Shown one piece after another: positions 1 through 64,000 of a stretch of 64,000 nt of DNA. The DNA is taken from IMG/VR virus record IMGVR_UViG_3300042887_005053, positions 62,001 through 126,000 of that record; one strand, written 5' to 3'. A program made the translations under genes and the position numbers. Each line of letters opens with the position of its first letter. Positions within the stretch are counted from its first letter, which is position 1. The notes under the pieces are model-generated. The model did no database searches. It was not told where the DNA came from and saw only the letters and a list, made by a program, of their open reading frames with translations.

Positions 1-254
1 TGCCAAATTTGATCTTTGATATTGAATGTTTGAAAAACTTTTATTAATCCTTCATTGTTTAATTGATCAAAATTTTGATTATCTATGAAGTTGTAGTCTA
101 TCCCGTCATTTTCAAGTTGTCGTTTTGGACGAGTTGTAAATTTAGGAGAATATCTTAACTCTTTTTTAATTAAACCTCTTAGCAAAAAGTCTTTGCCTGA
201 TCCAGACGGACCAACTAAAATTGTTTTTTCTTGTTTAGTATTAGGTGCTTTCAA
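1..254 (-). CDS. gmk: Guanylate kinase (5' part; runs off window edge)
   Basis: Manual translation from TTG at 254: LKAPNTKQEKTILVGPSGSGKDFLL...KFTTRPKRQLENDGIDYNF; P-loop plus TTRxxRxxExDGxDYxF guanylate kinase motif. Confidence 0.85.
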   Translation of the reverse strand, partial: MKAPNTKQEKTILVGPSGSGKDFLLRGLIKKELRYSPKFTTRPKRQLENDGIDYNFIDNQNFDQLNNEGLIKVFQTFNIKDQIW

Positions 255-285
255 CTTTTATTATAAATATAATTTTTATTAAAGT

Positions 286-3030
286 TTAATATTCGTTCTC
301 AAAGATAATTCTTTCACCAGTTGATTTCATCTCTGGTCCTAATTCGATTTCAACTCCGAACTTATGTGTTGAGAATACTGGTTCTTTAAGTGCCCATCCT
401 TTTAGTTTAGATTCTGGAAATATAAAATCCTTTAATTTCAAGTCTCCAAGAATTACCTGAGTCGCTATTTTAATATAAGGTATTTCATTTGCCTTCGAAA
501 TAAATGGAACTGTTCGAGAAGAACGAGGGTTCGCCTCTATTACCCATAGATTATTTTCCTTTACAACAAATTGTATATTAATAAGACCTTTAATTCCTAA
601 ACTAATACTAATCAGTTTAGACCATTCTTTAATTCTATTTAGTATTGTATTATCTAAGTTTTTGGTCGGAAGATAAGAGTATGAATCACCAGAATGAACT
701 CCTGCTCTGTCAACATGTTCCATTATTCCAATAATATGTATATCATCTCCATCACAAATTAAATCAACTTCAGCTTCGATAGCATTTTCTATAAACTGAT
801 CAATAATAATCGTATTATTAGGAAAAAATTCAATCAACTCTTCACATTGTGTGAGTAATTCTTCTTGTGTATTTATGATTTTCATTCTTTGTCCACCAAT
901 TACATAAGACGGTCTTATCAAGACCGGAAATTCAAAGTTAATATTATTGATTTCCTCAATTTTATTTATGACATGATACTTAGGATAAAGTATGTTGTGT
1001 TTATCTAATATCGAATAGAACCTATCTCTATCTTCTGCCATATCAATACCTTCAAAAGAAGTTCCAAGTATATTAACACCTAACTTATCTAATTCACCTG
1101 CTAGTTTCAGTGCAGTCTGTCCACCTAATTGAACTACAACACCGTATGGTTTTTCAAGTCTAACTATGTCTAAAACATGTTCAAGCGTAACTGGCTCAAA
1201 GTATAACTTGTCTGGTAGATTAAAGTCAGTAGATACTGTTTCTGGATTATTGTTAATCATAATTGTTTCCCAACCTGATTCTTTAGCTGAAAGAACTCCA
1301 TGTACACATGCATAATCAAATTCAATACCTTGACCAATTCTGTTTGGTCCAGATCCTAAGAATATTACTTTCTTTTTATTGTTTGTAGAGTGACTTTCAT
1401 TTTGTGAAGTTAATGAAGAAATAGGTCTCTCAAAGGTTGAATAGTAGTAAGGCGTTTGTGCTTTGAATTCAGCTGAACAAGTGTCAATACTTTTATAAAT
1501 TCTGTTGATTTTCCAACTTTGTCTCATAGAATAAATATCCACTTCTGATACACCAGTTATTTTAGAAATTTGTTCATCACTAAATCCGTTTTGTTTAGCA
1601 ACAAGTAGTGACTCTTTATTAATTTTTCTTTTTAATTCAATTTCAATTTTACAAATAAGCTCAATTTGTTCTAACAACCACATATCTATACCAGTAACCT
1701 TTTGTATTGATTCAAGTGAAATACCTTTTTCAATTGCTGATTTTACTTGATAAATTCTCTTTGGTGTTGGGTTAGATAATTCTTCTAAGTTTTTAAAGTC
1801 TATCGAAATTAGTCCACATTTTGATTCTTCAAGACCTTGGATGGCTTTTTGAAGAGCTTCGGTGAGTGATCTACCAATAGCCATTGACTCACCAACACTT
1901 CTCATTTGAAGACCTAATGTTGAATTGGATTTAGGAAATTTCTCAAAATTCCACTTTGGTACTTTTACAACTACATAGTCTAAACTTGGTTCAAACATTG
2001 CTGATTTACCAACAATTGGATTTGATATTTCATCTAAATTATAACCAATAGCTAATTTAGCAGATATTCTTGCGATTGTATAACCAGTTGCTTTTGAGGC
2101 AAGTGCTGATGATCTTGATACTCTTGGATTTACTTCAACTGCAATAATTTCTTCTGATTGAGGTTCAACTGCGAACTGAACATTACATCCACCTGCGAAT
2201 TTACCTAAATTTCTCATCATCATAATTGACATGTCTCTCATTCTTTGAAAGGTAGTATCAGAAAGAGTCATTGCCGGAGCTATTGTAATTGAGTCACCAG
2301 TGTGAACACCCATTGGATCAAAGTTCTCAATAGTGCAGACAATAGTAACATTATCATTATTATCTTTAAGTAGTTCAAGTTCATATTCTTTCCAACCAAG
2401 AACTGCTTTTTCTACTAATACCTGAGATGTTGGAGAAGCGTCTAATCCTTTTGTAACAACTGATTCAAATTCTGATTCAGTTTTAGCAAAACCACCACCA
2501 AATCCACCCAAGGTGAAACTTGGTCTAACTACAAGTGGAAATCCTAATTTCTTAGAAGCTATAGTGGCCTCTTCTAATGTGTTTACCGCAATCGATTCTG
2601 AGATTCCGATATTTAATCTTTTCATAAACTTTCTGAATTCATCTCTGTTCTCAGTGAGTTCAATTGTATTAAGATCAACTCCGATTATTTTACAATCGTA
2701 TTTCTCCCAGATTCCGAGTTCGTCACAATCTTTACATAGATTAAGTGCTGTTTGACCACCCATAGTTGGTAGAACAGAATCTATGTTATGTGTTTCTAGT
2801 ATTTTGATTATACTATCAGGAGTTAGAGGCCACATATAAACTTTATCAGCAGTTTGTGGATCTGTCATAATAGTTGCGGGATTGTCATTAATAAGAATGA
2901 CTTCGATGCCCTCTTCTTTAAGAGATTTTGAAGCTTGAGTTCCTGAGTAATCAAATTCACAAGCTTGGCCGATTACGATAGGTCCGGATCCGATAATTAA
3001 TACTGAGCTGATAGAGTTGTTTCTTGGCAT
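286..3030 (-). CDS. carB: Carbamoyl-phosphate synthase large subunit (lacks C-terminal MGS/allosteric domain)
   Basis: IGSGPIVIGQACEFDYSG, GVHTGDS, EVNPRVSRSSALASKATG, GSGPNRIGQGIEFDY; ends shortly after LGPEMKSTGE. Confidence 0.97.
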   Translation of the reverse strand: MPRNNSISSVLIIGSGPIVIGQACEFDYSGTQASKSLKEEGIEVILINDNPATIMTDPQTADKVYMWPLTPDSIIKILETHNIDSVLPTMGGQTALNLCKDCDELGIWEKYDCKIIGVDLNTIELTENRDEFRKFMKRLNIGISESIAVNTLEEATIASKKLGFPLVVRPSFTLGGFGGGFAKTESEFESVVTKGLDASPTSQVLVEKAVLGWKEYELELLKDNNDNVTIVCTIENFDPMGVHTGDSITIAPAMTLSDTTFQRMRDMSIMMMRNLGKFAGGCNVQFAVEPQSEEIIAVEVNPRVSRSSALASKATGYTIARISAKLAIGYNLDEISNPIVGKSAMFEPSLDYVVVKVPKWNFEKFPKSNSTLGLQMRSVGESMAIGRSLTEALQKAIQGLEESKCGLISIDFKNLEELSNPTPKRIYQVKSAIEKGISLESIQKVTGIDMWLLEQIELICKIEIELKRKINKESLLVAKQNGFSDEQISKITGVSEVDIYSMRQSWKINRIYKSIDTCSAEFKAQTPYYYSTFERPISSLTSQNESHSTNNKKKVIFLGSGPNRIGQGIEFDYACVHGVLSAKESGWETIMINNNPETVSTDFNLPDKLYFEPVTLEHVLDIVRLEKPYGVVVQLGGQTALKLAGELDKLGVNILGTSFEGIDMAEDRDRFYSILDKHNILYPKYHVINKIEEINNINFEFPVLIRPSYVIGGQRMKIINTQEELLTQCEELIEFFPNNTIIIDQFIENAIEAEVDLICDGDDIHIIGIMEHVDRAGVHSGDSYSYLPTKNLDNTILNRIKEWSKLISISLGIKGLINIQFVVKENNLWVIEANPRSSRTVPFISKANEIPYIKIATQVILGDLKLKDFIFPESKLKGWALKEPVFSTHKFGVEIELGPEMKSTGERIIFENEY

Positions 3031-4097
3031 AATTTAATTTCTTTAATAAATTTTTCAAATAGATATTTTGAATCGTTTGGACCTGGTCCTGCTTCTGGAT
3101 GATATTGAACTGAAAATACTGGTAGGTTTTTCATTTTAATACCCATAACAGTTTGATCATTTAAGTGTTCGTGTGTTATTTCTAAATTTGGATTATTTAG
3201 TATCTGTTCTCTAACGAGACAGAATCCATGATTTTGTGAGGTTATTTCACACTTACCGGTTTCTAAGTTCTTAACTGGATGATTACAACCACGATGTCCA
3301 TAGAACATCTTATAAGTATCTATGTTGTTGACTATACCAATTAATTGATGACCCATACAGATTCCGAAAACTGGCTTTTTAAGATTAATTATCTTTTTAA
3401 TAAGCTGAACCATCTCAGGCATTGCTTGTGGATCACCTGGACCATTAGATATAAAAAAACCATCAACTTTATAAGATTTGATGGTTTCGAAATCCGTTGT
3501 TGACGGAAAAATAACTAAGTTGGTATCGAACTGAAGTAAATTCTTTATAATAGATGATTTGATACCTAAATCAATAATACCAATTTTATTCTTACCAGTT
3601 CCAATTTCTTGTATTTTACTACTTGTTACTTTACTGTGAAGATTTTGACCAGTCATTTTAGGATGTTCAGATAATCTTTTTTTCAATTCAGATAATTCTA
3701 ATATCTCAGATGAAATAATACAGTTTTGAGCACCAAACTCTCTAACATGATTTACAAGTGCTCTAGTATCTATATCACTTATACCAACCGTATCTTCTAA
3801 ATATTTTTGTAGAGATGTCGCGTTGTTTCTAGAATAGTTTTGTGAGAAGTTTCGACAGATTACACCAGAAACTTGAACTTTGTCAGACTCAATATCATCT
3901 GAATTTGATCCATAATTCCCAAGATGTGAATTAGTGAGAATTACGATTTGGCCAAAATAAGATGGATCTGAAAAAATTTCTTGATAACCGGTCATTCCGG
4001 TATTGAAACAAATTTCACCAAGTGTGGTGCCGATTTTCCCGAAAGACTTTCCTTCAAAAACACTTCCGTCTTCAAGAAGTAGTATGCATTTAGGCAT
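2997..4097 (-). CDS. carA: Carbamoyl-phosphate synthase small subunit
   Basis: FNTGMTGYQE, SNGPGDP, FGICMGHQ (catalytic Cys), SVQYHPE. Confidence 0.97.
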   Translation of the reverse strand: MPKCILLLEDGSVFEGKSFGKIGTTLGEICFNTGMTGYQEIFSDPSYFGQIVILTNSHLGNYGSNSDDIESDKVQVSGVICRNFSQNYSRNNATSLQKYLEDTVGISDIDTRALVNHVREFGAQNCIISSEILELSELKKRLSEHPKMTGQNLHSKVTSSKIQEIGTGKNKIGIIDLGIKSSIIKNLLQFDTNLVIFPSTTDFETIKSYKVDGFFISNGPGDPQAMPEMVQLIKKIINLKKPVFGICMGHQLIGIVNNIDTYKMFYGHRGCNHPVKNLETGKCEITSQNHGFCLVREQILNNPNLEITHEHLNDQTVMGIKMKNLPVFSVQYHPEAGPGPNDSKYLFEKFIKEIKLCQETTLSAQY

Positions 4098-4159
4098 AGT
4101 TTATTGATTTCTTTCTTTTAGATTAAAATGATTGAAATGTTTAATTAAATTAAAAAAAA

Positions 4160-4723
4160 TTATTGTTTGTTGTGTGTTACCTTATTTAACTCATCTTTTG
4201 AGAAAGAGTCGAAGTTCATAAGTTTTTTTGGTTTACTTTCACCTTGACCTTTTGTAAAATCTTGTCTAGACATAACAGCACTTTTTAACTGTGCTAAGAT
4301 TTTATTCTTTCTTCTTTTGTTATTACCTTTTCTATTATCAACTGGCACTTTCTGGAACATTTTAGTACCACCAGCATTGTAAGGCATACTAACATCACCA
4401 GATCCAGTAGTACCACCACCTGCACTGTACCCAGGTTCTGTAGTTACACCGGTGTTATTAGAAGGTTGAGCGGCAACAACAGCTCCCATCCCACCAATTG
4501 CGGCGTTTGAGTAGGCTACACCACCTCCGCCAATACCGATACTAGCCGCACCTGCTGCACCTGCTGGACCACCAGTGCCACTCGTATCTTCAAATATTGA
4601 ATAAAGATATTCTTGTTCTTTTTCGGTTATTAGAATGTTGATATCAGAAGTATCTTGATTTTCTAAAATCATTTTAGTTCTTAGTTCAACTAGTTCTTCA
4701 ATATTTAGCTTTGTTAGATTCAT
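4160..4723 (-). CDS. Hypothetical Gly/Ala-rich protein
   Basis: 187-aa ORF with low-complexity G/A core and basic C-terminus; TAATATATA motif upstream. Confidence 0.6.
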   Translation of the reverse strand: MNLTKLNIEELVELRTKMILENQDTSDINILITEKEQEYLYSIFEDTSGTGGPAGAAGAASIGIGGGGVAYSNAAIGGMGAVVAAQPSNNTGVTTEPGYSAGGGTTGSGDVSMPYNAGGTKMFQKVPVDNRKGNNKRRKNKILAQLKSAVMSRQDFTKGQGESKPKKLMNFDSFSKDELNKVTHNKQ

Positions 4724-4775
4724 ATTTTATATATTATTTTTTGAAACTGAAATAATATCTTTTGATATATAACTT

Positions 4776-5399
4776 GTGGAGAGCTTAAGAAATCTTGAAG
4801 TCAACAGATTAATCAAAGAATTAGACTTTATTAAATCGGATTATAATTATCGGTCAGAACTAATTCAATCAATAGATAAAGAATTTATAAATTCAGTTGA
4901 AAATTTTCTAAATACACATCAAAGTCTTAAAGATATTTTTGATGAGAAAACTAAAAAAAATACTGAACATCAAAACATTGAACAAGTTCAAGAGTCAAAC
5001 TATTTTGATGAAGGCCAAGATGAGATGGTTGAGGTTATAGATGATACAATAGTTGAAATAGATGAAAATGCCAAACTTAAACAATTATATAGATTAATAG
5101 CAAAGTCTACACATCCAGATAGAATTAAAGATACTAATCTCAAAGAATTGTATGTTGAGGCAACAATGGCATATGATGAAAATAATATACTACCAATTTT
5201 AAGTATTTGTAATAAGCTACAAATTCCTTATGAAATATCAGAAGACGAAATAGCTTTAGTTAAAGAAGAAATTGAATTAACAAAGAAGAGAATAAAATTT
5301 CTAGAAAGTACATTCACTTGGGAGTGGTATAGAAACGAAGACATCAAGATTAAAGACCAGGTAATATTAAACTATATAAAACAACAGATATCTAAATAG
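4776..5399 (+). CDS. J-domain-containing (DnaJ-like) protein
   Basis: LKQLYRLIAKSTHPD: helix II plus HPD motif, followed by AYDE. Confidence 0.7.
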   Translation: MESLRNLEVNRLIKELDFIKSDYNYRSELIQSIDKEFINSVENFLNTHQSLKDIFDEKTKKNTEHQNIEQVQESNYFDEGQDEMVEVIDDTIVEIDENAKLKQLYRLIAKSTHPDRIKDTNLKELYVEATMAYDENNILPILSICNKLQIPYEISEDEIALVKEEIELTKKRIKFLESTFTWEWYRNEDIKIKDQVILNYIKQQISK

Positions 5400-5925
5400 T
5401 ATGTTTATAAAGTAAATATTGTAATTCAATATTATTTTTGACATAGATTGGATCTGGTTCAACATCTCTTGGCCAAAACTCAATACCACCTAAAAAGTTC
5501 AATCCTCTTACTAAACTGCAATTATTCGGTAGTCCCTTGACTACTCTTGCATCACTCATTCTAAAACTTCCAGCAACATCCCCTAAATTTTTAGCTAAAT
5601 CATGTTGTTCCCATTTCAAATCTTCTACCTTAATGTGTTTGTTATAAAATTCTTTATTAACAACTAAAACATAAAAGTCACCATACTCCATTTCACTTTT
5701 GATTATTAAATCGGCAAATCTTGAACCACTTAAATATCTTTTAAGTTTTTCATACATAATATCAGCTTGAACTAAGCTTTCAGAGGGATTTACAAATTGA
5801 CTATATTCAACATATAACCAATTATCTGATTGGTCTATAAAACTTGGATCCTTATCAAAAAAAGAAAATAAAAAATCTTCATAATCATTCATCAATGATT
5901 CATTGAATCTTTTCAAATATTTCAT
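5392..5925 (-). CDS. Hypothetical protein with MKYLKRFNES leader
   Basis: ORF track; recurring N-terminal motif. Confidence 0.6.
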   Translation of the reverse strand: MKYLKRFNESLMNDYEDFLFSFFDKDPSFIDQSDNWLYVEYSQFVNPSESLVQADIMYEKLKRYLSGSRFADLIIKSEMEYGDFYVLVVNKEFYNKHIKVEDLKWEQHDLAKNLGDVAGSFRMSDARVVKGLPNNCSLVRGLNFLGGIEFWPRDVEPDPIYVKNNIELQYLLYKHTI

Positions 5926-6554
5926 ATTATATTAATCGTTGGTTTCAATTCATTGATAAGCTTTTCAAACTCATCTTTTCTGAAATACTTTTTGAATTGA
6001 TCATTTTCTTTTTCTATATTAGATAGAGTCCACTCATTTGTATTAGAACTGTTATAGATATATTTATTGCCATCATGTTCAATCTCAATTACTTTTGATG
6101 ACAACTTATCATAGAAGTTTTTGATGTCGCTATTCACTTTGTATAATTTAGAGTCATCCCATTTATTAAGTGTATCATTCCAAGATTGGAAAATAATATA
6201 AATTGGATTTTCTAACTCATTAGCACCAATATTGTAAACTAAAATAAATCTACAAGGTTTGTTCAAAAAAGTTTCTAAATCTTCTGTGTTCTGAAGTGAT
6301 GATGTTTTAAGACCAATACTTGATAATGAATTTATAAATTCAGTATTAGTTGTTAGTAAATCTAAATTTAACTTATCCGCAAAATCTTGTTGTGGTAAAT
6401 GAAATGTATCGTAGATATCAACTTCTTCAGCACCAATTGATTTTAATATGTTTTCGTAGAACATACCAAGAGACTCATTTATATCAATATCAACTAAAGC
6501 GACATCAATTACTAATGATTCTAAATATTTTTGATACGACTTCAAATACTTCAT
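5922..6554 (-). CDS. Hypothetical protein with MKYLKSY..YLES leader
   Basis: ORF track; recurring N-terminal motif. Confidence 0.6.
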   Translation of the reverse strand: MKYLKSYQKYLESLVIDVALVDIDINESLGMFYENILKSIGAEEVDIYDTFHLPQQDFADKLNLDLLTTNTEFINSLSSIGLKTSSLQNTEDLETFLNKPCRFILVYNIGANELENPIYIIFQSWNDTLNKWDDSKLYKVNSDIKNFYDKLSSKVIEIEHDGNKYIYNSSNTNEWTLSNIEKENDQFKKYFRKDEFEKLINELKPTINII

Positions 6555-6619
6555 ATTGTGTATATATAAATAACTGATCTAATAATTTAATATATATATT
6601 AAAATTGTCTAAAAATTAA

Positions 6620-8035
6620 ATGAAGTTAGTTAAATCATATAACTTATTCTTAGAAGCTCAAAGTCAAGTACAAGCTCAAAACGATTTAGAAAGACCAAAA
6701 ACTATTTATAACCCTTCTAATTTAGTTTCTGAAATTTGTGTTAGTATGGTATTGCTTAATAATGAATTTCTTGATAATATCTTAGATAGAGGTATGAAGG
6801 CAAGATATTCGGAAAACTCTCAAGTATTTTTAACTGATTTGAAAAACTTATTAATATCTAAAAACCGTTTACACTTGGGTAAATTTGAAAATGGTAGATG
6901 TGTAAGTGATGAAGAGTATTCAAAAATAAATGGATTCTTTGGAGAAGTTGACTTTTCGATTGAAAAAGACTGGAATAAACTTAACGATTCTAGAATTACA
7001 GCAAGAAATATAATTGATAAGCTATTAGTTGATTCTAAATTAGAAGAAGATATGATTTCTAAGATCTATTGGATTGGTCCTAATAAGACTAAGGAAAATA
7101 GTGAAGATATTGTAATAGAAACTACCGACGGTAAACAATACAGTTTTTATTTGAACAAAAATTTGAGTATGACTAAATCATCATCATTCAACACTTTTGC
7201 TGATGATATTATAGGTCAAGATATAGAACAGTTATATAGTGAAGAATACATTTCTAAATGGGATAAGTTAATTCAAAACTGGGTTAGAGTAATTTATGAA
7301 AATGCTAAAAAAGGTATTCAAATTCACATTGAAAAATTTATTGATCCAAGTCGAATCAATACTATAGGATGGTTTGAGTTTTTTGATATCAAACACAGAG
7401 ATCCAAGATTCAAGCATTTAGGAGAATTTATTCCTGAACTAAATAAAAATATTTTAGAGTTTTCTGATTTATTGAATGAAATTTGGAAAAATAGTGAGAG
7501 TTGTTTCATGGATTTTGATAGAGTATACAAAGATTGGATGGAAAAGAAAATTTATATTCTTAATTCTAGAATATTGGAACATATTATAACAGACTCACTT
7601 ACTGTTAATAATATTGACGAAATAAAGAAATTAGAAGATGGATTTAAGTCAGCTGATGGTACTCTTAAAATGAAAATAATCAAAAATATAGTTGAAAAAT
7701 TAGGATGCACTGAGAAGTCAGTCTATTATTTAGGAAATAAAGGAAACTCATTTCATCAAGTACCGTCTCGTCAATTTTTTAGAGAGTTTTATGATGACTT
7801 AAAAGTTAAATTTGATTATCATGTTAAATTAATAGTTGAAAAAGAAGAGGAAAGTAATGACTTCAATTTCAAGCTTATTTTAGAACTAGATAATCAACCA
7901 CTAATAAATTGTAATATTCAAGTTAAGTTTTCTGGTGGTGAAGTATCTAACAAATTGTCAGCTAAATTTAAATTCGAGCCTGTTGATAATTTTAATGTAT
8001 TGATCTCAAATAAAATAAGTGGTGTAGATTCATAA
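6620..8035 (+). CDS. Hypothetical protein, probably virion-associated
   Basis: 471-aa ORF; leader MKLVKSYNLFLEA; TAATATATA at 6588. Confidence 0.6.
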   Translation: MKLVKSYNLFLEAQSQVQAQNDLERPKTIYNPSNLVSEICVSMVLLNNEFLDNILDRGMKARYSENSQVFLTDLKNLLISKNRLHLGKFENGRCVSDEEYSKINGFFGEVDFSIEKDWNKLNDSRITARNIIDKLLVDSKLEEDMISKIYWIGPNKTKENSEDIVIETTDGKQYSFYLNKNLSMTKSSSFNTFADDIIGQDIEQLYSEEYISKWDKLIQNWVRVIYENAKKGIQIHIEKFIDPSRINTIGWFEFFDIKHRDPRFKHLGEFIPELNKNILEFSDLLNEIWKNSESCFMDFDRVYKDWMEKKIYILNSRILEHIITDSLTVNNIDEIKKLEDGFKSADGTLKMKIIKNIVEKLGCTEKSVYYLGNKGNSFHQVPSRQFFREFYDDLKVKFDYHVKLIVEKEEESNDFNFKLILELDNQPLINCNIQVKFSGGEVSNKLSAKFKFEPVDNFNVLISNKISGVDS

Positions 8036-8037
8036 CT

Positions 8038-8358
8038 ATGAAATATTTGAAGGCTTTTAATGAAATGAATTATCAAGATTTGTTTGATTATGATCATATA
8101 ATTAACATATTGAAAAAGTCTCACGGATGGGGTTTTGGTGTAATTTCAAATACTGATGAGTTTGAAAATAACGAAGAGTATTTTTTGAATCCTCAAAATG
8201 ATAATGAATACGCTGAACAATTTCACATTTTTCTTACCGATAAAACAACTGGTCAACTAAGAGGTGAGTTCAACAATAAACATAGTCTAAGACTTGGTAA
8301 ATGGAAGACTGGTATTCAAGTTGCTGCTCCAGTGTCTATTTATAACAAGTTAACGTAA
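8038..8358 (+). CDS. Hypothetical protein with MKYLKAFNE leader
   Basis: ORF track; recurring N-terminal motif. Confidence 0.6.
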   Translation: MKYLKAFNEMNYQDLFDYDHIINILKKSHGWGFGVISNTDEFENNEEYFLNPQNDNEYAEQFHIFLTDKTTGQLRGEFNNKHSLRLGKWKTGIQVAAPVSIYNKLT

Positions 8359-8369
8359 AAGACTAGTCA

Positions 8370-8378
8370 TAATATATA
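8370..8378 (+). promoter_or_regulatory. Putative late promoter TAATATATA (representative of 19 exact copies noted)
   Basis: Same 9-mer lies a few to about 35 nt upstream of many gene starts on both strands. Confidence 0.75.
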
Positions 8379-8382
8379 ATTT

Positions 8383-11300
8383 ATGGCTTTAGTTAATTTT
8401 TCAATACCTAATATACCGAGTTTTAAAAGTACTACACCTAGTCCTAAACCAATTTTGTTTGTTCCAGATGTTGAAAAACTAATAAAATTTGCACAAGGTG
8501 ATCTTGGAATAGCAGATAGTATAAGAACTAGTATGATAGTTACTAATATTGCTAAGTGCACTGATCCATTTCAACTCGAAAGCTTTCTTAAAGCAGCTGG
8601 TGGCAAATTGAAAAATCCAATTGAATCATACTTTCAAGATGGTAGACTAACATTCGATCCTTCGGATTTATCAATTGATCCAAAGCCAGGTGATCTAGGT
8701 GGATTAAAATCATTGGAAAAAGCTTTGTTTCAATCAATTTTCGACACACAAAAACCTTATGTTGAGATAATTAAACTTGTTACTGAAAATTTAGTTAAGA
8801 TAGAAGACATTGTTGCAAGAGTATTGGCCGCTGGGGGTTCATCTATGAAACCAGCTGATAATCCTAAAGCTCTTGGTTATAAAGGAAATTCAGAAGTAGC
8901 TCAAAGTATGTTTAAACTACAAAGTCTAGCCAAACCATCAACTTCAAATCAAAATCAAAATCAAAATCAAGATCAGAATGTTGAAAGTAATACTCCTGAA
9001 GAAAAAACTGCTGAAGTTTTACCTCCTGGTTTTAGTTACGCAACTCAATCAATTTTATATTCAACAGGAGAGTTTGATCCTACAGTTGATTATACATACA
9101 TCTACAAAGATTTCAAAGATGATAGTATTGTTTTACCAGATGGCACTGCTTCAGCCACTGCCAATCAAGATGATGAAAAACCAAAGGTAGTTGTTTTTGG
9201 TATATTTGATAGTACTTGGAAGCCATTACAGAGTTCTTTCATAGATACTCCTATACAGACTGCAAACTCAAATGGTACGGTTCAAAAAAATGTAAATTGG
9301 TTAAAAAGATCGAATAAGTGGTTTAATAAATTTGACCAATATGTAGAAGGTACAGATTTCTCATATCAAACTGACGCAGACGGCAATATAATATACTATG
9401 GTTCAAATGAAGGTCCATCAGTTACTTTAGAAGGAGAAACTAAATATGTAAAAGAAGGATTTCCAAAATTAAGTGTTAAAAATGGTCTAATATCCAGTTA
9501 TCGTAATTATTATATTGATGAGACTAGAATTAAACTATCTAAGAGAGAAGATTTAAGTGTTCAGGAAAGACAGAACATAATTAGTGAAATTGGTAAGACA
9601 ATAGATAAAACTGACTCAACCGGAATACCTAACCTACAAAATGTGATTGAAGGCAATCTTAAAAATAGCTTTTGCTCTATCACAAATGAAAATAATACAC
9701 CTGGTTTACCTGCTGATTTCATAACAAATGCTAAGTTTCCTTTCAAACCAAAAAAGATCACTTATAACAGTAAGGAAGTTTGGATAGATCCAGAAGCACA
9801 ATATGATTTGAAAATAATTAAATGTGATTCGTCTATTGATATCAAGTATTTAGATATTGAAGGTGATAGTTCAAAGACTGTATCAACTCAAATATTAAGA
9901 TTCGTCAAAAAAAGTTTAGTTATCAGACTTTCAAATGATGAGAATTTTGATTACATATTAACAGGAACAACTGATACAATTCCTCTACAAGATAACACAA
10001 ATGAATTTGTTTTAGATAATCATAGTGATAGTTCTGCTTATTCAATAGAGATCAGACAGTCTAAGATACCAAATGAGTACTCAGATGGTATAAGTTGGGA
10101 TGAAATAATTGGAAACACTACGACCGGAAATCGGTTTACTCTTACTACAAGTAATGGAACCTCACGATTGAGTATATCATTCTTAGATAGTCAAGTACAA
10201 AATCCAACTTTTAACGACTCATATATTCTACCAAACGGAAAGAAGTTTTTTGTTGATGATAGTGGTGTTCTTTTATATACAGAAATATATAATGGTAGCC
10301 TAAGTGATTATTTACCAAGTAATTTAGAGAAAAATACAGTGATAATCAATATGTCGGACTTTTCACTTACTGAGACAAGAGGTATTATACCTCCTAATTT
10401 AATTAGAGTAAAGGATACTAATTATAAATTTGGTAAATTAATTAGTAATACACAAATAACTAATGAACAACTAGTCACGACTAACCCATATTCAAAAAAT
10501 GGTTTATACGGAACTCCAAACATAAAAAATCAAAACATAGAGCAGATCTATCGTTATATGATAACTGAAGACGACACCGAGACTTATTACATTGTAGAAG
10601 GAATTCTGTCATCTGATAATAAACAAAAATTAAATGCTCCAAATGGTGGATCATCGACAAATGCTTCTGGTAATTCACCAGATAGTGGTGATTATAGTTT
10701 ACCAGATGTAGTAGGCGCTTTTCCAATTTTCATTGAAATGCTTGTAGATATTTTTTCAAAGTTAATACCTTTAATCAATCAATTTATAAACACAATTAAA
10801 AATCCAACGCAAATTGTTTTTAATATTATAGTTGCAAAGATGGGAGATGCATTTGGCACTGAGGCTCCTAAGTTTGGTTTCTTCTCATCTGACTTCTTGA
10901 ATGATTTGAGAAAATTACGTAAAATTGAAGATGATGATGTAACAGAGAGAGCAAAAAAAATGAGAGAATTTGTAAATAATTCGAAGTTGTTCAATTATGT
11001 AAATATTGACGAGAATGCTAATCCAAGATTTATTCTTGATGGAATAGCAACTGTGAAACTATTTGGGGATGCTCCTGGTCTGAGCTCACTACCTGGTATC
11101 AAATTTGGTATTGAATCGAATCTAACTAGTTTAGCCAGTTCAGATCCAAAAGAACCTTTTAAGTTGGTGTTTCAAGGTCCAACTGTAAATACTTTAAAAT
11201 CTATACCAGAGTTATCAGGTTTAGTTGCTAATCTTGAGAATTTGAAATCAAGTGCTCTATCAAATGTAAATTTAGAACCAAAACTTGAGATACCTTCTGA

Positions 11301-12297
11301 GATTCAACAACCTAATGGCCAATTTGAAGATGTTTCTATACAATATTCAACTGGTGTATTTAGAGAGGATGTTGACTACAAATATATTTATATAACAGAA
11401 GAATCTAAAAAATTAGTAGATGAAGCAAAAAAATACGAAGAAGAAGGTGACCTAAACAAAGCAGTAAGTTTGCTTGAAGATGCTGCTAAATTAGATCCAA
11501 ATAATTCATTTATTTTTGATAAGTTAGAACAACTTAAAAAGTTATCTGAGTTAATGAGAACTAATCCTATATTTGATTTTTTACTGAATATTGTTACTCT
11601 ACCCCTGAAGGTCATATTCAATGTAGTTGAATATATTATGAATTTTTTCAAATCTCTAACAAATCCATTTGAGTTACCAGGAGCGATTGCTGAATTTGTT
11701 TCATTCAAATGGTTAAAGGATTTGTTTGACCCAACAAGTAAAAAGAGTATGTTTGCACTGGCTGGTATATTATTTGATGTTCCAACTTTTACTAAAGAGT
11801 GGTTACCTAGTTTAATATCTGGTTCAAAAAACGAATTTGATTTCAATAAAATTATCAAACTTCCTTGGGTCATGAGACTTCCTAAATTTAGTTTAGAACA
11901 GTTTAGATTTTTGACATTTGGATACTATGGTAAACCAACTCCAAATTTGATACCTCTTCAGATGTTAAATGCAATTCTATCTTTAATTGAAAAAATAATA
12001 AATGCTTTTATAGATTTTGTCTGGAGTCTTTTAGGATTAGGTGCAATAATTGATCCACCCTATGTCAGACTAACGAGAGATTTTAATTTAGCAGAAAATA
12101 TGAGTCCAAAAGATATTTTGGATTTACTATCAGGTAATTATAAAGATCCAAACAGTGAAGAAAATTCAAATAAAGAGTACAACTTTGCTTATGAAATTAA
12201 GGCACCTGATGGTAGAGATATTAGAGATTTGAACTACGAAGAGTTACAAAAATGGGTAGATGAGAATAAAAACCTGCAATTTGTTTATAACTTTTAA
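8383..12297 (+). CDS. Large putative structural protein with one TPR-like helix pair and amphipathic helical ends
   Basis: 1304 aa; TAATATATA at 8370; EEEGDLNKAVSLLEDAAKLDPNN is TPR-like; internal repeat YSTGxFxxxVDYxYIY occurs twice. Confidence 0.55.
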   Translation: MALVNFSIPNIPSFKSTTPSPKPILFVPDVEKLIKFAQGDLGIADSIRTSMIVTNIAKCTDPFQLESFLKAAGGKLKNPIESYFQDGRLTFDPSDLSIDPKPGDLGGLKSLEKALFQSIFDTQKPYVEIIKLVTENLVKIEDIVARVLAAGGSSMKPADNPKALGYKGNSEVAQSMFKLQSLAKPSTSNQNQNQNQDQNVESNTPEEKTAEVLPPGFSYATQSILYSTGEFDPTVDYTYIYKDFKDDSIVLPDGTASATANQDDEKPKVVVFGIFDSTWKPLQSSFIDTPIQTANSNGTVQKNVNWLKRSNKWFNKFDQYVEGTDFSYQTDADGNIIYYGSNEGPSVTLEGETKYVKEGFPKLSVKNGLISSYRNYYIDETRIKLSKREDLSVQERQNIISEIGKTIDKTDSTGIPNLQNVIEGNLKNSFCSITNENNTPGLPADFITNAKFPFKPKKITYNSKEVWIDPEAQYDLKIIKCDSSIDIKYLDIEGDSSKTVSTQILRFVKKSLVIRLSNDENFDYILTGTTDTIPLQDNTNEFVLDNHSDSSAYSIEIRQSKIPNEYSDGISWDEIIGNTTTGNRFTLTTSNGTSRLSISFLDSQVQNPTFNDSYILPNGKKFFVDDSGVLLYTEIYNGSLSDYLPSNLEKNTVIINMSDFSLTETRGIIPPNLIRVKDTNYKFGKLISNTQITNEQLVTTNPYSKNGLYGTPNIKNQNIEQIYRYMITEDDTETYYIVEGILSSDNKQKLNAPNGGSSTNASGNSPDSGDYSLPDVVGAFPIFIEMLVDIFSKLIPLINQFINTIKNPTQIVFNIIVAKMGDAFGTEAPKFGFFSSDFLNDLRKLRKIEDDDVTERAKKMREFVNNSKLFNYVNIDENANPRFILDGIATVKLFGDAPGLSSLPGIKFGIESNLTSLASSDPKEPFKLVFQGPTVNTLKSIPELSGLVANLENLKSSALSNVNLEPKLEIPSEIQQPNGQFEDVSIQYSTGVFREDVDYKYIYITEESKKLVDEAKKYEEEGDLNKAVSLLEDAAKLDPNNSFIFDKLEQLKKLSELMRTNPIFDFLLNIVTLPLKVIFNVVEYIMNFFKSLTNPFELPGAIAEFVSFKWLKDLFDPTSKKSMFALAGILFDVPTFTKEWLPSLISGSKNEFDFNKIIKLPWVMRLPKFSLEQFRFLTFGYYGKPTPNLIPLQMLNAILSLIEKIINAFIDFVWSLLGLGAIIDPPYVRLTRDFNLAENMSPKDILDLLSGNYKDPNSEENSNKEYNFAYEIKAPDGRDIRDLNYEELQKWVDENKNLQFVYNF

Positions 12298-12743
12298 CGA
12301 TAGACCTCTATCATTTTTTCAACATGTCTTATAATCCAAGGCTCAACAACTGGTAATTGATTTAAGAAATCTAATTCATAGTTATAAGCTCTAAATTCTT
12401 CTAATTTCGGATCAATCAATATTTTTTCATTGTACACAAAAAGGTGATATGATTCATGTACAATTAAAGATGATATATTTGTTATTGAATTAATCTTCAG
12501 GTCTTTTGTATTTATAACAATCGTATTTGGAGGAAATGTTGTTGAAGAAGTGCCAATTATATAATCGATATTCTTGCAATACTTCACAACCATATTATAT
12601 TTTACCTCGTCATATCTCTTTATTAGGTAGAGAGCACTATCGACTTTTTGCTTGTAATTACTGACATCACTTATCTTTATTTGTGAGAATAAATTAAGTG
12701 TATTAAGTAATAAAATTAAAATTATGGCATTTTTGATATACAT
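12294..12743 (-). CDS. Exported zinc metallopeptidase-like protein
   Basis: Signal peptide ending ..FSQ; LIVHESYH (HExxH) and downstream EEFRAY. Confidence 0.65.
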   Translation of the reverse strand: MYIKNAIILILLLNTLNLFSQIKISDVSNYKQKVDSALYLIKRYDEVKYNMVVKYCKNIDYIIGTSSTTFPPNTIVINTKDLKINSITNISSLIVHESYHLFVYNEKILIDPKLEEFRAYNYELDFLNQLPVVEPWIIRHVEKMIEVYR

Positions 12744-13177
12744 TCTTGAACTCCTTTTTTGATTGCCGATGAAACAGTAGTTTTAGAAAATGGAACTTTT
12801 CCATCTGTTAATTCAATAAATGAAGCTCTGACTTCTGTATCTGATTCTCCTATACCTTCATATATCTGATCTTTGTGATAGAACCTAATACCAACCTGAG
12901 TTATTTGATTTGTTTTTTCCATGCCACCTATTCTTAAAGATTTTTTAGGAACACCAAAGTAGAAAACTTCAATTTTAATTGGAGAACCATCATCTGATAA
13001 GCAATATTTGTTTGACAGCTCATCTTCAGCCATTTGCTTAATACCGAAACAGATGTTCCTGTTGCCAAGTTCTTTAACCTTGGCAGTAGAATAAACTGTG
13101 TCAATAAAAACACAATCTTGTGCATAAAATATATTTGTAATTAAGATAACTAAGATTGATAAAATAATTTTTTTCAT
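12722..13177 (-). CDS. Exported protein, short paralog of the CsgG-like protein
   Basis: Signal peptide ending YAQ; aligns by eye with 16818..17540. Confidence 0.6.
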   Translation of the reverse strand: MKKIILSILVILITNIFYAQDCVFIDTVYSTAKVKELGNRNICFGIKQMAEDELSNKYCLSDDGSPIKIEVFYFGVPKKSLRIGGMEKTNQITQVGIRFYHKDQIYEGIGESDTEVRASFIELTDGKVPFSKTTVSSAIKKGVQECISKMP

Positions 13178-13186
13178 TTCTATTTG

Positions 13187-14896
13187 TTAATTTTGTTTTC
13201 CAGTTTTTATTAGGTAAAAATTAGTAGTTCCGTTATTAACTGGTGATTGTATTGTTACTGTTTGTGACCCAGGTATTGTATTTCTGAGATCTGTATTACT
13301 ATTTTGTATTGTAGACCACTCAGATGTAGTAAATATTCTATAGTTAGGTAAAGGACTTATCCAGCTAGTGAATCTATCATTTATTCTTGCATAAATGTAA
13401 TAACTATCACTTACACTAATCTTACCATCATTGTTGACATCAAATAGATAAAATGATTTAGATGTAGGATTTATTGATCCTAAGACAATAGAAGATGTAG
13501 ATTGAAAATCTAAGACTGATGGTTTGTCAATCGTAAGATTCGAAATTTCAAAATAATATTCTGTCATAGGATTACTTGGTTTACTGATTGTGTATTTACC
13601 AGTCAAATCTGTATAGACTGTTTCATCAAGTATCCAAGAACTAGTCGTTATGATATTATCAAATTCTATAACATAGTTTAATGATACATAATCTGGTAGA
13701 TCGTTCCAAAGACCACCACCAACAAACTGTGCGTAATTTTCACCTCCTGAGTTGTTTGGTTCTCCTCCGTTCCAGTTATTATAAATAGTTCTTCCAAATC
13801 GAGCTTGTGATTTCATGAATACTCTTTTAATTTCATCATCAGTAAGAGCGACATTGTGTACCTCAAATCTACCTATTCTACCGTCAAAAAATAAACCAGA
13901 TCCCATATTTGTAACATCAGAACCAGCTAAGAAATAATGTAAACCGTTTCCATTTGCATATGGTGTTTGTCTTGAAAAGGCAACTTGTGAGAAATAAATA
14001 CCATTAAGATATCCTTTAAGAGTTGTACCAGAATATGTTAATGTTACCATGTTCCAACTTCCCACCGAAATCGTTGTTGATATTTGACTAATACCACTAC
14101 CATTCCAAAGACCAAGTCTTAGAGTTGCTGTCGTTCCATTTGAACCAGTGACTTCGATGTTTGAATCATGCCAACCGGAATTGATTGATTGTGCTCCTCT
14201 TTCTGAGACTATTACGCCGTTACCCCAAGCAAGTACCCAAATGTTTAGAGTAAGATCTTTAGATGATACTGGAAAATTTGCGGCTAAATTTCTAGTAGCC
14301 ATATATCCTTGTGGATTAGCTGCACCACCAGTATTGAAGAACATAAAGTCTCCTAATAAGGTTGAGTATCCATATCCATTTGTTTGACTTCTAAAGAGAT
14401 CGGCGTGAACTGTACCTGATAAGTTATTAACAACAGTACCACTACCACTGTAAGATCTATTTACACTGAAATCATAATCAGCTACTTTTCCTCTAGTTAC
14501 ATCAGATTCTGTCCATGACCATCCACCACTTGGCTCAGAGTAGTAGTCTGATGTGACATCTTGTGAATATCCTATCCAACCAGAGGGCCAAGTATTGAAT
14601 AAGAATGAGTTTTCACTTGCATCTGAGATAGTGGCTAGATGACCATTCATGGACTCACAGATTGTCTTGGAATTAGTCCAAGTATTAGTTGTTGTTGAAC
14701 GATAGTATGAGTGTCCGTTATAGTTTGTTTGAGCTGTAAATCCAGTCAGATTAGATGTGGTTCTTTTGTATATTTTTACTGGTATACCTGATACACCAAC
14801 ACCATCCTGATTGTAAATATATCCAGAATAGTTTAAATTTTGTGAAAAAACTATTGAGTGAAGTAATAAAAGAAGTAATAAATTTAGTATTTTCAT
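13187..14896 (-). CDS. Exported C-type lectin / LamG / dockerin-like protein
   Basis: Signal peptide; CTL motifs (GHSYY, GHLATI, WIG, GEPNN, WND); LamG-like core; DVNNDGKISVSD Ca-binding loop. Confidence 0.75.
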   Translation of the reverse strand: MKILNLLLLLLLHSIVFSQNLNYSGYIYNQDGVGVSGIPVKIYKRTTSNLTGFTAQTNYNGHSYYRSTTTNTWTNSKTICESMNGHLATISDASENSFLFNTWPSGWIGYSQDVTSDYYSEPSGGWSWTESDVTRGKVADYDFSVNRSYSGSGTVVNNLSGTVHADLFRSQTNGYGYSTLLGDFMFFNTGGAANPQGYMATRNLAANFPVSSKDLTLNIWVLAWGNGVIVSERGAQSINSGWHDSNIEVTGSNGTTATLRLGLWNGSGISQISTTISVGSWNMVTLTYSGTTLKGYLNGIYFSQVAFSRQTPYANGNGLHYFLAGSDVTNMGSGLFFDGRIGRFEVHNVALTDDEIKRVFMKSQARFGRTIYNNWNGGEPNNSGGENYAQFVGGGLWNDLPDYVSLNYVIEFDNIITTSSWILDETVYTDLTGKYTISKPSNPMTEYYFEISNLTIDKPSVLDFQSTSSIVLGSINPTSKSFYLFDVNNDGKISVSDSYYIYARINDRFTSWISPLPNYRIFTTSEWSTIQNSNTDLRNTIPGSQTVTIQSPVNNGTTNFYLIKTGKQN

Positions 14897-14898
14897 AA

Positions 14899-16818
14899 TT
14901 AAAGTATAAATCTTGTGCCCATTAATATTGTGTAGTTTAGAACATTTTCTTTAATAGCATATGCTCCTCCTATATTTATATTAAATTTAAATGTCTTTGT
15001 AATTGAAATATTCGTTCCAACAATAGGTAAAATAACATGAGGTGATTTTAGAAGAATATCATTATAATATTTTACATAAGGTGCATATACATAAAGTCCA
15101 ATAAGTTTTACATCAAATCTCTGATTGACTTTCCAATCATACATGGATCCTGCTATAAAAGCAGTACCAATAAATTTATTTTCATAAACATTCCCATAAG
15201 AGGTGGTAACTAAATAAACTAATTTTAAATTTTGTGGTTTCTGAAACTTCCACATTTGACCAATTGCTAGGGTTCCATATATAGACTTCTTCGCATCTAA
15301 TCCAAATGTAACTGATGTACAAGCAAGATCAATTCTTTTTTCAGTTAAGTTTGCATAAAATCCCATAACATTTGGACCTTTAATTGAGCTAGTATAATCA
15401 GCCATAATGCCATGAACTTTAAGTCCATCCCATCTCATAGATGTATAACCGCCAGAGATTTTTGTTCCATATTTTATATCATTATTTTGAAAATTGAATC
15501 CAGCATAATCACTAGCCAAGATAACAGTAGGTTTACCATTATTTGATGTTGACTTTTCGACAGAGTTAACTGAATTACCAACAACATTCACGGATCCACC
15601 ACCTTTTTCTTCAGCTTTGTTTTCTGTTGTATTGTCACCGGGTAATTGTTCACTTTTCTTTAGTTCACCATTCTGAGATGTTCCATTATTAGAGTTTGTC
15701 GTATTCGAACTATTTTCTGATGACTGATTGTTATTAGTATTTGAAGAATTATTCGGATTCTGAGATGTTGAATTGTTATTTGCAGTTGATGAATTATTTT
15801 GAGGTGACTGGTTGTTTGTATTGTTAGCAGAATTCTGAGATGATTGAGTATTAGTATTTGATGAGTTACTTTGAGATGATGTATTATTCGACTGCTGATT
15901 AGTATTGGTATTTAATGAATTTGAAGAGTTATTCGATGACTGATTACCATTAACAGTTGTTTGATTATTATTAGGATTTTGAGTATTACTGGTCTGATTA
16001 TTACTCTGATTATTAGTTTGGTTGTTGTTAGGATTTTGAGTATTAACGGTCTGATTATTACTCTGATTATTAGTTTGGTTATTAGTTTGATTATTATTAG
16101 AATTTTGACTACCAGATTGATTATTAGTCTGTAAATTACTATTTTGTTGACTATTTGTAGTTTGATTAGTGTTATTAGTCGTTGTATTTTGATTATTCGA
16201 ACTATTATTAGTAGAATTTGAGTTACTAGATTGTTGTGAATTACTCGAATTTGAGCTACTCTGATTTGTTGAATTTGATTGTTGATTGATGTTATTATTT
16301 TTGTTATCTGAATCACCACTCATCTCAATCCCGGTATTTTGACTTTCGTTATTTTTCTTTTTTGATTCTTCACTTTTACTAGTACCATTCAATGTGGCAT
16401 CTAAAAGATTCATGCTACTATTTCTCATATTAGCGGCGTCTTGAACCGCTGAGAGTGAGTTTAATATACTTATGAAATTAAGTGCTGTGGTTTGTCCAAT
16501 ATTTATAGCAGTAGGTAGTCCTACAATACTCGCACAAGGATTATTACCACCAAATGAATTATAAACATCATCTGCCCAATTCTCAAATGATCCATTGTAG
16601 AAGTCATTTGATTGAAATGTTTGAATCTGACCATAGTAAGAGACTGTTATTCCATTACTGGGTACACTTAGAGTTTTCTTGACACCGGTACAAGGATCGA
16701 TATAAGAATATTGAAATGTTGATTGTGAAAAAGTGGTGAAATTTAAAAAAGAAAATAGTAAGGTAATTAATACGCCTATTACCTTACTATTTTTTCTTTT
16801 GAATTTCTCATATAACAT
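14899..16818 (-). CDS. Exported protein with long N/Q/S/T-rich region and C-terminal beta-barrel-like domain
   Basis: Signal peptide; about 210-aa polar low-complexity tract; alternating beta-strand pattern ending YTILMGTRFIL. Confidence 0.65.
   Translation of the reverse strand: MLYEKFKRKNSKVIGVLITLLFSFLNFTTFSQSTFQYSYIDPCTGVKKTLSVPSNGITVSYYGQIQTFQSNDFYNGSFENWADDVYNSFGGNNPCASIVGLPTAINIGQTTALNFISILNSLSAVQDAANMRNSSMNLLDATLNGTSKSEESKKKNNESQNTGIEMSGDSDNKNNNINQQSNSTNQSSSNSSNSQQSSNSNSTNNSSNNQNTTTNNTNQTTNSQQNSNLQTNNQSGSQNSNNNQTNNQTNNQSNNQTVNTQNPNNNQTNNQSNNQTSNTQNPNNNQTTVNGNQSSNNSSNSLNTNTNQQSNNTSSQSNSSNTNTQSSQNSANNTNNQSPQNNSSTANNNSTSQNPNNSSNTNNNQSSENSSNTTNSNNGTSQNGELKKSEQLPGDNTTENKAEEKGGGSVNVVGNSVNSVEKSTSNNGKPTVILASDYAGFNFQNNDIKYGTKISGGYTSMRWDGLKVHGIMADYTSSIKGPNVMGFYANLTEKRIDLACTSVTFGLDAKKSIYGTLAIGQMWKFQKPQNLKLVYLVTTSYGNVYENKFIGTAFIAGSMYDWKVNQRFDVKLIGLYVYAPYVKYYNDILLKSPHVILPIVGTNISITKTFKFNINIGGAYAIKENVLNYTILMGTRFIL
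15680..16300 (-). repeat. Asn/Gln/Ser-rich coding low-complexity repeats
   Basis: Repeated NNQT/NNQS units and two copies of NNNQTNNQSNNQTxNTQNPNNNQT-type units; boundaries approximate. Confidence 0.85.
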
Positions 16819-17540
16819 TATGACCTAAAAATACCTTTTTTGATCATTCTTGAAACTATTCTCGAAGAAGCCGTCTCAAGTGACTTTTTCGTAGTTATAC
16901 CAATAGTTGATTGATTGAACTTTACTTCTGTGTCATCTACTCCATCTAATATTGAAGCAGTTTTAATTGTACTAGCTTCACCTAATCCAGAACCAACTAT
17001 TACTTCTCCAGTTTCAGCATCAACAAATTTTACTTGTAGACCCAATCTAGTTGTCTGTGTAGTCTTCGATTCGCCATTTATCTTTACAACCTCATCCTCT
17101 GAGACCGAAAAGTCATAAACTTCAATATAAACAAAGTATTCAGCAAGTTTTATTTTACCTCTACCATCAACTTTATTTTCGGTGAATCCTTTATCAGATG
17201 CTTTGAATTGATTGACCATTCTTTCTTTTATTTCAAGTTTATCTTCAGTGAAAACAAATCTACCAGTATATTCTAAATACTCAAGTACTATGTTTGTAAC
17301 ACCAAGACCAACTCTTTTGTCTTTCAATTCTGGGTACATTGAATATAACTCTTCATTGATTCCGATTTTTAATAATTGAATTGGAATAACTATTGAATCA
17401 GTATAGTCTGATACCACATCTATAGATTGTTGTTTCTCAAAAGCAGCTTGGTATTGCTCAGTCTTAACACTACCGACAGGCTGAGCAATACTAGCTATTG
17501 AAAAAATCATATAAATTAAGAGTAAGCCTAATTTTTTCAT
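16818..17540 (-). CDS. CsgG/HfaB-family exported protein
   Basis: Signal peptide; L..TGRFVFTE, AEYFVYIEVYDF, LQVKFVDAETGEVI pattern typical of the CsgG fold. Confidence 0.7.
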   Translation of the reverse strand: MKKLGLLLIYMIFSIASIAQPVGSVKTEQYQAAFEKQQSIDVVSDYTDSIVIPIQLLKIGINEELYSMYPELKDKRVGLGVTNIVLEYLEYTGRFVFTEDKLEIKERMVNQFKASDKGFTENKVDGRGKIKLAEYFVYIEVYDFSVSEDEVVKINGESKTTQTTRLGLQVKFVDAETGEVIVGSGLGEASTIKTASILDGVDDTEVKFNQSTIGITTKKSLETASSRIVSRMIKKGIFRS

Positions 17541-17548
17541 TTTATTAA

Positions 17549-18100
17549 TTAATTTTGTTCTTCATCTGTTACATCACCACTGAAGTCTCTAGGTTCTTGA
17601 TAGTTAGGCTCTTCTTCTACATATGTGTCAGTAGTATTCTCTTCAACAAATGTATTTGTCTCTTGAGTTGGCTCATTCACTACTGTAGATTCAGAAGGTG
17701 TTGGTACATAAGATGCCTGAGATGTTGGTGGAGTTGGTGTCTTAGGTGAAGTGTATTCAGCAACATTTGATAGACTGTTACCGTCTTCTTCGTCAACTTT
17801 CTGAATCAACATTTTATCTCTGTCTTCTGAATTGAACCAATAATCAACAACTTTATTTAAGTTACCAACAAATGCACCTAATAATATAAGTAACATTTCT
17901 TTCCAGTTCTCTTGTATTTCCACACTGAAAAATACTGCTGAGTTTATACCAGCTATTATGAAGAAGAATAGAAATAATACAATTACCGTGATTCTCCATC
18001 TGTTAGCTTGCATTTGTTGTAACATATAGTAGAATCTATTTTTATCCTCTACTTTTACATATCCAGTTTCTCCGAATACTGTTCTTTTGAATTTTGACAT
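17549..18100 (-). CDS. Two-TM membrane protein with acidic P/T/E-rich tail
   Basis: Two hydrophobic helices (ITVIVLFLFFFIIAGI; MLLILLGAFVG). Confidence 0.65.
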   Translation of the reverse strand: MSKFKRTVFGETGYVKVEDKNRFYYMLQQMQANRWRITVIVLFLFFFIIAGINSAVFFSVEIQENWKEMLLILLGAFVGNLNKVVDYWFNSEDRDKMLIQKVDEEDGNSLSNVAEYTSPKTPTPPTSQASYVPTPSESTVVNEPTQETNTFVEENTTDTYVEEEPNYQEPRDFSGDVTDEEQN

Positions 18101-18117
18101 AGTTTTAATTTATTTTT

Positions 18118-18447
18118 TTACCAAGGAGAATCTTCGGTCTCACTTTTTTTCTCTTGCTTTTTCTCTACTGGCTTTTCAACAACAGTTTCTTTGATGATTG
18201 TTGTTGTACCACCGGATTTTTGTTGTTGTGTGTTCTCTTGATTTTGTTGAACATTTACAACTACTGGAGCAGGAGCTGGTTGTACTTGTTCAGTCTTAGT
18301 AGATTCTTCATCATCTGAGTGTCCACCGAATAGGGTTGTTGAGATCCATACTCCGCCTCCGGCGATTACTGTTGTTAAAGTACCAATGATAGTCTTTTTT
18401 AGACCTGACCAAGTACCATCGTTTGTCTCTTGTGTTTCTTCTGACAT
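18118..18447 (-). CDS. Single-TM membrane protein
   Basis: TIIGTLTTVIAGGGVWIS hydrophobic segment; Q/P-rich tail. Confidence 0.6.
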   Translation of the reverse strand: MSEETQETNDGTWSGLKKTIIGTLTTVIAGGGVWISTTLFGGHSDDEESTKTEQVQPAPAPVVVNVQQNQENTQQQKSGGTTTIIKETVVEKPVEKKQEKKSETEDSPW

Positions 18448-18456
18448 AATTTTAAT

Positions 18457-20382
18457 TTATTTTTTTATTATTTTACAAGTTTGTGATTGTGAATTAGCTT
18501 TCATATTTGCAAAGTACAAACCACTTGAAAAATTCGATATATTATCTTGATAGATATATTTACCAGCTGGCATATCCTGATTTATAATCATCTGATTAGT
18601 GACACCGTTCGGATCTGAAATATAAATCAAGACCGCTCCTGCATTTTTTACTTCAAACTCCAATGTTATCTCTCCAGTTGTTGGATTTGGATAAACTTGA
18701 AAAACTTGATCGTTCTGACCAGCAACTTTAGTGACAACCACAACACCATTTGAAGGGTTAATATTTAAATCTTTTGAAAATTCATTTCCTGAGAACTTTC
18801 TTGTTGTAAATAATGGTGAAAAATCCCAGTCACTTTGAGGTTGTTTAGCTAAAAATCTTAGTGTAAAGATTTGATCATCATTATTAACTAAATACTCTAG
18901 TTCAGCTGTTGGGTCATATCCACCCCATTCAATAGTATTATCTCTAGTATTTAAGAATGTCAACCACATCATAGTTTTCTCAGAATTCAAAATATCTTTG
19001 AACTCAAGAATTTCAGGATTATACATTACAGCAAGTTGTAAAGAAGATACTTGTTCACCATTAGTTAAAACTTTAACTGGTACTTCAACTAAGTTTCCTT
19101 CACTAACAGTGAGACTCGGCATATTTATTTCTATATCAGATGTTGGAAAATCGTACTGAACTCTTAAATCAATAACATTCTCTGTTGCTGATGGATATTC
19201 TGGGTGGTTTACTTCAACATTTATTGGTGTCAAACGAGCCATGTGGAAACCAGTACCATTTGCATCACCAGGAACTAAAACATAAAATTGAACTGAACTT
19301 GGTTGACCAGGTAAAATATTATACACAAAGTTTGTAACACCTGATATAGAAGATGTATAGTTATTTGTTGGATTTGTAGTAATAGTATTAAACTCTGTTT
19401 GTGTAAAAAACTTTATATCAGATGTAGAGTTAGGCCAAGTTGTAAATCTACCAGCAATTCTACCAAATACGCCATAAGCATCACTAATGGTTACATTGTT
19501 ACTTGAGTTCACATCAGCACTGTAAAAATCAAATCCAGATGGATTAGATGTGCCTAAAACCCATTGATTGATCAACTCAGCATCTGCAGTTGAAATTACA
19601 TTACCAACATTCATAGTGTCTCCTTGAACTGAAATCCTTACATCAAAGAATGTGGTATCGATTGATTCATTAAAAGAAAAATAACCATCTACATTTGTAG
19701 TGTATGTATCATGTATAGACCAAACGCTACCTGTTTTTGGTTTCTTTTCTAAAGCAACAGATAAATTCTTAGCACCAGATCCAGTAACATTTGTGAATGT
19801 GCCTGAAAAATTCAAAGTGTGTAAAAGAAAGTTACCACCATAATTATGTAAACTAAGAGGTAGATCGAAACCTGGTTGAGTCGCAACATAACTTGTGTAG
19901 TTATTAGTTGGTATTAAAGTCGTCCAACTAAGATTGTTTATACTTGTTATATTTGTAAATATAGAACTCTCAACATGCTCAAAGGTCAATTGGAATGTTT
20001 CTCCATTTGATAAACTAAAAGTGCTACTATTACCGGTATAAACTAAAGTAATTGTTATATAACCTTGAGCATTGTTGTCTACATATTGTAAATAAAGATT
20101 CGATGAAGACCCAACTAAATTTACACTACAAGATGTAAAAGCTGTGTTATCATAGAACACTCTAAACTGAGTACCTGTTGTTAAAGTAGTTGTAGTATTT
20201 TGTAGGGTTATCAAAGCAACTGTTTGGCCTTGATTAGTAGTACCAACTGTATAGTTAGTATCGATAATAGCCCAAATGCCATTACTTGGCGCAGGTGGTC
20301 CACTTTGTGAGTAAAGTGAAACTGGTAATGTAGACAACAATGTCAAGATTACCACCGAAAGGACGGATTTCAGTAGTTTCAT
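18457..20382 (-). CDS. Cohesin/dockerin-like protein with T9SS C-terminal sorting domain
   Basis: Signal peptide; two cohesin-like domains (QFRVFYDNT; VEVPVKV..SLQLAVMYNPEILEF); DVNSSNNVTISD; C-terminal VYPNP...GLYF...KIIKK. Confidence 0.8.
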   Translation of the reverse strand: MKLLKSVLSVVILTLLSTLPVSLYSQSGPPAPSNGIWAIIDTNYTVGTTNQGQTVALITLQNTTTTLTTGTQFRVFYDNTAFTSCSVNLVGSSSNLYLQYVDNNAQGYITITLVYTGNSSTFSLSNGETFQLTFEHVESSIFTNITSINNLSWTTLIPTNNYTSYVATQPGFDLPLSLHNYGGNFLLHTLNFSGTFTNVTGSGAKNLSVALEKKPKTGSVWSIHDTYTTNVDGYFSFNESIDTTFFDVRISVQGDTMNVGNVISTADAELINQWVLGTSNPSGFDFYSADVNSSNNVTISDAYGVFGRIAGRFTTWPNSTSDIKFFTQTEFNTITTNPTNNYTSSISGVTNFVYNILPGQPSSVQFYVLVPGDANGTGFHMARLTPINVEVNHPEYPSATENVIDLRVQYDFPTSDIEINMPSLTVSEGNLVEVPVKVLTNGEQVSSLQLAVMYNPEILEFKDILNSEKTMMWLTFLNTRDNTIEWGGYDPTAELEYLVNNDDQIFTLRFLAKQPQSDWDFSPLFTTRKFSGNEFSKDLNINPSNGVVVVTKVAGQNDQVFQVYPNPTTGEITLEFEVKNAGAVLIYISDPNGVTNQMIINQDMPAGKYIYQDNISNFSSGLYFANMKANSQSQTCKIIKK

Positions 20383-20516
20383 AATATAAATATTTTTTTA
20401 TGACTTATATATTTTCATTTTAAAACAAAAAAGAATTCGCTATCTAAATTTTAGAAAATAAACCAACTTTTATTTTAAAAAAGTATATAAAGTCAAAATT
20501 TAATAAATTTATAATA

Positions 20517-20756
20517 ATGAGTAAAGGTAAAAAAGCCAAAGAGCACCGTAGAAAAGTAATGTTGAGAAACGAAAGAATCAAACATGAAAAAAGAAAAATG
20601 CAAAAAGCTCAACAAGAAATGTTGATGAAATTGATCGAACAAGAGAAAGAAAAAGGATCATTCGATGCTCCGGTAATGTCTATGCCAGGATTTGAAGGAC
20701 CAAATCTAGGATTAGATACTAATTCAACTGAGACTGTTACAGGACCACAAATATAA
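20517..20756 (+). CDS. Small basic hypothetical protein
   Basis: 79-aa ORF; AAC-N18-TATAAA motif upstream. Confidence 0.55.
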   Translation: MSKGKKAKEHRRKVMLRNERIKHEKRKMQKAQQEMLMKLIEQEKEKGSFDAPVMSMPGFEGPNLGLDTNSTETVTGPQI

Positions 20757-20922
20757 GATCGAGTAGACTTGACTTTTTAGAAGGTGTTAGATTATTTTCT
20801 AACGCCTTTTTTATTTTGAGATTCAAATAACTTCTGATCTTATCAGATTTTTCTTTATCGTGTTTACACAGAGTAAGATATTTATCAACAGTTAAGATAG
20901 AGTTAATTTGTTTGTTTTTCAT
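20737..20922 (-). CDS. Small hypothetical protein
   Basis: 61-aa ORF filling an intergenic gap, A-rich upstream. Confidence 0.4.
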   Translation of the reverse strand: MKNKQINSILTVDKYLTLCKHDKEKSDKIRSYLNLKIKKALENNLTPSKKSSLLDLIFVVL

Positions 20923-20972
20923 TGTATAAACATTTTGTGTAAGTCTATATATAAATAAAAAAATTAAAAAAA

Positions 20973-22052
20973 TTGAATACTAAACTAAATATCAATATTG
21001 ATAAAGAAGATCATAACTTAAATGATTACTTATACTGTTGGCATATATTCAAAGAAAGACCCAACAGACTAAATATATTTGACAACTTTGACTCAAAGTC
21101 ATTTACTGAATTCATTAGTAATAAAGAAGTTAAAATTGAATCTTCTTTCTCTGATATTGCTCGTTCTCAATCTGGTGAATTCGTAATAAACGAGAGAAGA
21201 CTTTTGAAATATGATGATTTCATTTTCATCTCATATGTAGAAGTTGATAAAATGTCAACATTAGAAGAAAGTTTAATAACAGATGTATCAATTATCTACT
21301 CAAGTTCAATCGAGATATCTAAGATAAATGATTTGATAAATGAGTTAAACAACTTCTCTGTTGTAGAAGAGTCTGAAGAAGTAGAGGAATCAAAAGTTTC
21401 TGCTGTAACATTTACACCAAATGGTTTAGATACTCTTTCTATATCACTAATACAAGCTGACTATGATAATATTGATTTCTACTATAATGATGATACTATT
21501 AAAGAGTCAGATAAACTAATTAAAATACTAAAGAAAAAATCAAAAAGTTTAAGCTTAGTTTTTGGTGATAGAGGTAACGGTAAGACAACGCTACTTAATT
21601 ACATAAGTTCAAAGATTAAAAAGAATGTTATTTTTATTCCATTAAATCTGATAGAAAGTACAATCAACAATCCTGACTTCCGAAATTTCATTACAAGTCA
21701 CTCTAATTCAATTTTAGTAATTGAAGATTTAGATAACTATTTATTGAACTCAAAATCAACTTATTTCATAAACAATCTATTACAACTAGTTGATGGATTT
21801 CAGTCAGATGATTTAAAACTTCATATTTTATGTAGTGTTAATGTCGACAACATTGATGAAATAGATGAAAATCTTCTTCAGTGTAATAATATTGGAAAGA
21901 TAATTGAAATAAAAAGATTAGAGGCCGACAAAGTAGATGAGTTATGCAAACATTTAGGTCAAAAAAATAAGTTCAAATCTTCACAAAGAGTTGTGGATGT
22001 TTTAAGAAACAATAAAACTAAAGAACCAATTACTGAGATTGGATTCAATTAA
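20973..22052 (+). CDS. AAA+ ATPase family protein
   Basis: Walker A GDRGNGKTT, Walker B ILVIED, LLQLVDG. Confidence 0.8.
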   Translation: MNTKLNINIDKEDHNLNDYLYCWHIFKERPNRLNIFDNFDSKSFTEFISNKEVKIESSFSDIARSQSGEFVINERRLLKYDDFIFISYVEVDKMSTLEESLITDVSIIYSSSIEISKINDLINELNNFSVVEESEEVEESKVSAVTFTPNGLDTLSISLIQADYDNIDFYYNDDTIKESDKLIKILKKKSKSLSLVFGDRGNGKTTLLNYISSKIKKNVIFIPLNLIESTINNPDFRNFITSHSNSILVIEDLDNYLLNSKSTYFINNLLQLVDGFQSDDLKLHILCSVNVDNIDEIDENLLQCNNIGKIIEIKRLEADKVDELCKHLGQKNKFKSSQRVVDVLRNNKTKEPITEIGFN

Positions 22053-22064
22053 TATATAGTAATC

Positions 22065-22397
22065 ATGATTAATAATTTGACAGAAGAAGCAATTTTAGAA
22101 TATTTGATGACATCTGAGTTCAATGAAGGATTGACACCAGAAGAGCTAAAATTTCTATTATTTAAGTTTAGAAACTATTATAGAGTATTAAATAGTAAAA
22201 ACGATTTTCACAAAGGTCAGATTGATCTAAAGAGTAGGGAAATAAGTCAACTTGAAACTGATAAAGATCGAATCATAAACGAGTTACAGATTTCTAATGT
22301 AAAAATTCAAGAAGAACATAGTATTCTTCTAAAAAGAAAGCTTTCTTGGAAAGAAAGAATTCTTGGAAAAATAATTAATGAAGATGAAAATAAGTGA
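22065..22397 (+). CDS. Hypothetical coiled-coil protein
   Basis: ORF track; TAATATATA at 22050. Confidence 0.55.
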   Translation: MINNLTEEAILEYLMTSEFNEGLTPEELKFLLFKFRNYYRVLNSKNDFHKGQIDLKSREISQLETDKDRIINELQISNVKIQEEHSILLKRKLSWKERILGKIINEDENK

Positions 22398-23511
22398 ATT
22401 TAAAAAACTTGAAGAAAAAATTAAAGAACAAGACTTTAATAAAAGCTTCAAAAATATAAACAAAGTAATGTTTATACTGTCCATATTTGGACATTTTGCC
22501 TCAATTTTCTTGGCTTACTTTTTGGTATCTAAAATTCTATCTGGTGCCATAACGGATAATACAATACTCGTTGGTGTGTCTAGTGTTATTTTATTGGGTG
22601 GCTTAGAACTTCTAAAAAGAGAAATATTTGACAAATTCAGTCTTCAACAAATAAAAATTAAAAGTTTATTCAGCAAAGATGTTTTGCCACTAGCTATTGT
22701 TAGTTTAGTAATTGTTTCTATTTCTTTCTATGCGTCAATTAAAGGTGCTGCCGAATTCTCAAGTAAGTCTAAGGAGATTGAAAAAGAAGTAACAGTAGAT
22801 ATTAAGAATTATGAGGATAGTTTAAAAGCTTTATACTCAACTAAGATTACAGAAGTTGAAAGTCAAATTGCCAATAACAAAACTAAAATTGAAGATAAGG
22901 ATAAAGAACAAACACAAATTGAAAGTTCTGAGCGATTAACATCACAACAGAAAAATAGAGTTAAAGATTTAAAATCCGAGAAAGTTGAATTAAAAGAAGA
23001 AATTAAATCCCTCGAAGACAAGATCGCTTTGTTAAATAGTGAATTACAGAAAGAAGTTTCTGATTTTGAAGAACAAACTAAAACAGAAGGAGAAGAAAAG
23101 AAGTCAGAAAATGAAGACAACTCTTTATTCTTTGTCATCATCTCTACTCTTATAGAACTTGTTATCTTAACTGGAGTTTATTTTAATGAATATTATAAGT
23201 TCAGATCATATGATGAATTCAAAAAGAAAATTGAAAATGATGTTAACTTTCAAAAGTGGTATAATTACAATAAAGTCTTAGACATAATTTACAACACTGA
23301 TACTAAAATAAATGACAAACTACCAAGTGGAAAAACTCTTCAAGACTTGTGTAAAGTAAATGGTATTATTTTACTGAATAAAGACATTACTGATTTGAAC
23401 AAGTTGTTCAATTCTCTTGGAATCATAAAGTCATCAGGTAGCACTAAGTATATTTCAAAAAGTAAAGAAAATGCTCAAGAAATTTTGAAGAATCACTTTA
23501 ATATAGATTAA
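22378..23511 (+). CDS. Multi-TM membrane protein with long coiled coil
   Basis: Three N-terminal hydrophobic helices, K/E coiled coil, fourth helix (LFFVIISTLIELVIL). Confidence 0.65.
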   Translation: MKMKISEFKKLEEKIKEQDFNKSFKNINKVMFILSIFGHFASIFLAYFLVSKILSGAITDNTILVGVSSVILLGGLELLKREIFDKFSLQQIKIKSLFSKDVLPLAIVSLVIVSISFYASIKGAAEFSSKSKEIEKEVTVDIKNYEDSLKALYSTKITEVESQIANNKTKIEDKDKEQTQIESSERLTSQQKNRVKDLKSEKVELKEEIKSLEDKIALLNSELQKEVSDFEEQTKTEGEEKKSENEDNSLFFVIISTLIELVILTGVYFNEYYKFRSYDEFKKKIENDVNFQKWYNYNKVLDIIYNTDTKINDKLPSGKTLQDLCKVNGIILLNKDITDLNKLFNSLGIIKSSGSTKYISKSKENAQEILKNHFNID

Positions 23512-23559
23512 TTTGTGAATTTCGCAATTAATATATAATATCAAAATATAGTATTCAAA

Positions 23560-24006
23560 ATGAAAATAGCAAATTATAACGATTTCTTAATTTTAGAAGC
23601 AAGAAAGAGTAAAGCCGAGATCGAAACTGCAGTTATAGAGTTCATTAAAAAAGATTCTAAAGTCGAAACAGGTAAAGGTTGGCCAAATGAAAAAAGTCTA
23701 TATTCACTTTCGACTATTATCAAGTCACTAAAAGATGACTTTAAGAGTGAGCAAGTAGCAAATGCTATTACATCTTGTAAAGAGATTAAAAGTATTAATG
23801 TAAAAGTTCCTAAATATGGAAGTTATCCTTATTATTATATTGGTCTATCAGAAGAAGATGCTAAAGAAATAAAGGAAAATTACGAAAAAGAAGTTGAAGG
23901 TGAATCAAAACCGACAAAAAAAGTAGCTACAAAAGAAGTTAAGAAAGCTCCAAAGAAGAGAGTATCACCTTCGAGTAAATCAAAGATTGAAAGAAAAGAA
24001 AAATAA
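23560..24006 (+). CDS. Basic hypothetical protein with Lys-rich tail
   Basis: Leader MKIANYNDFLILEA; K-rich C-terminus. Confidence 0.55.
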   Translation: MKIANYNDFLILEARKSKAEIETAVIEFIKKDSKVETGKGWPNEKSLYSLSTIIKSLKDDFKSEQVANAITSCKEIKSINVKVPKYGSYPYYYIGLSEEDAKEIKENYEKEVEGESKPTKKVATKEVKKAPKKRVSPSSKSKIERKEK

Positions 24007-24008
24007 GT

Positions 24009-24040
24009 AAAAGAGAGAGTTTAACTCTCTCTTTTTATTT
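24009..24040 (+). terminator. Intrinsic terminator
   Basis: AAAAGAGAGAGTT-T-AACTCTCTCTTTTT. Confidence 0.75.
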
Positions 24041-24095
24041 TAAAATGAGGGAAAATTGAAAAAATCAATATATACTTCAAAAATAAAATAAAATT

Positions 24096-24326
24096 ATGTC
24101 TAAAGAGAATATGGAATACTTGGACAAGTATGATTACCTATTGAAAGTTCTAACTGAAGAGATTGATATTGATGGTAAAAAAGTAAGACTAAAGGATGAT
24201 TTTGAAAAGTTCTTTATCAAAGGAAATAAAACCGCAGGAACTAGAGTAAGAAAGTTTATGCAGATTCTAAGAAGAACGGCTGAAGAAGTCAGAAATGATG
24301 TTCAAGATTACAAAGATCGTTTATAA
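24096..24326 (+). CDS. Histone H1-like (Hc1 family) nucleoid protein
   Basis: KFFIKGNKTAGTRVRKFMQ.L...A.E.R matches the GNKxAGxRxRK signature. Confidence 0.7.
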   Translation: MSKENMEYLDKYDYLLKVLTEEIDIDGKKVRLKDDFEKFFIKGNKTAGTRVRKFMQILRRTAEEVRNDVQDYKDRL

Positions 24327-24332
24327 ATCACA

Positions 24333-24364
24333 GAAAGACCTCACATTGTGAGGTTTTCTTTTTT
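24333..24364 (+). terminator. Intrinsic terminator
   Basis: ACCTCACA-T-TGTGAGGT followed by T-tract. Confidence 0.7.
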
Positions 24365-24397
24365 AATATATACTGGAAATATAAAATTTTAATTCAA

Positions 24398-24979
24398 ATG
24401 AAAAAATTTAGTAAGGTTTCTGGCTTCGAAGTCAATGAAGAACCAAAAGTTAATAATAAGAAAGACCAACAGATTGTTGCAGTAAAGTCTAAAATTTTCA
24501 AATTGATTGATGATTTTTTAACTATTCAATCTTATGGATCAGCTCATAGAGATTTGTTAAACACATCAGTGAAAATTGTTGGAAAAGAAATGTTTGCCGA
24601 TGCTCTTTTAGATTTTATGGCAGATGAAAACTTGATGAATCAGATAAAGGCTTTAGAATCATTAAAACAAAATAACAAAGATTGGGAAACTATTGACAAT
24701 AAAATAAATCAACTTGAAACAGAAAAAGAATCTAATAATCTTTTAGTTGAAAAGGTAACAGAAGTCAAAAGTGTTAAAAATTTTATAAATTCTTATTTAG
24801 AGAATGATAATTTTAGTGAAATTGCAGAAATGTATTCAGAGAGATTAGTATCTAAGGAGAAAATTCAACTAAAGTCAATCATTTCGGAAAAGCTTTCTGA
24901 AAAAGAATTGGATAATGATAAAAAAAGTAAACTATTACTATTGTCTGAAATATTAAATAAAAGGTCAAACGAAATTTAA
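24398..24979 (+). CDS. Hypothetical protein
   Basis: 193-aa ORF; TAATATATA at 24364. Confidence 0.55.
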   Translation: MKKFSKVSGFEVNEEPKVNNKKDQQIVAVKSKIFKLIDDFLTIQSYGSAHRDLLNTSVKIVGKEMFADALLDFMADENLMNQIKALESLKQNNKDWETIDNKINQLETEKESNNLLVEKVTEVKSVKNFINSYLENDNFSEIAEMYSERLVSKEKIQLKSIISEKLSEKELDNDKKSKLLLLSEILNKRSNEI

Positions 24980-24982
24980 TTT

Positions 24983-25741
24983 ATGTCTAATAAATCAGCT
25001 CAGTTAGATTTACTCAGCGAAGTCTGTAATTTAACAATAATCAATCAATTGGTTGAAACACATTGTGTTGAAGAATCTATAGGTCAAATAGAAGTATCAA
25101 AGACTATTAAAGACCATGATGCTGTGAGACACATAAATGAAACTATTGATTATAAACTTAAACAACACAGACTCATTATTAAAAAACACAAACATAATTC
25201 TGTAGTTATATCAGATCTTCCAATTAGTAACACAATATCGAGTAATAAATCAACTTGTGAGTGTATATCATCTGATATTAATCAAATATTCATAAATGAA
25301 CTAAAGTCCTTTAAGAACATACAAACTTTTGAATATGATTTTTTCAAACAAAGTTTTTTCAAAAGAATTTTCAATCCGAACACCGACGAAAAACTTACAC
25401 AACATATCATAGAATTAGGAAAAGATTGTTCTTGGATCATTGTGCCAACATTCTTATATGAAATAATTGTCGACTCAGAATGGTTTCAACCTTCAAACAT
25501 GAAAGAAGATTCTTTGATATTCAATGTTGGGAAATTAGATGAAATACAAGTCTATTTAAATCCAGATGAAGATGAGTCAGTAGTATATTTTGGAAACTAT
25601 GACTCAACTACAATTTTGATAAATAAGAATATTCAAGATGAAGATCTAAAAATTTGTTCCTTATTTAAGGAAGGAAGATCATTAATAGTTGAATATTTAT
25701 TTTTAGAAACAGGAAGAACGAAACTATTAAAGGTTAGTTAA
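24983..25741 (+). CDS. Hypothetical protein
   Basis: 252-aa ORF. Confidence 0.55.
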   Translation: MSNKSAQLDLLSEVCNLTIINQLVETHCVEESIGQIEVSKTIKDHDAVRHINETIDYKLKQHRLIIKKHKHNSVVISDLPISNTISSNKSTCECISSDINQIFINELKSFKNIQTFEYDFFKQSFFKRIFNPNTDEKLTQHIIELGKDCSWIIVPTFLYEIIVDSEWFQPSNMKEDSLIFNVGKLDEIQVYLNPDEDESVVYFGNYDSTTILINKNIQDEDLKICSLFKEGRSLIVEYLFLETGRTKLLKVS

Positions 25742-26620
25742 AAGATCATCTAAAAGAGAATTTCTTACTTCTTTAACACTATCAAAGTATCTAAAGTTAT
25801 ACTTTTGAGATCTACCTTTATCATTCATAATAACTACTTTAAGAACGCCATTTTCTAAACTTTTGGAAATTAAATTGTAATATGAATTTATTGTTAACTC
25901 ACCAAAGTTATTTGGCAATTCAATACACTTGATTTTTTCTCCTGGTTCAATTTCCAACATTTTAGATCTTAGTTCGTTTCCAATTCTTTGAATGAGATTG
26001 TCATAATTAATTTTAAGAAAATCAGACTTCGAATCGTTGAGTTGTTGAGTGATGAAAGAAACAATATCTTGTGTTTTTTGTATTTCAAATTTAATTGAGT
26101 TATCGGGTTCGGGTAGAGAGTTTATATACCAATTGCATATACGGTGGTATTCTTCGACTTCTATTTCGTTTTGAATGACAAAATTAGCAATAATCGGAGA
26201 GCTTAAAACCAAGTTATCACTATAGTGCCATCTACTACGCTTACGAGATCTATTAGTTAAAAGATCCCATCTTTTTGAATTTATTAGATTGCCAAAAGAT
26301 TTTACACTCTTATTCTTTAGCGATTTTTTAGCAAAATCATCTTTAGAGTTCTCAACAAGAACAGATTGAAAGTCTTTAACTTTAATTTTATCAGTGTAGT
26401 ATACCTGTTGATTTCTTTTCTGTGTATAAATACAAAATTCAATGAAGTCCATATAGATTGATAAACCGTAGTTTTGACACTCTCTTTTAAGTATATCAAA
26501 CTTCGAGTCTCTTATCTCTTGTTCTAAGCATAAAGAAAAATCCTTCAAAATTGGATAGAATTCTTTAATTTTCTCTATTTTTTCTAAATTACCTATAATT
26601 ATGTCTTTTGTGATCTTCAT
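25727..26620 (-). CDS. Hypothetical protein with C-terminal SH3-like module
   Basis: C-terminus GEKIKCI..LTINSYY..NDKG..Y resembles the 44884..45114 protein. Confidence 0.55.
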   Translation of the reverse strand: MKITKDIIIGNLEKIEKIKEFYPILKDFSLCLEQEIRDSKFDILKRECQNYGLSIYMDFIEFCIYTQKRNQQVYYTDKIKVKDFQSVLVENSKDDFAKKSLKNKSVKSFGNLINSKRWDLLTNRSRKRSRWHYSDNLVLSSPIIANFVIQNEIEVEEYHRICNWYINSLPEPDNSIKFEIQKTQDIVSFITQQLNDSKSDFLKINYDNLIQRIGNELRSKMLEIEPGEKIKCIELPNNFGELTINSYYNLISKSLENGVLKVVIMNDKGRSQKYNFRYFDSVKEVRNSLLDDLLTNL

Positions 26621-26625
26621 AGATA

Positions 26626-26656
26626 CAAAGATAGTAAAATTATCTTGATTACCAAA
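26626..26656 (-). promoter_or_regulatory. Bacteroidota primary-sigma promoter (-33/-7)
   Basis: Minus strand TTTG (26656-26653), 19 nt, TATCTTTG (26633-26626), 5 nt before the ATG at 26620. Confidence 0.75.
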
Positions 26657-26691
26657 ATCAAATTAATAATACATTTTTAATATATAGAACT

Positions 26692-28080
26692 ATGAAAAAG
26701 TATTCTGAGACCTTTATCAATAATTCTGATATTCTAAAGTTAGCTAAAATAGGTTTTGAGTTCGAGTTTTTTATGAAAGATTTATCTTACTATAAAACTA
26801 TGGAATTGTTGAATCAATATCTATCACCAGTAAAAGTCTGGGGATTTAGACAATACCACTCAGATTTTACACCTGACTCACAGAATTTCAAAATTGAACC
26901 AGATTTATCGGGTGGTGCAAACATGGTTGAGTTAGTAACTGGACCTTTACAATATTTTGAAGCAAAATATTTCTTAGTAAAAATTTTGAAATTTATACAA
27001 GAATATGGATTTACAAATGAAAAATGTTCAATACACTTCAATATATCATTTATAGATGAAGCAGACAAAAATCTAAACGATCTGAATGTATTAAAGTTGA
27101 TTCTAAGTGTTGATGAAGATGAGATTTATAGAGTTTACCCATCAAGAAAAAACAATGTTTATGCTAAAACTATAAAGAAAGTTATTCCTTTCAAAGACTA
27201 TGATTTTAATAATATTGGTATTGATGTAGTCAAAAATAATCTAAGACTACCAAATGATAAGTATTATGGTGTGAATTTCTTGCATATAAATAATCCGAAA
27301 CAAACTCAGAGATTAGAATTCAGATATATTGGAGGCAAAGACTATGAGAAGAACATTGGTCAAATAAATTACTTCTTAGATAGATTTATACTCGATGTTT
27401 ATTCGTCAATTGACGCTGGATTTACGAATGAAGACATTCAAGATTTAGAGAAGTATTTAGATGAAAATATCACTAACTTCAAAAATTTCTCTAAATACGA
27501 TAGTTTTATCGTAGACTTTCCAAGTATCTCTTTACAGATTGACCAAAACTATGGATATGATATTGTAAACGCTTATTATGATAGAGTCTATAGTAAGTTA
27601 TACACACTTTTAGATTCTACAGATTCTCTTAAAGATTGTATAATAAACTATGTAACATCTACTCAGAGAGTTGAGATTATTGATGGAAATATTAAATCAA
27701 CTCAAAATATATCAAATTATGATTTTATAAATTGCACAATCAGTGATGGTATTTTTGAAAACTGTCATTTTATCAACTCAGACATAACCAACTCACAAAT
27801 AATAAAGTCAAAAGTTCACGGATCGGAATTAACGAAGACAAAAGTTCTTAACTGTTCGGTTGAATCATCAGAACTAAAAGATTGTTTCTTTATGAATGGT
27901 TATTTAAATGCAGATATGTATGGTGGTGTATTTAGAAGTGGTAAACTTGGTCCATATGCAAATATTAGCTCAGAAACTAAAATAGTTCAAGAAGATGGTA
28001 ATTTCTTTGATACAACATTTGATGATGATAGATATGATATTAAAAAAGACCAAGGTGTTATCAAAGCCTTCAAAAAATAA
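26692..28080 (+). CDS. Putative amidoligase (COOH-NH2 ligase) with C-terminal beta-helix-like repeats
   Basis: IGFEFEF, ELVTGPL, CSIHFNIS, KYYGVNF, RLEFRYIGG; then N/C/S pentapeptide-like repeats. Confidence 0.7.
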   Translation: MKKYSETFINNSDILKLAKIGFEFEFFMKDLSYYKTMELLNQYLSPVKVWGFRQYHSDFTPDSQNFKIEPDLSGGANMVELVTGPLQYFEAKYFLVKILKFIQEYGFTNEKCSIHFNISFIDEADKNLNDLNVLKLILSVDEDEIYRVYPSRKNNVYAKTIKKVIPFKDYDFNNIGIDVVKNNLRLPNDKYYGVNFLHINNPKQTQRLEFRYIGGKDYEKNIGQINYFLDRFILDVYSSIDAGFTNEDIQDLEKYLDENITNFKNFSKYDSFIVDFPSISLQIDQNYGYDIVNAYYDRVYSKLYTLLDSTDSLKDCIINYVTSTQRVEIIDGNIKSTQNISNYDFINCTISDGIFENCHFINSDITNSQIIKSKVHGSELTKTKVLNCSVESSELKDCFFMNGYLNADMYGGVFRSGKLGPYANISSETKIVQEDGNFFDTTFDDDRYDIKKDQGVIKAFKK

Positions 28081-28105
28081 TTGTTTACAAATTAATATAT
28101 AAGTT

Positions 28106-29563
28106 ATGAAAGTAGAAAAATTTAACAACTGGGGATTAATCAAAGAGGAAGCCGCCCCAAGATTGCCAATAAAAGAAGAGTATTGGTTATCTAAAGGCAA
28201 AGATGGTAAAAAAGTAGCTTTATACACTCACGATGATATGGATGGTATATTTTGTGCTGTCGAGATGAAAAAATGGTTGTTAAACAAAGGATTTGAAATT
28301 GTAAAATATGGAATATTAAATTATTCCGAAGGTTGGAAATACACTACATTAGATCCCAATCTTATTAACATCGTATTAGACTTTGCAAATATGCCAGGTG
28401 ATGAAAGAGATGAGATGATTGACTATTATCTTGACCATCACGGTCTTTTTAGTGCAGAAGAACTAGAAAAATATAAAAAGTCACCAGTTCAGAAAAAAGC
28501 AACTTCTTCAGCTTATGAAGCAGTTTGTATTGCATTGGGAATACCACAAGATAGTTTGACAGTTGAAGTCATCGATATGATTGATGCAGCAAAATATCAA
28601 GATTATGAAGTTTCTTGGCAGAGATTACTTAGTTATGACTTGTCTGAAATTAAAAAGTCTAAGAATATTAGATTAGAGTTTGCAGCAGCATTCAATCAAT
28701 TTTTGAAAAGATCTGATACAAAAACACTTATTTCAGTAATTCACAATTGTAAAGATGCTTCTATATACTCTATTTTTACTATAATGAGTAAAGTATATCC
28801 AGCTCATAACTTATATACAGCTGGTCCAATGAAAGGTCTACCAAAAGAATTCAAAGCAGATTCAGAGTGGAGATTACAAACTATGCAAAGAAGAACCACT
28901 GGTGTAGATAGAATGAAGAAAATTTATAGATCACAGAATGAGTTTTTGACAGCATTTCAAAGAGGTGAGAGTATTAGACTAGATGGTTATCAGATAATTG
29001 GAGATTTGGCTTTCATACCAACTGGAACTTGGGCAAATGCACTAAGAGCAAGAAGTATTATTGAAGCAGATTTTCAAAAAGGATTAATACCTGCTGAACC
29101 TAAATTCATATTATTACAATATGGTGGAACACTTCAAGTTTGTGCTTATAAAAAGATTTCAGAGACAAAAGACTTACCTAAATTAAAGAGTGGTAAGGTA
29201 GTAGACGATTTAGGAGAATATATGACTAGTTTATTAAGTAATTTCAAAAAACACTTTGGCTACTATGATCCTGATACATCAATCGGTCAAGATGAAATAA
29301 CTGTTTCTGGTGGTCACGGTGGTATCGGTAGTGTTTCTAATATTTTTGGAACTTGTGAAGTTAGTCCATATGAGGGTTGTAGGTTTATTGATATGTTTAA
29401 GAACAAAATAATCTCAGATCTATCTGGTGTACCTTTTAGTATCAAATTAAAATGGGGTGAAGCATCTGAAAGAAAAGGACCTGAGCCGGAAATGGATAAT
29501 AAGGTCATTAGTGCTTCTGATGTAACTGAATTAGATGAATATGGTAATATTATAGAAAAATAA
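28106..29563 (+). CDS. DHH/DHHA1-family phosphoesterase
   Basis: HDDMDG, VLDF, DHHG, C-terminal GGH. Confidence 0.75.
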   Translation: MKVEKFNNWGLIKEEAAPRLPIKEEYWLSKGKDGKKVALYTHDDMDGIFCAVEMKKWLLNKGFEIVKYGILNYSEGWKYTTLDPNLINIVLDFANMPGDERDEMIDYYLDHHGLFSAEELEKYKKSPVQKKATSSAYEAVCIALGIPQDSLTVEVIDMIDAAKYQDYEVSWQRLLSYDLSEIKKSKNIRLEFAAAFNQFLKRSDTKTLISVIHNCKDASIYSIFTIMSKVYPAHNLYTAGPMKGLPKEFKADSEWRLQTMQRRTTGVDRMKKIYRSQNEFLTAFQRGESIRLDGYQIIGDLAFIPTGTWANALRARSIIEADFQKGLIPAEPKFILLQYGGTLQVCAYKKISETKDLPKLKSGKVVDDLGEYMTSLLSNFKKHFGYYDPDTSIGQDEITVSGGHGGIGSVSNIFGTCEVSPYEGCRFIDMFKNKIISDLSGVPFSIKLKWGEASERKGPEPEMDNKVISASDVTELDEYGNIIEK

Positions 29564-29580
29564 AATATATTAAATTTTCA

Positions 29581-29608
29581 AAAAAACCACGATTAGTCGT
29601 GGTTTTTT
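29581..29608 (+). terminator. Intrinsic terminator
   Basis: AAAAAACCACGA-TTAG-TCGTGGTTTTTT. Confidence 0.8.
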
Positions 29609-29674
29609 GTTTTATATAAGGAGGGCCGAGTAAAAAAAATATAAATACTTTAATAGTTAAAAAACAAGAAAGGA

Positions 29675-30067
29675 ATGGAGTTTTTTTGTGTCTATGTTAA
29701 GACAAGAAAGAAATTAGATAAGTATATAAAAGTCAATAGAGTTAGAAATAAGTACATAATTGATATTAAAAAAATTATGGAAGAAGAAGAAATAACCATT
29801 GATAAAGAAAAAACTTATTTGAAAATAATTATCTTCCAGAAGATACAACAAGCAATAGACAAGAATAAAGACATCTACTACATTCCCGACTTTGAAAGTC
29901 AATTCTCAATAGAAAAACTAATCAACATCAAAAAAATACTTGGAGAAGACAATAATTTCAATGTATTGATTTTCTACAACGAATTCAGAAAAGAACCTCA
30001 GATATTAGACGACGTTCTAAGTAACTTATCAAAATTTAATGCATCACAAATAATTAGAGATTATTAA
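29675..30067 (+). CDS. Hypothetical protein
   Basis: 130-aa ORF. Confidence 0.5.
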   Translation: MEFFCVYVKTRKKLDKYIKVNRVRNKYIIDIKKIMEEEEITIDKEKTYLKIIIFQKIQQAIDKNKDIYYIPDFESQFSIEKLINIKKILGEDNNFNVLIFYNEFRKEPQILDDVLSNLSKFNASQIIRDY

Positions 30068-30104
30068 TTGTTTAATATATACATTAAAATACTCATAATT
30101 AAAG

Positions 30105-31973
30105 ATGGCATCACCACTTGGTCTTACATTTGATAATACCACAAATTCAACAAAGATTGGAAGCTATAAAGTTGTCAAATCTAAAGCTGTAAAATCCTTA
30201 TTCGGTGGTGGACAATTTAGTCCTTTTCCATCTGGAATTAACACAGAAAGTGGTAGCGTCACATCTATCAGAAATGCAACCGATGTACATAAAGATGAAA
30301 TATATGACATATCTATACCATCAATAGTTGATTATACTAGTAAGTATAATTCTATGAAGCTCACATTTGCTGATTTTGCTTATCTAAAAAATGTAGGCGT
30401 ATTTCCTAACAACAGGTTAATAGTTGCTAGAAGATTCGCATCAGGAGTTGGAAACGATTTGACTGCTATAAAATCCACACCTCTTGCAACTTTAATTTCT
30501 TGGGTAAAAGATGGTGATGAGTTTATTTCAGTTGATTACTCAGAAGAATGGATTGAAGCATCAGCTTCATTTGAAGAAGTTCTAAATGACATAGGAAAGG
30601 ATATCAAGGCATCAAGTGATCAAGGATCTGGTCTTGGAGGTGCAGCAGCTAAGGCATTTAATGCAATTCCGTTACCTGGTTTCATGGAAGGTATACAATA
30701 CCAAGTTATGAAAAACATGGGACTTACAGATGCCGGTATTGGTAACTCACCACTTGGTAATCCAAATCTTATTAGACAAGCTAAACAAAGAAAAACTGTT
30801 GGTAAAGGAGAGGCTGACTCTGGTCTGAAAGCTTCATTTTCAATTAAGATGAGTGTGGAATACGAACAAAAATTCATAAATGGGGTTGATCCAACACTTG
30901 TTTATATGGATATAATTCAGAATGCGTTGACTTTCGGAACATCAGATTCGGCTTTTCAATTCAGTTCAGCATTTGGTACAGGCACCGCTCAAATCATCAA
31001 GGATTTAATAAGTGGTGACATAGGAGCTATAGCAAGTGCGATTGGAAAATTTGTGACAAGTTTATTGGACGCTATAGCAACAGTCGGTAAAGAGTTGATT
31101 CAAGCACTTATAGACCCACCACAAGATGAAGAAAACCCAAGTGCAGATTCAATATTGAATTTTATTCAGAAAGCTTTTGCGTCAACTATAGGACACGTTG
31201 TATCAAAGTATAGAATAAAATTAATTGGTATTTCTAATGCTCTTACTGGTAGCCCTTCAACTCCTTGGCATGTTACCATAGGTAATCCAAAAAAACCTAT
31301 ATTTAGTTCAGGTGACATGCTTTGTACAGATGTGAGTTTGTCTGTTGGTAAGAATTTGGCTTTTAACGATTTACCTTCTTACATCAAAATTGAGTTCACA
31401 TTAACTAATGCAAGACCTCTTGGTGCACAAGAAATATTTAATAGATTCAATACTGGTAAGGGAAGATCTTATGTGAGATTTAATAAATCATTTGTGGAGG
31501 CGCCAGATACTATTATTGAAGGTTCTACAATCGATAATAGTGTACCTCCAGCAGAAACAACTAGACAAGTACCTGATGACTATACCGTAACATTTGAGGA
31601 TAATGGTGGAACTGAATATTTAGACTTAGGTAAACCACAAAGTGCTACCCAGCCAAAGCAAGGCGATTCAACACAACCACAAATAACGAATCAACCACAA
31701 ACCAATCCATCACTTAATTCAGCTAATAATAATTCATTACCAACAGCTGCTGTTCCTGCTGCTACTACATCTTTACCAGCACCAACCAGTTCGCCTTTGT
31801 CATCAAGTCAAATAAGAGCAGCTGATGATGAAACTCTGAATAACAGAAGTAACGACATATTAAATGAAATAACAAACCTACCTCCTGGTGATCCAAGACT
31901 TAGTGAACTAGATGATGAAAGAAGAGCAATTCAATCTGAGCAAAATAACAGAATAGAAGGTAACTTAGGATAA
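30105..31973 (+). CDS. Putative baseplate/tail-tube initiator (gp48/gp54-like)
   Basis: First gene of the baseplate cluster; PWHVTIGNP..DMLCTDVSLS..DLPSYIKIEFTL tube-fold-like strands. Confidence 0.5.
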   Translation: MASPLGLTFDNTTNSTKIGSYKVVKSKAVKSLFGGGQFSPFPSGINTESGSVTSIRNATDVHKDEIYDISIPSIVDYTSKYNSMKLTFADFAYLKNVGVFPNNRLIVARRFASGVGNDLTAIKSTPLATLISWVKDGDEFISVDYSEEWIEASASFEEVLNDIGKDIKASSDQGSGLGGAAAKAFNAIPLPGFMEGIQYQVMKNMGLTDAGIGNSPLGNPNLIRQAKQRKTVGKGEADSGLKASFSIKMSVEYEQKFINGVDPTLVYMDIIQNALTFGTSDSAFQFSSAFGTGTAQIIKDLISGDIGAIASAIGKFVTSLLDAIATVGKELIQALIDPPQDEENPSADSILNFIQKAFASTIGHVVSKYRIKLIGISNALTGSPSTPWHVTIGNPKKPIFSSGDMLCTDVSLSVGKNLAFNDLPSYIKIEFTLTNARPLGAQEIFNRFNTGKGRSYVRFNKSFVEAPDTIIEGSTIDNSVPPAETTRQVPDDYTVTFEDNGGTEYLDLGKPQSATQPKQGDSTQPQITNQPQTNPSLNSANNNSLPTAAVPAATTSLPAPTSSPLSSSQIRAADDETLNNRSNDILNEITNLPPGDPRLSELDDERRAIQSEQNNRIEGNLG

Positions 31974-31995
31974 ATCAAAATAATAATAATAAAGT

Positions 31996-32457
31996 ATGAA
32001 ATTTTATGATTTAGACAGTTTAGTAAGAGATAGTAAACAAAATAATCTTTACAATCTCGCTGAACCTACTTTTAGAAAAGATACCACTATTTTGTTACAA
32101 AAACATATTGTAACACCAGAACAGACTATGAGACTTGACTTAGTTTGTTTTGAACTCTATAATAGGACTGACTATGTTGATTTCCTATTAAGTTTGAACG
32201 ACATTGACAACCCATTAAATATAATGGAAGGTGATGAGATCCTCTATGCAGCAGAAACTGCAATACCTGATTATAGATTATCACTTGCACAAACCAATGA
32301 TGTAAGAGCTCAGTTGTTGAATGTTAATAAAACAACAAGAAAAGATGATAGTAGAAAAAAATATGTGGAAGAGAATTTTTCTTTACCACCTACATTTAAC
32401 GAAAGACCTCAAGATCCAATTAAAATTGAAAATAATCAACTTGTCATCGGTAGATAA
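31996..32457 (+). CDS. Baseplate wedge protein, gp53/LysM-like
   Basis: MRLDLVCFELY...LLSLNDIDNPLNIMEGDEI. Confidence 0.7.
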   Translation: MKFYDLDSLVRDSKQNNLYNLAEPTFRKDTTILLQKHIVTPEQTMRLDLVCFELYNRTDYVDFLLSLNDIDNPLNIMEGDEILYAAETAIPDYRLSLAQTNDVRAQLLNVNKTTRKDDSRKKYVEENFSLPPTFNERPQDPIKIENNQLVIGR

Positions 32458-32472
32458 AAAATTAAGTATTAA

Positions 32473-35454
32473 ATGGAGTCATATTGGGTATTAGGTATAA
32501 GAGTAGAAAATGAAGGTAAAAGTCCAACATTACACGATTATTATTCAAGGCCTATTGAGAAGTATAGCCAAACAGAAAACACATCTGGAACTAGTGAAGG
32601 GCCGCTAATTTCTATTTTACAAATAACTTTAGAATCATATTTTTCTCAACTAGCAGAGAAGTATAAAGCAAATGTAACAAATGAAGAATATGACTCTCAG
32701 GATAGTGAAGACATTTCTTATTTTCGAGCTGAACTTATATTTAATGCCAAAGAATCTAAACAATTACAGTCAAGTATTGTTAATGAAATCAAACTTAACT
32801 TTAAAAAGGTATTTGATGCTGCTTATTCTGCTCAACAAAAAGAAAATATTCCAGTAAAGCCAGAATATGTTCTTGTTGAGGATAATTCTAAACCATCAAA
32901 TAATGCCTTTTCCCAAGATGAAGGTGGCGGATATCAAATAACATATAGAATAAGAAAAGCTCAAGAGTTGCCAATAGAACTCATTCAAACTCAACCAGAT
33001 CCTGTTAATCAACCATCTTCTATAGAAAATAGTGGTCCAGATCAAAGTATAGTAAATCAACTATCACTTACACAACCTGGTCCTACTCAATCACCAGCTG
33101 AAATACAAAAACAACAACAAATTGCAAATATTGGCCCAAGTCAATCAAATGCTGATGGTCCGACTGCAACTATTCCACTTCAGGAAGAACAAATAAGTAG
33201 AGCTGAGAGAACTGGTCAAGACCCAAATACTTCTAACTCAAATACTGAGAAGCAAGAACCGCCAAAACCAAGTATAGTAAATATATCTCAACCAGCAATT
33301 AAGGCTAAAGAGATTAAATTTGATTTACCACCACAAGAAGATCAAAGAAAAGAAATAGCTCTTAGTTTTGGTAATATTCCATTTATATGGTATAATTCAT
33401 ATCAAATTCATCAAAGAGATATTGAATACTTTCAACTTTCCACTTCTGGTAATTTACCTAAAATTTCTATAAACTTTAGAGATAGTCTAAACTTAATGAA
33501 AGACAAAGGTTTTCCATTAGATGATACTAAAATATCTATTTTCATAAATCCAAGAAGTAAGCAATTAAAACCAATTCACATGGACTTTAAAATCGTGAAG
33601 TTTAATGTTATAGGTGATATGTATTCAATTACTGGTTTGGTAGATGCAAATGAGCTATATGTGAAAAAATTTAAGTCATTGTCGAAGATGACAAGCTTTG
33701 AAGCATTAAAACAACTAGCATCTGAAATAGGTCTTGGTTTTGCAAGTAATGTTGATAATACTAATGATAGAATGACTTGGATAAATTCCGGTGAAAGAAT
33801 AATAGAGTTTATTGAAAATATAGTTGATAATTCTTATAAATCAGATGAGACATATTTACTTTCATATATTGACTTTTATTATAACTTAACTTATGTTGAC
33901 TTAGAAAAAGAATTAACAAGAGATATTAAGAATGAGCTTGGTGTAGCTAATATAGGTATTGAGGAAGTTACAAAAATTAAAGATCAAGATAAGGTGGCAT
34001 CTCTATTATTGACTAATGATTTTTCTATGCAAAATAGTAACTCATTTTTCAGAGACTATAGAGTGATTAATAACTCAACAGCAATTTCTTTAGATGAAGG
34101 TTACTTAACTAAAGTGAAATTCTATGATCAAATTAAAAAGAACTTTTTAGTATTTGATGTCGATTCTATCACAAGTGAAGGTGATAAAAATATTATATTA
34201 AAAGGATCACCTCAGAGTGAGACTTTTTATAAGCAAAATGTAAACTTAGTTTACACGGGTAAGATTGATGATGATAATATGCATTTAAACTATCACTACT
34301 CTTATGTGCAAAATATTAGAAATATAGTAGAATTAGATAAGATATCACTTGAAATAGACATGCAGTCTCCAAATTATAATATTTATAGATTTCAAAAGAT
34401 TAATGTTTTAATTTCAAATCAAGCATCTACTCCTTCTCAACCACACATAAACAATAGATTGAGTGGTGAATGGTTTATCACAGATATTAAATTTAGATAT
34501 CAAAATGGTAAATATAGTCAAATCGTTAAACTAATTAAAAGAGAACTTGAATTATCACCAGAAGAATTAAAGTCAGAAGGACCTCAAGCTAAAAAGACTA
34601 AAGAGAATACTGGTTCACCATCCACTTCGAATGATAATACAAATCCAACTGATGCAACACCACCAGTTGAAACACCAGGTGATAATTTAGTTGGAGCTAC
34701 TTCATCGACGAATCAACCCGTTGATGATAGTAAATTTCCGTTGACTAAGGATATATTCAGATCTATCTATAAAGGAAAAGTAAATGATAAAGTCATTGAA
34801 CAGTATTATGAACCCATGAAAAACGCAATGATTAAATATCAAATTACAACAAAAGAAAGAGTTGCAGCTTTTCTATCACAAGTAAATGCTGAGACAAACT
34901 ATCTTATTTATAGTAGTGAGTTGGCTTCTGGTGAAGCCTATGAAGGAAGAAAAGATTTAGGTAATACAAACCCAGGTGATGGTAGAAAGTTTAAAGGAAG
35001 AGGACTTATTCAATTAACTGGTAGAAGTAATTATAAAAGCGCTGGGGAATACTTCAATAAAGATTTTATTAGTGATACTACAGTTGTAGCGGCAGATAAT
35101 GCAACTCATAAAAAAGGTGCAGCAACTCCTGAACAGATTGAGAACACAATACTCACATCTGTAAGATATTGGCTTTTAGGTTCGACTAAAGGAAATTTGA
35201 ATGATTATGCTGATAAGATGGACATAAGAAAGGGATTTGATTTTGGTGGCACTTCATTAGAAAATTTGCCTGAGTCTAACAAACAAGGAAAGCAGTATGG
35301 TAATGGTAAAAGTAAAAATTATGCAACTGCCTTTAATGCGAATGATGCTAACTTTGTCAATTTAACTATTATTTGTTTAGGAGTAAATGGTGGATATAAT
35401 GGTTACAGAGAAAGATTCAAGAATTGGTTGAGAATAAGAGAGCTACTGACTTAA
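32473..35454 (+). CDS. Baseplate hub-like protein fused to C-terminal GH19 lysozyme/chitinase domain
   Basis: Hub-like core ending LSGEWFITDIKF; GH19 motifs AAFLSQ..AET, YEGRKDLGN..GDG.KFKGRGLIQLTGRSNY, VNGGYNG. Confidence 0.8.
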   Translation: MESYWVLGIRVENEGKSPTLHDYYSRPIEKYSQTENTSGTSEGPLISILQITLESYFSQLAEKYKANVTNEEYDSQDSEDISYFRAELIFNAKESKQLQSSIVNEIKLNFKKVFDAAYSAQQKENIPVKPEYVLVEDNSKPSNNAFSQDEGGGYQITYRIRKAQELPIELIQTQPDPVNQPSSIENSGPDQSIVNQLSLTQPGPTQSPAEIQKQQQIANIGPSQSNADGPTATIPLQEEQISRAERTGQDPNTSNSNTEKQEPPKPSIVNISQPAIKAKEIKFDLPPQEDQRKEIALSFGNIPFIWYNSYQIHQRDIEYFQLSTSGNLPKISINFRDSLNLMKDKGFPLDDTKISIFINPRSKQLKPIHMDFKIVKFNVIGDMYSITGLVDANELYVKKFKSLSKMTSFEALKQLASEIGLGFASNVDNTNDRMTWINSGERIIEFIENIVDNSYKSDETYLLSYIDFYYNLTYVDLEKELTRDIKNELGVANIGIEEVTKIKDQDKVASLLLTNDFSMQNSNSFFRDYRVINNSTAISLDEGYLTKVKFYDQIKKNFLVFDVDSITSEGDKNIILKGSPQSETFYKQNVNLVYTGKIDDDNMHLNYHYSYVQNIRNIVELDKISLEIDMQSPNYNIYRFQKINVLISNQASTPSQPHINNRLSGEWFITDIKFRYQNGKYSQIVKLIKRELELSPEELKSEGPQAKKTKENTGSPSTSNDNTNPTDATPPVETPGDNLVGATSSTNQPVDDSKFPLTKDIFRSIYKGKVNDKVIEQYYEPMKNAMIKYQITTKERVAAFLSQVNAETNYLIYSSELASGEAYEGRKDLGNTNPGDGRKFKGRGLIQLTGRSNYKSAGEYFNKDFISDTTVVAADNATHKKGAATPEQIENTILTSVRYWLLGSTKGNLNDYADKMDIRKGFDFGGTSLENLPESNKQGKQYGNGKSKNYATAFNANDANFVNLTIICLGVNGGYNGYRERFKNWLRIRELLT

Positions 35455-35484
35455 TATATACACTATAAAAATTAAGTTACTAAA

Positions 35485-37227
35485 ATGCCATTTGGACTCT
35501 TTGATGATAAAGGACAAAAACTGTTTGGTCAAGATGATCCTCAAATTTCTGCATTAAAAAAATCCGCAGAACAAGGTCAAAAAAGAGGTACAAGTCAAAA
35601 TGTTATTGGTGGTGCCTTTCCTGTGCCATTAGTTAGTGCACTTAATTTAGAAGGTTCACTTGGTGATTGGTCAGAGACAACACCTGCTCATTTTTTACCT
35701 TATCCCGGAATTGAACTTAAAACTGGATTTACTGATCCTCAAAAAGTAGGAGAAGAATACGAATATGTATCATATGATGAAAATTCGAATCCAACAACAC
35801 CTAATGATAATTTAGACTCAAGAATTCAAACCTATGACTTTTTTAATGACTATTCAGCAAAGCAGTTCACCCATCTTCTTGATTATTTCATGGAGCAAAA
35901 TGGTACTCTTGGTGATAGAAGAAAGATAAATGTCGGTGAATCTGAAAATGGAGTAACTATTCCAGCAAATACAAAAGACATTTATTTAGGTTCATATATC
36001 AGAACATGGGATGATAATGAAGATCCAACAATGCACGGTTATGATATCTATATAAGATGGAATGAATCACCTCTTTTCAATGGTACTATTGATAGTTTTA
36101 TAACTGGATTTGGTAATATAGGTAATTCTGAAATTGCAAGTAGATTAGATGTTCTAAACAAATTTAAACAACAACTTGTTAGATTCATAAAAAATGATAG
36201 TCCATCCGCTTCAGGAAGACCAGATTTTCTTAATCAAAATGGTGTCAAAACCTATTACATGAGAAACCTTAGTGGGTTGAATTCTTTGGTTGAATCAAAT
36301 GATAGTAATAAAATAAAGTCATTTGTAGATTATGGAAATGAATTTATAACATTAGAATTTAACGAAGATGTGTCACAAAATATAGGTTACTTGGCATCTC
36401 TTTACAAAAGTCTTTCTTGGTCAAGGATTAATGGTAAACAAATTATACCTGAAAATTTATTAAGATTTGATGTTGATATTGAAATAACAGAAGTCAGAAA
36501 GTATAATAAGGTAATTTCAAATAAAGGGAAAGACGCAAAAGTTTATTCAGATCTGATCTCAAAGTACACTTACACACTATATGAGTGTCAATTCTTTTTT
36601 CAGAACCTACCACACGGTGATTCAATCGATATGAGTAATATCAAAGCGATTGACAAATATGATATTAAATTTAACTTTAAGTATTCAACCATGAAATTTG
36701 GTAGACTTTCATTTGAAGAAGTATTGGGAAACTATGGTAAAATGGAATATGTTAATGATAATAGATACATTAACACAAATACGATTACTTCTGGTTCAAC
36801 GAATAATTCAACTATTCAGAACAACACAATAACAAATGCTACACCTTATTATCCTCTGCCTTATTATAATGCTTATTCCTCGACTGGTGAACCAGATCCA
36901 ACACCAACACCAAGAACAGGACCATTACAAGTTGTAAAAGAGTCAGAGTCAAGAAAAAGTAAACTAAAGAAAGCTGCTCAAACACTCAAAAAAGATTTGA
37001 CAAATGCAGTCATAAATGAGGCAAACAGACAAATAATTGCTCAAGCTTCATTACTAAATAAAACTTTAGATAATATAAGGAATGCCATACCAGGTGCTGG
37101 TAGAATGAGTGCACCTACAAATGTTTATTCTGAGTATAACATACCACTAGCTAATGATGCAATAAATGCTGCGAGAAATTTTGTAGGTAGTTCTATAAAA
37201 AGTTTTTTCAGTGATCCAGGAGAATAA
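35485..37227 (+). CDS. Putative tail/baseplate structural protein
   Basis: Between hub and gp5-like genes; IIPENLLRFDVDIEITEVR; TAATATATA at 35452. Confidence 0.5.
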   Translation: MPFGLFDDKGQKLFGQDDPQISALKKSAEQGQKRGTSQNVIGGAFPVPLVSALNLEGSLGDWSETTPAHFLPYPGIELKTGFTDPQKVGEEYEYVSYDENSNPTTPNDNLDSRIQTYDFFNDYSAKQFTHLLDYFMEQNGTLGDRRKINVGESENGVTIPANTKDIYLGSYIRTWDDNEDPTMHGYDIYIRWNESPLFNGTIDSFITGFGNIGNSEIASRLDVLNKFKQQLVRFIKNDSPSASGRPDFLNQNGVKTYYMRNLSGLNSLVESNDSNKIKSFVDYGNEFITLEFNEDVSQNIGYLASLYKSLSWSRINGKQIIPENLLRFDVDIEITEVRKYNKVISNKGKDAKVYSDLISKYTYTLYECQFFFQNLPHGDSIDMSNIKAIDKYDIKFNFKYSTMKFGRLSFEEVLGNYGKMEYVNDNRYINTNTITSGSTNNSTIQNNTITNATPYYPLPYYNAYSSTGEPDPTPTPRTGPLQVVKESESRKSKLKKAAQTLKKDLTNAVINEANRQIIAQASLLNKTLDNIRNAIPGAGRMSAPTNVYSEYNIPLANDAINAARNFVGSSIKSFFSDPGE

Positions 37228-37230
37228 TTT

Positions 37231-38787
37231 ATGTCAAAAGAAGCATTAAGAAAACATATTTACATAGGAGTTGTTGAAGACAACAAAGATCCAAAAAAAT
37301 TAGGTAGATGTAGAGTTCGAGTATTTAATATATTCGATGATATACCGGTTGAAGACATTCCTTGGGCGTCACCTTGGAAAGACTTAAATGGAAATGGATT
37401 TACTGTTCCAGAAAAAGGAAAAGTCCTATCAGTTGTTTTTGATGAAGGCAATAAATATAAACCAGAGTATATCTGTGCAGAACATTATAATGTTAATTTA
37501 GAAAAGAAGTTAGAGTCTTTGGGTGAATCTGATTACCTATCAATGAGAACTTTATTATTTGATCATAAAACACAAATATATTCAAACGATAATGAAGGTC
37601 TTAAAATAGACTACAAGTTTAACAATATCAACATAACCGATACTAATATTGATGTAAATCTAAAAGATAATTTTGGAACATTGAATTTAGGAACATCTAC
37701 TGCTAATCAACAAGCAATTTTAGGTAATCACTTTCTGGATTGGTTTGATGAATTTTTAGATAATTTACTTGGATCAAGAGGAGGACCATATCTTGGTAAT
37801 TTGGGAGCACCAGTAGTTGCAAATCCTGATTTGATTCAGTGTATTTCTAAATACAAAGCTTTGAAAGATCCTAAATTTCTTTCACATCATGTTAATATCG
37901 TGGACAACGAGTATGTTAATAAATTAGATAGAGTTTGTGATCCACAATTGGGTGACACTTGGAAATCAACTGTTAAAGAAAATGAAACTGTTGTCAAAGA
38001 AAGGCCAGCATTCCTTCCACAAAGTGGTAATTCAACTGATACTCCTGAGGGTGACTTGACTACTTCTGTTGACGAAAAAGGCGTAGTAGAAAATGCAGTA
38101 AAAACAGAAGAACCACCAAAAGTTGAAGTAACTGTAAATCCAGATTTGAATAATATTCTGAAAGCGATGGAAAAGAAAAAATACAAGATTTTGACTAGAC
38201 CTTTCGAAGCAAATATTGTCGGAATTAGAAGACAATATGAAGGACAGAAATATTCAAATGCTTTCAAAGATGATTTGTTTTTATTTTTCAAGGATACTAG
38301 TGGTAATTGGCAAACTTACAAATTTAAGATTTCGACTATGCCTGGCTTCTATAATGGAGTCGACGTCCTAAAAGACGGTAAGTGGAAATTTAAAAAAGAT
38401 AAAAACTCTAAATTAAATGTAAAACAATCACAAATGATGTTAGGTCGTGGTGGTATGGGTATTTTAATGGAGGCTCAGTATATTAATTTGTATACGATCG
38501 GTGATTATCACAGCGCTCCAGCAATGAAAACACTTGGTGCACAAAAATTTTATAGAGACACTAATCCAACTGATACTATTACTTATACTAAAAAAGGTGA
38601 AGGTACAGCAGCGATGTATATACATTTAGGATATAATGGTGGTAGAACTGTAGATAACTGGAGTGAAGGCTGTCAGGTATTCTCACAGAAGTCTGAACAT
38701 TTGAAGTTTTTTGACCTTTGTCAAGAACATAAGAACAGATACGGAAATAAGTTCAACTACACGCTAATGTTAGAGAGAGACTTATAA
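37231..38787 (+). CDS. gp5-like baseplate spike (N-terminal OB fold) with C-terminal His/Cys L,D-transpeptidase-like domain
   Basis: YIGVVEDNKDPKKLGRCRVRV..IPWA; C-terminal IH-x10-WSEGCQV. Confidence 0.75.
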   Translation: MSKEALRKHIYIGVVEDNKDPKKLGRCRVRVFNIFDDIPVEDIPWASPWKDLNGNGFTVPEKGKVLSVVFDEGNKYKPEYICAEHYNVNLEKKLESLGESDYLSMRTLLFDHKTQIYSNDNEGLKIDYKFNNINITDTNIDVNLKDNFGTLNLGTSTANQQAILGNHFLDWFDEFLDNLLGSRGGPYLGNLGAPVVANPDLIQCISKYKALKDPKFLSHHVNIVDNEYVNKLDRVCDPQLGDTWKSTVKENETVVKERPAFLPQSGNSTDTPEGDLTTSVDEKGVVENAVKTEEPPKVEVTVNPDLNNILKAMEKKKYKILTRPFEANIVGIRRQYEGQKYSNAFKDDLFLFFKDTSGNWQTYKFKISTMPGFYNGVDVLKDGKWKFKKDKNSKLNVKQSQMMLGRGGMGILMEAQYINLYTIGDYHSAPAMKTLGAQKFYRDTNPTDTITYTKKGEGTAAMYIHLGYNGGRTVDNWSEGCQVFSQKSEHLKFFDLCQEHKNRYGNKFNYTLMLERDL

Positions 38788-40419
38788 ATTCATCTTTATA
38801 ACTTTATAAGGGTATTTTCTCTTCTTGTAGAACTTCTCTCTTTCTAAGAAATGTTTATATAAAATATTGTTCATTTCTTTAGGATCAAACACATCAACAA
38901 TATCGAATATTGTAGCTATTTTCTTTTGATCGTGTTTTCTGAGAGCTCTACCAATAGACTGTATAATTATTTGTTCTGATTTGAATGAGTCTGCAAAAAT
39001 TACATTAAATATAGCATTTATTGAGACACCTGTACTTAATGTGCCATAGCTCGCCACTAGAACCTTGACATTACCATCAGTCTTCTCCATTTCTTTTTTT
39101 ATAAACTCTCTTTGTTTGTTGTTGACTTCTCCGTCAATATAATAAAAGTCTTTATTGGAGATTTCTTGTTTAAGTTTTTCAAATATTTTAGTACCATATT
39201 CAATTGTGTGAAATAGTAATAGAGTGTTTGAATCACACTTATCTACTAGTTTCTTAATAAACTCTAATCTTTTATCTGAGTTCTGTATAAATTCTTTTTC
39301 ATATCTAAAAGCATCAGCACCAGCTCCCATTTTTCTTATATAATTAAGCCTTTCATTTATTTCACCAGTTGAATGATTCAATACCACAGCTTTAATGTTC
39401 ATAGGAGTAATTGTACCAGAATCAACTAAGGTCGAGGCTTCAATTTGAGTAACTTTCGGACCAAGAACTGATTGTATAGTAAGTATTTCCAGGGTCTCAT
39501 CATTTGGAAATGTTCCTGAAACTCCAAATCTATTATAGGCATGTTTGAAAGTTCTTTTCAGTATTTGTGTTAAAGTTGTAGCTTTTGCACCGTGTGCTTC
39601 GTCACAGGCGACTGTGTGAAATTGTTGAAAGAATTCTTTAGGCCATTTTTCAAGTGATTGATAACATCCAACATAAATATTTGGTTGAGAAGGTCCAGTA
39701 TACTTTCTAGGTCTATCTGACATTATCTCTTCAAGTTTAATATGACAAGGATTATAGTTTGGATTTTCGTCTAAAATAGGTTCAATCATATGATCTCTGA
39801 ACTCTACTTTATCGCCATATTTAGCTAGGTAATTAAATCCATAATTATATTCCATGATGTTCTCATAAAACTGAGTAACAAGTGTTATTGAAGGAACTAT
39901 TATTAAGAATTTTGCATTTTCGTCCATGTTTCTTAATACATAAAACATTACAATTGAAATGACTAAAGATTTACCACCAGAAGTAGCTACTTCGGCCATA
40001 CAATATCTATTTTTTAGAATTTTATAAGCAGTTTCAATTTGATAATCATAAGGCATAAATGGTATCCACTCACCAGTCTTTTTATCTTTCATTTTGTGAT
40101 CTTTGAAGAATTCTTTACAAAAATTTGTAACTGATTCTAAAGTAACCTCTCTGTTTAATGGAAACTCATCACGGTTTTCGATATTAAATGTAACTCCAAT
40201 TTCTTTACAAGCTTTATAACACTCTCGCCAAAGACCAAGATTAACTTTACCGTTATCAAAGTAAGATTGTTGTCCATTCCATACACCCATTTTAAAAGCA
40301 GGCATAAATCTATATCCCTTAACATGTCGAGTAAGCCAAATATTGATTTGGTGATATTCTACACGAGTTGCTGAAGAGACAACTAATTTTTCGTCATTTG
40401 AATCGTACCGAAAATTCAT
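38782..40419 (-). CDS. uvsW: UvsW-like SF2 helicase
   Basis: PYDYQ, ATSGGKS, DEAH, SGT, STGVSI, QSIGRALR; N-terminal GYRFMPAFKMGVWNG. Confidence 0.85.
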   Translation of the reverse strand: MNFRYDSNDEKLVVSSATRVEYHQINIWLTRHVKGYRFMPAFKMGVWNGQQSYFDNGKVNLGLWRECYKACKEIGVTFNIENRDEFPLNREVTLESVTNFCKEFFKDHKMKDKKTGEWIPFMPYDYQIETAYKILKNRYCMAEVATSGGKSLVISIVMFYVLRNMDENAKFLIIVPSITLVTQFYENIMEYNYGFNYLAKYGDKVEFRDHMIEPILDENPNYNPCHIKLEEIMSDRPRKYTGPSQPNIYVGCYQSLEKWPKEFFQQFHTVACDEAHGAKATTLTQILKRTFKHAYNRFGVSGTFPNDETLEILTIQSVLGPKVTQIEASTLVDSGTITPMNIKAVVLNHSTGEINERLNYIRKMGAGADAFRYEKEFIQNSDKRLEFIKKLVDKCDSNTLLLFHTIEYGTKIFEKLKQEISNKDFYYIDGEVNNKQREFIKKEMEKTDGNVKVLVASYGTLSTGVSINAIFNVIFADSFKSEQIIIQSIGRALRKHDQKKIATIFDIVDVFDPKEMNNILYKHFLEREKFYKKRKYPYKVIKMNL

Positions 40420-40421
40420 AT

Positions 40422-40451
40422 TATTTATATGTATTAAAATAATCTATGTTT
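40422..40451 (-). promoter_or_regulatory. Putative early/middle promoter AAAC-N18-TATAAATA (representative)
   Basis: Same fixed spacing upstream of gmk, carA, J-domain, AAA, uvsW, clpP, clamp and uvsY genes. Confidence 0.65.
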
Positions 40452-40502
40452 ATTCAGAAGGAAAGTCATGTCTTTTGATATATAAAATAAAAAATAGAAA
40501 CT

Positions 40503-40901
40503 ATGGAATTTTTCAAAAAAATCAAGAATTCAATTTTAGGTTTCTTTGGATTAGGTAAAACTAAAGTTAAAGAAGTAGAAGCTAAGATTGAGCAACAAAT
40601 TCATAAATTTGAAGATCAAGTAAAGAAACAAGATGATCAAATTCGTGAAAAAATATCAACTTTAGCTGATAAAACTGAAGAAGTGATTGAAAAAGTAGAA
40701 GAAAAAGTTGAGGCAAAAATCGAAGAAGTTGAGAAAAAAGTAGAACAAAAAGTTGTTAAGACAAAAGAAAAAGCAACTGAAACGGTTAAGGATATCAAAT
40801 CTAGGTCTCGTAAAAAACCAAATCAACCTCAAGGTGAACAAAAGACTAATAACAACTCTAAACCTAGAAGAAGAAAGCCAACACCAAAGAAAACTAACTA
40901 A
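40503..40901 (+). CDS. Hypothetical K/E-rich protein
   Basis: Amphipathic N-terminus, VEEK repeats, basic tail. Confidence 0.55.
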   Translation: MEFFKKIKNSILGFFGLGKTKVKEVEAKIEQQIHKFEDQVKKQDDQIREKISTLADKTEEVIEKVEEKVEAKIEEVEKKVEQKVVKTKEKATETVKDIKSRSRKKPNQPQGEQKTNNNSKPRRRKPTPKKTN

Positions 40902-40905
40902 AATT

Positions 40906-40931
40906 AAAAACCCACTTAAAAGTGGGTTTTT
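40906..40931. terminator. Bidirectional terminator between convergent genes
   Basis: AAAAACCCACT-TAAA-AGTGGGTTTTT. Confidence 0.8.
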
Positions 40932-40933
40932 GT

Positions 40934-41596
40934 TTATTTCTTTTTGATAATCTCATCGATTATTCCATATTTAAGAGCATCTTCCGCAGTCATCCAATAA
41001 TCTCTATCTGCGTCTTTTTCAATTTTTGAATAAACTTGTCCAGTTCTTTCTGCTAATATCTCGTAAAGTTCTCTTTTCAAAGAGTTTACTTCACGAGCAT
41101 CGATTTCTACATCTGAAGCTTGAGAGTAACCATAGCTACCCGATAAAGGCTGATGAATCATTGTTCTAGCTCTTTTAAGAGACTTTCTTTTACCTTTTGT
41201 GCCACAAGCAAGTAAGATAGATCCCATTGAAGCTGCTAGACCAGTATTAACTGTTACAATATCTGGTCCGATATAATCCATAGTATCTAATAGACCAAGT
41301 CCACTATAAATATCCCCACCAGGTGAATCAATATAAATTTTGATATCTTTCTTTGGATCTAATTGTTCTAAGTATAATAATTGAGCTTTGATAATGTTAC
41401 AACTATCTGTATTGATGTCGGTGCATAGGAATATAATTCTACTCTCTATTAGTTTAGAGAAAATATCTACCATGATACCTTCTGTTGCGTCATCTAAAAC
41501 ATGTTGAGTATATCCTACTTTAGCATAAGAGTCATAGTAGTTACTGTTTATGTTGAGGTGCTTTGTAGCAAAATTTCTAAAATCTCTATTTGACAT
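40934..41596 (-). CDS. clpP: ATP-dependent Clp protease proteolytic subunit
   Basis: YIDSPGG, GLAASMGS (Ser), MIHQP (His), DRDYWM (Asp). Confidence 0.95.
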   Translation of the reverse strand: MSNRDFRNFATKHLNINSNYYDSYAKVGYTQHVLDDATEGIMVDIFSKLIESRIIFLCTDINTDSCNIIKAQLLYLEQLDPKKDIKIYIDSPGGDIYSGLGLLDTMDYIGPDIVTVNTGLAASMGSILLACGTKGKRKSLKRARTMIHQPLSGSYGYSQASDVEIDAREVNSLKRELYEILAERTGQVYSKIEKDADRDYWMTAEDALKYGIIDEIIKKK

Positions 41597-41696
41597 AATT
41601 TAATTTATTTTGATTTCTACTATTTTTTATTGATAAAGTTTGATTTAAAAAAGAGATTTCCAGATTTAATATATAATAAAAAATATTTGTAAAATT

Positions 41697-42023
41697 ATGA
41701 AAACAACTATCGAAGTAAATGGTTTTGAAATCAAAATCGAAGAACTTGAAGGAAAAATTATAGTTTCTGCTCACAAAGATGATGAGGTTATTGAAGAGTT
41801 TGCTCTTGAAACTGGCGCACCTATGGAAAAAGAAGAGGATACTGAAGAAGTAATGCCTTTTGGTGAAGAAGAAGATGACTTTGAAGAAGCTCAAGAAGAA
41901 GAGGAAGAGAATGAAATGGAAGAGATGGAAGAAGAAGCTGAGGAACTAGAGGAAGAGGAAGAAGAGGAAGAGGAAGGTAAATTAGAGTCTTTCTCAAGTT
42001 TCATTAAGAACAGAAAAAAGTAA
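41697..42023 (+). CDS. Highly acidic small protein
   Basis: Long poly-Glu tract; TAATATATA at 41667. Confidence 0.65.
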   Translation: MKTTIEVNGFEIKIEELEGKIIVSAHKDDEVIEEFALETGAPMEKEEDTEEVMPFGEEEDDFEEAQEEEEENEMEEMEEEAEELEEEEEEEEEGKLESFSSFIKNRKK

Positions 42024-42034
42024 TATTAATCTAA

Positions 42035-43099
42035 ATGATTAAAAAATTTCAGACATCTTCAGATGTTAATTATTTATTCTACTATGCTTTAGATTGGGAT
42101 GACAACATATTAAATATGCCAACTGTTATTCAATTAGAGAAAAAGGATGGTGATAATTGGATTCCTGTTGAGGTTTCTACTTCTGAATTTGCTATAGTCA
42201 GAAATGATATAGAAAACTACAGAATGCCAGATAATAAACCAGAATTAGCATTTTCTAACTTCAGAGATACAGGTCCTAAAGGTGACGCTGTATTTCTTGA
42301 AGATGTAAAGAAAGCAGTTATGGCAGAAAGATTTGGTCCAAGTTGGAATGACTTTATAGAATGTTTATCAAATGGCTCTATATTCTCAATCATCACAGCT
42401 CGTGGTCACGAATCAGAAACTATGAGAAAAGGTGTAGAATGGATCATTGATAACGAATTGACCGATGATGAGTTATACAGTATGTATAATAATATTCTGA
42501 AGTTTAGATATCTTTTCAATTTAATTGACAGTGAAGACTATCCAAGAATATTGAAAGGAAAACCAACTGAAAACCCACTAGTATCATCTTATTTAGATAG
42601 CTGTCACTTTATTGGTGTTTCAGCTCCATCAAGAGGTGGTTCTCCGTCAAATCCAGAAAAAGCAAAAGAAGATGCTTTGTTACTTTTTATCGATGAAATG
42701 GATTCTCATGTAGAAGAGCTAAAAAGAATTACTAATCAGAATTGGGTAGGTGTTATTGGTTTTTCTGACGATGATGTAAAAAATGTAAAACATGTTGAAG
42801 ATTTAGTTGAAAACCTTCATCATGAAAGATTTTCAAATATTTTTAAAATAACAGTTAAAGGAACAAAAGATCCAAGTGATATAACTAAAAAGATAAGAAC
42901 TTTCACTGAAGAAGCTTCTTATCAAGCACCTGGTTTAGAAAATTCAGTAATACCGTTTACTAAATGGGCAAATATGACTCAAAGATTATATCCAAATTCA
43001 AAAGATAGACCATTAGATGATTATCATAATTTGACTAAAAATCAAGTTGGTCAATTAAAAGATTTGTATAAAGAATTTGCTTACAAAAGAAAAAAATAA
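42035..43099 (+). CDS. HAD-superfamily phosphatase-like protein
   Basis: DWDDNI (motif I), IITARG (II), K, GFSDDD (IV). Confidence 0.7.
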   Translation: MIKKFQTSSDVNYLFYYALDWDDNILNMPTVIQLEKKDGDNWIPVEVSTSEFAIVRNDIENYRMPDNKPELAFSNFRDTGPKGDAVFLEDVKKAVMAERFGPSWNDFIECLSNGSIFSIITARGHESETMRKGVEWIIDNELTDDELYSMYNNILKFRYLFNLIDSEDYPRILKGKPTENPLVSSYLDSCHFIGVSAPSRGGSPSNPEKAKEDALLLFIDEMDSHVEELKRITNQNWVGVIGFSDDDVKNVKHVEDLVENLHHERFSNIFKITVKGTKDPSDITKKIRTFTEEASYQAPGLENSVIPFTKWANMTQRLYPNSKDRPLDDYHNLTKNQVGQLKDLYKEFAYKRKK

Positions 43100-43107
43100 T
43101 TAAGAAA

Positions 43108-43662
43108 ATGAAATACCTAAAGACTTTTGAATCATATGGGTCTGAAATGTCCAGAGAAGAAATGTGTAACTACTTATGTAATTGTGGTTATGAAATGGCT
43201 GAACTTGAAACTTGTCCTAATGAAGAGTTAATGATGATGTGTAAAGTATGCATGGCTGAAGAGACTAACGAAACCAATGAGACTCACTCATACGAAACAG
43301 AGATGTCAAGAGAAGAAATGTGTAATTACCTATGTAGTTGTGGTTATGAAATGGCTGAACTTGAAACTTGTCCTAATGAAGAGTTAATGATGATATGTAG
43401 AGTTTGTAGAGAAGAAGAAGAAACTAATGAAGCTAAAGGCGACAAGTGGATTCAAGACGCTATTAAAAGACCAGGTGCATTAAGAAAGAAGATGAAGAAA
43501 GGTGAATCAGAAAAAATATCTATGGAAGAAATTGCTGATGAGCTATCTGACTTAAAGAAAAAAGATAAAGATAAAGAAAAACCAGGTCTTCAATTAAGTG
43601 CAACTGATAGAAGAAAACAAAAACAATTAGTGTTAGCAAGAACACTTAAAAATTTCAAATAA
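43108..43662 (+). CDS. Protein with duplicated Cys/Met/Glu-rich repeat
   Basis: Leader MKYLKTFES; two EMSREEMCNYLCxCGYEMAELETCPNEELMMxCxVC units. Confidence 0.65.
   Translation: MKYLKTFESYGSEMSREEMCNYLCNCGYEMAELETCPNEELMMMCKVCMAEETNETNETHSYETEMSREEMCNYLCSCGYEMAELETCPNEELMMICRVCREEEETNEAKGDKWIQDAIKRPGALRKKMKKGESEKISMEEIADELSDLKKKDKDKEKPGLQLSATDRRKQKQLVLARTLKNFK
43144..43420 (+). repeat. Direct repeat, period 156 nt
   Basis: Near-identical copies starting at 43144 and 43300. Confidence 0.9.
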
Positions 43663-43689
43663 AAAAAAGAGTCGAAAGACTCTTTTTTT
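43662..43689. terminator. Bidirectional terminator
   Basis: A-tract GAGTC-GAAA-GACTC T-tract between convergent genes. Confidence 0.85.
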
Positions 43690-43691
43690 GT

Positions 43692-44615
43692 TTAAGGTAA
43701 TTTTTCAATTCTATTGTCTTGATAAGCTTGTAAGAACTTTTCTACATAATTGGAATCAATAAAATCTTTTATCTTTAAGTAATTATCAGTAGCAAACTGT
43801 CTAAACCAACCAGAACAAAGAGTCGTACAAATTCTCATTAGAGACCAATCTAATGCATCTTGTGATGATGAGTATTTACCACCACCAAATAACATCGGTA
43901 GGATTTTTCTCTCAAGTGCAATTACATAAGCTTCTTCTAAAACACATTTACACTTTTGTTCAAATGAAAATTCATTCCACATTTCTTTTTCACACATAGC
44001 CAGTTCGGAATTATTTTGCATCATTTCGTACAAAGGTTTATCATAGTGTGACATAACTCGATGTATATCATCATGTATGAAAAATGATTTAACAAATCCA
44101 TCCGATTGTCCAAAAAATTGTTTTGTTGACTTTTTGAGAGAAGGTGTTTTTAACTTACCTATTCTTAATTCGGTTTCTTTGAAATTAATTTTAGTAATTG
44201 TTTCTAAAATATCAAGACCATTTAACTTATCATATAACAAACAGTAGTCTTGGATGTGTTTATCAAATTTAATTGGAAAGTGTATGTGGCTTTTCTTTAT
44301 AGAAAATAAAACTTCATTAGAAGCATATTTTAATTTATTTTCGGCTTTGTTCTTTGAATCATATTCAACATATTTTTTTAATGATTCTGAATTATCTGAA
44401 TTTAGAATTTCAACATTGTCAGTAATCCAAATACCGAATTTATTTTGAACTCCAATTAAGGTTGTTAAATATTCAGTCGACTTGACCTTAGTTGGTTTCA
44501 AAGTATTGATAAGATAGTTAATATCACTTTGACCACCAATCAAATCAATATCTTTGATCTTTCTATCAATATCGGGAAAATTATTTTTAAGTGCAGCAGA
44601 GCCAACTATTAACAT
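43692..44615 (-). CDS. Phage protein with nucleotidyltransferase-like N-terminus
   Basis: IVGSAAL...DIDL (GS..DxD), later HDDIH and EEAYVIALER. Confidence 0.55.
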   Translation of the reverse strand: MLIVGSAALKNNFPDIDRKIKDIDLIGGQSDINYLINTLKPTKVKSTEYLTTLIGVQNKFGIWITDNVEILNSDNSESLKKYVEYDSKNKAENKLKYASNEVLFSIKKSHIHFPIKFDKHIQDYCLLYDKLNGLDILETITKINFKETELRIGKLKTPSLKKSTKQFFGQSDGFVKSFFIHDDIHRVMSHYDKPLYEMMQNNSELAMCEKEMWNEFSFEQKCKCVLEEAYVIALERKILPMLFGGGKYSSSQDALDWSLMRICTTLCSGWFRQFATDNYLKIKDFIDSNYVEKFLQAYQDNRIEKLP

Positions 44616-44626
44616 ATATTTTTGTT

Positions 44627-44884
44627 TTAATAAGATGAATCATAGTCTTCATATGAAGAAGAATCGTCTTCGTCTCGATACTCAAATGATCTTTCATCAT
44701 CGAGTAAAAGTATATTGGAATCATCTAAAATATGATCAATATCAATTTTGATTTCAAGATTTGATTCTTCTGCTTTTTCTAAAAGAGAAAGAATTTTTTT
44801 CTTTGCTTCATCTTTGGTGAGTAGATATTCTCTTTTTCTGGTGAGAACTTTTGATAATTCTTTGTAAAAATCAACTATTGTCAT
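44627..44884 (-). CDS. Small protein with acidic S/Y tail
   Basis: ORF track; stop/start overlap with neighbour. Confidence 0.5.
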   Translation of the reverse strand: MTIVDFYKELSKVLTRKREYLLTKDEAKKKILSLLEKAEESNLEIKIDIDHILDDSNILLLDDERSFEYRDEDDSSSYEDYDSSY

Positions 44885-45114
44885 TATTTTGTAATTTGGT
44901 TAATCGTATATTGTCTAAATTCATTTTTATCAATAAATCTGATATGAGAATACGAATAGATCTCTCCTTCATCATTCCTAATATCGAGATCAATGTAATC
45001 ATCATAATCATTTACATGTTCAATTGTATATTCTTTACCAACAGTTAGAGTGGCTCTACTGTTGATAATACAAATAACTGACTGTCCTTCTGTGAACTTA
45101 ACTTTATTTACCAT
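44884..45114 (-). CDS. Small SH3-like hypothetical protein
   Basis: GQSVICI..LTVGKEYTI..NDEG..Y. Confidence 0.55.
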   Translation of the reverse strand: MVNKVKFTEGQSVICIINSRATLTVGKEYTIEHVNDYDDYIDLDIRNDEGEIYSYSHIRFIDKNEFRQYTINQITK

Positions 45115-45115
45115 A

Positions 45116-46228
45116 TTACAAATATAATGAATTTTTTTGAAAAAAATTAGATAAAATTTCTGAAATTTTATCTTTATTCTTATAAGATATTCTAAGTAGA
45201 TGAATGTTATTATTTATACAATAGTTATTTTTTATCTCATCGTTTCTTTTAATTCTCTCGAGAGTGTTCTCACCTCCAAATAATACGCAAGGCTTAAAAT
45301 GTAGTTCTCCATCAAATTCAATGCAAAGATTTAGTTTTTGAATATAAAAGTCAAAAGGTAGCTTGTTTATATTTTTACAATCTATGAATTTCTTTTCAGT
45401 TTCAAACTCTATATTTTTTTCTTCTAGAAATCTTTTGATCAATTTCTCACCAATTGACTTTTTATTACCATCGCTGGTAAGATAATTTAAGTAGCCGGAC
45501 CAATTACTACGATAAACATATTCTGGTCTTTTTGGTAAAAAGGTAATATTATTTTTTTTGATATAGTTGAGGTATTCAAATCTATCAATCAAATTTAATT
45601 CTTTAAGTAGTTTCACTGCTGATTTATAATCTAAAAATTGTTTAGATTTTGTAAGAGGTGACATTTGAGAATCCAAAAATGTTTCCCAGTTAATCCATTT
45701 GCCATCTTTCTTGTAAACATGATCTGGTCTTTTAGGAATATTGATTGGTAGTATGTTTCTATCTAATAATAACCATTGTTTTCTATTTTTGATATTAAAA
45801 TTTTGTTTTATAAATAGTTTACAATCATCATATCTTAAATAATTGATATTTGTCAAATTTTTAAAGCTATTTAGGCCTAGCCAATCAGCAAGTGATACCC
45901 ATTCTTTGTAAACAGAGCTTGGATTTGAAGGTATTTTTATACTTCCTTTATTTACACACCACTTACACCAATCTTTTTGATTTTTCAATTTCAGTGTTCT
46001 TACATAGTCTCTAGCTTCACGGAATTCTAAATATTTACTTTTACCATCACTAGATAAGAAATCGGTCCACGAAATCCATTCATGTTTTCTTTTGTAAAAT
46101 TCATATGGTCTTTTATTTACTTTCTCATCAAAACTTCCTTTCTTAGCTAATATATAAAATTGGTAAGATGATAATATATCAAAATCCTTTAGATACTCTT
46201 TGCATTCTTCATATGAAAAATATTTCAT
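45116..46228 (-). CDS. Putative free-standing homing endonuclease: tandem helical repeats plus C-terminal PD-(D/E)xK (Vsr/DUF559-like) domain
   Basis: Four repeats of IPxxPxxVY..W.SW.DFL type; LPFDFYI...IEFDGELH; start reassigned to the ATG at 46228, just downstream of TAATATATA. Confidence 0.7.
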   Translation of the reverse strand: MKYFSYEECKEYLKDFDILSSYQFYILAKKGSFDEKVNKRPYEFYKRKHEWISWTDFLSSDGKSKYLEFREARDYVRTLKLKNQKDWCKWCVNKGSIKIPSNPSSVYKEWVSLADWLGLNSFKNLTNINYLRYDDCKLFIKQNFNIKNRKQWLLLDRNILPINIPKRPDHVYKKDGKWINWETFLDSQMSPLTKSKQFLDYKSAVKLLKELNLIDRFEYLNYIKKNNITFLPKRPEYVYRSNWSGYLNYLTSDGNKKSIGEKLIKRFLEEKNIEFETEKKFIDCKNINKLPFDFYIQKLNLCIEFDGELHFKPCVLFGGENTLERIKRNDEIKNNYCINNNIHLLRISYKNKDKISEILSNFFQKNSLYL

Positions 46229-46275
46229 AGGATATATATTAATTTTCTTGTACCTTATGACCAAAAAGAAATACG

Positions 46276-47436
46276 ATGGATAAAAAATACATAAAAGATA
46301 TAGTTCAGTCAATACTGAATGCACAATTTACTTCCAAAAATAGAAGAATTGTACATGAGTACTTAGATAGGTTGAACTTCTGTTGTGTTTATTGTGGAGA
46401 TGGTAAATCCGAGTTCAAAAAAAGAGGTAATATTTGGTTCAATAAACTTATCTATGTATGCTTTAACTGTGGTAAAAAAACCAACCTCGACAGACTGACT
46501 AAAGACTTTAATATCAGAATTGATCCTGATAAAAAACTTGAAATGATTAATCATTTAAGTCAATCGGTTTCATACAGAGACGCTGAAGATGATTTGATTG
46601 ATACTGAGTTTGATAAGTTATTAGATTTAGAAGACATATCAAGAGTTTTCAATAATGGTGATAATGTAATCACTGATTTCAAACCGCTTGTTAAAAATTC
46701 AACTGTATATCAATATCTTGTTAATCGAGGAATTGGTGAAAAGCTACATGAGAATATATATGAAGGAAAGTATTGGTTAAATTCTGATAGATATGAACCT
46801 ATTATAATTCTTTTGAACAAAAGAAATTCAAAAGTTTTAGGAGCACAAATAAGAAATTTAAAAGATGGAAAAAGAAGGTTATTCAAAATTTACAACTTCG
46901 AAACACTTTATAAGTGGATCAAAGAGGTGGATGAGATTACCGAGATTGATATTAATTCCCTGGTTATATATAACAAGCTTTCTTATTATTTCAACATTCT
47001 TAATGTTGACTTCGGTGAAAAAGTTACTATCTTCGAAGGATATTTGGATTCACTTTTTTATCCAAACAGCATTGGCGTTGTTGGGGTCAACACTGATATG
47101 AAGTTCTTAGAGTCTAATAACCTCGAACTACAATATTTTTATGATAATGATAAAGCAGGATTCGATAAATCTGAGTTGAAGATAAAAGAAGGTTTTCCCA
47201 TTTTTCTTTGGAAAAAACTGTTTCAAGACATAGTTGATCAGAAGAAATCTAACGATCCTTATCAATTACTTTATAGAATCAGTAAAGTTAAAGACTTAAA
47301 TAAACTCGCTGAGTTAGTACCAAATCCTTATAATAAATTAAGATTAGAAAATTACTTCTCAAAAGACATTTTAGATATTAGATGGTTACCAAGAAAAGAA
47401 AAGAAAAAATTTCAAAACTGGAAAGTAAAATCTTAA
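46276..47436 (+). CDS. DNA primase (T4 gp61-like)
   Basis: CxxC-GD...CFNCG zinc finger; TOPRIM FEGYLDSLF and YDND. Confidence 0.85.
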   Translation: MDKKYIKDIVQSILNAQFTSKNRRIVHEYLDRLNFCCVYCGDGKSEFKKRGNIWFNKLIYVCFNCGKKTNLDRLTKDFNIRIDPDKKLEMINHLSQSVSYRDAEDDLIDTEFDKLLDLEDISRVFNNGDNVITDFKPLVKNSTVYQYLVNRGIGEKLHENIYEGKYWLNSDRYEPIIILLNKRNSKVLGAQIRNLKDGKRRLFKIYNFETLYKWIKEVDEITEIDINSLVIYNKLSYYFNILNVDFGEKVTIFEGYLDSLFYPNSIGVVGVNTDMKFLESNNLELQYFYDNDKAGFDKSELKIKEGFPIFLWKKLFQDIVDQKKSNDPYQLLYRISKVKDLNKLAELVPNPYNKLRLENYFSKDILDIRWLPRKEKKKFQNWKVKS

Positions 47437-47699
47437 ATTAATAATCTTAGAGATTTTTCTCTGTTTTCAATTCTTAAAAAATTATCTACAAAATCTTCTG
47501 TTGACAAAAGACCATTTATCAGTATATTTATCAAGTCATTGTCAATCTTTTTAACATCAAAATTTGAGTAATCAATATTACTTGAGAATATTACTTGGTA
47601 TTTTGTTCCAACACATTCAATACTAAAACAAAATTTATCATCGATTTTATCTACGGAAATAACAGATTTCTTCTCGATTCTTTTTTTCAAATGAGTCAT
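47433..47699 (-). CDS. Hypothetical protein
   Basis: 88-aa ORF abutting the HNH gene. Confidence 0.5.
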   Translation of the reverse strand: MTHLKKRIEKKSVISVDKIDDKFCFSIECVGTKYQVIFSSNIDYSNFDVKKIDNDLINILINGLLSTEDFVDNFLRIENREKSLRLLI

Positions 47700-48173
47700 T
47701 TAAACAAAAGGATACCTAATATTTTTATACTTAGGATTTTTGGTTTTCAAATATTGATTGAACTCCATATTTCCTCTTTCGTTGTTACAATCTTTACAAC
47801 AGACTATTAGGTTTACTTGAGTATTATTACCACCATCTGAAATAGGTATAATATGATCAGAAGTGGCATTTTCTTGATTTAATATCGTTGTGCAATAAAT
47901 ACATTTAGGATTTCTGTGATGTTCTAAGAATTCTTTAGCAAAACCACTGGTTCGTCTTTTGACATTTTTTCCGCCCCATTTTAGGCCAACAATAACAATA
48001 TTACGATGAAATTTGTATTTTCTTCTAAAAATTTCACAACTAATGTATTCTGAGTTGAATATGACAGCTAATCTAATTAGCCATTTATACTTTTTATAAA
48101 ATTCAAAATCTACTGATAAGAAATGTTCGTGCTTTGATTTATAAAGATTTTTTAATATTTTAAATTCTTTCAT
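47700..48173 (-). CDS. HNH endonuclease
   Basis: CIYC...TSDHIIPISDGG.N...NLIVCCKDCNNERG. Confidence 0.85.
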   Translation of the reverse strand: MKEFKILKNLYKSKHEHFLSVDFEFYKKYKWLIRLAVIFNSEYISCEIFRRKYKFHRNIVIVGLKWGGKNVKRRTSGFAKEFLEHHRNPKCIYCTTILNQENATSDHIIPISDGGNNTQVNLIVCCKDCNNERGNMEFNQYLKTKNPKYKNIRYPFV

Positions 48174-48233
48174 TATGGATTAACATCCAAATTTTTTCTA
48201 CTTCCATATTTTATATATATCTAAAAATAACTT

Positions 48234-48542
48234 TTGTTTATGTTATCAAATATTTCGAAATTTTCATGGGCTGAAATGTTTTCCAACGACAACGGTAAAA
48301 CATCAGCAACTGCTTTTAGTGGATGGCTTATTTGTGTTATTGGTTCTATCTGTTTTTTACTTGGGTGTATAGATAAAATGTGGCTTTCACATTCAGTAGA
48401 CATCATCACTCAATCAATTGTATTTGTTACTATTGGCGCAGCTTTACTTGGCATCAGAAAAGTCGCAACTAATAAAACTACTTCAACTCCTACACAAGAA
48501 ACTCTTACACAAGAACCTCCTATTGAACAGATCAACTCTTAA
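48234..48542 (+). CDS. Two-TM membrane protein (holin-like size and topology)
   Basis: Two hydrophobic helices, NGKTS motif; true start may be the ATG at 48240. Confidence 0.5.
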   Translation: MFMLSNISKFSWAEMFSNDNGKTSATAFSGWLICVIGSICFLLGCIDKMWLSHSVDIITQSIVFVTIGAALLGIRKVATNKTTSTPTQETLTQEPPIEQINS

Positions 48543-48546
48543 AAAC

Positions 48547-48577
48547 AAAAAACCTCTCAAATTTGAGAGGTTTTTTT
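48547..48577. terminator. Bidirectional terminator
   Basis: AAAAAACCTCTCAA-AT-TTGAGAGGTTTTTTT. Confidence 0.8.
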
Positions 48578-48597
48578 ATATCCTAATATTAAATCAA

Positions 48598-49014
48598 TTA
48601 TTTTCTTCTTTTGTTTCTTTTAGATTCCATTACAGCTTCTTTCTCAACAACATCAGACTTTAGAAAATCTAAAACTTCTTCCATTGAATCAAATTTCTTT
48701 TTGTCAACATGAAAAGATTCTGTTTCTGAAAAATAGTTAATTTTATGACCTTCATAGTTAATCTCATTATTAACTACTTCAGCTCCTAAAGCATCTGCTA
48801 GCTGTTTCATCAAAACAGTACCCTCATACTGACTACCTTCTTCTTCTTCGTATTCATTAGAAGAGTCAACAATGTTACTTGGGTCTTTTTCTTCCATTTC
48901 TTCAGTAGCTTGTAGACCAGCCTCTAATTCTGTGGATTCAACTGGAGCTTCGATTGGCTCATTTGACTCGTTGATTTTACTTACGAAGTCACTATAATTT
49001 TTAACTATTTTCAT
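48598..49014 (-). CDS. Acidic hypothetical protein
   Basis: Leader MKIVKNYSDFVSKINES; TAATATATA at 49037-49045. Confidence 0.6.
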   Translation of the reverse strand: MKIVKNYSDFVSKINESNEPIEAPVESTELEAGLQATEEMEEKDPSNIVDSSNEYEEEEGSQYEGTVLMKQLADALGAEVVNNEINYEGHKINYFSETESFHVDKKKFDSMEEVLDFLKSDVVEKEAVMESKRNKRRK

Positions 49015-49048
49015 AGAACTTTAATTGATTTTTTATTATATATTAATT

Positions 49049-49513
49049 TTATCCAACGGTTTTTTCATCTTCTATCGTATTTACGACATATTCTAAAAAA
49101 TTGTCCAACTCATATTCTAAACCGTTACAATACTCTAATATATCATATCCTTCTCTTTCAAAATAAGGAATCAATTGTTCACCGACCTTCAAAATATAAC
49201 CTTCTAATTCACCACTAAGTCTCTTATTATTTCCAAATTCTAAGTCTGGTACTGTTATAGTTCCATAATAGTATTTTTCTTCACCGAAATCTTCTATACT
49301 CTTTAATTTAAAAGTAAAATACTTATCAGTAAATGTTTGTTGTTTCATTAAAGTCAAAATTCTATTCATCTCAACTTTATTATCCCAAGCTTTCAAGAAA
49401 TCTTTTTCTAAATTATCCAACGAGTCAAAACCAGACCTATTAATCTTATCTAAGATCTCATCCAAAACCTCATTATAAAAGGTCCAATTCTCATATGTTT
49501 TTAGATATAACAT
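49049..49513 (-). CDS. Hypothetical protein
   Basis: Leader MLYLKTYE; LDEILDKI..SGFDSL..EK.FL helix motif. Confidence 0.6.
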   Translation of the reverse strand: MLYLKTYENWTFYNEVLDEILDKINRSGFDSLDNLEKDFLKAWDNKVEMNRILTLMKQQTFTDKYFTFKLKSIEDFGEEKYYYGTITVPDLEFGNNKRLSGELEGYILKVGEQLIPYFEREGYDILEYCNGLEYELDNFLEYVVNTIEDEKTVG

Positions 49514-49548
49514 TATAAATCATAGTCGTTTGGATTATATATACAAAA

Positions 49549-49851
49549 TTAAAAGTCAAAAAAATCATCTTCTAAATCTGTAGAACTCTTAGATGTAGTA
49601 ACAGTTTTGTCATCAAATAACAATTCAAATTCATCTTTTTCTAAAATCGTTTCAATCTTATTTTCTCTTTTAATCGATGTAAATAACTTATCTTGTTTTG
49701 ATTTGAAATCTGGATTTGTATCGTATCTATGAGCAAAATCATTAAACATAGAACTCGACATTTGTGCTAATTTGAAAGCACCTTTGTTCATTTTTTTACT
49801 CTCTAAATATGAAATGTAAATAGGATATAATTCGTCATCCTTTATGGCCAT
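49549..49851 (-). CDS. Hypothetical protein
   Basis: 100-aa ORF with acidic/aromatic tail EDDFFDF. Confidence 0.55.
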   Translation of the reverse strand: MAIKDDELYPIYISYLESKKMNKGAFKLAQMSSSMFNDFAHRYDTNPDFKSKQDKLFTSIKRENKIETILEKDEFELLFDDKTVTTSKSSTDLEDDFFDF

Positions 49852-49869
49852 CAGTTAAAACATATAATT

Positions 49870-50724
49870 TTAAAGAAGAACCTCAGTTCTATCTCTAAGA
49901 TTATATATCTTAATTGGTCTTGTCTCAGCCACCCAATCTACTTTATAATATTGAAGTTTTGACCAATCTCTGATCTTTGTTTTTACTTGAACAGTCTTAT
50001 AACCAATATCATCTCTAAAAACAATCATATCAGTACCAAAAATCATATCAATGAAATCACCATTACCACCAGAATACACTATTTGAAAATCTTTTGAAAC
50101 TAAAAGTTTCATTACTTCTTCTTCTGCTCTTTCTCCAATATCAGTAAATTGTTTACTGAATTTCGTGAATTTTCTAAAATCCTCTAATCCATCACCATTA
50201 GTCACAAAGTAAAAAATAATTAACTTTTTCAAATAAGGCTTTATAGATTCTAATCCAGTTTTAGGATCCTTAACAACAGAATCATATATTGATTTACCTT
50301 TTTCAAAATTTTTCTGAATACCTCTCATTATTAATTCAGTCAGTAAATCAGCTAAATCACTCATATTAGTATTTAACTTATTTACATAATCCCACTCACC
50401 ACTCTCATTACGAACAATACTCTTAGATTCAATTCCGCCAAATTTAAACAATCTACTCTCAATGTAAGAATTATCCATAGATGTCTTTCTAAGAACTTCT
50501 AGACCAGAATAAAATTTAGAAATCTCTTCATTGGTCAAAGGACTTTCATAAGACTGTTCTTCGAAAATCTCATCAATTATCTTCATCATACCAAGACCAG
50601 ATGACATATATAGCCAATCTTTTAAAGTATTTATTCTATCAAATAAGATATTTCTGTCTGGTATCTCTGGTGAGTCAAATATAGAGATATTATATTCAGT
50701 TATGTATTCAGTAAATCTTTTCAT
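49870..50724 (-). CDS. Protein with C-terminal PD-(D/E)xK nuclease-like motif
   Basis: GERAEEEV...GTDMIV...TVQVK; leader MKRFTEYITE. Confidence 0.5.
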   Translation of the reverse strand: MKRFTEYITEYNISIFDSPEIPDRNILFDRINTLKDWLYMSSGLGMMKIIDEIFEEQSYESPLTNEEISKFYSGLEVLRKTSMDNSYIESRLFKFGGIESKSIVRNESGEWDYVNKLNTNMSDLADLLTELIMRGIQKNFEKGKSIYDSVVKDPKTGLESIKPYLKKLIIFYFVTNGDGLEDFRKFTKFSKQFTDIGERAEEEVMKLLVSKDFQIVYSGGNGDFIDMIFGTDMIVFRDDIGYKTVQVKTKIRDWSKLQYYKVDWVAETRPIKIYNLRDRTEVLL

Positions 50725-50735
50725 GATGGTATATA

Positions 50736-51973
50736 TTAAAACCCACCACTAAAAATGTCCATTATAACAGTAAGCCTTTTAGATATTTCCGGCAGTCCAA
50801 GAGGCGCAATAATCGAATTAATTGGACTCAATATACACTTTTCAAATTGAGTATCTAAGTCAATCTCAGGTGCCATCTCAATAGGATATGATCCTCTAAT
50901 GTAAGCAAAAGTATCATTCATTGATTTATCTTTGACATAGTAATACTTGATCTTAGTTCCAGATTTGATAAACTCATACTTAGATTGTAAAGATTTATTT
51001 CTATGTAGTAAGAAGTTATAATAAGCAGAAGCTTTAACAGCAAAGTGAGCTCCACTAACAAACTCTAATTTGTCCTTATCATTCAAACACTTATCATCAT
51101 AATTTGAACAAGAAGATTGCATACAGATCTCATCTATTCGATCTGGTACACACAAGTCAAACTCTTTTCTTAAATTCTTTACTAACTTTAGTAACTCCTT
51201 AATGTTAAATGTATCTGGGTGTTCAAACAAATATTTAACAATACCAACAATCTTATCTCTTGCAAAAAGAGGAGTAGATGATCTCACAAGTTCAACTCCC
51301 TTAGGATACATATAAGTCAATCTATCATAAGGAATTCCATCTTCATAAACAATATGTTGAATATACTTCTTTTTAGCAATGTTTATAATTGATTCAGAAA
51401 TACGCTCTAACTCAAAATCTTGTTTGTTTTCAACACCATACTCAGCAGCATGTTCATCTAAACATTTTTTGAAATATCCAGCATATCTATTCTTATCTAA
51501 TGCATGAATAAACTCTAATTCTGTTTTGTATGCATGTTTCCATTCACAATGATCCATCGCTGGCTTAAATGATACAAAAAGTGAATCAGTATCAGCATAT
51601 ATAGAAACTTGCTCATCTCTTTCAATTGGAGTAACATTTTTGAGATTCATTTTTTCATGCAACTCAGTATCTAAATGCCATTGATTATACCAATAGTCTT
51701 CATTTACTTTATGCATTGTTTGCGTCAGGTTTCTACCTTCAGCTGTTATGGTTCCAGCAACATGGTTATTAAATAAAATAAAATAGGGTGTTGCGAATGC
51801 ACCGTAACTACCATTTAACACTAACTTCAAAGCTTTTTTTCACCCCCTCTGAAAATAATCAGAGGGGGTTATCTAGCGAGCTGAAGAGCGTTGAAATAAT
51901 CAACTTCCTTCTTCAGCTCGTTTGCTTGTTTTTTTAGTGACTCGATCTTTTCTAATCTTTCTTCTCTAGTCAT
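50736..51973 (-). CDS. Family-B DNA polymerase C-terminal subunit (gp43B-like), in two segments: 51973-51875 and 51830-50736
   Basis: Joined product reads ...YFNALQLA|LKLVLNGSYG (motif B), then IT.EGR, YADTDS, KKKY, KGVE; no exonuclease domain or motif A. Confidence 0.85.
51831..51877 (-). other. Candidate programmed translational bypass element (44-nt gap)
   Basis: GCT(51877-75) AGA TAA, 11-bp perfect stem (51869-59/51852-42), G-A7, GCT(51833-31). Confidence 0.7.
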
Positions 51974-52041
51974 TAATTTTTATTTTTTGTAAATTTGTTC
52001 TAAACAGAACTAATGGTATTTAATATATTAACTTAAATAAC

Positions 52042-53061
52042 ATGACTTATATGTTTAAAGAAGAAGAAGTTTTAGTTAAGATCAATGCTCGTAATGTCAA
52101 TTACTATAAAGAAAAAGGATATGATGTATCTATATCTGGGTTCACTGACTCAAAAGATTTTTTAGTAAAAACATTGGATATACCCAAAGGTTCACATTTG
52201 AAAATAATCGCAATCTGTGAATTGTGTCAGTGTGAAAAAAATATATCGATTGAGAAATATTATACAAATAAAGAAAGAAATAATAAAGGATATTATTCAT
52301 GTTTTAGTTGTAAGACAGTAGAAAAAGAAAAAACTTGCTTGAATAAGTATGGTGTAAAATCATACTCACAAACAAGTGAGTTCAAAGAGTCTGAAAGTAA
52401 AAAGTGGAAAGGAATACAGAAAGGTTCAGAAAAAGGTAAAAAAACTAATTTAGAAAGATATGGATTTGAATCTTTTTTTCAAACAGAAAAGATGAGAGAA
52501 ATGAATAGAAGTTGGATGTCATCTGATGAGTTTAGATCAAAATCAAAACAAACAATATTAGAAAAATATGGAGTTGATAGTTTTTCAAAAACATCCAATT
52601 TTAGAAACATAATTAATGAAAACAAAGAACAGATAGTAGAAAAAATAAAACAAGTTTTTTTGGACAAGTATGGTGTTAATTGGCCATCTAAAGTAAAAGA
52701 TATTGTCGATAAGTCCTTAAAAACTAGAGAGGAAAATGGTGATATCATACCACCTGAAAATTTAAGTGATTTTCAAAAATACCGAAAATTAGTTAGGAAA
52801 ATTACCAATAGAAATAAGAAAAAACTTTTTGAGGACTGGCTTGGATTTGACTATTATGATAACGAGTTTATTAAAGGTAATTTTTCACTATCATCATCAC
52901 ACAGACTATATCCAACAATTGATCATAAAATATCGATACATTACGGATTTACAAATAAAATATCAGCCTCTGAGATAGGCCATTTAGACAATTTATGTAT
53001 AACAAAAAGAAGAATTAACTCAACGAAGAGACAGTTAATAGAAGAAGTATTTAACTCATAG
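52042..53061 (+). CDS. Putative free-standing homing endonuclease (Zn-ribbon, KYGV repeats, C-terminal HNH-like domain)
   Basis: CELC..CFSC; four (K/R)YG(V/F) repeats; PTIDHKISI...NLCIT...N.TK. Confidence 0.75.
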   Translation: MTYMFKEEEVLVKINARNVNYYKEKGYDVSISGFTDSKDFLVKTLDIPKGSHLKIIAICELCQCEKNISIEKYYTNKERNNKGYYSCFSCKTVEKEKTCLNKYGVKSYSQTSEFKESESKKWKGIQKGSEKGKKTNLERYGFESFFQTEKMREMNRSWMSSDEFRSKSKQTILEKYGVDSFSKTSNFRNIINENKEQIVEKIKQVFLDKYGVNWPSKVKDIVDKSLKTREENGDIIPPENLSDFQKYRKLVRKITNRNKKKLFEDWLGFDYYDNEFIKGNFSLSSSHRLYPTIDHKISIHYGFTNKISASEIGHLDNLCITKRRINSTKRQLIEEVFNS

Positions 53062-53078
53062 TTCTACTTAGTAGATGA

Positions 53079-54401
53079 TTAAATACCAGTATAATTAGTT
53101 GGACTCATACTTTTTAATTCTTTTTTTATGAGTTCTGGTATTTCTAATTGGTCGATAAATTGGTTGATTACTTCTTGGTCTATTTCTTTTCCTCTAGCAA
53201 GTTCTTTAAGTTTTTCGTAGGGTTCTTGTACTTTTTCTCTTCTTAAAACAGTTTGGATTCCTTCGGTTACAACAGACCAATTATTTTCTAAATCTTCTGT
53301 TATTACTTCTTCATTTAATACAAGTTTATCTATTCCTTTTTTAATTGAGTCTATACTTATTGTAATGTGCGCAATTGGAACCCCGATATTTCTGAGTACA
53401 GTTGAATCTGTTAAATCTCTTTGTAGTCTTGAGATTGGTAGTTTTTCTGATAGATGAGTTAGTATAGCATTTGCCATTCCTAAATTTCCTTCTGCATTTT
53501 CGAAGTCGATTGGATTTACTTTGTGTGGCATTGCTGAAGAACCGGTTTCATTTGGATTCGTTTTTTGATTGAAATAGTTCATAGAAATGTATTGCCAAAT
53601 ATCTCTACAAAAATCAATTAGAATTACATTGATTCTTCTTAGGTTGTCGAACAAAACAGCAAGTGAATCATAATGATCAATTTGAGTAGTATATTGAGAC
53701 CTTTTTAATCCCATTTTTTGAGTGAAAATATTTGCAAATTCTTTCCAATCGATTTGTGGATAAGCTACATGATGGGCATTAAAGTTACCTGTTGCTCCGC
53801 CAAATTTACAAGAAAGTTCTATTTTATGTAAACTAAGAATTTGATTATCTAATCTTTCAACAAATACCATTAATTCTTTGTCCATTTTGGTTGGAGAAGC
53901 AGGTTGACCGTGTGTATGAGCAAGCATTGGTGTGTCTTTACAATTATCTGACAAAGACTTAATCTTATTATTTAGTTCGGTTATATCTTTGATATAAGTA
54001 TTTAGCCAATTAAGAAGTTGTAAAGGAATTGCTGTGTTATTAATATCTTGTGATGTTAGACCAAAATGAACAAACTCTTTGAATTCAGATAGGTTAAGTT
54101 TTTCTAATTTTGTTTTGATAAAATACTCGACTGCTTTTACATCGTGATTGGTCTTTTTTTCGATTTCTTTTATCTCATTAGCATCGGCTTCACTAAAGTC
54201 ATAGTAAATACTCATAAGATCATTAGCATTAGGTATGTTAAGATTTATGGCATTATTTAGTTCAATTAAATATTTGACTTCAACATATACTCTATATTTA
54301 ATAAGAGCGAATTCCGAAAAGAATTCTGATAGTTTTTGAGTTTTGTTGTGATATCTACCATCAATTGGACTTACTGAGGTTAAGGGTGTTAATTTATTCA
54401 T
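53079..54401 (-). CDS. purB: Adenylosuccinate lyase
   Basis: SPIDGRY, TNHDVKAVEY, HFGLTSQD, GSSAMPHKVNPIDFEN; start probably the ATG at 54401. Confidence 0.95.
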   Translation of the reverse strand: MNKLTPLTSVSPIDGRYHNKTQKLSEFFSEFALIKYRVYVEVKYLIELNNAINLNIPNANDLMSIYYDFSEADANEIKEIEKKTNHDVKAVEYFIKTKLEKLNLSEFKEFVHFGLTSQDINNTAIPLQLLNWLNTYIKDITELNNKIKSLSDNCKDTPMLAHTHGQPASPTKMDKELMVFVERLDNQILSLHKIELSCKFGGATGNFNAHHVAYPQIDWKEFANIFTQKMGLKRSQYTTQIDHYDSLAVLFDNLRRINVILIDFCRDIWQYISMNYFNQKTNPNETGSSAMPHKVNPIDFENAEGNLGMANAILTHLSEKLPISRLQRDLTDSTVLRNIGVPIAHITISIDSIKKGIDKLVLNEEVITEDLENNWSVVTEGIQTVLRREKVQEPYEKLKELARGKEIDQEVINQFIDQLEIPELIKKELKSMSPTNYTGI

Positions 54402-55179
54402 CGTCTGCGGTAAAGTCTTGTTCAAAGCTGAGCATCAAATTTGAGTTTTCGTCTTTGACTAAAATAAAGGTTTCGAAAATACTGAAATAAATGTTGTCAT
54501 TTTGATCATTAATATTTGATAAATATTTTTTACCAAAAATTAATTGTGTGTTTTTAGCATCAACTTCATCAACTATAAGTTCCCATTTTGATAGTTCATT
54601 CATAGTTACTTTATTATCAGTTACATTAATATTAACAATTCTTTCTTCGTTGTTAATACCACAAAGTTTCTTAACATCTGCGAAATCTTCTTTAGAAATT
54701 TTGAATGACCACTTTGATAATTTTGGATTTAGTCTTGTTTCTAAAAATTGTGGATTTAGATCACGGATTTTGTGTTGTTCTCCACCAACAATAGTGATTT
54801 TCAGTTTGTTATTTGTAAACTGTGCTGCTCTAACATGCATAGTATCTTCTGAGTCTGGACTTGGTTTGAATACTAAATCTAGTTTAATAGTCGAGTTAGT
54901 GTTAAATAAAGCTAAGTTCTTAGCAAATTTTGTAGCAGAAGTGATGATTAAATCGAAAGTAGTATCTTGTTTGAAACCTTCAATATAGTCATCTGTCTTC
55001 AAGAGATAAGTTTTAAGTGCTAAAACACTAACATCGTTAGATATCATTGAATAGAGTAGAATATTAGAACTTGTGATTTTAATTTTAACACAGTCTTCAA
55101 TATTAGTGAGGTCTTTGAATTTTTGTAGAAAGTCACTAAAGTTATTTTGATTAAATTTTAATGCTAATTTATTTGCCAT
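54394..55179 (-). CDS. Putative DNA sliding clamp (gp45/PCNA-like)
   Basis: About 260 aa with twofold repeated alpha/beta pattern; close to the polymerase gene; no diagnostic motif. Confidence 0.45.
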   Translation of the reverse strand: MANKLALKFNQNNFSDFLQKFKDLTNIEDCVKIKITSSNILLYSMISNDVSVLALKTYLLKTDDYIEGFKQDTTFDLIITSATKFAKNLALFNTNSTIKLDLVFKPSPDSEDTMHVRAAQFTNNKLKITIVGGEQHKIRDLNPQFLETRLNPKLSKWSFKISKEDFADVKKLCGINNEERIVNINVTDNKVTMNELSKWELIVDEVDAKNTQLIFGKKYLSNINDQNDNIYFSIFETFILVKDENSNLMLSFEQDFTADDE

Positions 55180-55224
55180 AAAATGTATATTAAAAAGCTG
55201 AAATGAAGTTTTTCAAAAAGATTT

Positions 55225-55665
55225 TTAGTCAAACCACTTATTGAGTATTTGATTTATTTTCTTGTCTCTCGATATTAATTCTGAATTATTCTCAAATCTA
55301 TCTAAATATTCTAGCGTTTTAATTTGTCTATAGAGTGAAGAAAAGAAACAAAATCCTAATATAGAAGTTAGTCCAGCTAATGATTTTGAATTCATACTTA
55401 GACTAATAATACTTCCGGAAATTTCAATTAAAAATATTTTCAAATCAAATAGACTAACAAATAGTCCTGATATAAAACCAGATAAATAAATAGGCCAGTT
55501 TTTATTTTCGTTTGATTTGAAGTTAATAAGAAATAAAAGTAAAGTAACTAAAAATAGAGATAAAAAAATATTAGTCAAGTTTTGAATATTACCAAACAAA
55601 AGTGGAGGCAAAATCAAAAAAACAAGACTAAATATTAGATATTCTTTTTTTGTAGAACTACTCAT
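55225..55665 (-). CDS. Multi-TM membrane protein
   Basis: About four hydrophobic helices; C-terminal RDKKINQIL. Confidence 0.6.
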   Translation of the reverse strand: MSSSTKKEYLIFSLVFLILPPLLFGNIQNLTNIFLSLFLVTLLLFLINFKSNENKNWPIYLSGFISGLFVSLFDLKIFLIEISGSIISLSMNSKSLAGLTSILGFCFFSSLYRQIKTLEYLDRFENNSELISRDKKINQILNKWFD

Positions 55666-56756
55666 ATCTTTATTTTATCAAAATAGTCTTTGAATGTTTC
55701 GTGAGGTACTGCTACAGATATTCTTGAGTATTGTGAATTTACAGTTCTATTAAGTGAAAATTTGTTTAAAGGAACTGAAGATATTTTATTGAATAAGAGT
55801 ATATCGAAATTAATATTCACGATTGCAAAGGGACCTGTTGGTAGTGTTGGATATTCATCAAAAAGAAATCCTCTATCTTTTAGATATTGAATATTCTTTT
55901 TAATACTCATTTGTGTTTGTAATTTGTAATTATCTAATGATAATTTTCCATTGTCTGTTGTGAGTAATCGAGTTATTATTTGTTGTGGTATGGTTGAAAT
56001 AGAGTTATACTTATATAAAGATCTAATCTTCATTGAGTTATATAATTCTTGATTTTTTGTTGCTATGTAGCCGATTCTTAATCCAGATAATCCCATAGAT
56101 TTAGAAAAAGAAGATAATACGATTACATTATCATAAAATAATTCGTGGATAGGATTAGTCAAATCGTTGAAAAGATAGTAATATGGTAGATCTAAAATAA
56201 CTGTAATATTATTTTCCTTTGTGTGATCTAAGAATTTTTTTAGTTCTTCGAAGTCTGGTGCCCATCCTGTTGGATTAGAAGGATAACACAACATTACAAC
56301 CCCTGAGAAGCCATTTATTGGATCAAAGGCTTTAAAATTTGATATGTTGAAGTCATCGAATTCTTGCGTGTTTTTACCATGAATTTTAAGAATTTTGTTC
56401 CAAGATCCCCAGTGGTATTTTGGTATCCAGAAGTTTTCTTCAGATAACGAATTAATTACTAAGTCGAGTGTTGCCATACCACCTGGTACAGTCATCACAT
56501 AGTGGTCTTTTAACTGAAATTTATCTTTAATAACTTCTACTAATTTAGTATCTCCATCATTCCCACCGTATTGTTGAACTGTTTTTTGATTGTAGTCAAA
56601 GTCACTCATAAAAGAATTTAAGTCGATCATATCGACATCCATAACACCACGATGAAGTTTCAAATAAGTCTCTCCTGTTGTTTTTTCGAGGTAAGAAGTT
56701 CTTTCTCCTATTTCGACGATTGATGAATAGGTAACTGGTGAATGGTTTACTTTCAT
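55662..56756 (-). CDS. PLP-dependent aminotransferase class I/II
   Basis: YPSNPTG, ILDLPY, SSFSKSMGLSGLRIGY. Confidence 0.85.
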   Translation of the reverse strand: MKVNHSPVTYSSIVEIGERTSYLEKTTGETYLKLHRGVMDVDMIDLNSFMSDFDYNQKTVQQYGGNDGDTKLVEVIKDKFQLKDHYVMTVPGGMATLDLVINSLSEENFWIPKYHWGSWNKILKIHGKNTQEFDDFNISNFKAFDPINGFSGVVMLCYPSNPTGWAPDFEELKKFLDHTKENNITVILDLPYYYLFNDLTNPIHELFYDNVIVLSSFSKSMGLSGLRIGYIATKNQELYNSMKIRSLYKYNSISTIPQQIITRLLTTDNGKLSLDNYKLQTQMSIKKNIQYLKDRGFLFDEYPTLPTGPFAIVNINFDILLFNKISSVPLNKFSLNRTVNSQYSRISVAVPHETFKDYFDKIKI

Positions 56757-57076
56757 ATAAATTCTTTAAGTGTTTTTCTTAGTATTGATTCGATTTCTCT
56801 AGCTTTTTTTCTATTAGTTTTAATGTCTAATTGTATTCTAAAGTTTTTAATCTGAAGATCTTCTTCATCAGATACTTCAATAATCTCAATATCAATTTCT
56901 TTATCATCTATAATTTCTTGGAAATTTGAAGAAGAGATGATATCATTTATTGGAATTGTAAATTCTAATCCTTCTACACTAACTTGATGTTCTTTATCAA
57001 TTTTGATAGTTTCTCCTTTATTAAGGATTTTTTTCCCAAAGAAAACTACATCTTCTAAAACTAAAAATTCTCTCAT
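56753..57076 (-). CDS. Hypothetical protein
   Basis: 107-aa ORF in operon. Confidence 0.5.
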   Translation of the reverse strand: MREFLVLEDVVFFGKKILNKGETIKIDKEHQVSVEGLEFTIPINDIISSSNFQEIIDDKEIDIEIIEVSDEEDLQIKNFRIQLDIKTNRKKAREIESILRKTLKEFI

Positions 57077-57078
57077 AA

Positions 57079-57570
57079 TTATCTTCCTAAATAGTTCATT
57101 AATTCTATAATATTTTTAATTGTATATCCTAAACTTTCTAAGTTTTTGGATGAGCTTCTTAAAAATTCAATATAGTTTTCTATTAATTGTATATTTCTGT
57201 CATTTTCAGAAATGTGTGCATCAATTAGTAGTCCTTTTTCACCAAGATTGGTTTTAAGTCCAAATCCGGTTGCATAGAAAACAAACTTATCTTGTTTTAG
57301 TTTTTTAATTTTTACTTCTTCTTTTGATCTCTTATTTAAGAAGAAAGAAATTTGTTCATTTATGACTTGTCGATAGCTAAGTGCTAAAGATTGAACTTCC
57401 ATAATTTTTTGAGAGTTTTCTAAAGTAAAGTTATTTTTAATCACATCAAATAATGGCGTAATATTTTTACTCCATTCTTCTCTCTTTTGATTAAAAAAGT
57501 CTTCTAGTTTATCATTTGTTTCTTTTGCTTTTTCGATTCTGATTCTTTCTTCGTCTGTATAGAGATTCAT
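57079..57570 (-). CDS. UvsY-like recombination mediator
   Basis: All-helical protein, ..FY.., C-terminal IEFL...LGYTIKNIIEL resembling the UvsY end. Confidence 0.55.
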   Translation of the reverse strand: MNLYTDEERIRIEKAKETNDKLEDFFNQKREEWSKNITPLFDVIKNNFTLENSQKIMEVQSLALSYRQVINEQISFFLNKRSKEEVKIKKLKQDKFVFYATGFGLKTNLGEKGLLIDAHISENDRNIQLIENYIEFLRSSSKNLESLGYTIKNIIELMNYLGR

Positions 57571-57586
57571 ATTAAAAATTAAATAT

Positions 57587-57847
57587 TTGTATTTATATAT
57601 ACCAGAAATAATCTTGTTTAAGAGAATGGATATTAAATTTGAAATCGAAAAGGCTCAAAAAATTGAAATTCTCAATGATAATGATTTACAAAGTGTAAAA
57701 GAATTATACTTTTCTAAGGATGGTATTTTACCAAAAATTTATAATTTTGCTACTACGAAAAAAGGAGAAGAGTCTTCACTTATTTTATCGGATTTAAATA
57801 AAATCAGAAGTATAATTACCAAAAAAATAAGTGATTATACTAGCTAA
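57587..57847 (+). CDS. Hypothetical protein
   Basis: ORF track; true start may be the internal MDIKFE. Confidence 0.4.
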   Translation: MYLYIPEIILFKRMDIKFEIEKAQKIEILNDNDLQSVKELYFSKDGILPKIYNFATTKKGEESSLILSDLNKIRSIITKKISDYTS

Positions 57848-59000
57848 TAACACTAACTACTTCAGGATAATACTCACAAGCTTCTGGATTTTTGCCTTCA
57901 TAGTTAATAACTGATAATGCATATCTCATGGCATTTAATCTACCAATTCTTTTATCGTTTGAATTGATTATTGTCCAAGGAGCTTTTTTAGTTGATGTTT
58001 TTTCAAACATCTGATTTTTGTACATTGTAATAATATTCCACTTTCCGATTACTTTTTCATCGTTTGGTGAAAACTTCCAGAATTTAATAGGTGATGTTTT
58101 TCTTAATTCAAATCTTTGAATTTGTTTTTCTTGTGTTATAGAAAACCAAAACTTAATTAAAGTAATTCCTTGATTAACTAATCCAGCTTCCCACTTATTA
58201 ACATTTTCCATGAAATCTCTATACTGTTCTTCAGTACAATATCCCATAGCTGGTTCAACTACAGCTCTGTTATACCAAGAACGATCAAAGAAAACAATTT
58301 CACCAGGTTTAGGTAATTCTTTTTCGTATCTCGCAAACCAATTATTCTTTTCTTCTTCAGTTGGCATTCCAAGAGCAACAATTCTGAATATTCTTGGATT
58401 CAAAACTTCTGTGAATCTTTTTATAGTAGAACCTTTACCAGCTGAATCTCTACCTTCAAAAACTATTGCAATTCTTTGATTTGTATTTTTAACCCATTCT
58501 TGTAGTTTAACTAGTTCAATTTGAATTTGGTATTTTTCATCTTCGTATTGTCTTCTTGTTAGAATAGATTTTTCACCTTCCATTCTGTCAATGTGTTCTT
58601 CTTCTGGTGATAAACCTTCAGCTTTTTCAATGTATTCATCAACTCTATCGATTAATGACTCATAGTAGATTTCGAATTCTGCTGAAATCATTTTTTTGGT
58701 CCTTTTTCCTTTTAAATCGAGTAGTTGGTGTATTTTTCTTAAAAAAGTTTCTGTATTAAAAAAAGTAACTATTTCTTTAGTGAATTCTTTTTCTAGTTCA
58801 CTTAAAATCATTTCAATATCGATATTGTCAAAATCTTTATAGATTACTTCGCCTTTTTCTGTAGAAATATTTTCTAATATAAAATCACGATAAGTGTTCA
58901 ATCTCATCACAAATTGATTTTCGATATCTTGAAGTTCTTCTACTGGTAGTTCGAATTCTAATTCTTCGTTTAGAAATGTATTAAATGGTTTGAGTTTCAT
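57840..59000 (-). CDS. ppk2: Polyphosphate kinase 2 with N-terminal extension
   Basis: FEGRDSAGKGSTIKR, FDRSWYNRA, IKFWFSI, WKFSP.D, APW...S.DK. Confidence 0.93.
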   Translation of the reverse strand: MKLKPFNTFLNEELEFELPVEELQDIENQFVMRLNTYRDFILENISTEKGEVIYKDFDNIDIEMILSELEKEFTKEIVTFFNTETFLRKIHQLLDLKGKRTKKMISAEFEIYYESLIDRVDEYIEKAEGLSPEEEHIDRMEGEKSILTRRQYEDEKYQIQIELVKLQEWVKNTNQRIAIVFEGRDSAGKGSTIKRFTEVLNPRIFRIVALGMPTEEEKNNWFARYEKELPKPGEIVFFDRSWYNRAVVEPAMGYCTEEQYRDFMENVNKWEAGLVNQGITLIKFWFSITQEKQIQRFELRKTSPIKFWKFSPNDEKVIGKWNIITMYKNQMFEKTSTKKAPWTIINSNDKRIGRLNAMRYALSVINYEGKNPEACEYYPEVVSVIS

Positions 59001-59011
59001 ATAATTATATA

Positions 59012-59914
59012 TTAAATTTTTGAGTCAAATATATAAACATCAAAAGTAGTATTACCTTTGACTTTTTTAATCTTTTTAAGTACATCGCCTGATATTGAAT
59101 CCAAAACTTTAAATACTCCAATATTCGTTCCTTTTTCATCTAATATCTTAACTGTATTTCCTGGTTGACCGAGTGCACCAAGCATTGCTACATATTTGTT
59201 TCCATAAATACTTTTTAAGAAAGAAACTCTAATATTTGCAACATCCTTAATATTATTTACATAAGGATTGTCTAATGGATTATTTAAATCTAAGATTGTA
59301 TCAGTTGCTTTAGCTTTAACTGTGACGAATTTTCTGGTTTCTTCTCCTAAGGTTATATCTTCTTTATTTTGAATTTCTTGTGATTTAATTAAAGCTTGTT
59401 GATTTTTTCTTATTTCGTTAAAATCAGCTCTTGCTAAAATTCCACCTCTCATTCCTTTGTCATTCATATTATATCCTGATGGTGGAAGTCTATAGAAAGA
59501 ACCTGTAAATGTAACTGATAAAAGTCTATCGAATCTAAATAGCCTCCAAATTTTATTAATATGTCTATTTCCTGATACAGACCATCCATTTAAGTGGTAT
59601 CCTCTTATTAAAAATTTCCCTTTAGATGATTTACCGATAACCATTGGATAAATCACTCTTTCTGATCCCATAAATCTTTTATCTTTTTCCCCTTTATAAT
59701 TGATAAGAAAAACCATTCCATATTTAATAGCCTTCATAATGAGTTCTTGTGTGGGTTTTAGTGGCTCATTAACTGGTATATCCGCTATATTTTTAATATT
59801 TTTTAATTGAAATCTAGGAACATAGGAATTATCCTCTTTTAGGTTATAATTCTCTTTAATTACAAACTCAATTGGCTTGGTGTTAAAATAATTTTTTACT
59901 TGACTTATGTTCAT
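59012..59914 (-). CDS. WYL-domain-like protein
   Basis: INY...ERVIYP...LIRGY...WRLFRFDRL. Confidence 0.6.
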   Translation of the reverse strand: MNISQVKNYFNTKPIEFVIKENYNLKEDNSYVPRFQLKNIKNIADIPVNEPLKPTQELIMKAIKYGMVFLINYKGEKDKRFMGSERVIYPMVIGKSSKGKFLIRGYHLNGWSVSGNRHINKIWRLFRFDRLLSVTFTGSFYRLPPSGYNMNDKGMRGGILARADFNEIRKNQQALIKSQEIQNKEDITLGEETRKFVTVKAKATDTILDLNNPLDNPYVNNIKDVANIRVSFLKSIYGNKYVAMLGALGQPGNTVKILDEKGTNIGVFKVLDSISGDVLKKIKKVKGNTTFDVYIFDSKI

Positions 59915-60842
59915 TATATTTAAATATCTTTTTAGATTTTATAAGTGAAAGTAAATTATTGATTTTCACATTTTTATTATCATGTATTACGTGAAGAATA
60001 TTTTTATATATTTTGTTATCTTTTTCACTTTTTATTTCTTTATCCATTAGTATCAAATATTGTCCAAAATTATTTTCAATTTTTGATTGAAAATAATCAA
60101 TTTTTGGATGAGATTTATATCTCCATAGATATCCTGCAGTTTGAAACCTTTCTCCCATACAAACTTGATTTATTTTAGATAGACTAATTTTATTATACAT
60201 TGATGCTTCTGTTAAGGATTTATATTCTGTTTGATTATTTAAATAATCAATTCTTGTAACAGGATACTGTTTTTTGTTTCTTATTCTTTCTTCAAATTTA
60301 TCTTCTTTATATAAAAATATAAATTTATTTTTCCATATTTTTATATCACCATTGCATATTTGACTAATAGTCTGTGGATGAGTATTATTCATCTCACCAG
60401 CCTCCTTTACTGATTTGTATTCTTCTATAAAATTACCATCTATATCATATTTAACCACTGGTCTATTTAACTTTTCTATGTAATCATTTTTGTGTTTATA
60501 TCCAATAAAAGTTTCACCACCCTTGGTATAATTTGTTAAAGGACCTGTTTTATCCACAATTCTACCTATTTCTCTTATTAGTTTTATTTCTATTTCTATA
60601 GCCTCTTCATTTGTGAGGTTATTTTGGATTTTTCTTATAATTGGTTCTATTCCTGCCTTTTGTATTTTTAATATCTTATTATTCTTTAGTGGATTCCATT
60701 CTTTAATTTTAAGATGTCTGAGATATCTTGATTTTTTGCCTTTACCAATATAAAATGGTTCATATTCTAATTTGTATCCATCATAGTTATATTGTCCTGG
60801 TTTTCTTGGATCCATATAGACATAGATATAATATTCATTCAT
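59883..60842 (-). CDS. GIY-YIG homing endonuclease with NUMOD1 repeats
   Basis: YYIYVY.DP...FYIGKG..R..H, E..LI...G...LTN; two YKS..EA...I.Q.C.G modules. Confidence 0.8.
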   Translation of the reverse strand: MNEYYIYVYMDPRKPGQYNYDGYKLEYEPFYIGKGKKSRYLRHLKIKEWNPLKNNKILKIQKAGIEPIIRKIQNNLTNEEAIEIEIKLIREIGRIVDKTGPLTNYTKGGETFIGYKHKNDYIEKLNRPVVKYDIDGNFIEEYKSVKEAGEMNNTHPQTISQICNGDIKIWKNKFIFLYKEDKFEERIRNKKQYPVTRIDYLNNQTEYKSLTEASMYNKISLSKINQVCMGERFQTAGYLWRYKSHPKIDYFQSKIENNFGQYLILMDKEIKSEKDNKIYKNILHVIHDNKNVKINNLLSLIKSKKIFKYNEHKSSKKLF

Positions 60843-60867
60843 AAAACTATATATTAAAAGTAAAGGT

Positions 60868-60967
60868 CACAAAGTGATTATCTTTTTCACCTTTGTAATT
60901 GATAGGAAAAACCATTCTATACATGATGGCTTTAGTTATAAAAATCTCTAACTTGTTTGATATTCAT
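60868..60967 (-). pseudogene. Decayed duplicate of the 5' end of the WYL-like gene
   Basis: MNIKQVRDFYN, then frameshifted KAIMYRMVFPINYKGEKDNHF, versus MNISQVKNYFN and KAIKYGMVFLINYKGEKDKRF. Confidence 0.8.
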
Positions 60968-60985
60968 ACTTAGAGTATATATAAA

Positions 60986-61017
60986 AAAAGTCAGACACAT
61001 TTCTGAATCTGACTTTT
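60986..61017 (-). terminator. Intrinsic terminator
   Basis: AAAAGTCAGA...TCTGACTTTT with T-tract on the minus strand. Confidence 0.7.
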
Positions 61018-61076
61018 AATTGAGCCCAACTGGATCTACCGGTTGTCCACCAATCTATTTTAAGTAAATAGATAAA

Positions 61077-61622
61077 CTATTTCTTTCTAAAAATTCTTAA
61101 ATATGTATCACTATCATTCCAGACAGAAAGTGGTTTTTTACTTGGTTCTATTTCTTCGTAAGTCTCAAAAGACATATTCTTTACATATTCGGCACCAACA
61201 TTTACTGGTTGAAAATCACAGTCATCAATAAATATTATACCATTTTGAATCATGAACTTTTGACAAAGTTCCCAATCATTAACAACTGCTTCTGGTGTAT
61301 GTAATCCATCGATAAATGTAAACGCTAATTTTAAATCAAAAACTGAATCTAAAAATTCTCTTGCTTCAAAGCTTTCTGATCCGGTTCTACAATGAAATAC
61401 ATTATCTAAGTGTTTAGTGTTATTGATGAAGATGTCATATTTGCTTGGTACACCTTGTTGTCTACCATCCCATGGATCAATTACAAAAACTCTCTTAAAG
61501 AATCTAGATAAATATTGGGTTGTTAATCCATCTAAAGCGCCAATCTCCAAACAGTCTAATTCGCTAAAAGTATCAAAGTATTTGTCTGACCACCTGACAG
61601 TATGTTCTGTAGTTTCAATCAT
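61077..61622 (-). CDS. Class I SAM-dependent methyltransferase (Methyltransf_24-like)
   Basis: LEIGALDG, FIDGLH, GIIFIDD. Confidence 0.8.
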   Translation of the reverse strand: MIETTEHTVRWSDKYFDTFSELDCLEIGALDGLTTQYLSRFFKRVFVIDPWDGRQQGVPSKYDIFINNTKHLDNVFHCRTGSESFEAREFLDSVFDLKLAFTFIDGLHTPEAVVNDWELCQKFMIQNGIIFIDDCDFQPVNVGAEYVKNMSFETYEEIEPSKKPLSVWNDSDTYLRIFRKK

Positions 61623-61679
61623 ATTAAAGTATTTTTTATTTTTATATTAAAAAAATTTATAGAGTTTAATATATAATGA

Positions 61680-61985
61680 ATGAAAATAATTAAAAAATTT
61701 GAAGCTTGGGCAGGATATCCAATACCGACTACTTCATTAGACAATGAATTAGAATACAAAAAGTGTAAAGATTGTGATTCGGTTTATCAAGTTTATAAGC
61801 CTAAGTCAATAAATTGTAAATATTGTGGATCAAAAGATTTATTAATGTTGAGTGAAGATGAGTTTTACAATGAACTAAAAAATAATATAGATCCAAAAGA
61901 GTACGAACTAGCTCTAAAACACAGAAGCAAGATCGCTAATACATTTATTGATTTATCTAAAGAAGAAGATGATTTTATTAATTAA
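61680..61985 (+). CDS. Zinc-ribbon protein
   Basis: CKDC...CKYCGS; leader MKIIKKFE. Confidence 0.65.
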   Translation: MKIIKKFEAWAGYPIPTTSLDNELEYKKCKDCDSVYQVYKPKSINCKYCGSKDLLMLSEDEFYNELKNNIDPKEYELALKHRSKIANTFIDLSKEEDDFIN

Positions 61986-61996
61986 TATATACAAAT

Positions 61997-62671
61997 ATGA
62001 GGAAAATTACAAATAGAGAAGAAGCTAATCAATACTACAAGCAAATAAATGAAGTAATTGATGAGTATATCAAGGATTGGAAGATTAGACCTACTGAAGT
62101 ATATCACTATTTCAAAAGAAATATGAATAGTTTTTTAGAAGAGATAGGGTTATCTGACGTGATTGGTATACATAAAGTAGTTGAAGATGTTTTAACTCAT
62201 AAGAGAAACATAGAATTAGATGCCGTTTTGACCTTTGAGAGTTTCAATTCATTGGATAAATTAGAATACGAGAAGGTTTTAGGTGACTTTTTTCAAGTAG
62301 GTTTAGGACATATAGACATAGTTGATTCTAATAATAATATTTTTAGGGTGAAAGACTTTGGTGAAAGTAAATTTGTTGCTTGTTATAGTAAATCAGACAT
62401 TTTAGACATTACCGAAGAAGTTGTTAATGAACTGATGGAGATTGCAGTTTCAAGAATGGTTTCTATTCCCACAGAAGAAATGTCGGTCAAATTCTTTATT
62501 GAAGACATAGTAGATAAGGATAAACTCCGAAATAAATTGATGAGTGAAGTTAAAACTGATATATTCAAACTTCTTGAGTACAGAATAAAGAAAAATGAGT
62601 CTATTCCTTTAAGTTCGAAGATTATTAAAAGAGAGGATTTAGGCAATTATCTCGTATTCTACTTCTGTTAG
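61997..62671 (+). CDS. Hypothetical protein
   Basis: 224-aa ORF; TAATATATA at 61983. Confidence 0.55.
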   Translation: MRKITNREEANQYYKQINEVIDEYIKDWKIRPTEVYHYFKRNMNSFLEEIGLSDVIGIHKVVEDVLTHKRNIELDAVLTFESFNSLDKLEYEKVLGDFFQVGLGHIDIVDSNNNIFRVKDFGESKFVACYSKSDILDITEEVVNELMEIAVSRMVSIPTEEMSVKFFIEDIVDKDKLRNKLMSEVKTDIFKLLEYRIKKNESIPLSSKIIKREDLGNYLVFYFC

Positions 62672-62804
62672 TTGGTTGGTCTTTCCTGTTATTTATTCAA
62701 CATCATGATATCTTCTACTATTATTTTTTGTGTTTTAATCTGTTCCTTTTTTTTTTAATCGGAGTTTTAAATTTTAATATATACTTTTAAAATTAATAGT
62801 ATTT

Positions 62805-63836
62805 ATGCCATCTATAGGTTTACCGGGTTCTGCAACATATGCTGTGACTTTGACAGGTATTGAGGAAATGCTTTCGGCCTTACCCGATAATAATGCTAAT
62901 GAGATTGCAGCTCGTGATGTTCGAGATGTAGTCTATACTTTATATGATGAGATTGTAGGTTTAAGTAATTCTGTGTCGAATTTTGATATTACTTATACTA
63001 ATACAGAACCTTCGTCTGCTGCGGTTGGTGGTATTACTCAAGGTGTTGCTTTTGTAAATCGTACTATACAACAAATGTTTGATGATATGTTTTACCCTTA
63101 TGTTCCACCAGTTACTGTTTTTTCTGTATCTCCTTCGATCATTGAATTTGGTGATAGTGTAACTAGAGTTAGTTCTAACTGGACAATTCAGGCAAAAAAG
63201 AATAATATAGTAACCGCAATTATTACTAGACCTTTTAATGTACCTACTACTGAAACAGTTGTTACTCCTTTAGCAAATACTACAGCTACTGCAATTTTGA
63301 CAAATGGTATTCCACAATTGAATACTACTACGACTTTTCAATTTGATGTTAATGATGGTTCGCAAACTATAAATAAATCTGCTAACATAACTTGGGGTTC
63401 CAAAAAGTACTATGGTACAATTGATTTGTTTACCCTAACAGGGTATGACGGTTTTGTTTTAACACCAAAACTAAATTTAACATTGTATCCACTTATATCT
63501 AACGCAGGTATATCTGCCTCAGTTAATTCTGTTATTACTAATACTTCGATTTTGAATTTAGAATATAACACATTATCTTCTGGGCCAGCTCTTGCAGAGA
63601 CTAACATCCCAACTTTGAACAATACTTTCATGATGTTTGCTTGGCCAACTACTGCACAGAACATAAACTTCTTTGTTGGTGCAGGTTCTCAGTTACCAGA
63701 TACAGCTTTCACAAAAGTAAGATCTAATTGGAGTGGTATGACTAATTCATTTGGATATGACGGTACGAATTACGATGTATGGGTTTCGAATATCTCTTAC
63801 CCTAGCGCAACAAAAATAAGAATTACAGTAGGATAA
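62805..63836 (+). CDS. Putative virion structural protein with Ig-like beta-rich domain
   Basis: T/N-rich beta pattern; LPDN..EI.ARDVRD N-terminus; TAATATATA at 62775. Confidence 0.55.
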   Translation: MPSIGLPGSATYAVTLTGIEEMLSALPDNNANEIAARDVRDVVYTLYDEIVGLSNSVSNFDITYTNTEPSSAAVGGITQGVAFVNRTIQQMFDDMFYPYVPPVTVFSVSPSIIEFGDSVTRVSSNWTIQAKKNNIVTAIITRPFNVPTTETVVTPLANTTATAILTNGIPQLNTTTTFQFDVNDGSQTINKSANITWGSKKYYGTIDLFTLTGYDGFVLTPKLNLTLYPLISNAGISASVNSVITNTSILNLEYNTLSSGPALAETNIPTLNNTFMMFAWPTTAQNINFFVGAGSQLPDTAFTKVRSNWSGMTNSFGYDGTNYDVWVSNISYPSATKIRITVG

Positions 63837-63837
63837 T

Positions 63838-64000
63838 ATGGCACAAAACATAGGTACATTAGTAGGTTCAGCAATAAGACCAATTTATGATGATTTAGCT
63901 ATTGCTTCGGCATATAGTAATGAATTAAAAGGTGGTCATCATGTTTATGCAACACATGCAGAAATGGAACTAATTATTGAACCAAGAAGAGATTGGGGAA
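63838..64000 (+). CDS. Start of a probable tail-fiber/structural protein (truncated by window)
   Basis: MAQNIGTLVGSAIRP...ELKGGHH...RRDWG, open to window end. Confidence 0.55.
   Translation, partial: MAQNIGTLVGSAIRPIYDDLAIASAYSNELKGGHHVYATHAEMELIIEPRRDWG

Follow-up and report, generated by a model that had tools for sequence, protein, structure and literature searches.

A nuclease gene and a hairpin insert in a phage DNA polymerase gene: a possible independent analogue of the T4 mobA/gene 60 cassette

In the 64-kb stretch of large-phage DNA analysed in this work (referred to below, in its whole length, as the window), a free-standing gene of an HNH-like endonuclease is placed back to back with polB-C, the gene for the C-terminal subunit of a split family-B DNA polymerase, and the reading frame of the latter is interrupted by a short coding gap (Table 1). 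The original prediction placed the nuclease gene 68 nt from the polymerase start, in divergent orientation, and about 165 nt from a gap of 44 nt. Orientation, spacing and gap length were confirmed in the sequence, with 168 nt measured between the gap start and the nuclease ATG, and this anatomy can be regarded as shown. What had to be corrected was the term 'polymerase start', as only the gene for the C-terminal subunit begins there and not the whole polymerase. The N-terminal PolB half is absent from the window according to Pfam scans of 30 ORFs and to tblastn with the N-terminal subunit of MA9V-2; no tRNA genes are present in the window either. The same split of PolB is common to relatives that have neither the gap nor the HNH gene, and to Chryseobacterium phage MA9V-2. 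We conclude that the split predates the nuclease, which was not its creator.

Table 1. Features of the polB-C locus, with positions as numbered in the window
Feature	Position	Strand	Description
polB-C main reading frame	50736..51830	-	Resumes at TTG (Leu); motif B KLVLNGSYG, motif C YADTDS, thumb; Pfam DNA_pol_B, E = 9e-14
Coding gap, 44 nt	51831..51874	-	Spacer AGA, stop TAA, hairpin, A-rich tail, landing GCT (51833-51831)
GC-rich hairpin	51843..51868	-	Perfect 10-bp arms (51868-51859 and 51852-51843), 6-nt loop; 6 nt past the take-off codon
polB-C 5' coding segment	51875..51973	-	ATG (51973-51971) through take-off GCT (51877-51875), 33 codons
Divergent intergenic region between nuclease gene and polB-C	51974..52041	.	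Exactly 68 nt, read from the sequence; within the exchanged block
HNH-like endonuclease gene, free-standing	52042..53061	+	Intact ORF, 339 aa
Adenylosuccinate lyase gene purB	53079..54425	-	Pfam Lyase_1 and ASL_C; left flank of the proposed cassette

The 5' coding segment of polB-C encodes the fingers-helix sequence leading into motif B, and its protein product is conserved with that of gap-less homologues. The frame runs for 34 codons and then meets the TAA codon (51871-51869), and the motif B sequence LKLVLNGSYG restarts at 51830 in a different frame, 44 being a non-multiple of 3. Deletion of exactly 44 nt, by which the take-off GCT is joined to the landing GCT, gives the continuous sequence ...NALQLA|LKLVLNGSYG, as found in L001, L002 and L014.

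Since the hairpin within the gap is without a counterpart in the 64-kb window, whose GC content is 29.8%, since with its flanks it folds strongly (-34.7 kcal/mol, z = -6.3), and since an independent assembly, L053, carries an insert identical to that of the window, it cannot be considered a product of chance. It was rejected as an intrinsic terminator on either strand, as it is not followed by a T-run on the mRNA strand and went unflagged in a terminator scan. It was also rejected as a dispersed repeat, being present in one copy in the window, and all 43 perfect GC hairpins detected in 879 kb of related loci were located at the polB site. A search of Rfam over the gap returned only sub-threshold chance matches, with no family reaching the threshold.

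The nuclease bears at its N-terminus a Cys4 zinc ribbon, of which residues C59, C62, C87 and C90 are invariant in 15 homologues. It also contains KYG-repeat modules (Pfam DUF7487, E = 1e-13), and its C-terminal domain is of the beta-beta-alpha-metal type, with D294-H295...N317...N326 again invariant in 15 homologues. In the AlphaFold model, pLDDT is 92-95 over the C-terminal 100 residues, and the predicted strand-strand-helix has pLDDT >90. The HNH label of the original prediction requires a qualification. No curated HNH model of Pfam or NCBIfam matched the nuclease, or its C-terminal domain taken alone (E up to 10), and sequence searches against PDB chains gave nothing useful. The label is based on the DH...N...N motif, on matches to PHROG families named 'homing endonuclease', and on fold matches. 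The top matches of the fold search against PDB were Cas9 HNH domains and Gme HNH nickase, with probability of 0.85-1.0, yet with weak E-values (0.03-0.25); in BFVD, proteins described as endonuclease-like, homing or HNH endonucleases were matched with E down to 1e-12. Thus, by its fold and by its catalytic and metal-binding residues, the protein is inferred to belong to the HNH (His-Me finger) superfamily; there is no biochemical evidence, and neither DNA cutting nor the cut site has been demonstrated. Elsewhere, members of this family are free-standing genes placed between conserved genes of T4-like phages, for example between those of tail sheath and tail tube. Among the best 80 family members in IMG/VR, 56 are located beside other genes without a hairpin nearby, and no convincing case of the hairpin arrangement was found at these 56 non-polB loci.

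The check that accompanied the original prediction, namely whether the gap and the HNH gene occur together in relatives, was run on 77 unique, assessable loci (43 gapped and 34 ungapped), and its result was strongly positive. An adjacent divergent HNH gene accompanies the gap at 29 loci; at 13 the gap is present without it, and at one (L008) only a decayed HNH remnant is left. No adjacent nuclease is found at 30 of the ungapped loci, and a full-length HNH gene of the window type is found at none of the 34. The remaining four gap-less alleles lie beside related nucleases, which in L059 and L072 have the nuclease domain in common with that of the window and a different N-terminus, in L077 have the N-terminus in common and a different C-terminus, and in L114 are truncated by the contig end. 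The two HNH groups correspond exactly to upstream and downstream gap positions (17/17 and 12/12, respectively). This co-distribution is shown. At least eight changes of the gap state are placed on the polB-C tree, and a change of HNH parallels that of the gap in 5-6 independent contrasts and opposes it in none; a sign test on these contrasts was borderline (median p 0.06, only 6 pairs). The decayed HNH gene of L008, the gapped alleles free of HNH, and L042, in which a GIY-YIG gene occupies the place of the HNH gene, are the signs of a life cycle expected of a homing endonuclease gene.

Comparison of closely related loci shows that a block of DNA has been exchanged. Polymerase genes which are otherwise near-identical diverge sharply from the HNH gene to the gap, and in near-identical genomes the block that differs is bounded by the 3' end of the HNH gene on one side and by the 3' edge of the gap on the other. 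When L025 is compared with L031, the upstream flank is identical, the HNH gene appears as a clean insertion of ~858 nt, the 5' segment of polB-C shows ~80% identity, with synonymous differences clustered just before the gap, and ~97% identity starts at the first base past the gap. A similar pattern was observed for L020 and L024 versus L021, and for the window versus L054, where the intergenic region is unalignable though downstream polB-C is 96% identical. In pairs that are at least 90% identical downstream and differ in cassette state, DNA identity of the 5' segment falls to 0.61-0.84. Empty sites, in which the purB end lies ~30-40 nt from the polB-C start and the nuclease gene is absent, are found in L063, L006, L064, L067 and L068. 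Only modest extra support came from a tree of the 93-nt 5' segment (15 versus 26 gap-class changes). As far as the comparative data can tell, the nuclease gene and the insert appear to be exchanged as one unit in many related phages.

At least 43 distinct inserts, 36-48 nt in length, occupy seven positions in the relatives, all of them inside 33 nt of motif B, and gapped alleles are widespread in independent samples. Six of the positions are A|L, L|K, V|L, S|Y, Y|G and G|A; the seventh, G|S, is found in a more distant lineage. The take-off and landing triplets match (GCT/GCT(A), CTY/CTA, GTT/GTA(T), TCT(G)/TCA and GGT/GGC, with GGT/GGT at the seventh position), being synonymous at all positions save for some of the Y|G inserts. 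Among the approximately 20 unique inserts at Y|G, 9 have TAY as the landing triplet and most others differ from it at the first base, so that about half of them do not land on a Tyr codon. The match as such is shown; short target-site duplications remain a possible alternative explanation of it.

In nearly all inserts a hairpin begins about 6 nt past the take-off codon, and in most of them one of the two codons between the take-off codon and the hairpin is a stop. The stop directly abuts the take-off codon in the V|L and S|Y classes, whereas most inserts of the A|L, L|K and Y|G classes have a sense codon first and the stop one codon later; an early stop is missing in a few inserts (L007, L008, L021, L111 and L119). 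The intervening sense codons and the missing stops weigh against the reading that we favour. Covariation of the hairpin stems is shown by compensatory changes in the inner stem among 39 inserts. A tally of the listed insert lengths reveals no preference for multiples of three.

Strong purifying selection acts on both reading frames that flank the gap. The dN/dS ratio is 0.17 for the 5' segment of gapped alleles, and downstream of the gap it is 0.03-0.09 between gapped lineages, equal to that between gap-less ones; selection on polB-C is equal also in gapped alleles without an adjacent HNH gene. In Y|G alleles, the sequence before the gap supplies the essential residues K, N and Y of motif B, and that after it the rest of the enzyme. 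Motif B is likewise split across the gap in G|A and S|Y alleles, and none of these three classes has a start codon past the gap. As the length of most gaps is not divisible by 3, stop-codon recoding or read-through was rejected. Re-initiation at the post-gap TTG was likewise dismissed as a general mechanism, a start codon being absent from this place in other gap classes.

The reading that we favour, with moderate confidence, is that positions 51831-53061 constitute a homing-type mobile cassette, composed of the HNH gene, a cassette-borne copy of the 33 codons with which polB-C begins, and the 44-nt insert; the cut site, the immunity conferred by the insert and ribosomal bypassing are all inferred. 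During mixed infection, the nuclease would nick or cut the uninterrupted motif-B DNA of a phage devoid of the insert, and repair would copy the entire block from the carrier phage, whose own gene would be spared, its recognition site being split by the insert. Both the cutting of gap-less motif-B DNA and the protective effect of the insert were already part of the original prediction; they fit the comparative data and are still no more than inferences. In translation, peptidyl-tRNA would be held on the take-off codon GCU, and a very stable hairpin 6 nt downstream, at the mRNA entry site, together with a stop within two codons, would block normal decoding. The ribosome would then slide across the gap, the tRNA would re-pair with the landing GCU, and decoding would restart at UUG. 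Formation of a single polypeptide from two frames through bypassing is also inferred, with only indirect support from selection on both frames, from the lack of a post-gap start codon in several classes and from the absence of a frame preference in insert length; there are no RNA or protein data.

A bolder reading, to which we would give slightly less than an even chance, is that the insert represents a minimal portable bypass module, consisting of a hairpin and an A-rich tail, which, with no need for a dedicated nascent-peptide signal, would let ribosomes hop over 36-48 nt with any one of seven or more codons as the starting point, and which would have been used repeatedly for immunity in an arms race of HNH groups recognising different halves of the motif-B DNA.

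The closest known counterpart is the mobile bypass cassette MobA/gene 60 of phage T4, reportedly described by Bonocora et al. in 2011, and called 'unique' in the survey of Manning and Atkins from 2022 (bioRxiv 10.1101/2022.08.31.505936). Both systems combine a free-standing HNH gene with a coding gap of ~40-50 nt that interrupts an essential replication gene. Take-off and landing codons match in both, and each gap has a stem-loop, an A/U-rich 3' part and, here in most of the inserts, an early stop. Both elements also have their own diverged copy of the upstream coding sequence and end at the landing codon. In the case of the T4 MobA element, lineages were described in which the endonuclease is decayed, lost or replaced by a GIY-YIG enzyme and the gap is kept (bioRxiv 10.1101/2022.08.31.505936), as is also seen here.

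The differences are nevertheless considerable. The host gene is polB here and that of the topoisomerase II large subunit in T4, and the T4 element splits the topoisomerase gene and adds new N- and C-terminal tails, whereas the polB split is independent of the HNH gene. Unlike in T4, the nuclease gene lies outside the reading frame, on the opposite strand. The hairpin described here is long and GC-rich and begins 6 nt past the take-off codon, while the stem-loop of gene 60 contains the take-off codon; seven alternative insert positions contrast with one in T4; and gene 60 has a dedicated nascent-peptide signal, of which no counterpart is evident here. No homology to MobA was detected by tblastn or by the family profile against the T4 60.1-mobA region, although the T4 copy is defective, which limits this test.

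Some features are shared with other systems. Collaborative homing of F-CphI and the psbA group I intron of cyanophages (reportedly, Zeng, Bonocora and Shub 2009) also involves a free-standing endonuclease beside a gene, a target interrupted by a separate insertion that gives immunity (only inferred in our case), and joint spread; there, however, the interrupter is a self-splicing intron removed from RNA, and not a hairpin of 36-48 nt with features pointing to the ribosome. The 'byps' of Magnusiomyces capitatus mitochondria, reported to be 27-55 nt long and skipped in translation (Lang et al. 2014), are similar in that they, too, are short, structured and rich in GC, reside in a genome rich in AT and have take-off and landing triplets that match. 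They are scattered over many genes with no link to an endonuclease, whereas here all copies are at one site and the insert is linked to an HNH gene. Bacillus phages SPO1 and SP82 also have HNH enzymes, I-HmuI and I-HmuII, in the introns of their DNA polymerase genes. In these phages, too, such an enzyme accompanies an interruption that falls in a conserved part of the polymerase gene; I-HmuI and I-HmuII differ from the free-standing gene in being encoded within group I introns of a family-A polymerase gene.

Could the insert be removed at the level of RNA, as a mini-intron or by cleavage and ligation, with the HNH enzyme still being its homing partner, as for F-CphI and the psbA intron? Conserved polymerase motifs are classic sites of introns and homing endonucleases. 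Also in favour of this possibility are the structured character of the insert RNA, with its covariation, and the absence of a matching landing codon from about half of the Y|G inserts. On the other hand, an element of 36-48 nt with a single hairpin is far smaller than any known self-splicing intron and belongs to no Rfam family at threshold, and matching at the codon level, the fixed 6-nt distance of the hairpin and early stops are features read by a ribosome and not by a splicing process. We therefore regard RNA-level removal as unlikely. Hardly more credible is linkage without function, according to which the hairpin would be a tolerated independent insertion (a mobile GC cluster or a repair scar), and the HNH enzyme, unrelated to it and having another target nearby, would be co-converted with it owing to the proximity of ~170 nt. 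The gapped alleles without HNH, the four gap-less ones with HNH relatives, the GIY-YIG gene of L042 and the 56 family members residing beside other genes without a hairpin could be explained in this way. Against it speak the absence of any other such hairpin from the window or from 879 kb of flanking sequence, the packing of seven insertion positions into 33 nt, the exact correspondence of HNH groups to gap positions with no full-length HNH of the window type at a gap-free allele, and the coincidence of the block boundary with the 3' edge of the gap.

One might also suppose that the HNH protein is not a DNA homing enzyme and that it assists expression, as a maturase-like or hairpin-binding factor that helps the insert to be skipped or removed. 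In one direction the co-occurrence is indeed strict, and divergent genes could be co-regulated; nevertheless, one gapped allele in three lacks an adjacent HNH gene and is under equal selection on polB-C, and the occurrence of the family as free-standing genes between conserved genes of T4-like phages is typical homing endonuclease behaviour, which makes such a role very improbable. The possibility that gapped polB-C is a broken gene, or encodes two separate polypeptides, with another polymerase doing the work, can be practically dismissed. The reading frame is formally interrupted, and the polymerase of this phage group already consists of two subunits; yet low dN/dS values are maintained on both sides of the gap in long-gapped lineages, no post-gap start codon is available in the Y|G, G|A and S|Y classes with their split motif B, and gapped alleles are widespread.

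Returning to the homing-type cassette, comparison supports the view that the locus is an independent analogue of the T4 mobA/gene 60 cassette, although cleavage by the nuclease and bypassing by the ribosome have not been shown experimentally. The independent origin of the T4 strategy assumed in the original prediction is supported by the lack of detectable similarity to the mobA region, by the different host gene and by the different gap design. In the literature that we searched, the arrangement of a homing nuclease with a bypass insert is described only for gene 60 of phage T4, and, to our knowledge, no programmed translational bypassing is known in bacteria or phages outside gene 60 and its homologues, all of them topoisomerase genes. 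If the proposed reading is true, this would be a second, unrelated origin of bypassing, in another essential gene and another group of phages, with an endonuclease that has no detectable similarity to the mobA region. For annotators, a locus working as proposed would provide a concrete reason to treat 'frameshifted' polymerase genes of large phages as intact. The inserts would also constitute a natural mutational series of at least 43 variants at seven positions, in which hairpin position, codon matching and the A-rich tail are constant and the adjacent stop is optional. A general rule would gain support as well, namely that homing endonucleases could enter the most conserved coding DNA by means of an insert that costs the protein nothing. 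Should the bolder reading prove correct, translational bypassing would be an evolvable, general solution and not a peculiarity that arose once in T4.

The window carries, on its minus strand, a gene for the C-terminal portion of a DNA polymerase of family B (Pfam DNA_pol_B). The reading frame of this gene, polB-C, is interrupted in motif B by a 44-nt hairpin insert. Deleting the 44 nt that follow the first GCT (Ala, 51877-51875), up to and including the second GCT (51833-51831), gives a product that reads QLA/LKLVLNGSYG (the slash marking the junction), as in uninterrupted homologues, three of which (loci L001, L002 and L014) read ...DYYNALQLALKLVLNGSYG... at this place. The identical insert occurs in an independent metagenome assembly (L053), and with its flanks it has a folding energy of -34.7 kcal/mol (z = -6.3). 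The gap is genuine and its position exact.

The original prediction placed an HNH-like endonuclease gene 68 nt from the polymerase start, divergently, and about 165 nt from the gap. This description was accurate: a 339-aa ORF runs in the opposite direction from 52042, at distances of 68 nt (polymerase ATG) and 168 nt (gap). The start in question is, more correctly, that of polB-C, the gene for the C-terminal subunit of a polymerase encoded in two parts, and the window lacks the N-terminal half. The division of PolB into two genes is common to gap-less relatives and Chryseobacterium phage MA9V-2 (496- and 425-aa genes, separated by 3.4 kb that include a TnpB gene), and falls about 34 aa ahead of motif B. 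Many relatives carry approximately 75-80 additional polB-C residues (474 aa vs about 397 aa).

Coordinates of features in the window and in related loci (L numbers)
Feature	Locus	Position	Strand	Basis
polB-C start codon ATG	window	51973-51971	-	sequence reading
polB-C first 34 codons (...DYFNALQLAR)	window	51973-51872	-	sequence reading
Stop TAA	window	51871-51869	-	sequence reading
Hairpin, perfect 10-bp GC-rich stem	window	51868-51843	-	sequence reading
Tail TGAAAAAAA then GCT	window	51842-51831	-	sequence reading
Other-frame resumption at TTG-AAG... (LKLVLNGSYG, motif B)	window	from 51830	-	sequence reading
polB-C, PolB split in fingers domain	window	50736-51973	-	
PolB split in a related locus	L133	1-380 and 3839-5116		
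polB-C with extra residues between motifs B and C and thumb	L001, L002	7902-9326		
polB-C stretch compared with these	window	50736-51830		
HNH-like nuclease gene	window	52042-53061	+	
Both carbamoyl-phosphate synthase subunits (914 and 366 aa)	window	286-4097	-	
1304-aa ORF without Pfam match	window	8383-12297	+	
641-aa protein, cohesin domain and type IX secretion C-terminal sorting domain	window	18457-20382	-	
Adenylosuccinate lyase (purB)	window	53079-54425		
Class I/II aminotransferase	window	55662-56756		
Polyphosphate kinase 2	window	57840-59000		
Second free-standing homing-type endonuclease gene, GIY-YIG domain with NUMOD1 and I-HmuI-like DNA-binding modules	window	59883-60842	-	
GIY-YIG gene exactly at HNH place, divergent from polB-C	L042	3023-3784	-	
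Divergent neighbour of gap-less polB-C, HNH-family nuclease domain, different N-terminus	L059	3046-3831	-	
The same	L072	1910-2710	-	
Divergent neighbour of gap-less polB-C, HNH-family N-terminus, different C-terminus	L077	863-2359	-	

The window is AT-rich (29.8% GC) and belongs to a 204-kb IMG/VR contig of a large phage, its closest named relatives being 634-642-kb 'uncultured phage' genomes. A Bacteroidota host is possible, the type IX secretion sorting domain of one gene giving only a hint.

The HNH label of the predicted nuclease must be qualified. No curated HNH model matched it, its only Pfam match being DUF7487; the label is supported by the pattern of conserved residues and by fold matches, and two PHROG families that bear the name 'homing endonuclease' match as well. 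In fifteen homologues, four Cys near the N-terminus are invariant, as is a C-terminal block that includes D294-H295, N317 and N326; from this pattern a His-Me finger (HNH) nuclease may be inferred, cleavage being unproven. An AlphaFold model shows a strand-strand-helix arrangement within the final 100 residues (pLDDT 92-95). Its best PDB matches were Cas9 HNH domains and the Gme HNH nicking enzyme (probabilities 0.85-1.0, weak E-values of 0.03-0.25), and predicted viral structures annotated as endonuclease-like, homing endonuclease or HNH endonuclease proteins matched down to E = 1e-12. The HNH/DUF7487 family occupies at least 166 IMG/VR loci, with several copies on some contigs, sometimes two; among L136-L215, most members adjoin genes other than polB, without a hairpin nearby. 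In T4-like phages, the nuclease domain of the family is also found as a gene of its own, between those for tail sheath and tail tube. Such placement between genes is a habit of free-standing homing endonuclease genes.

Scans of IMG/VR and JGI metagenomes with the polB-C protein yielded 118 loci, and at least 43 different inserts, each 36-48 nt long, are located at six positions of the same short stretch (A/L, L/K, V/L, S/Y, Y/G and G/A, named after the residues on either side); a seventh, G/S, was found in a more distant lineage, and all seven are confined to 33 nt of motif B. The take-off codon is followed by two codons, one of them a stop in most inserts, then by a hairpin (-17 to -34 kcal/mol) whose 5' arm opens with a C run and whose 3' arm closes with a G run, and by an A-rich tail, often with other-frame stops, ending in the landing triplet. 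Of 39 insert sequences, 11-18 have inner stem pairs in which both partners are changed. Take-off and landing triplets are synonymous at A/L (GCT; GCT or GCA), L/K (CTT, CTC or CTG; CTA), V/L (GTT; GTA or GTT), G/S (GGT; GGT), S/Y (TCT or TCG; TCA) and G/A (GGT; GGC). The exception is part of the Y/G class, where about 20 unique inserts take off from TAT or TAC and 9 of them land on TAC or TAT, the rest on AAC, GAC, GAT, AAT, TAA, AGC or AAA.

Two other accounts of the insert may be considered. It could be a general repeat of these genomes; this was ruled out, since the 64-kb window holds no other GC hairpin of this type and all 43 perfect hairpins in 879 kb of related loci lie at the polB gap. 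No comparable structure was found close to 56 HNH family members adjoining other genes. Alternatively, the insert could be translated as extra residues. A tally of listed lengths by residue class modulo three (about 16, 18 and 8) revealed no preference for multiples of three; the insert is therefore not translated in this manner.

Both polB-C frames appear to be in use, an inference from sequence alone, without RNA or protein data. The dN/dS of the downstream frame is 0.03-0.09 between all-gapped lineages and 0.03 between gap-less ones; that of the 30 codons 5' of the gap is 0.17. In Y/G alleles, the essential motif-B Lys, Asn and Tyr are encoded 5' of the gap, and motif C with the remainder of the enzyme 3' of it, with no start codon after the gap; the two parts must therefore join in one protein. 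Rescue on the ribosome, as in gene 60, is likewise inferred, RNA and protein data being absent, from the codon-level match of take-off and landing, the early stops, the A-rich 3' part and a constant 6-nt spacing between take-off codon and hairpin. This spacing would put the stem at the mRNA entrance with the P site occupied by the take-off codon, and the G-rich 3' arm might pair with the 3' end of 16S rRNA.

The co-occurrence check proposed originally was run on 77 loci (duplicates removed, at least 400 nt upstream of polB-C in each), and gap and HNH proved associated. A full-length divergent HNH gene accompanied the gap in 29 loci, a decayed remnant in one (L008) and no nuclease in 13, including that with the GIY-YIG gene (L042). 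Among gap-less loci, 30 lacked a nuclease, one gave a weak distant hit and three (L059, L072, L077) had a related nuclease with one domain swapped, possibly of different specificity or with a target protected otherwise. A further gap-less locus, L114, encodes an N-terminus like that of L026, truncated by the contig end. No gap-less allele had a full-length HNH of the gap-associated type beside it. Gapped and ungapped alleles are interleaved in the polB-C tree (at least 8 changes of gap state and at least 10 of HNH); in 5-6 independent contrasts HNH follows the gap, never in the opposite direction, the sign test being only borderline (median p 0.06) because pairs are few. The HNH tree has two main groups, which cut across the polymerase tree (e.g. 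L009, with Y/G and short HNH, is sister to L006, with L/K): the long type occurs only with the upstream positions A/L, L/K and V/L (17/17), and other types only with S/Y and Y/G (12/12).

Pairwise comparisons support exchange of HNH and gap as a single block with the gap as its edge. The near-identical genomes L025 (gap and HNH) and L031 (neither) have identical upstream flanks until a sharp break, beyond which L025 carries about 858 nt including the HNH gene; the polB-C 5' segments are about 80% identical, with nine synonymous differences in the 30 nt directly 5' of the gap, and identity is about 97% from the first base 3' of it. L020 and L024 (A/L gap, HNH) match L021 (Y/G gap, no HNH) at 97-98% in the downstream genes and at 96% in the upstream flanks; between flank and downstream gene the sequences are unalignable. 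L054, the closest relative of the window, has a different gap, G/A; identity between the two is 96% downstream and 61% upstream. Where two loci were at least 90% identical downstream, identity over the 75 nt upstream of the gap region was 0.61-0.84 when cassette state differed and mostly 0.95-1.0 when it did not. The empty site for the window's gene order is seen in five loci (L063, L006, L064, L067, L068), where the purB end lies about 30-40 nt from the polB-C start.

The best-supported and likely reading is that originally proposed, a mobile cassette of homing endonuclease and bypassed insert analogous to mobA and gene 60. The comparative data support it; DNA cleavage, the cut position and protection by the insert remain inferred, and bypassing is also unproven. 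The insert would interrupt the nuclease target where polB is most conserved, and the polymerase would stay intact through bypassing by the ribosome. Motif-B DNA is suggested as the target, without cleavage data, by the confinement of seven positions to 33 nt, the exact tracking of position with nuclease type and the clustering of synonymous changes beside the gap. The same three observations are also compatible with an arms race in which immunity inserts counter variants of the nuclease and vice versa. As for the mobile cassette, gapped alleles without HNH, the decayed HNH and the GIY-YIG replacement are consistent with the usual life cycle of homing endonuclease genes: once the element is fixed, the nuclease would be dispensable, and loss of the insert would need a precise deletion.

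The block architecture (HNH, polB-C 5' segment, gap edge) matches that of the T4 MobA element, described by Manning and Atkins as an endonuclease, an element-borne homologous region and a bypass, with the landing codon as the end of the element (bioRxiv 10.1101/2022.08.31.505936), and the GIY-YIG gene of L042 parallels the endonuclease replacement reported for that element. The same 2022 survey called the gene 60 cassette unique, every homologue that it identified lying in the topoisomerase gene, and the full-text literature searched contained no description of a bypass cassette in large phages or in a polymerase gene. No similarity of the nuclease to the T4 mobA region was detected. As the original prediction proposed, the polB-C locus seems to be independent of the T4 gene 60 system, and its cassette family constitutes an unusually rich set of natural variants.

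What the first reader, a model, noticed from the sequence alone, without database searches (positions are those of the whole stretch)
57840..59000. Polyphosphate kinase 2 carrying a capsid-targeting-like leader and late promoter
Seen: an intact PPK2 core preceded by about 140 extra residues starting MKLKPFNTFLNEE, with TAATATATA 5 nt upstream. Known: PPK2 makes NTPs from polyphosphate. Inference: a virion-delivered enzyme that taps host polyP immediately on infection, possibly countering nucleotide-depletion defences.
Basis: inference. Interest (0 to 1): 0.65.

Follow-up and report, generated by a model that had tools for sequence, protein, structure and literature searches.

The report
Tagged polyphosphate kinase in a huge phage
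A giant phage that probably infects Bacteroidota encodes an intact polyphosphate-driven NTP-regenerating enzyme (PPK2) fused to a phage-only N-terminal domain and a short N-terminal tag that matches the phage T4 capsid-targeting signal, so it may be loaded into the capsid, but this is not shown.

Summary
Window 57840-59000 (-) is a 386-aa ORF with an intact class I PPK2 core (residues 148-386). About 123-143 extra N-terminal residues precede it, and TAATATATA ends 5 nt before the ATG.

The extension is not one leader. It has three parts:
- a conserved 14-residue peptide that AF2 models only at low confidence (F6-x-x-F9-L10-N-E12);
- an acidic helical domain of about 110 aa, found only in huge-phage contigs, which in some relatives is a stand-alone ORF at the same locus;
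- a linker with an invariant EGExS.

The peptide has the pattern Ar-x-x-Ar-[IL]-x-E of the T4 capsid-targeting sequence MKTYQEFIAE. The same pattern forms 11-12 tandem repeats in this phage's own head-maturation protease. It starts within the first 14 residues of 7 of 218 ORFs (0.6 expected).

T[AT]ATATATA is a real phage-specific promoter-like motif. It is about 5-fold over-represented and sits 4-5 or 19-25 nt from start codons. It is conserved before PPK2 in 21 relatives and also precedes the portal, protease and sheath genes. It also precedes topoisomerase and UvsY genes, so "late" is not established.

Capsid packaging is plausible (about 45%) but unproven. The counter-defence role is speculation. 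The gene context is nucleotide and DNA metabolism.

The parts
57840..59000 (-). Whole ORF, 386 aa (P0001), including its stop codon: tag + N-domain + linker + class I PPK2
59006..59014 (-). TAATATATA, a phage-specific promoter-like motif 5 nt upstream of the ATG (leaderless-type spacing). It overlaps the TAA stop of the upstream gene.
58959..59000 (-). Residues 1-14, the conserved N-terminal tag MKLKPFNTFLNEEL. Its pattern is Ar-x-x-Ar-[IL]-x-E-E-L. E12 is invariant, N11 is kept in 42 of 45 sequences and I/L10 in 43 of 45. AF2 pLDDT is below 50.
58620..58943 (-). Residues 20-127, an acidic helical N-domain (helices 20-43, 62-73, 75-80, 83-96 and 101-127, plus a beta-hairpin at 45-54). No known fold or family matches it. 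It was found only in huge-phage contigs.
58560..58619 (-). Residues 128-147, a low-confidence linker with nearly invariant D138 and E141-G142 and invariant E143 and S145
57843..58559 (-). Residues 148-386, the PPK2 catalytic core (class I, polyP:NDP phosphotransferase type)
59012..59914 (-). Conserved 300-aa ORF of unknown function. It lies directly upstream of the PPK2 or N-domain gene in this phage and in L002, L003, L034 and L035, and nearby on the opposite strand in L013.
57079..57570 (-). UvsY-like recombination mediator, the conserved downstream neighbour. It has its own GTATATATA motif 23 nt upstream.

Best explanation
Shown:
- The gene encodes a catalytically intact class I PPK2 (polyphosphate + NDP -> NTP).
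- It lies in a 204-kb fragment of a huge phage. CheckV estimates the fragment at 35% complete, so the genome is roughly 0.5-0.6 Mb. The phage is related to the 634-735 kb Mahaphage genomes, which were predicted to infect Bacteroidetes.
- The enzyme is fused to a phage-specific N-terminal module: a 14-aa conserved peptide modelled at low confidence, a 110-aa acidic helical domain, and a linker.
- The gene has its own copy of the phage's T[AT]ATATATA promoter-like motif. The spacing would give a leaderless or nearly leaderless mRNA.

Inferred, step 1: during infection the enzyme uses host polyphosphate to recharge NDPs to NTPs. This would support replication and transcription of a very large genome. 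The gene sits beside PurB, carbamoyl-phosphate synthase, an aminotransferase, DNA polymerase and UvsY genes.

Inferred, step 2 (my favoured reading of the tag): the N-terminal peptide works like the T4 capsid-targeting sequence. It copies one repeat unit (Y-S-E-Y-[LI]-A-E-N-L) of the scaffold-like C-terminal half of the phage's head-maturation protease. It would therefore co-assemble with the prohead core and be cut after Glu12. PPK2 would then be packaged and ejected with the DNA, along with other tagged enzymes.
For: Enzyme identity.

Phage identity and host:
- The contig is a virus record, 35% complete.
- Relatives are LR756502.1 and the other huge-phage records. The published host prediction for them is Bacteroidetes (PMC7162821).
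- TAnnTTTG boxes precede other genes, and a relative encodes a peptidase with a type IX secretion (T9SS) sorting domain.

Architecture:
- The extension is conserved across the more than 100 listed full-length homologues of 366-400 aa.
- In the AF2 model, residues 1-14 are low confidence, 20-127 are folded, and 130-142 form a low-confidence linker.

Promoter-like motif:
- It is about 5-fold over-represented, and its distance to the ATG is bimodal.
- It is present 4 nt or 19-29 nt upstream of PPK2 in all 21 relatives examined.
- The same motif precedes the portal, sheath and head-protease genes and several giant ORFs that look structural.

Tag:
- The T4 CTS is MKTYQEFIAE (PMC8442874). Its targeting determinants are residues 4 and 7, and its processing determinants are residues 8 and 10 (PMC9026906). 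This is the same register as F6, F9, L10 and E12 here.
- Ar..Ar[ILV].E starts within the first 14 residues in 7 of 218 ORFs, against 0.6 in shuffles.
- The bodies of the tagged proteins are unrelated to one another.
- The head-maturation protease (phrog_207, E 4.8e-28) is encoded next to the portal gene. It carries 11-12 tandem 14-aa repeats with the same Ar-x-x-Ar-[IL]-x-E-N-L pattern, conserved in LR756502.1.
- Tagged genes are enriched for the leaderless-type promoter spacing: 11 of 25 against 20 of 193.
- Divergent PPK2 fusions keep a tag at the extreme N-terminus, even where 150 residues are inserted behind it (P0196).
- Giant-phage ejection proteins with long propeptides cleaved after Glu are documented (PMC5694885).
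Against: - No proteome, transcript or cleavage data exist.
- The gene context is nucleotide metabolism, replication and recombination, not head assembly.
- The promoter-like motif also precedes a topoisomerase-like ORF (recognised by eye only) and a UvsY-like gene, so it is not diagnostic of late timing.
- Other tag bearers are typical cytoplasmic enzymes: an Rnl1-like RNA ligase and a CCA-adding enzyme. Both have host-type TAnnTTTG boxes upstream.
- Some family members lack the aromatic part of the tag (P0041 begins MINEELEF, L023 begins MNYKKILEE).
- The N-domain persists as a stand-alone ORF where the PPK2 core is absent, so it has a function of its own.
- The tag patterns were defined after looking at the data, so their P values are optimistic.
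- The 14-aa repeats could simply be a coiled coil.
Confidence: 0.45

Rival explanations
1. PPK2 is an ordinary intracellular auxiliary metabolic enzyme and is never packaged. The N-domain and tag serve an intracellular purpose, for example oligomerisation, regulation, or docking onto the phage's replication/recombination or nucleotide-synthesis machinery.
For: - The locus order 300-aa ORF, then N-domain(+PPK2), then UvsY is conserved.
- The neighbours are PurB, an aminotransferase, a DNA polymerase B fragment and carbamoyl-phosphate synthase.
- The N-domain exists without PPK2 at the same locus.
- Viral ppk2 genes are reported as auxiliary metabolic genes in metagenome surveys (PMC13188868).
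- The promoter-like motif is shared with topoisomerase and UvsY genes.
Against: - This reading does not explain why the same short N-terminal pattern sits on many unrelated proteins.
- It does not explain why that pattern equals the repeat unit of the head protease and the T4 CTS.
- No partner was identified. The N-domain has no detectable homologue or fold match.
Confidence: 0.38
2. The shared N-terminal motif results from translation-start constraints. These would be leaderless mRNAs in a host without Shine-Dalgarno use, favouring AU-rich first codons that encode K, Y, L, F, N and I. On this view it is not a protein signal.
For: - Tagged genes are enriched for the arrangement with 4-8 nt between motif and ATG.
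- The residues of MKYLKxFNE are mostly encoded by A/U-only codons, and the genome is 30% GC.
Against: - Synonymous codons vary at nearly every position of the eight MKYLK starts: AAA/AAG, TAT/TAC, TTA/TTG/CTA and TTT/TTC.
- MKYLK occurs 8 times against 0.157 expected from position-specific composition.
- In the PPK2 family, E12, N11 and I/L10 are as conserved as catalytic residues.
- The same pattern recurs internally in the protease repeats.
Confidence: 0.1
3. The resemblance to a targeting sequence is coincidental. The first residues merely begin the N-domain fold, and the upstream motif acts for another purpose, such as an RNA-processing or termination signal of the upstream gene.
For: - The minimal motif [FYW][IL].E is only 2.2-fold enriched in the first 20 residues.
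- TAATATATA overlaps the upstream gene's stop codon.
- AF2's low confidence for residues 1-14 is not proof of disorder.
Against: - The motif keeps two sharp distance classes relative to ATGs genome-wide. It is conserved before PPK2 in 21 diverged relatives, including those where the upstream gene differs.
- The seven-residue pattern is 11-fold enriched at N-termini.
Confidence: 0.07

Closest known systems
Class I single-domain PPK2 (Francisella tularensis PPK2, PDB 5ll0/4yeg; Sinorhizobium SMc02148, 3czq; NCBIfam TIGR03707)
   Same: The catalytic core aligns end to end (query 144-375 with chain 21-253, E 3e-73). The P-loop, Walker B and lid segments are identical or near-identical. The score is above the TIGR03707 equivalog cut-off.
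   Different: The protein carries about 123 more N-terminal residues than FtPPK2. These comprise a tag, a 110-aa acidic helical domain and a linker. A pattern scan of 185,579 bacterial and archaeal species genomes did not find this module. Only PPK2 fusions or stand-alone ORFs on phage-like contigs carry it.
Phage T4 capsid-targeting sequence (CTS, MKTYQEFIAE) of internal proteins IPI-III
   Same: Both are extreme N-terminal peptides of 10-14 aa. Both have aromatic residues at P7 and P4, I/L at P3 and Glu at P1. Both are shared by otherwise unrelated proteins. In both cases the phage encodes a gp21-related head protease and a cleavable core or scaffold (protease).
   Different: Here the cargo includes enzymes of 190-460 aa, and the tag is offset by 2 residues. 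A second, commoner variant (MKYLKxFNE) lacks the I/L. No packaging or cleavage has been shown. The genes are scattered rather than grouped in one internal-protein locus.
Ejection proteins of giant phages (SPN3US, phiKZ) with long N-terminal propeptides cleaved at (A/S/G)-X-E
   Same: Both cases involve a large phage, a Glu-specific prohead protease family, propeptides of about 125 residues, and enzymes (the virion RNA polymerase) carried in the head (PMC5694885).
   Different: The putative sites here are [IL]-N-E12 and E-G-E143, not A/S/G-X-E. The 110-aa N-domain also exists as an independent ORF, which argues against its being only a propeptide.
Virus-encoded ppk2 reported as an auxiliary metabolic gene in metagenome surveys
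   Same: A phage-borne PPK2 presumed to act on host polyphosphate (PMC13188868, PMC9636769).
   Different: In the passages I read, those reports treat ppk2 as a polyP-accumulation marker, and I saw no mention of an N-terminal module, tag or dedicated phage promoter. Other phage records with PPK2 in the 50,697-record collection carry the core only.

Membership tests
PPK2, class I (polyP:NDP phosphotransferase) | PPK2 domain present over its full length | tested here: met
   PF03976 covers residues 148-370, profile positions 3-226 of 229, E 3e-78
PPK2, class I (polyP:NDP phosphotransferase) | Scores as the class I equivalog rather than the two-domain AMP phosphotransferase or class III families | tested here: met
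   TIGR03707 scores 315.5 bits, above its 301.8 cut-off. TIGR03708, TIGR03709 and NF042973 all score far below their cut-offs.
PPK2, class I (polyP:NDP phosphotransferase) | Walker A (GxDxxGKG), Walker B (DRS) and lid-loop Arg/Lys residues intact | tested here: met
   The residue-by-residue alignment to 5ll0 shows them conserved. They are invariant in 45 family members.
PPK2, class I (polyP:NDP phosphotransferase) | PolyP-dependent phosphorylation of ADP/GDP | not testable with these tools
   This needs an enzyme assay.
T4-type capsid-targeting sequence / prohead propeptide | Lies in the first 10-19 residues, with aromatic residues at P7 and P4, I/L at P3 and Glu at P1 | tested here: met
   Here these positions are F6, F9, L10 and E12. 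The family consensus is FxxFINEE. The T4 determinants come from PMC9026906 and the sequence from PMC8442874.
T4-type capsid-targeting sequence / prohead propeptide | The same tag is shared by unrelated cargo proteins of the same phage | tested here: met
   Seven ORFs carry the strict pattern at the N-terminus, against 0.6 expected. Twenty-five of 218 ORFs carry either tag variant. Their bodies are unrelated by BLASTP.
T4-type capsid-targeting sequence / prohead propeptide | The phage encodes a gp21/phiKZ-type, Glu-specific head-maturation protease and a core that the tag can bind | tested here: inconclusive
   A protease is present next to the portal gene (phrog_207, E 4.8e-28). PF03420 scores only 22.7 bits, below its cut-off of 27. 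The C-terminal repeats YSEY[LI]AENL match the tag. Specificity and binding were not shown; the complex prediction gave no verdict.
T4-type capsid-targeting sequence / prohead propeptide | The protein is incorporated into proheads and the tag is removed | not testable with these tools
   This needs virion proteomics or a reporter-fusion assay.
T4-type capsid-targeting sequence / prohead propeptide | Expression coincides with head assembly | tested here: inconclusive
   The promoter-like motif is the same as before the portal, protease and sheath genes. It also precedes topoisomerase and UvsY genes. No transcript data were available.
T4 late promoter (TATAAATA) | TATAAATA box at about -10, enriched upstream of late genes | tested here: not met
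   The motif here is T[AT]ATATATA. TATAAATA occurs 25+31 times against about 24 per strand expected.
Phage-specific promoter T[AT]ATATATA of this clade (defined here) | Over-represented, strand-coherent, at a fixed distance from start codons, and conserved in orthologous positions | tested here: met
   It occurs 61 times against about 13 expected. Distances cluster at 4-5 nt and 19-25 nt. It precedes 76 of 218 ORFs. It is present before PPK2 in 21 relatives. Transcription starts were not mapped.

The most novel reading that the evidence does not exclude
Huge Bacteroidota phages of the Mahaphage type use a T4-like capsid-targeting tag. The tag is a mimic of the repeat unit of their protease-scaffold protein. 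With it they load a diverse set of enzymes into the capsid, among them a polyphosphate-powered NTP generator, an RNA ligase and a CCA-adding enzyme, and inject them with the DNA as a ready-made starter and repair kit. About one ORF in nine of this contig would then be candidate cargo.
Probability: 0.3. Interest if true: 0.85.

Novelty: new variant of a known kind. Interest (0 to 1): 0.6.

Why it matters
PPK2 in phages has so far been only a line in lists of auxiliary metabolic genes. This case differs in three ways: the enzyme has a conserved phage-only N-terminal module, it has its own phage promoter, and it carries a tag with the same determinants as the one experimentally defined capsid-targeting signal (T4).

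If the tag works as in T4, there are two consequences. First, it would give a sequence rule for predicting which proteins uncultured huge phages carry in their capsids, which cannot currently be read from genomes. Second, it would show that an energy and nucleotide-regenerating enzyme is delivered at the moment of infection.

Even if the tag does not target the capsid, three findings remain useful for annotating these genomes:
- a modular N-terminal tag on about 11% of ORFs;
- the two promoter classes (host-type TAnnTTTG and phage-type T[AT]ATATATA);
- the evidence for leaderless-type spacing.

Tried and rejected
- PHROG 'internal head protein' (phrog_2667) matched residues 35-121 only at E 0.094. 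This is not significant and does not cover the tag, so I discarded it.
- Foldseek searches of the N-domain model against PDB and BFVD gave nothing better than E 0.3 and TM about 0.3. No fold was assigned.
- A pattern scan of 185,579 bacterial and archaeal genomes for the N-domain gave no relative. This is a limited-sensitivity negative.
- The word search restricted to residues 1-143 found only PPK2 fusions. The later exhaustive profile search corrected this by finding stand-alone N-domain ORFs.
- Complex prediction of the protease repeat region with PPK2 residues 1-146 gave no verdict (score 0.00, controls not run). It is not evidence either way.
There is no expression or 5'-end evidence.
- The sigma-70 promoter scan found 21 sites against 28 in shuffles, and the terminator scan found none. 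Neither is informative.
- The T4 late box TATAAATA is not enriched.
- A TATATTTG box (host type) lies 25 nt upstream of the ATG. It is explained by the conserved codons Y-I-F-D at the end of the upstream gene, so I did not count it as a promoter.
- The atlas look-up of the 300-aa neighbour returned viral hypothetical proteins only.
- An hmmsearch of the N-domain profile against this contig's ORFs found only PPK2 itself.
Full report
**1. The observation**

The ORF at window 57840..59000 lies on the minus strand and encodes 386 aa beginning MKLKPFNTFLNEE.
- Pfam PPK2 covers residues 148-370 with E 3e-78.
- The class I equivalog TIGR03707 scores 315.5 bits, above its cut-off of 301.8. The AMP-phosphotransferase and class III models fall far below theirs.
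- The closest solved structure is Francisella PPK2 (5ll0/4yeg). Query residues 144-375 align with chain residues 21-253, with conserved P-loop, Walker B and lid segments.
- Solved bacterial single-domain PPK2s have 20-54 residues before the core; this protein has 143.
- Read on the coding strand, the sequence before the start is TTTAATATATA-ATTAT-ATG. TAATATATA occupies 59014-59006, and its first three bases are the stop codon of the upstream ORF.

**2. What genome this is**

The window is bases 62001-126000 of a 204,336-bp IMG/VR virus contig that CheckV estimates at 35% complete. GC content is about 30%.

The only phage records sharing the full-length protein are four uncultured genomes of 634-735 kb. 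[quoted passage not shown]

Two observations fit that host. Many genes are preceded by TAnnTTTG; from my own knowledge this is the Bacteroidota sigma-A -7 box. A relative encodes a peptidase with a Por_Secre_tail sorting domain.

The contig carries several morphogenesis genes:
- a portal gene (phrog_213);
- a tail sheath gene (phrog_34521);
- a baseplate hub gene;
- directly after the portal, a head-maturation protease. Its orthologue in LR756502.1 matches phrog_207 at E 4.8e-28 and has a weak, sub-threshold PF03420 hit. The two proteases are 74% identical.

**3. The upstream motif**

TAATATATA occurs 39+22 times against about 6.5 expected per strand. The T4 late box TATAAATA occurs at the expected rate.

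The distance from the end of the motif to the next ATG is sharply bimodal: 4-5 nt, or 19-25 nt. With T[AT]ATATATA as the definition, 76 of 218 ORFs have the motif. Of these, 31 are in the short class and 39 in the long class. Both classes share a T-rich 5' flank.

The long class includes:
- the portal and sheath genes;
- ORFs of 2207, 1898 and 935 aa;
- an ORF whose N-terminus looks like a type II topoisomerase/GyrB (recognised by eye only);
- the UvsY-like gene.

The head protease gene also has the motif, 20 nt upstream here and 29 nt upstream in LR756502.1.

In 21 relatives the PPK2 gene is always preceded by T[AT]ATATATA, either 4 nt or 19-29 nt before the ATG. Their N-domains are 36-47% identical to this one.

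I conclude that this is a genuine phage-specific promoter-like element with a copy dedicated to PPK2. It is the type used by morphogenesis genes. Because it is also used by DNA-metabolism genes, it cannot be called 'late' from sequence alone. The 4-5 nt spacing implies leaderless or nearly leaderless mRNA; this is inference.

A second class of genes carries host-type TAnnTTTG boxes. These genes encode UvdE, a DUF2201 protein and proteins of unknown function, and are probably early.

**4. The N-terminal extension has three parts**

The extension is conserved across the more than 100 listed full-length homologues of 366-400 aa, which are 60-76% identical overall.

The AF2 model built with the family alignment has a mean pLDDT of 81.5 and shows:
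- residues 1-14 with pLDDT below 50 and no secondary structure;
- a folded helical domain with one beta-hairpin at residues 20-127 (pLDDT about 80-90);
- a low-confidence linker at 130-142;
- the PPK2 core.

The extension is acidic (pI 4.5) and the core is basic (pI about 9).

The N-domain matches nothing in Pfam, PHROGs, PDB or BFVD. A pattern scan of 185,579 prokaryotic species genomes found nothing.

An exhaustive profile search of 1.84 billion representatives found 79 proteins. They include divergent PPK2 fusions and many stand-alone proteins of 116-129 aa consisting of tag plus N-domain.

In one such contig the order is: end of the 300-aa ORF, then a 116-aa N-domain ORF, then UvsY. The PPK2 core is missing there while the N-domain ORF is intact. 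In another contig, the N-domain-only ORF again directly follows the 300-aa gene.

The N-domain is therefore an autonomous module with its own, unknown function. It is not a 140-residue leader.

**5. The tag**

Within the PPK2 family the first residues are as constrained as the active site (45 sequences):
- position 6 is F or Y in 35;
- position 9 is F in 25;
- position 10 is I or L in 43;
- N11 is kept in 42;
- E12 is kept in all 45;
- position 14 is L, I or V in 37.

This gives the pattern Ar-x-x-Ar-[IL]-x-E-E-L.

The T4 capsid-targeting sequence is MKTYQEFIAE (PMC8442874). Its targeting determinants are residues 4 and 7, and its processing determinants are residues 8 and 10 (PMC9026906). That is the same pattern in the same register relative to the Glu.

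Evidence across the contig:
- Ar..Ar[ILV].E occurs 21 times in 218 ORFs (11.4 in shuffles). Seven occurrences start within the first 14 residues, against 0.6 expected.
- Four of the seven bearers have family matches: PPK2, an Rnl1-like RNA ligase, a CCA-adding enzyme and an AAA-type ATPase.
- A commoner variant, MK[YHI][LI]Kx[FY][NE][ES], starts 18 ORFs, against 2 of 1014 windows at internal Met residues.
- The exact string MKYLK starts 8 ORFs, against 0.157 expected.
- Tagged proteins are unrelated beyond the tag.
- Synonymous codons vary within the tag, so the conservation is at the peptide level.
- Tagged genes are enriched for the short promoter spacing: 11 of 25 against 20 of 193.
- Some PPK2 orthologues begin MKYLKSINEEL.

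The tag patterns were written after seeing the data, so the P values are optimistic. The MKYLK count and the N-terminal enrichment are robust.

**6. Link to the head protease**

The C-terminal half of the head-maturation protease consists of 11-12 tandem 14-residue repeats, NISYSEY[LI]AENLDK. Each contains Ar-x-x-Ar-[IL]-x-E-N-L, and they are conserved in the 642-kb relative.

This is the same nine-residue pattern as the PPK2 tag (FNTFLNEEL; family consensus FxxFINEEL).

In T4 the scaffold core is cut after Glu at many [LI]-x-E sites, and CTS peptides bind that core. The [LI]-x-E cleavage rule is from my own knowledge; the papers I read state cleavage after Glu and CTS affinity for the core (PMC9026906, PMC3012670, PMC5694885).

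The simplest reading is that the tag imitates one scaffold repeat, co-assembles with the core and is removed by the protease. This is inference. The repeats could also be only a coiled coil, and a complex prediction gave no verdict.

**7. Function and weighing**

The enzyme assignment is secure from sequence. The physiological role is inferred from enzyme class and context: recharging NDPs from host polyphosphate during replication of a genome of about 0.5 Mb. Neighbouring genes are PurB, an aminotransferase, a DNA polymerase B fragment, UvsY and carbamoyl-phosphate synthase. A relative has NAMPT and NUDIX genes nearby.

For capsid delivery:
- the tag's identity with the T4 determinants;
- its modular distribution across unrelated proteins;
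- the matching protease repeats;
- a promoter-like motif shared with morphogenesis genes;
- precedent for enzyme cargo and long propeptides in giant phages.

Against capsid delivery:
- the metabolic gene context;
- tags on enzymes that have host-type upstream boxes;
- loss of the aromatic positions in some orthologues;
- the autonomous N-domain;
- no expression or proteome data.

I put capsid delivery at about 45%, a purely intracellular role at about 38%, and the remainder on translation-related or coincidental explanations. A role against nucleotide-depletion defences is compatible with the chemistry, but nothing tested here bears on it.

**8. Novelty**

Viral ppk2 is already listed among auxiliary metabolic genes (PMC13188868, PMC9636769). 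Four things are new as far as the libraries searched show:
- the fusion architecture;
- the phage-only N-domain;
- the dedicated phage promoter-like motif;
- the CTS-like tag system shared by about 11% of the contig's ORFs.

No paper held both 'polyphosphate kinase' and 'huge phages'.

Noticed in passing
window 5392-8358 (four ORFs); G000:C1:154861-161425 (seven ORFs); G000:C1:191191-193515: There are clusters of adjacent small ORFs whose products share only an N-terminal MKYLKxFNE-like tag and are otherwise unrelated. This resembles the hypervariable internal-protein loci of T4-like phages. Twenty-five of 218 ORFs carry one of the two tag variants.
   Followed up: partly
G000:C1:202752-204275 (L033:1501-3084; outside the window, open at the contig end): The head-maturation protease lies directly after the portal gene. 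Its C-terminal half is 11-12 tandem 14-aa repeats NISYSEY[LI]AENLDK, followed by an acidic EEEGDKY repeat tail. This looks like a protease-scaffold fusion that could be cut into 14-mers.
   Followed up: partly
whole contig; e.g. window 25727-26620 (-) and G000:C1:27583, 30373, 45586: There are two upstream motif classes: a host-type TAnnTTTG box (consensus cTTATATTTGTAa) before about 18-24 genes of mostly unknown function, and the phage-type tTTAATATATA before 76 genes. Both occur either 4-5 nt or about 15-29 nt from the ATG, suggesting widespread leaderless transcripts.
   Followed up: partly
L035:119-469 and L034:4001-4369 (relatives): In some relatives the PPK2 core is absent and a 116-122 aa ORF (tag + N-domain) occupies the same place after the 300-aa gene. 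In L035 this ORF is followed by UvsY. In L034 the contig ends 39 nt after the ORF, so what follows is unknown. At least 15 such stand-alone clusters exist.
   Followed up: partly
window 59012-59914 (-): A conserved 300-aa ORF with no Pfam, PHROG or atlas assignment always lies next to the PPK2 or N-domain gene. It may be a functional partner. Its C-terminus is conserved as ...YIFD(K/S)K(I/L)*.
   Followed up: partly
window 59883-60842 (-): A GIY-YIG/NUMOD homing endonuclease has its own TAATATATA 5 nt upstream. Its 3' end overlaps the start of the 300-aa ORF by 32 nt. It is absent at this position in L002 and L003, so it is probably a recent insertion.
   Followed up: no
window 286-4097 (-): The phage encodes carbamoyl-phosphate synthase large (914 aa) and small (366 aa) subunits, which is an unusual pyrimidine/arginine precursor pathway for a phage.
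   Followed up: no
window 50736-51830 (-): A 364-aa ORF matches only the C-terminal part (profile positions 157-452) of DNA polymerase family B. The polymerase gene may be split or interrupted. A similar 404-aa fragment is called in L003.
   Followed up: no
L005:9731-11065 (-) and L006:15166-16341 (+) (G000 9728-11065 and 35166-36344): An Rnl1-like RNA ligase and a CCA-adding tRNA nucleotidyltransferase each carry an extra 17-35 residues at the N-terminus that hold the same Ar-x-x-Ar-L-x-E tag as PPK2.
   Followed up: partly
L002:14940-18392 (816-kb relative): NUDIX, aminotransferase and NAMPT/NAPRTase genes lie 4-7 kb downstream of PPK2. This is a possible NAD+ salvage module next to the polyP enzyme.
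   Followed up: no
window 12294-20382 (-): A run of ORFs has lipoprotein or signal-peptide-like N-termini (e.g. MKKIILSILVILITNIFYAQDC). Relative L003 encodes an M43 peptidase with a T9SS Por_Secre_tail domain. Both fit a Bacteroidota host and phage-encoded surface or secreted proteins.
   Followed up: no
window 57587-57847 (+): An 86-aa ORF converges on PPK2 and overlaps its 3' end by 8 nt. It has TATATATA 24 nt upstream and no family match. Whether it is a real gene is unknown.
   Followed up: no

What the first reader, a model, noticed from the sequence alone, without database searches (positions are those of the whole stretch)
59670..60980. Footprint of a GIY-YIG invasion: decayed old gene start upstream, replacement start downstream
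Seen: 60868-60967 encodes MNIKQVRDFYN and then, after a deletion and frameshift, KAIMYRMVFPINYKGEKDNHF. This matches the start and roughly residues 61-81 of the intact 59012..59914 gene, with clear nucleotide similarity (ttatctttttcacctttgtaattgataggaaaaaccatt versus ttatctttttcccctttataattgataagaaaaaccatt). The remnant keeps its own TATATA element. Inference: the endonuclease inserted into the WYL-like gene while bringing a diverged, cleavage-resistant 5' replacement, which places the likely target near GEKD.
Basis: partly seen in the sequence, partly recalled or inferred. Interest (0 to 1): 0.65.

Follow-up and report, generated by a model that had tools for sequence, protein, structure and literature searches.

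The report
Homing endonuclease invasion scar in phage
A selfish DNA-cutting gene entered a giant lake-water phage next to a conserved gene, bringing a foreign copy of that gene's first ~270 bases and leaving the original start behind as a decaying stub; this is a known kind of event, caught here with unusually complete before-and-after evidence.

Summary
On the minus strand the order is: native terminator and promoter; a stub of the old gene start (old nt 1-31 and 178-244); a 319-aa free-standing GIY-YIG/NUMOD endonuclease; and an intact 300-aa gene with a WYL-like fold.

Close endonuclease-free relatives (L037, L038, L039) have one gene, no duplication, and a 5' end that matches the stub: 0/142 and 6/67 mismatches. 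The gene now in use is a chimera. Its nt 1-~267 are foreign: 67/303 mismatches to L037, but 0/104 to a different endonuclease-bearing phage, L040. Its nt ~291-903 are native (19/600). Breakpoint p = 1e-29.

The upstream junction sits in a 4-nt microhomology (TTTG) and is followed by 27 nt of donor promoter spacer. This fits one-sided, illegitimate repair of a break inside the gene. The likely cut lies at old nt ~237-291 (codons 79-97), just after GEKD.

The stub has since decayed: a 146-nt deletion, a frameshift and stop, and changes at invariant residues. In more than 10 other lineages the endonuclease sits cleanly at the gene's start codon with no stub.

Verdict: a new member of a known kind (Seg-like intronless homing). 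Cleavage itself is untested.

The parts
59012..59914 (-). Intact 300-aa target gene, a chimera. The donor-type 5' tract covers nt 1-~267 (window 59914-59648). The switch interval is nt 267-291 (59648-59624). The recipient-type 3' part runs to 59012. Residues 52-156 have a WYL-like fold.
   Evidence: Mismatch profiles against L037-L040. Informative-site breakpoint between nt 267 and 291, Fisher p = 1e-29. At protein level, the N-part is identical to P0132 and the C-part is identical to P0124/P0127/P0128. Fold search gives Z = 6.2-8.7 to PafBC, BrxR, CapW and DriD.
59660..59678 (-). Densest cluster of differences between the endonuclease-linked allele and the endonuclease-free allele, at gene nt 237-255 (K-R-F-M-G-S versus N-H-F-A-G-H). 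This is the candidate core of the recognition or cleavage site.
   Evidence: 12/19 positions differ from L037, 0/19 from L040 (endonuclease-bearing) and 1/19 from L039. The cluster straddles old nt 244, where the stub ends.
59883..60842 (-). Free-standing homing endonuclease gene of 319 aa. It has an N-terminal GIY-YIG domain, a NUMOD1 module and an I-HmuI-like NUMOD DNA-binding module. It overlaps the target's first 32 nt.
   Evidence: Pfam PF22945 E = 2e-7, above its cut-off; PF07453 E = 1.2e-4; PF22083 weak. The A1 profile matches the I-HmuI C-terminal domain (1u3e) at E = 1.2e-6 and GIY-YIG chains. Invariant residues Y5/Y7/Y9, Y31, G33, R39, H43 and N104, with E85 at 90% or more, across 37 orthologues.
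60843..60869 (-). 27 nt of donor DNA brought in with the endonuclease. It contains the gene-start/promoter-like motif TTAATATATA at 60857-60848.
   Evidence: 25/27 identical to the native spacer between the terminator T-run and the start codon in the endonuclease-free relative L203. The motif occurs 18 times in the window against 1.1 expected, always just upstream of start codons.
60870..60873 (-). Left (illegitimate) junction: a TTTG microhomology shared by the recipient gene (old nt 241-244) and the donor spacer.
   Evidence: Three-way comparison of the window, L037 and L203.
60870..60936 (-). Stub segment B, equal to old gene nt 178-244 (ITKAI..EKDNHF). It is decayed, with K64M, G66R and L70P.
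   Evidence: 6/67 mismatches to L037 and L038, against 16/67 to the window's own intact copy. G66 and L70 are invariant in 33 homologues. L70P is absent from L031.
60937..60967 (-). Stub segment A, equal to old gene nt 1-31 (MNIKQVRDFYN). A 146-nt deletion of old nt 32-177 joins it to segment B and creates a frameshift and a TAA stop at 60934-60932.
   Evidence: 0/31 mismatches to L037, L038 and L039, against 9/31 to the intact copy. The deletion ends lie at a short ACTAAA repeat.
60968..61078 (-). Native upstream region of the old gene: a terminator-like hairpin with T-run at 61017-60983 and TATATATAC at 60983-60975.
   Evidence: Together with segment A, 142 nt with 0 mismatches to L037. Fold energy -14.4 kcal/mol, z = -3.2. 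The 311-aa gene calls P0123 and P0128 read through this same sequence in endonuclease-free relatives.

Best explanation
This is the scar of a homing event by a free-standing, Seg-like GIY-YIG endonuclease gene in a huge freshwater phage.

Normal arrangement. The endonuclease gene sits between the promoter motif and the start codon of a conserved WYL-like gene. It uses that gene's promoter and ATG, and it re-creates the gene's start at its own 3' end.

Inferred mechanism. The enzyme cuts endonuclease-free alleles of the neighbouring gene about 240-290 nt into the coding sequence. Repair from a co-infecting endonuclease-bearing genome then copies the endonuclease gene together with the donor's uncut 5' gene segment (co-conversion).

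What happened in the window's lineage. The recipient was an L037-like genome.
- The right side of the break was repaired by homology. The donor-to-recipient switch lies at nt 267-291.
- The left broken end, which ended at old nt 244, was joined illegitimately through a 4-nt TTTG microhomology to donor DNA 27 nt upstream of the endonuclease's ATG.
- The old promoter and old nt 1-244 therefore stayed upstream as a useless duplicate.
- That duplicate later lost 146 nt, acquired a frameshift and a stop, and gained substitutions at invariant residues.

Shown versus inferred.
- Shown: the anatomy, the chimera, the recipient type, the junctions, the decay, and the presence/absence polymorphism.
- Inferred: that the enzyme is active, where it cuts, and that the linked allele is resistant.
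For: 1. Presence/absence at one site. Three endonuclease-free relatives about 97% identical in the flanks have a single gene and no duplication.
2. The stub is the old 5' end. It shows 0/142 and 6/67 mismatches to L037, against 9/31 and 16/67 to the in-use copy.
3. The in-use gene is a chimera.
   - Against L037: 67/303 mismatches in the 5' part and 19/600 in the 3' part (Fisher p = 8e-19).
   - Against L040, which is 20% divergent in the 3' part: 0/104 mismatches at the 5' end, and its endonuclease 3' end is 96% identical.
   - Breakpoint between nt 267 and 291, p = 1e-29.
4. The left junction lies in a TTTG microhomology. The next 27 nt match a native promoter spacer of another lineage at 25/27.
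5. L031 carries the endonuclease and the stub, and its upstream DNA is 98.9% identical to L037. This fixes the recipient type.
6. The endonuclease lies directly upstream of this gene in every lineage read, more than 10 in all. The other 11 endonuclease-bearing loci with upstream DNA have no stub.
7. The endonuclease moves horizontally. Its divergence is uncorrelated with that of the target's 3' part (r = -0.12). L043 and L127 have identical target C-terminal proteins but endonucleases only 46% identical, plus a divergent nt 1-150 tract.
8. The catalytic and DNA-binding modules are intact.
9. The endonuclease-free NHFAGHE allele co-occurs with the endonuclease-bearing form in one lake sample.
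10. Precedents: one-sided illegitimate double-strand-break repair at microhomologies, and distant cleavage sites of free-standing endonucleases (PMC2988022).
Against: - No cleavage data exist. The enzyme's activity, its site and the resistance of the linked allele are all inferred.
- The KRFMGSE allele also occurs in endonuclease-free phages (L009, L039, L203). It is therefore a natural allele of another clade, not demonstrably an evolved immunity allele.
- The exact donor was not found. L040 matches perfectly only over nt 1-104, with 10-17% divergence over nt 105-236 and 256-303.
- An illegitimate crossover not started by the endonuclease would give the same structure.
- Across more distant endonuclease-bearing lineages there is no single discriminating substitution at the proposed site.
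Confidence: 0.8

Rival explanations
1. The same structure arose from an illegitimate (unequal) crossover between an endonuclease-free and an endonuclease-bearing genome, and that crossover was not started by the endonuclease's own cut. The position of the junction would then say nothing about the cleavage site.
For: A microhomology junction is expected from any illegitimate recombination. No cleavage data exist.
Against: The junction at old nt 244 falls inside the densest allele-difference cluster, nt 237-255 with 12/19 positions differing. It also lies only 23-47 nt from the homologous right-hand switch at nt 267-291. The same right-hand boundary recurs in the endonuclease-free mosaic L039. 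This coincidence is what a break at that spot would produce.
Confidence: 0.12
2. Reverse polarity: the in-use 5' end and the endonuclease are native, and the stub with its promoter is a fragment of L037-like DNA imported upstream, for example together with the methyltransferase cassette.
For: Genes further upstream in the window (ORF101, ORF224) are only about 75% identical to L037. A mosaic boundary lies at 61078/61079.
Against: L031 has the same endonuclease and stub but lacks the methyltransferase cassette, and it is L037-like (98.9%) upstream as well. The backbone is therefore L037-like on both sides and the foreign block is the endonuclease plus nt 1-~267. The 3.6 kb downstream is 97-98% identical to L037.
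Confidence: 0.04
3. The 5' end duplicated in tandem in place, the two copies then diverged, and the endonuclease inserted between them, with no foreign DNA involved.
For: None beyond the duplication itself.
Against: The stub is identical or near-identical to endonuclease-free relatives. The in-use copy is 22% different from them, yet 0/104 different from another phage species. In-place divergence cannot give that pattern. No endonuclease-free relative has a duplication.
Confidence: 0.02
4. The structure is an assembly chimera or a collapsed strain mixture.
For: Endonuclease-bearing and endonuclease-free alleles co-occur in the same samples, which can confuse assemblers.
Against: The structure is identical in four independent assemblies from different samples and pipelines. 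Single contigs in further runs span the stub-to-endonuclease junction and the endonuclease-to-gene junction with 0 differences (records 6, 15, 20, 28).
Confidence: 0.01

Closest known systems
Free-standing GIY-YIG 'Seg' endonucleases of T4-like phages (intronless homing; SegF/gene 56, SegG/gene 32), as reviewed in PMC2988022
   Same: - A free-standing GIY-YIG catalytic domain with C-terminal NUMOD-type DNA-binding modules.
- It sits between genes, is transcribed with its neighbours, and its ORF overlaps the neighbour.
- The target is the adjacent gene, with a cleavage site expected hundreds of bp from the insertion point.
- It is inherited together with co-converted flanking markers, giving mosaic genes.
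   Different: - There is no close sequence relationship beyond the shared domains.
- It sits exactly on the neighbour's start codon and takes over its promoter motif and ATG.
- The hosts are uncultivated ~0.6-Mb lake phages, and the target is a WYL-like gene of unknown function.
- Activity is untested.
- A stub of the old gene start is retained.
One-sided, illegitimate double-strand-break repair during T4 td intron homing (Parker, Belisle and Belfort 1999, as summarised in PMC2988022)
   Same: Homologous repair on one side of the break and a microhomology junction on the other. This lets the mobile element enter where one flank is not used for homology.
   Different: That was an engineered experimental system with an intron-encoded enzyme. 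Here it is a natural event, fixed in a wild phage population, involving a free-standing gene.
Mobile endonuclease ORFs (mORFs) of fungal mitochondria that create hybrid genes (Allomyces macrogynus atp6; Glomus atp6, atp9, cox2 and nad3; PMC3630166)
   Same: The endonuclease gene arrives with a foreign copy of one end of the host gene, which is then used. The native end remains beside it as a duplicate, and that duplicate is closer to endonuclease-free relatives than the in-use copy is.
   Different: - This is the mirror image: the 5' end is replaced rather than the 3' end.
- The endonuclease is a separate ORF, not an in-frame fusion.
- The setting is a phage rather than an organelle.
- Those cases mostly involve LAGLIDADG enzymes.
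Nuclease genes at boundaries of genetic exchange in ICP1 vibriophages (PMC10448857)
   Same: Homing-endonuclease genes mark the edges of mosaic blocks between closely related phages.
   Different: The nuclease families differ (T5orf172, HNH). No retained stub of the replaced gene end was found by my term search of that paper.

Membership tests
GIY-YIG homing endonuclease (free-standing, Seg-like) | GIY-YIG catalytic domain detectable by a curated model | tested here: met
   PF22945 E = 2e-7, 31.5 bits against a cut-off of 27, residues 5-108. The A1 profile matches GIY-YIG chain 9u75 at E = 6.7e-5.
GIY-YIG homing endonuclease (free-standing, Seg-like) | Conserved catalytic residues: the Tyr residues of the GIY and YIG motifs, plus Arg, His, Glu and Asn | tested here: met
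   Y5/Y7/Y9, Y31, G33, R39, H43 and N104 are invariant and E85 is conserved at 90% or more in 37 orthologues, and all are present in the window's protein. Their equivalence to I-TevI residues rests on my own knowledge, not on a structural superposition.
GIY-YIG homing endonuclease (free-standing, Seg-like) | Separate C-terminal DNA-binding module (NUMOD / helix-turn-helix) | tested here: met
   NUMOD1 E = 1.2e-4, 22.6 bits against a cut-off of 22.8, so just under threshold. The I-HmuI NUMOD-like hit is weak. The A1 profile matches the I-HmuI C-terminal domain 1u3e at E = 1.2e-6.
GIY-YIG homing endonuclease (free-standing, Seg-like) | Presence/absence polymorphism at one fixed site among close relatives | tested here: met
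   The window and L029-L031 carry the endonuclease; L037-L039 and L202 lack it, with about 97% identical flanks. L018 carries it; L017 and L019 lack it.
GIY-YIG homing endonuclease (free-standing, Seg-like) | Co-conversion of flanking markers and horizontal movement relative to the host backbone | tested here: met
   Chimeric target with breakpoint p = 1e-29. The endonuclease is 96% and gene nt 1-104 are 100% identical to L040, against 80% elsewhere. No correlation between endonuclease and target divergence, plus the L043/L127 pair.
GIY-YIG homing endonuclease (free-standing, Seg-like) | Site-specific cleavage of the endonuclease-free allele, with immunity of the endonuclease-bearing allele | not testable with these tools
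   Only an indirect bracket is available (old nt 237-291), from the junction, the substitution cluster and the breakpoint.
WYL domain protein (the target gene) | Match to Pfam WYL (PF13280) at the curated threshold | tested here: not met
   The window's protein has no hit at E <= 10. 13 of 33 homologues give sub-threshold WYL hits, best E = 0.026.
WYL domain protein (the target gene) | Sm/SH3-like beta-barrel fold of WYL domains | tested here: met
   AlphaFold2 model with mean pLDDT 69.8. Residues 52-156 give the top ten VIA-align hits, all WYL-domain proteins: PafBC Z = 8.7 with rmsd 2.0 over 83 residues, then BrxR, CapW, DriD and 6oaw. Foldseek ranks the same set first, at E = 3e-3 to 5e-2. 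These Z values are moderate by the tool's own calibration.
WYL domain protein (the target gene) | N-terminal winged-helix DNA-binding domain typical of WYL regulators | tested here: inconclusive
   Residues 1-50 are modelled at low confidence (pLDDT 28-54) and no HTH family was hit.
Mitochondrial mORF-type hybrid gene | The endonuclease ORF is flanked by an in-use foreign gene end and a native duplicate end that is closer to endonuclease-free relatives | tested here: met
   Mismatches to L037 are 0/31 and 6/67 for the stub, against 9/31 and 16/67 for the in-use copy. Here this concerns the 5' end rather than the 3' end.
Mitochondrial mORF-type hybrid gene | The endonuclease ORF is fused in frame with the host gene | tested here: not met
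   The endonuclease is a separate ORF with its own ATG and stop. It overlaps the target's start by 32 nt in another frame.

The most novel reading that the evidence does not exclude
The duplicate is more than a scar. The direct repeat (old 5' end and new 5' end) flanking the endonuclease may give a built-in route for precise loss of the endonuclease. Such loss would leave a chimeric, probably cleavage-immune, endonuclease-free allele. L039/P0123 has exactly that structure: recipient-type nt 1-~162, then donor-type up to the same nt 267-291 boundary. The later 146-nt deletion inside the stub would then lock the endonuclease in. If so, this population shows invasion, immunising loss and stabilisation, all in natural lake samples.
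Probability: 0.2. Interest if true: 0.6.

Novelty: new member of a known kind. Interest (0 to 1): 0.45.

Why it matters
- **A natural record of a homing event.** This is a base-resolved record of a free-standing homing endonuclease entering a new genome by one-sided repair. That route has been shown mainly in engineered T4 systems. Here the recipient type, donor-type relatives, both junctions and later decay are all recoverable from public metagenomes.
- **A testable prediction.** For an uncultivated phage enzyme, it predicts a target within about 55 nt of a conserved WYL-like gene, with a sensitive allele (L037-type) and a presumed resistant allele (window-type).
- **A recombination hot spot.** The first ~300 nt of this widespread huge-phage gene exchange frequently and are tied to the endonuclease. 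This matters for anyone using the gene for phylogeny or strain tracking.
- **No new principle.** The case does not reveal a new kind of system.

Tried and rejected
- **Protein searches on the target.** Pfam and PHROGs gave nothing at E <= 0.01. A PDB sequence-profile search gave only noise. The protein atlas returned only unnamed viral clusters.
- **Finding endonuclease relatives.** A single-sequence pattern search in IMG/VR found nothing. It worked only with an alignment.
- **Terminator scan.** The consensus scan missed the hairpin because its loop is too long. Folding it directly showed it.
- **Weak upstream match in L021/L025.** This match (73% over 74 nt, opposite strand, E = 4e-4) lies inside the coding region of the ORF224 homologue. 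I judged it to be chance.
- **Small ORFs upstream of the target in L203, L204 and L032.** I suspected these were remnants. They are lipoprotein-like peptides unrelated to the gene or the endonuclease.
- **L018 against L017/L019.** This comparison was meant to locate the target site independently. The pair is too divergent (about 19% throughout) to show a tract.
- **Discriminating residues across all lineages.** No residue at codons 79-92 universally separates endonuclease-bearing from endonuclease-free genes. Several endonuclease-bearing lineages do carry odd changes in the otherwise invariant ERVIYPMV motif (L018 P to G, L032 Y to M, L036 M to L, L043/L127 V to T). Others do not, so this is only suggestive.
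- **CTTTG motif.** A CTTTG motif ends at old nt 244 and is lost in the linked allele. It resembles the I-TevI CNNNG cleavage motif as I recall it. The motif is too short to count as evidence.
- **L202.** It is too divergent for a clean donor/recipient profile.
- **Laid contigs.** The joint in run X3 (59607 to 60872, side 23) is compatible with an endonuclease-free contig but falls below the tool's own reliability guide.
Full report
**Observation**

All features are on the minus strand.
- 60967-60935 reads MNIKQVRDFYN and then TAA.
- One base out of frame, 60933-60871 reads KAIMYRMVFPINYKGEKDNHF.
- These correspond to residues 1-11 and 61-81 of the intact 300-aa gene at 59012-59914.
- The quoted 39-mers are at 60878-60916 and 59679-59717 and differ at 3 positions.

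The similarity is far beyond chance.
- blastn against the gene's own locus gives 44 nt at 91%, E = 9e-11.
- The stub is the only second match to the gene in the 204-kb contig.
- None of 23 relatives shows such a self-match.

**Context**

- The window is part of a 204-kb IMG/VR contig judged about 35% complete.
- Its nearest database phages are uncultured ~635-735-kb genomes.
- The same DNA occurs in lake and freshwater metagenomes from 13 studies.
- Gene order on the minus strand: a Methyltransf_24 gene (61077-61622), a hairpin with T-run (61017-60983), TATATATAC (60983-60975), the stub, the endonuclease (59883-60842), the target gene, then PPK2 (57840-59000).

**The endonuclease**

- The 319-aa protein has a GIY-YIG domain above Pfam's cut-off, a NUMOD1 module just under the cut-off, and an I-HmuI-like NUMOD module.
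- A profile of 37 orthologues matches the I-HmuI C-terminal DNA-binding domain at E = 1.2e-6, and also matches GIY-YIG chains.
- The tyrosines, Arg39, His43, Glu85 and Asn104 are conserved.
- More than 50 full-length orthologues at 43-66% identity exist.
- It is a single copy in this contig.

**Canonical arrangement in relatives**

- In every lineage where DNA could be read, the orthologue lies directly upstream of the same ~300-aa gene and overlaps its start by about 20-32 nt. These lineages are L018, L032, L036, L040, L043, L044, L122, L124 and L127.
- L018 (with endonuclease) was compared with its endonuclease-free sisters L017 and L019. The left homology runs through the promoter-like motif and the ATGAA of the start codon. 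The right homology restarts 11 nt before the target's ATG.
- The endonuclease therefore takes over the gene's start codon and upstream motif, and re-creates the gene's start at its own 3' end.
- That motif, TTAATATATA, occurs 18 times in the window against 1.1 expected, each time just upstream of a start codon.
- Of 12 endonuclease-bearing loci with upstream DNA, only the window has a stub.

**The decisive comparison**

A word search with the target protein found about 1960 relatives. The closest ones (P0124-P0129, 93% identical) begin with exactly the stub's peptide. They continue with ITKAI...EKDNHF, as in the stub's second piece, and are 99-100% identical to the window's protein from residue 102 on.

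Their contigs (L037, L038) and that of P0123 (L039) keep the window's gene order but have no endonuclease, no methyltransferase and no duplication.

At nucleotide level:
- Window 61078-60937 equals L037 from -110 to +31 of the gene: 142 nt, 0 mismatches.
- Window 60936-60870 equals L037 nt 178-244: 67 nt, 6 mismatches.
- The window's own intact copy differs from the stub at 9/31 and 16/67 positions.

The stub is therefore the old 5' end of this lineage's gene.

**The in-use gene is a chimera**

| Comparison | Segment | Mismatches |
|---|---|---|
| Window vs L037 (no endonuclease) | nt 1-303 | 67 |
| Window vs L037 | nt 304-903 | 19 (Fisher p = 8e-19) |
| Window vs L040 (endonuclease-bearing, about 80% identical elsewhere) | nt 1-104 | 0 |
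| Window vs L040 | last 298 nt of the endonuclease | 12 |
| Window vs L040 | nt 304-903 | 121 |

Using sites where L037 and L040 differ, the window switches from donor type to recipient type between nt 267 and 291 (55:10 against 5:109, p = 1e-29). The exact donor was not found. Over nt 105-303 the window is closest to L039, not to L040.

**Left junction**

- The stub's homology to L037 ends at old nt 244 (window 60870).
- The following 27 nt up to the endonuclease's ATG match, at 25/27, the native spacer between the terminator T-run and the start codon in the endonuclease-free relative L203.
- Recipient and donor share TTTG at the join.
- This is a microhomology junction. [quoted passage not shown]

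**Order of events**

- L031 comes from another sample. It has the endonuclease and the stub with the same 146-nt deletion, but it lacks the methyltransferase cassette.
- Upstream, L031 is 98.9% identical to L037. The recipient was therefore L037-like.
- The cassette (61079-61662), together with the divergent ORF101/ORF224 region (about 75% identical to L037), came later.

**Decay of the stub**

- It lacks old nt 32-177. The 146-nt deletion has ends at a short ACTAAA repeat, and it shifts the frame and creates TAA.
- It carries K64M, G66R and L70P. G66 and L70 are invariant in 33 homologues.
- L70P is absent from L031, so decay is continuing.

**Where the enzyme probably cuts (inference)**

Three indications converge on old nt ~237-291, that is codons 79-97, which begin one codon after GEKD.
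1. The left junction lies at nt 244.
2. The densest allele differences lie at nt 237-255: 12/19 differ from L037, while the two endonuclease-linked alleles are identical there.
3. The right-hand switch lies at nt 267-291. It is shared by the endonuclease-free mosaic L039, whose donor tract begins at nt 162-174.

A distance of about 250 nt from the endonuclease's own position fits what is known of free-standing endonucleases (PMC2988022).

L039 can be explained in two ways, and I cannot separate them. It may be a co-conversion tract that stopped short of the endonuclease. Alternatively, it may result from loss of the endonuclease by recombination between the then-complete stub and the new copy.

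Caveat: the KRFMGSE allele also occurs naturally in endonuclease-free clades (L009, L203). Its resistance is assumed only because endonuclease-bearing genomes must tolerate their own enzyme.

**Independent support for mobility**

- Across 8 endonuclease-bearing lineages, endonuclease divergence does not track divergence of the target's 3' part (r = -0.12).
- L043 and L127 have identical target C-terminal proteins but endonucleases only 46% identical. Their target genes differ at 43/150 positions in nt 1-150 and 35/753 afterwards.
- In run X6 a contig end reads the NHFAGHE (endonuclease-free) allele beside contigs of the endonuclease-bearing form. Both therefore occur in one lake sample.

**The target gene**

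- It has no family at curated thresholds.
- An AlphaFold2 model (mean pLDDT 69.8) shows a beta-barrel at residues 52-156. Its ten best structural matches are all WYL-domain proteins (Z = 6.2-8.7), and Foldseek ranks the same set first.
- 13 of 33 homologues give sub-threshold Pfam WYL hits.
- 'WYL-like' is therefore fair as a description of the fold. The gene's function is unknown.
- The proposed cut site lies in the first strands of that barrel.

**Comparison with known systems and verdict**

- It works like T4 Seg-type intronless homing with co-conversion.
- Its entry route matches one-sided illegitimate repair.
- It mirrors the mitochondrial mORF hybrid genes, in which a foreign gene end is used and the native end persists (PMC3630166).
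- My literature searches found no phage example with a retained stub of the replaced 5' end. That search was limited.
- I rate it a new member of a known kind. It is well documented and moderately interesting, and its main value is a sharp, testable target-site prediction.

Noticed in passing
window 61079-61662 (minus strand; methyltransferase ORF 61077-61622): A Methyltransf_24 gene cassette is itself a polymorphic insertion. It is present in the window, L029 and L030. It is absent from L031 (which has the endonuclease) and from the endonuclease-free relatives L037-L039, where about 29 nt stand in its place. It marks a mosaic boundary: DNA upstream of it (ORF101, ORF224) is only about 75% identical to L037, against 97-98% downstream.
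   Followed up: partly
window, 18 sites, for example 59006-59015, 60848-60857, 61666-61675, 61982-61991, 62774-62783: TTAATATATA occurs 18 times against 1.1 expected and lies a few to about 20 nt upstream of start codons on the coding strand. It is probably this phage group's promoter or gene-start motif. Its closeness to the ATG suggests very short or absent leaders.
   Followed up: partly
window 59883-59914: The endonuclease ORF overlaps the target's first 32 nt. Its conserved C-terminal residues encode the A/T-rich stretch just before the target's ATG, so the endonuclease carries the neighbour's start context inside its own coding sequence. This is comparable to promoters embedded in T4 seg genes.
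   Followed up: partly
L043 and L127 (IMG/VR and JGI contigs), endonuclease at 2501-3440, target from about 3421: Two phages have identical target C-terminal proteins, and their upstream DNA is 95% identical up to about 100 nt into the endonuclease. Yet their endonucleases are only 46% identical and the first 150 nt of the target are 29% divergent. This is a second, independent endonuclease-linked replacement block.
   Followed up: partly
L032 1-553 (minus strand): A second, different GIY-YIG/NUMOD endonuclease gene (PF01541) lies about 2.4 kb upstream of the studied endonuclease in the P0002 contig. Endonuclease genes cluster in this neighbourhood.
   Followed up: no
L203 1705-1869, L204 1738-1893, L032 2739-2915: Small ORFs of 51-58 aa with a lipoprotein-like signal (…ASC) and Thr/Ser/Asp-rich repeats sit between the ORF101 homologue and the target or endonuclease in several relatives. 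They are absent from the window.
   Followed up: partly
window 57840-59000 (minus strand): A polyphosphate kinase 2 gene (PF03976, E = 3e-78) follows the target gene. It keeps this position in many but not all relatives.
   Followed up: no
L025 4001-4780: One relative's target gene is shorter (260 aa called, match length 780 nt), which suggests an internal deletion in an otherwise L021-like gene.
   Followed up: no
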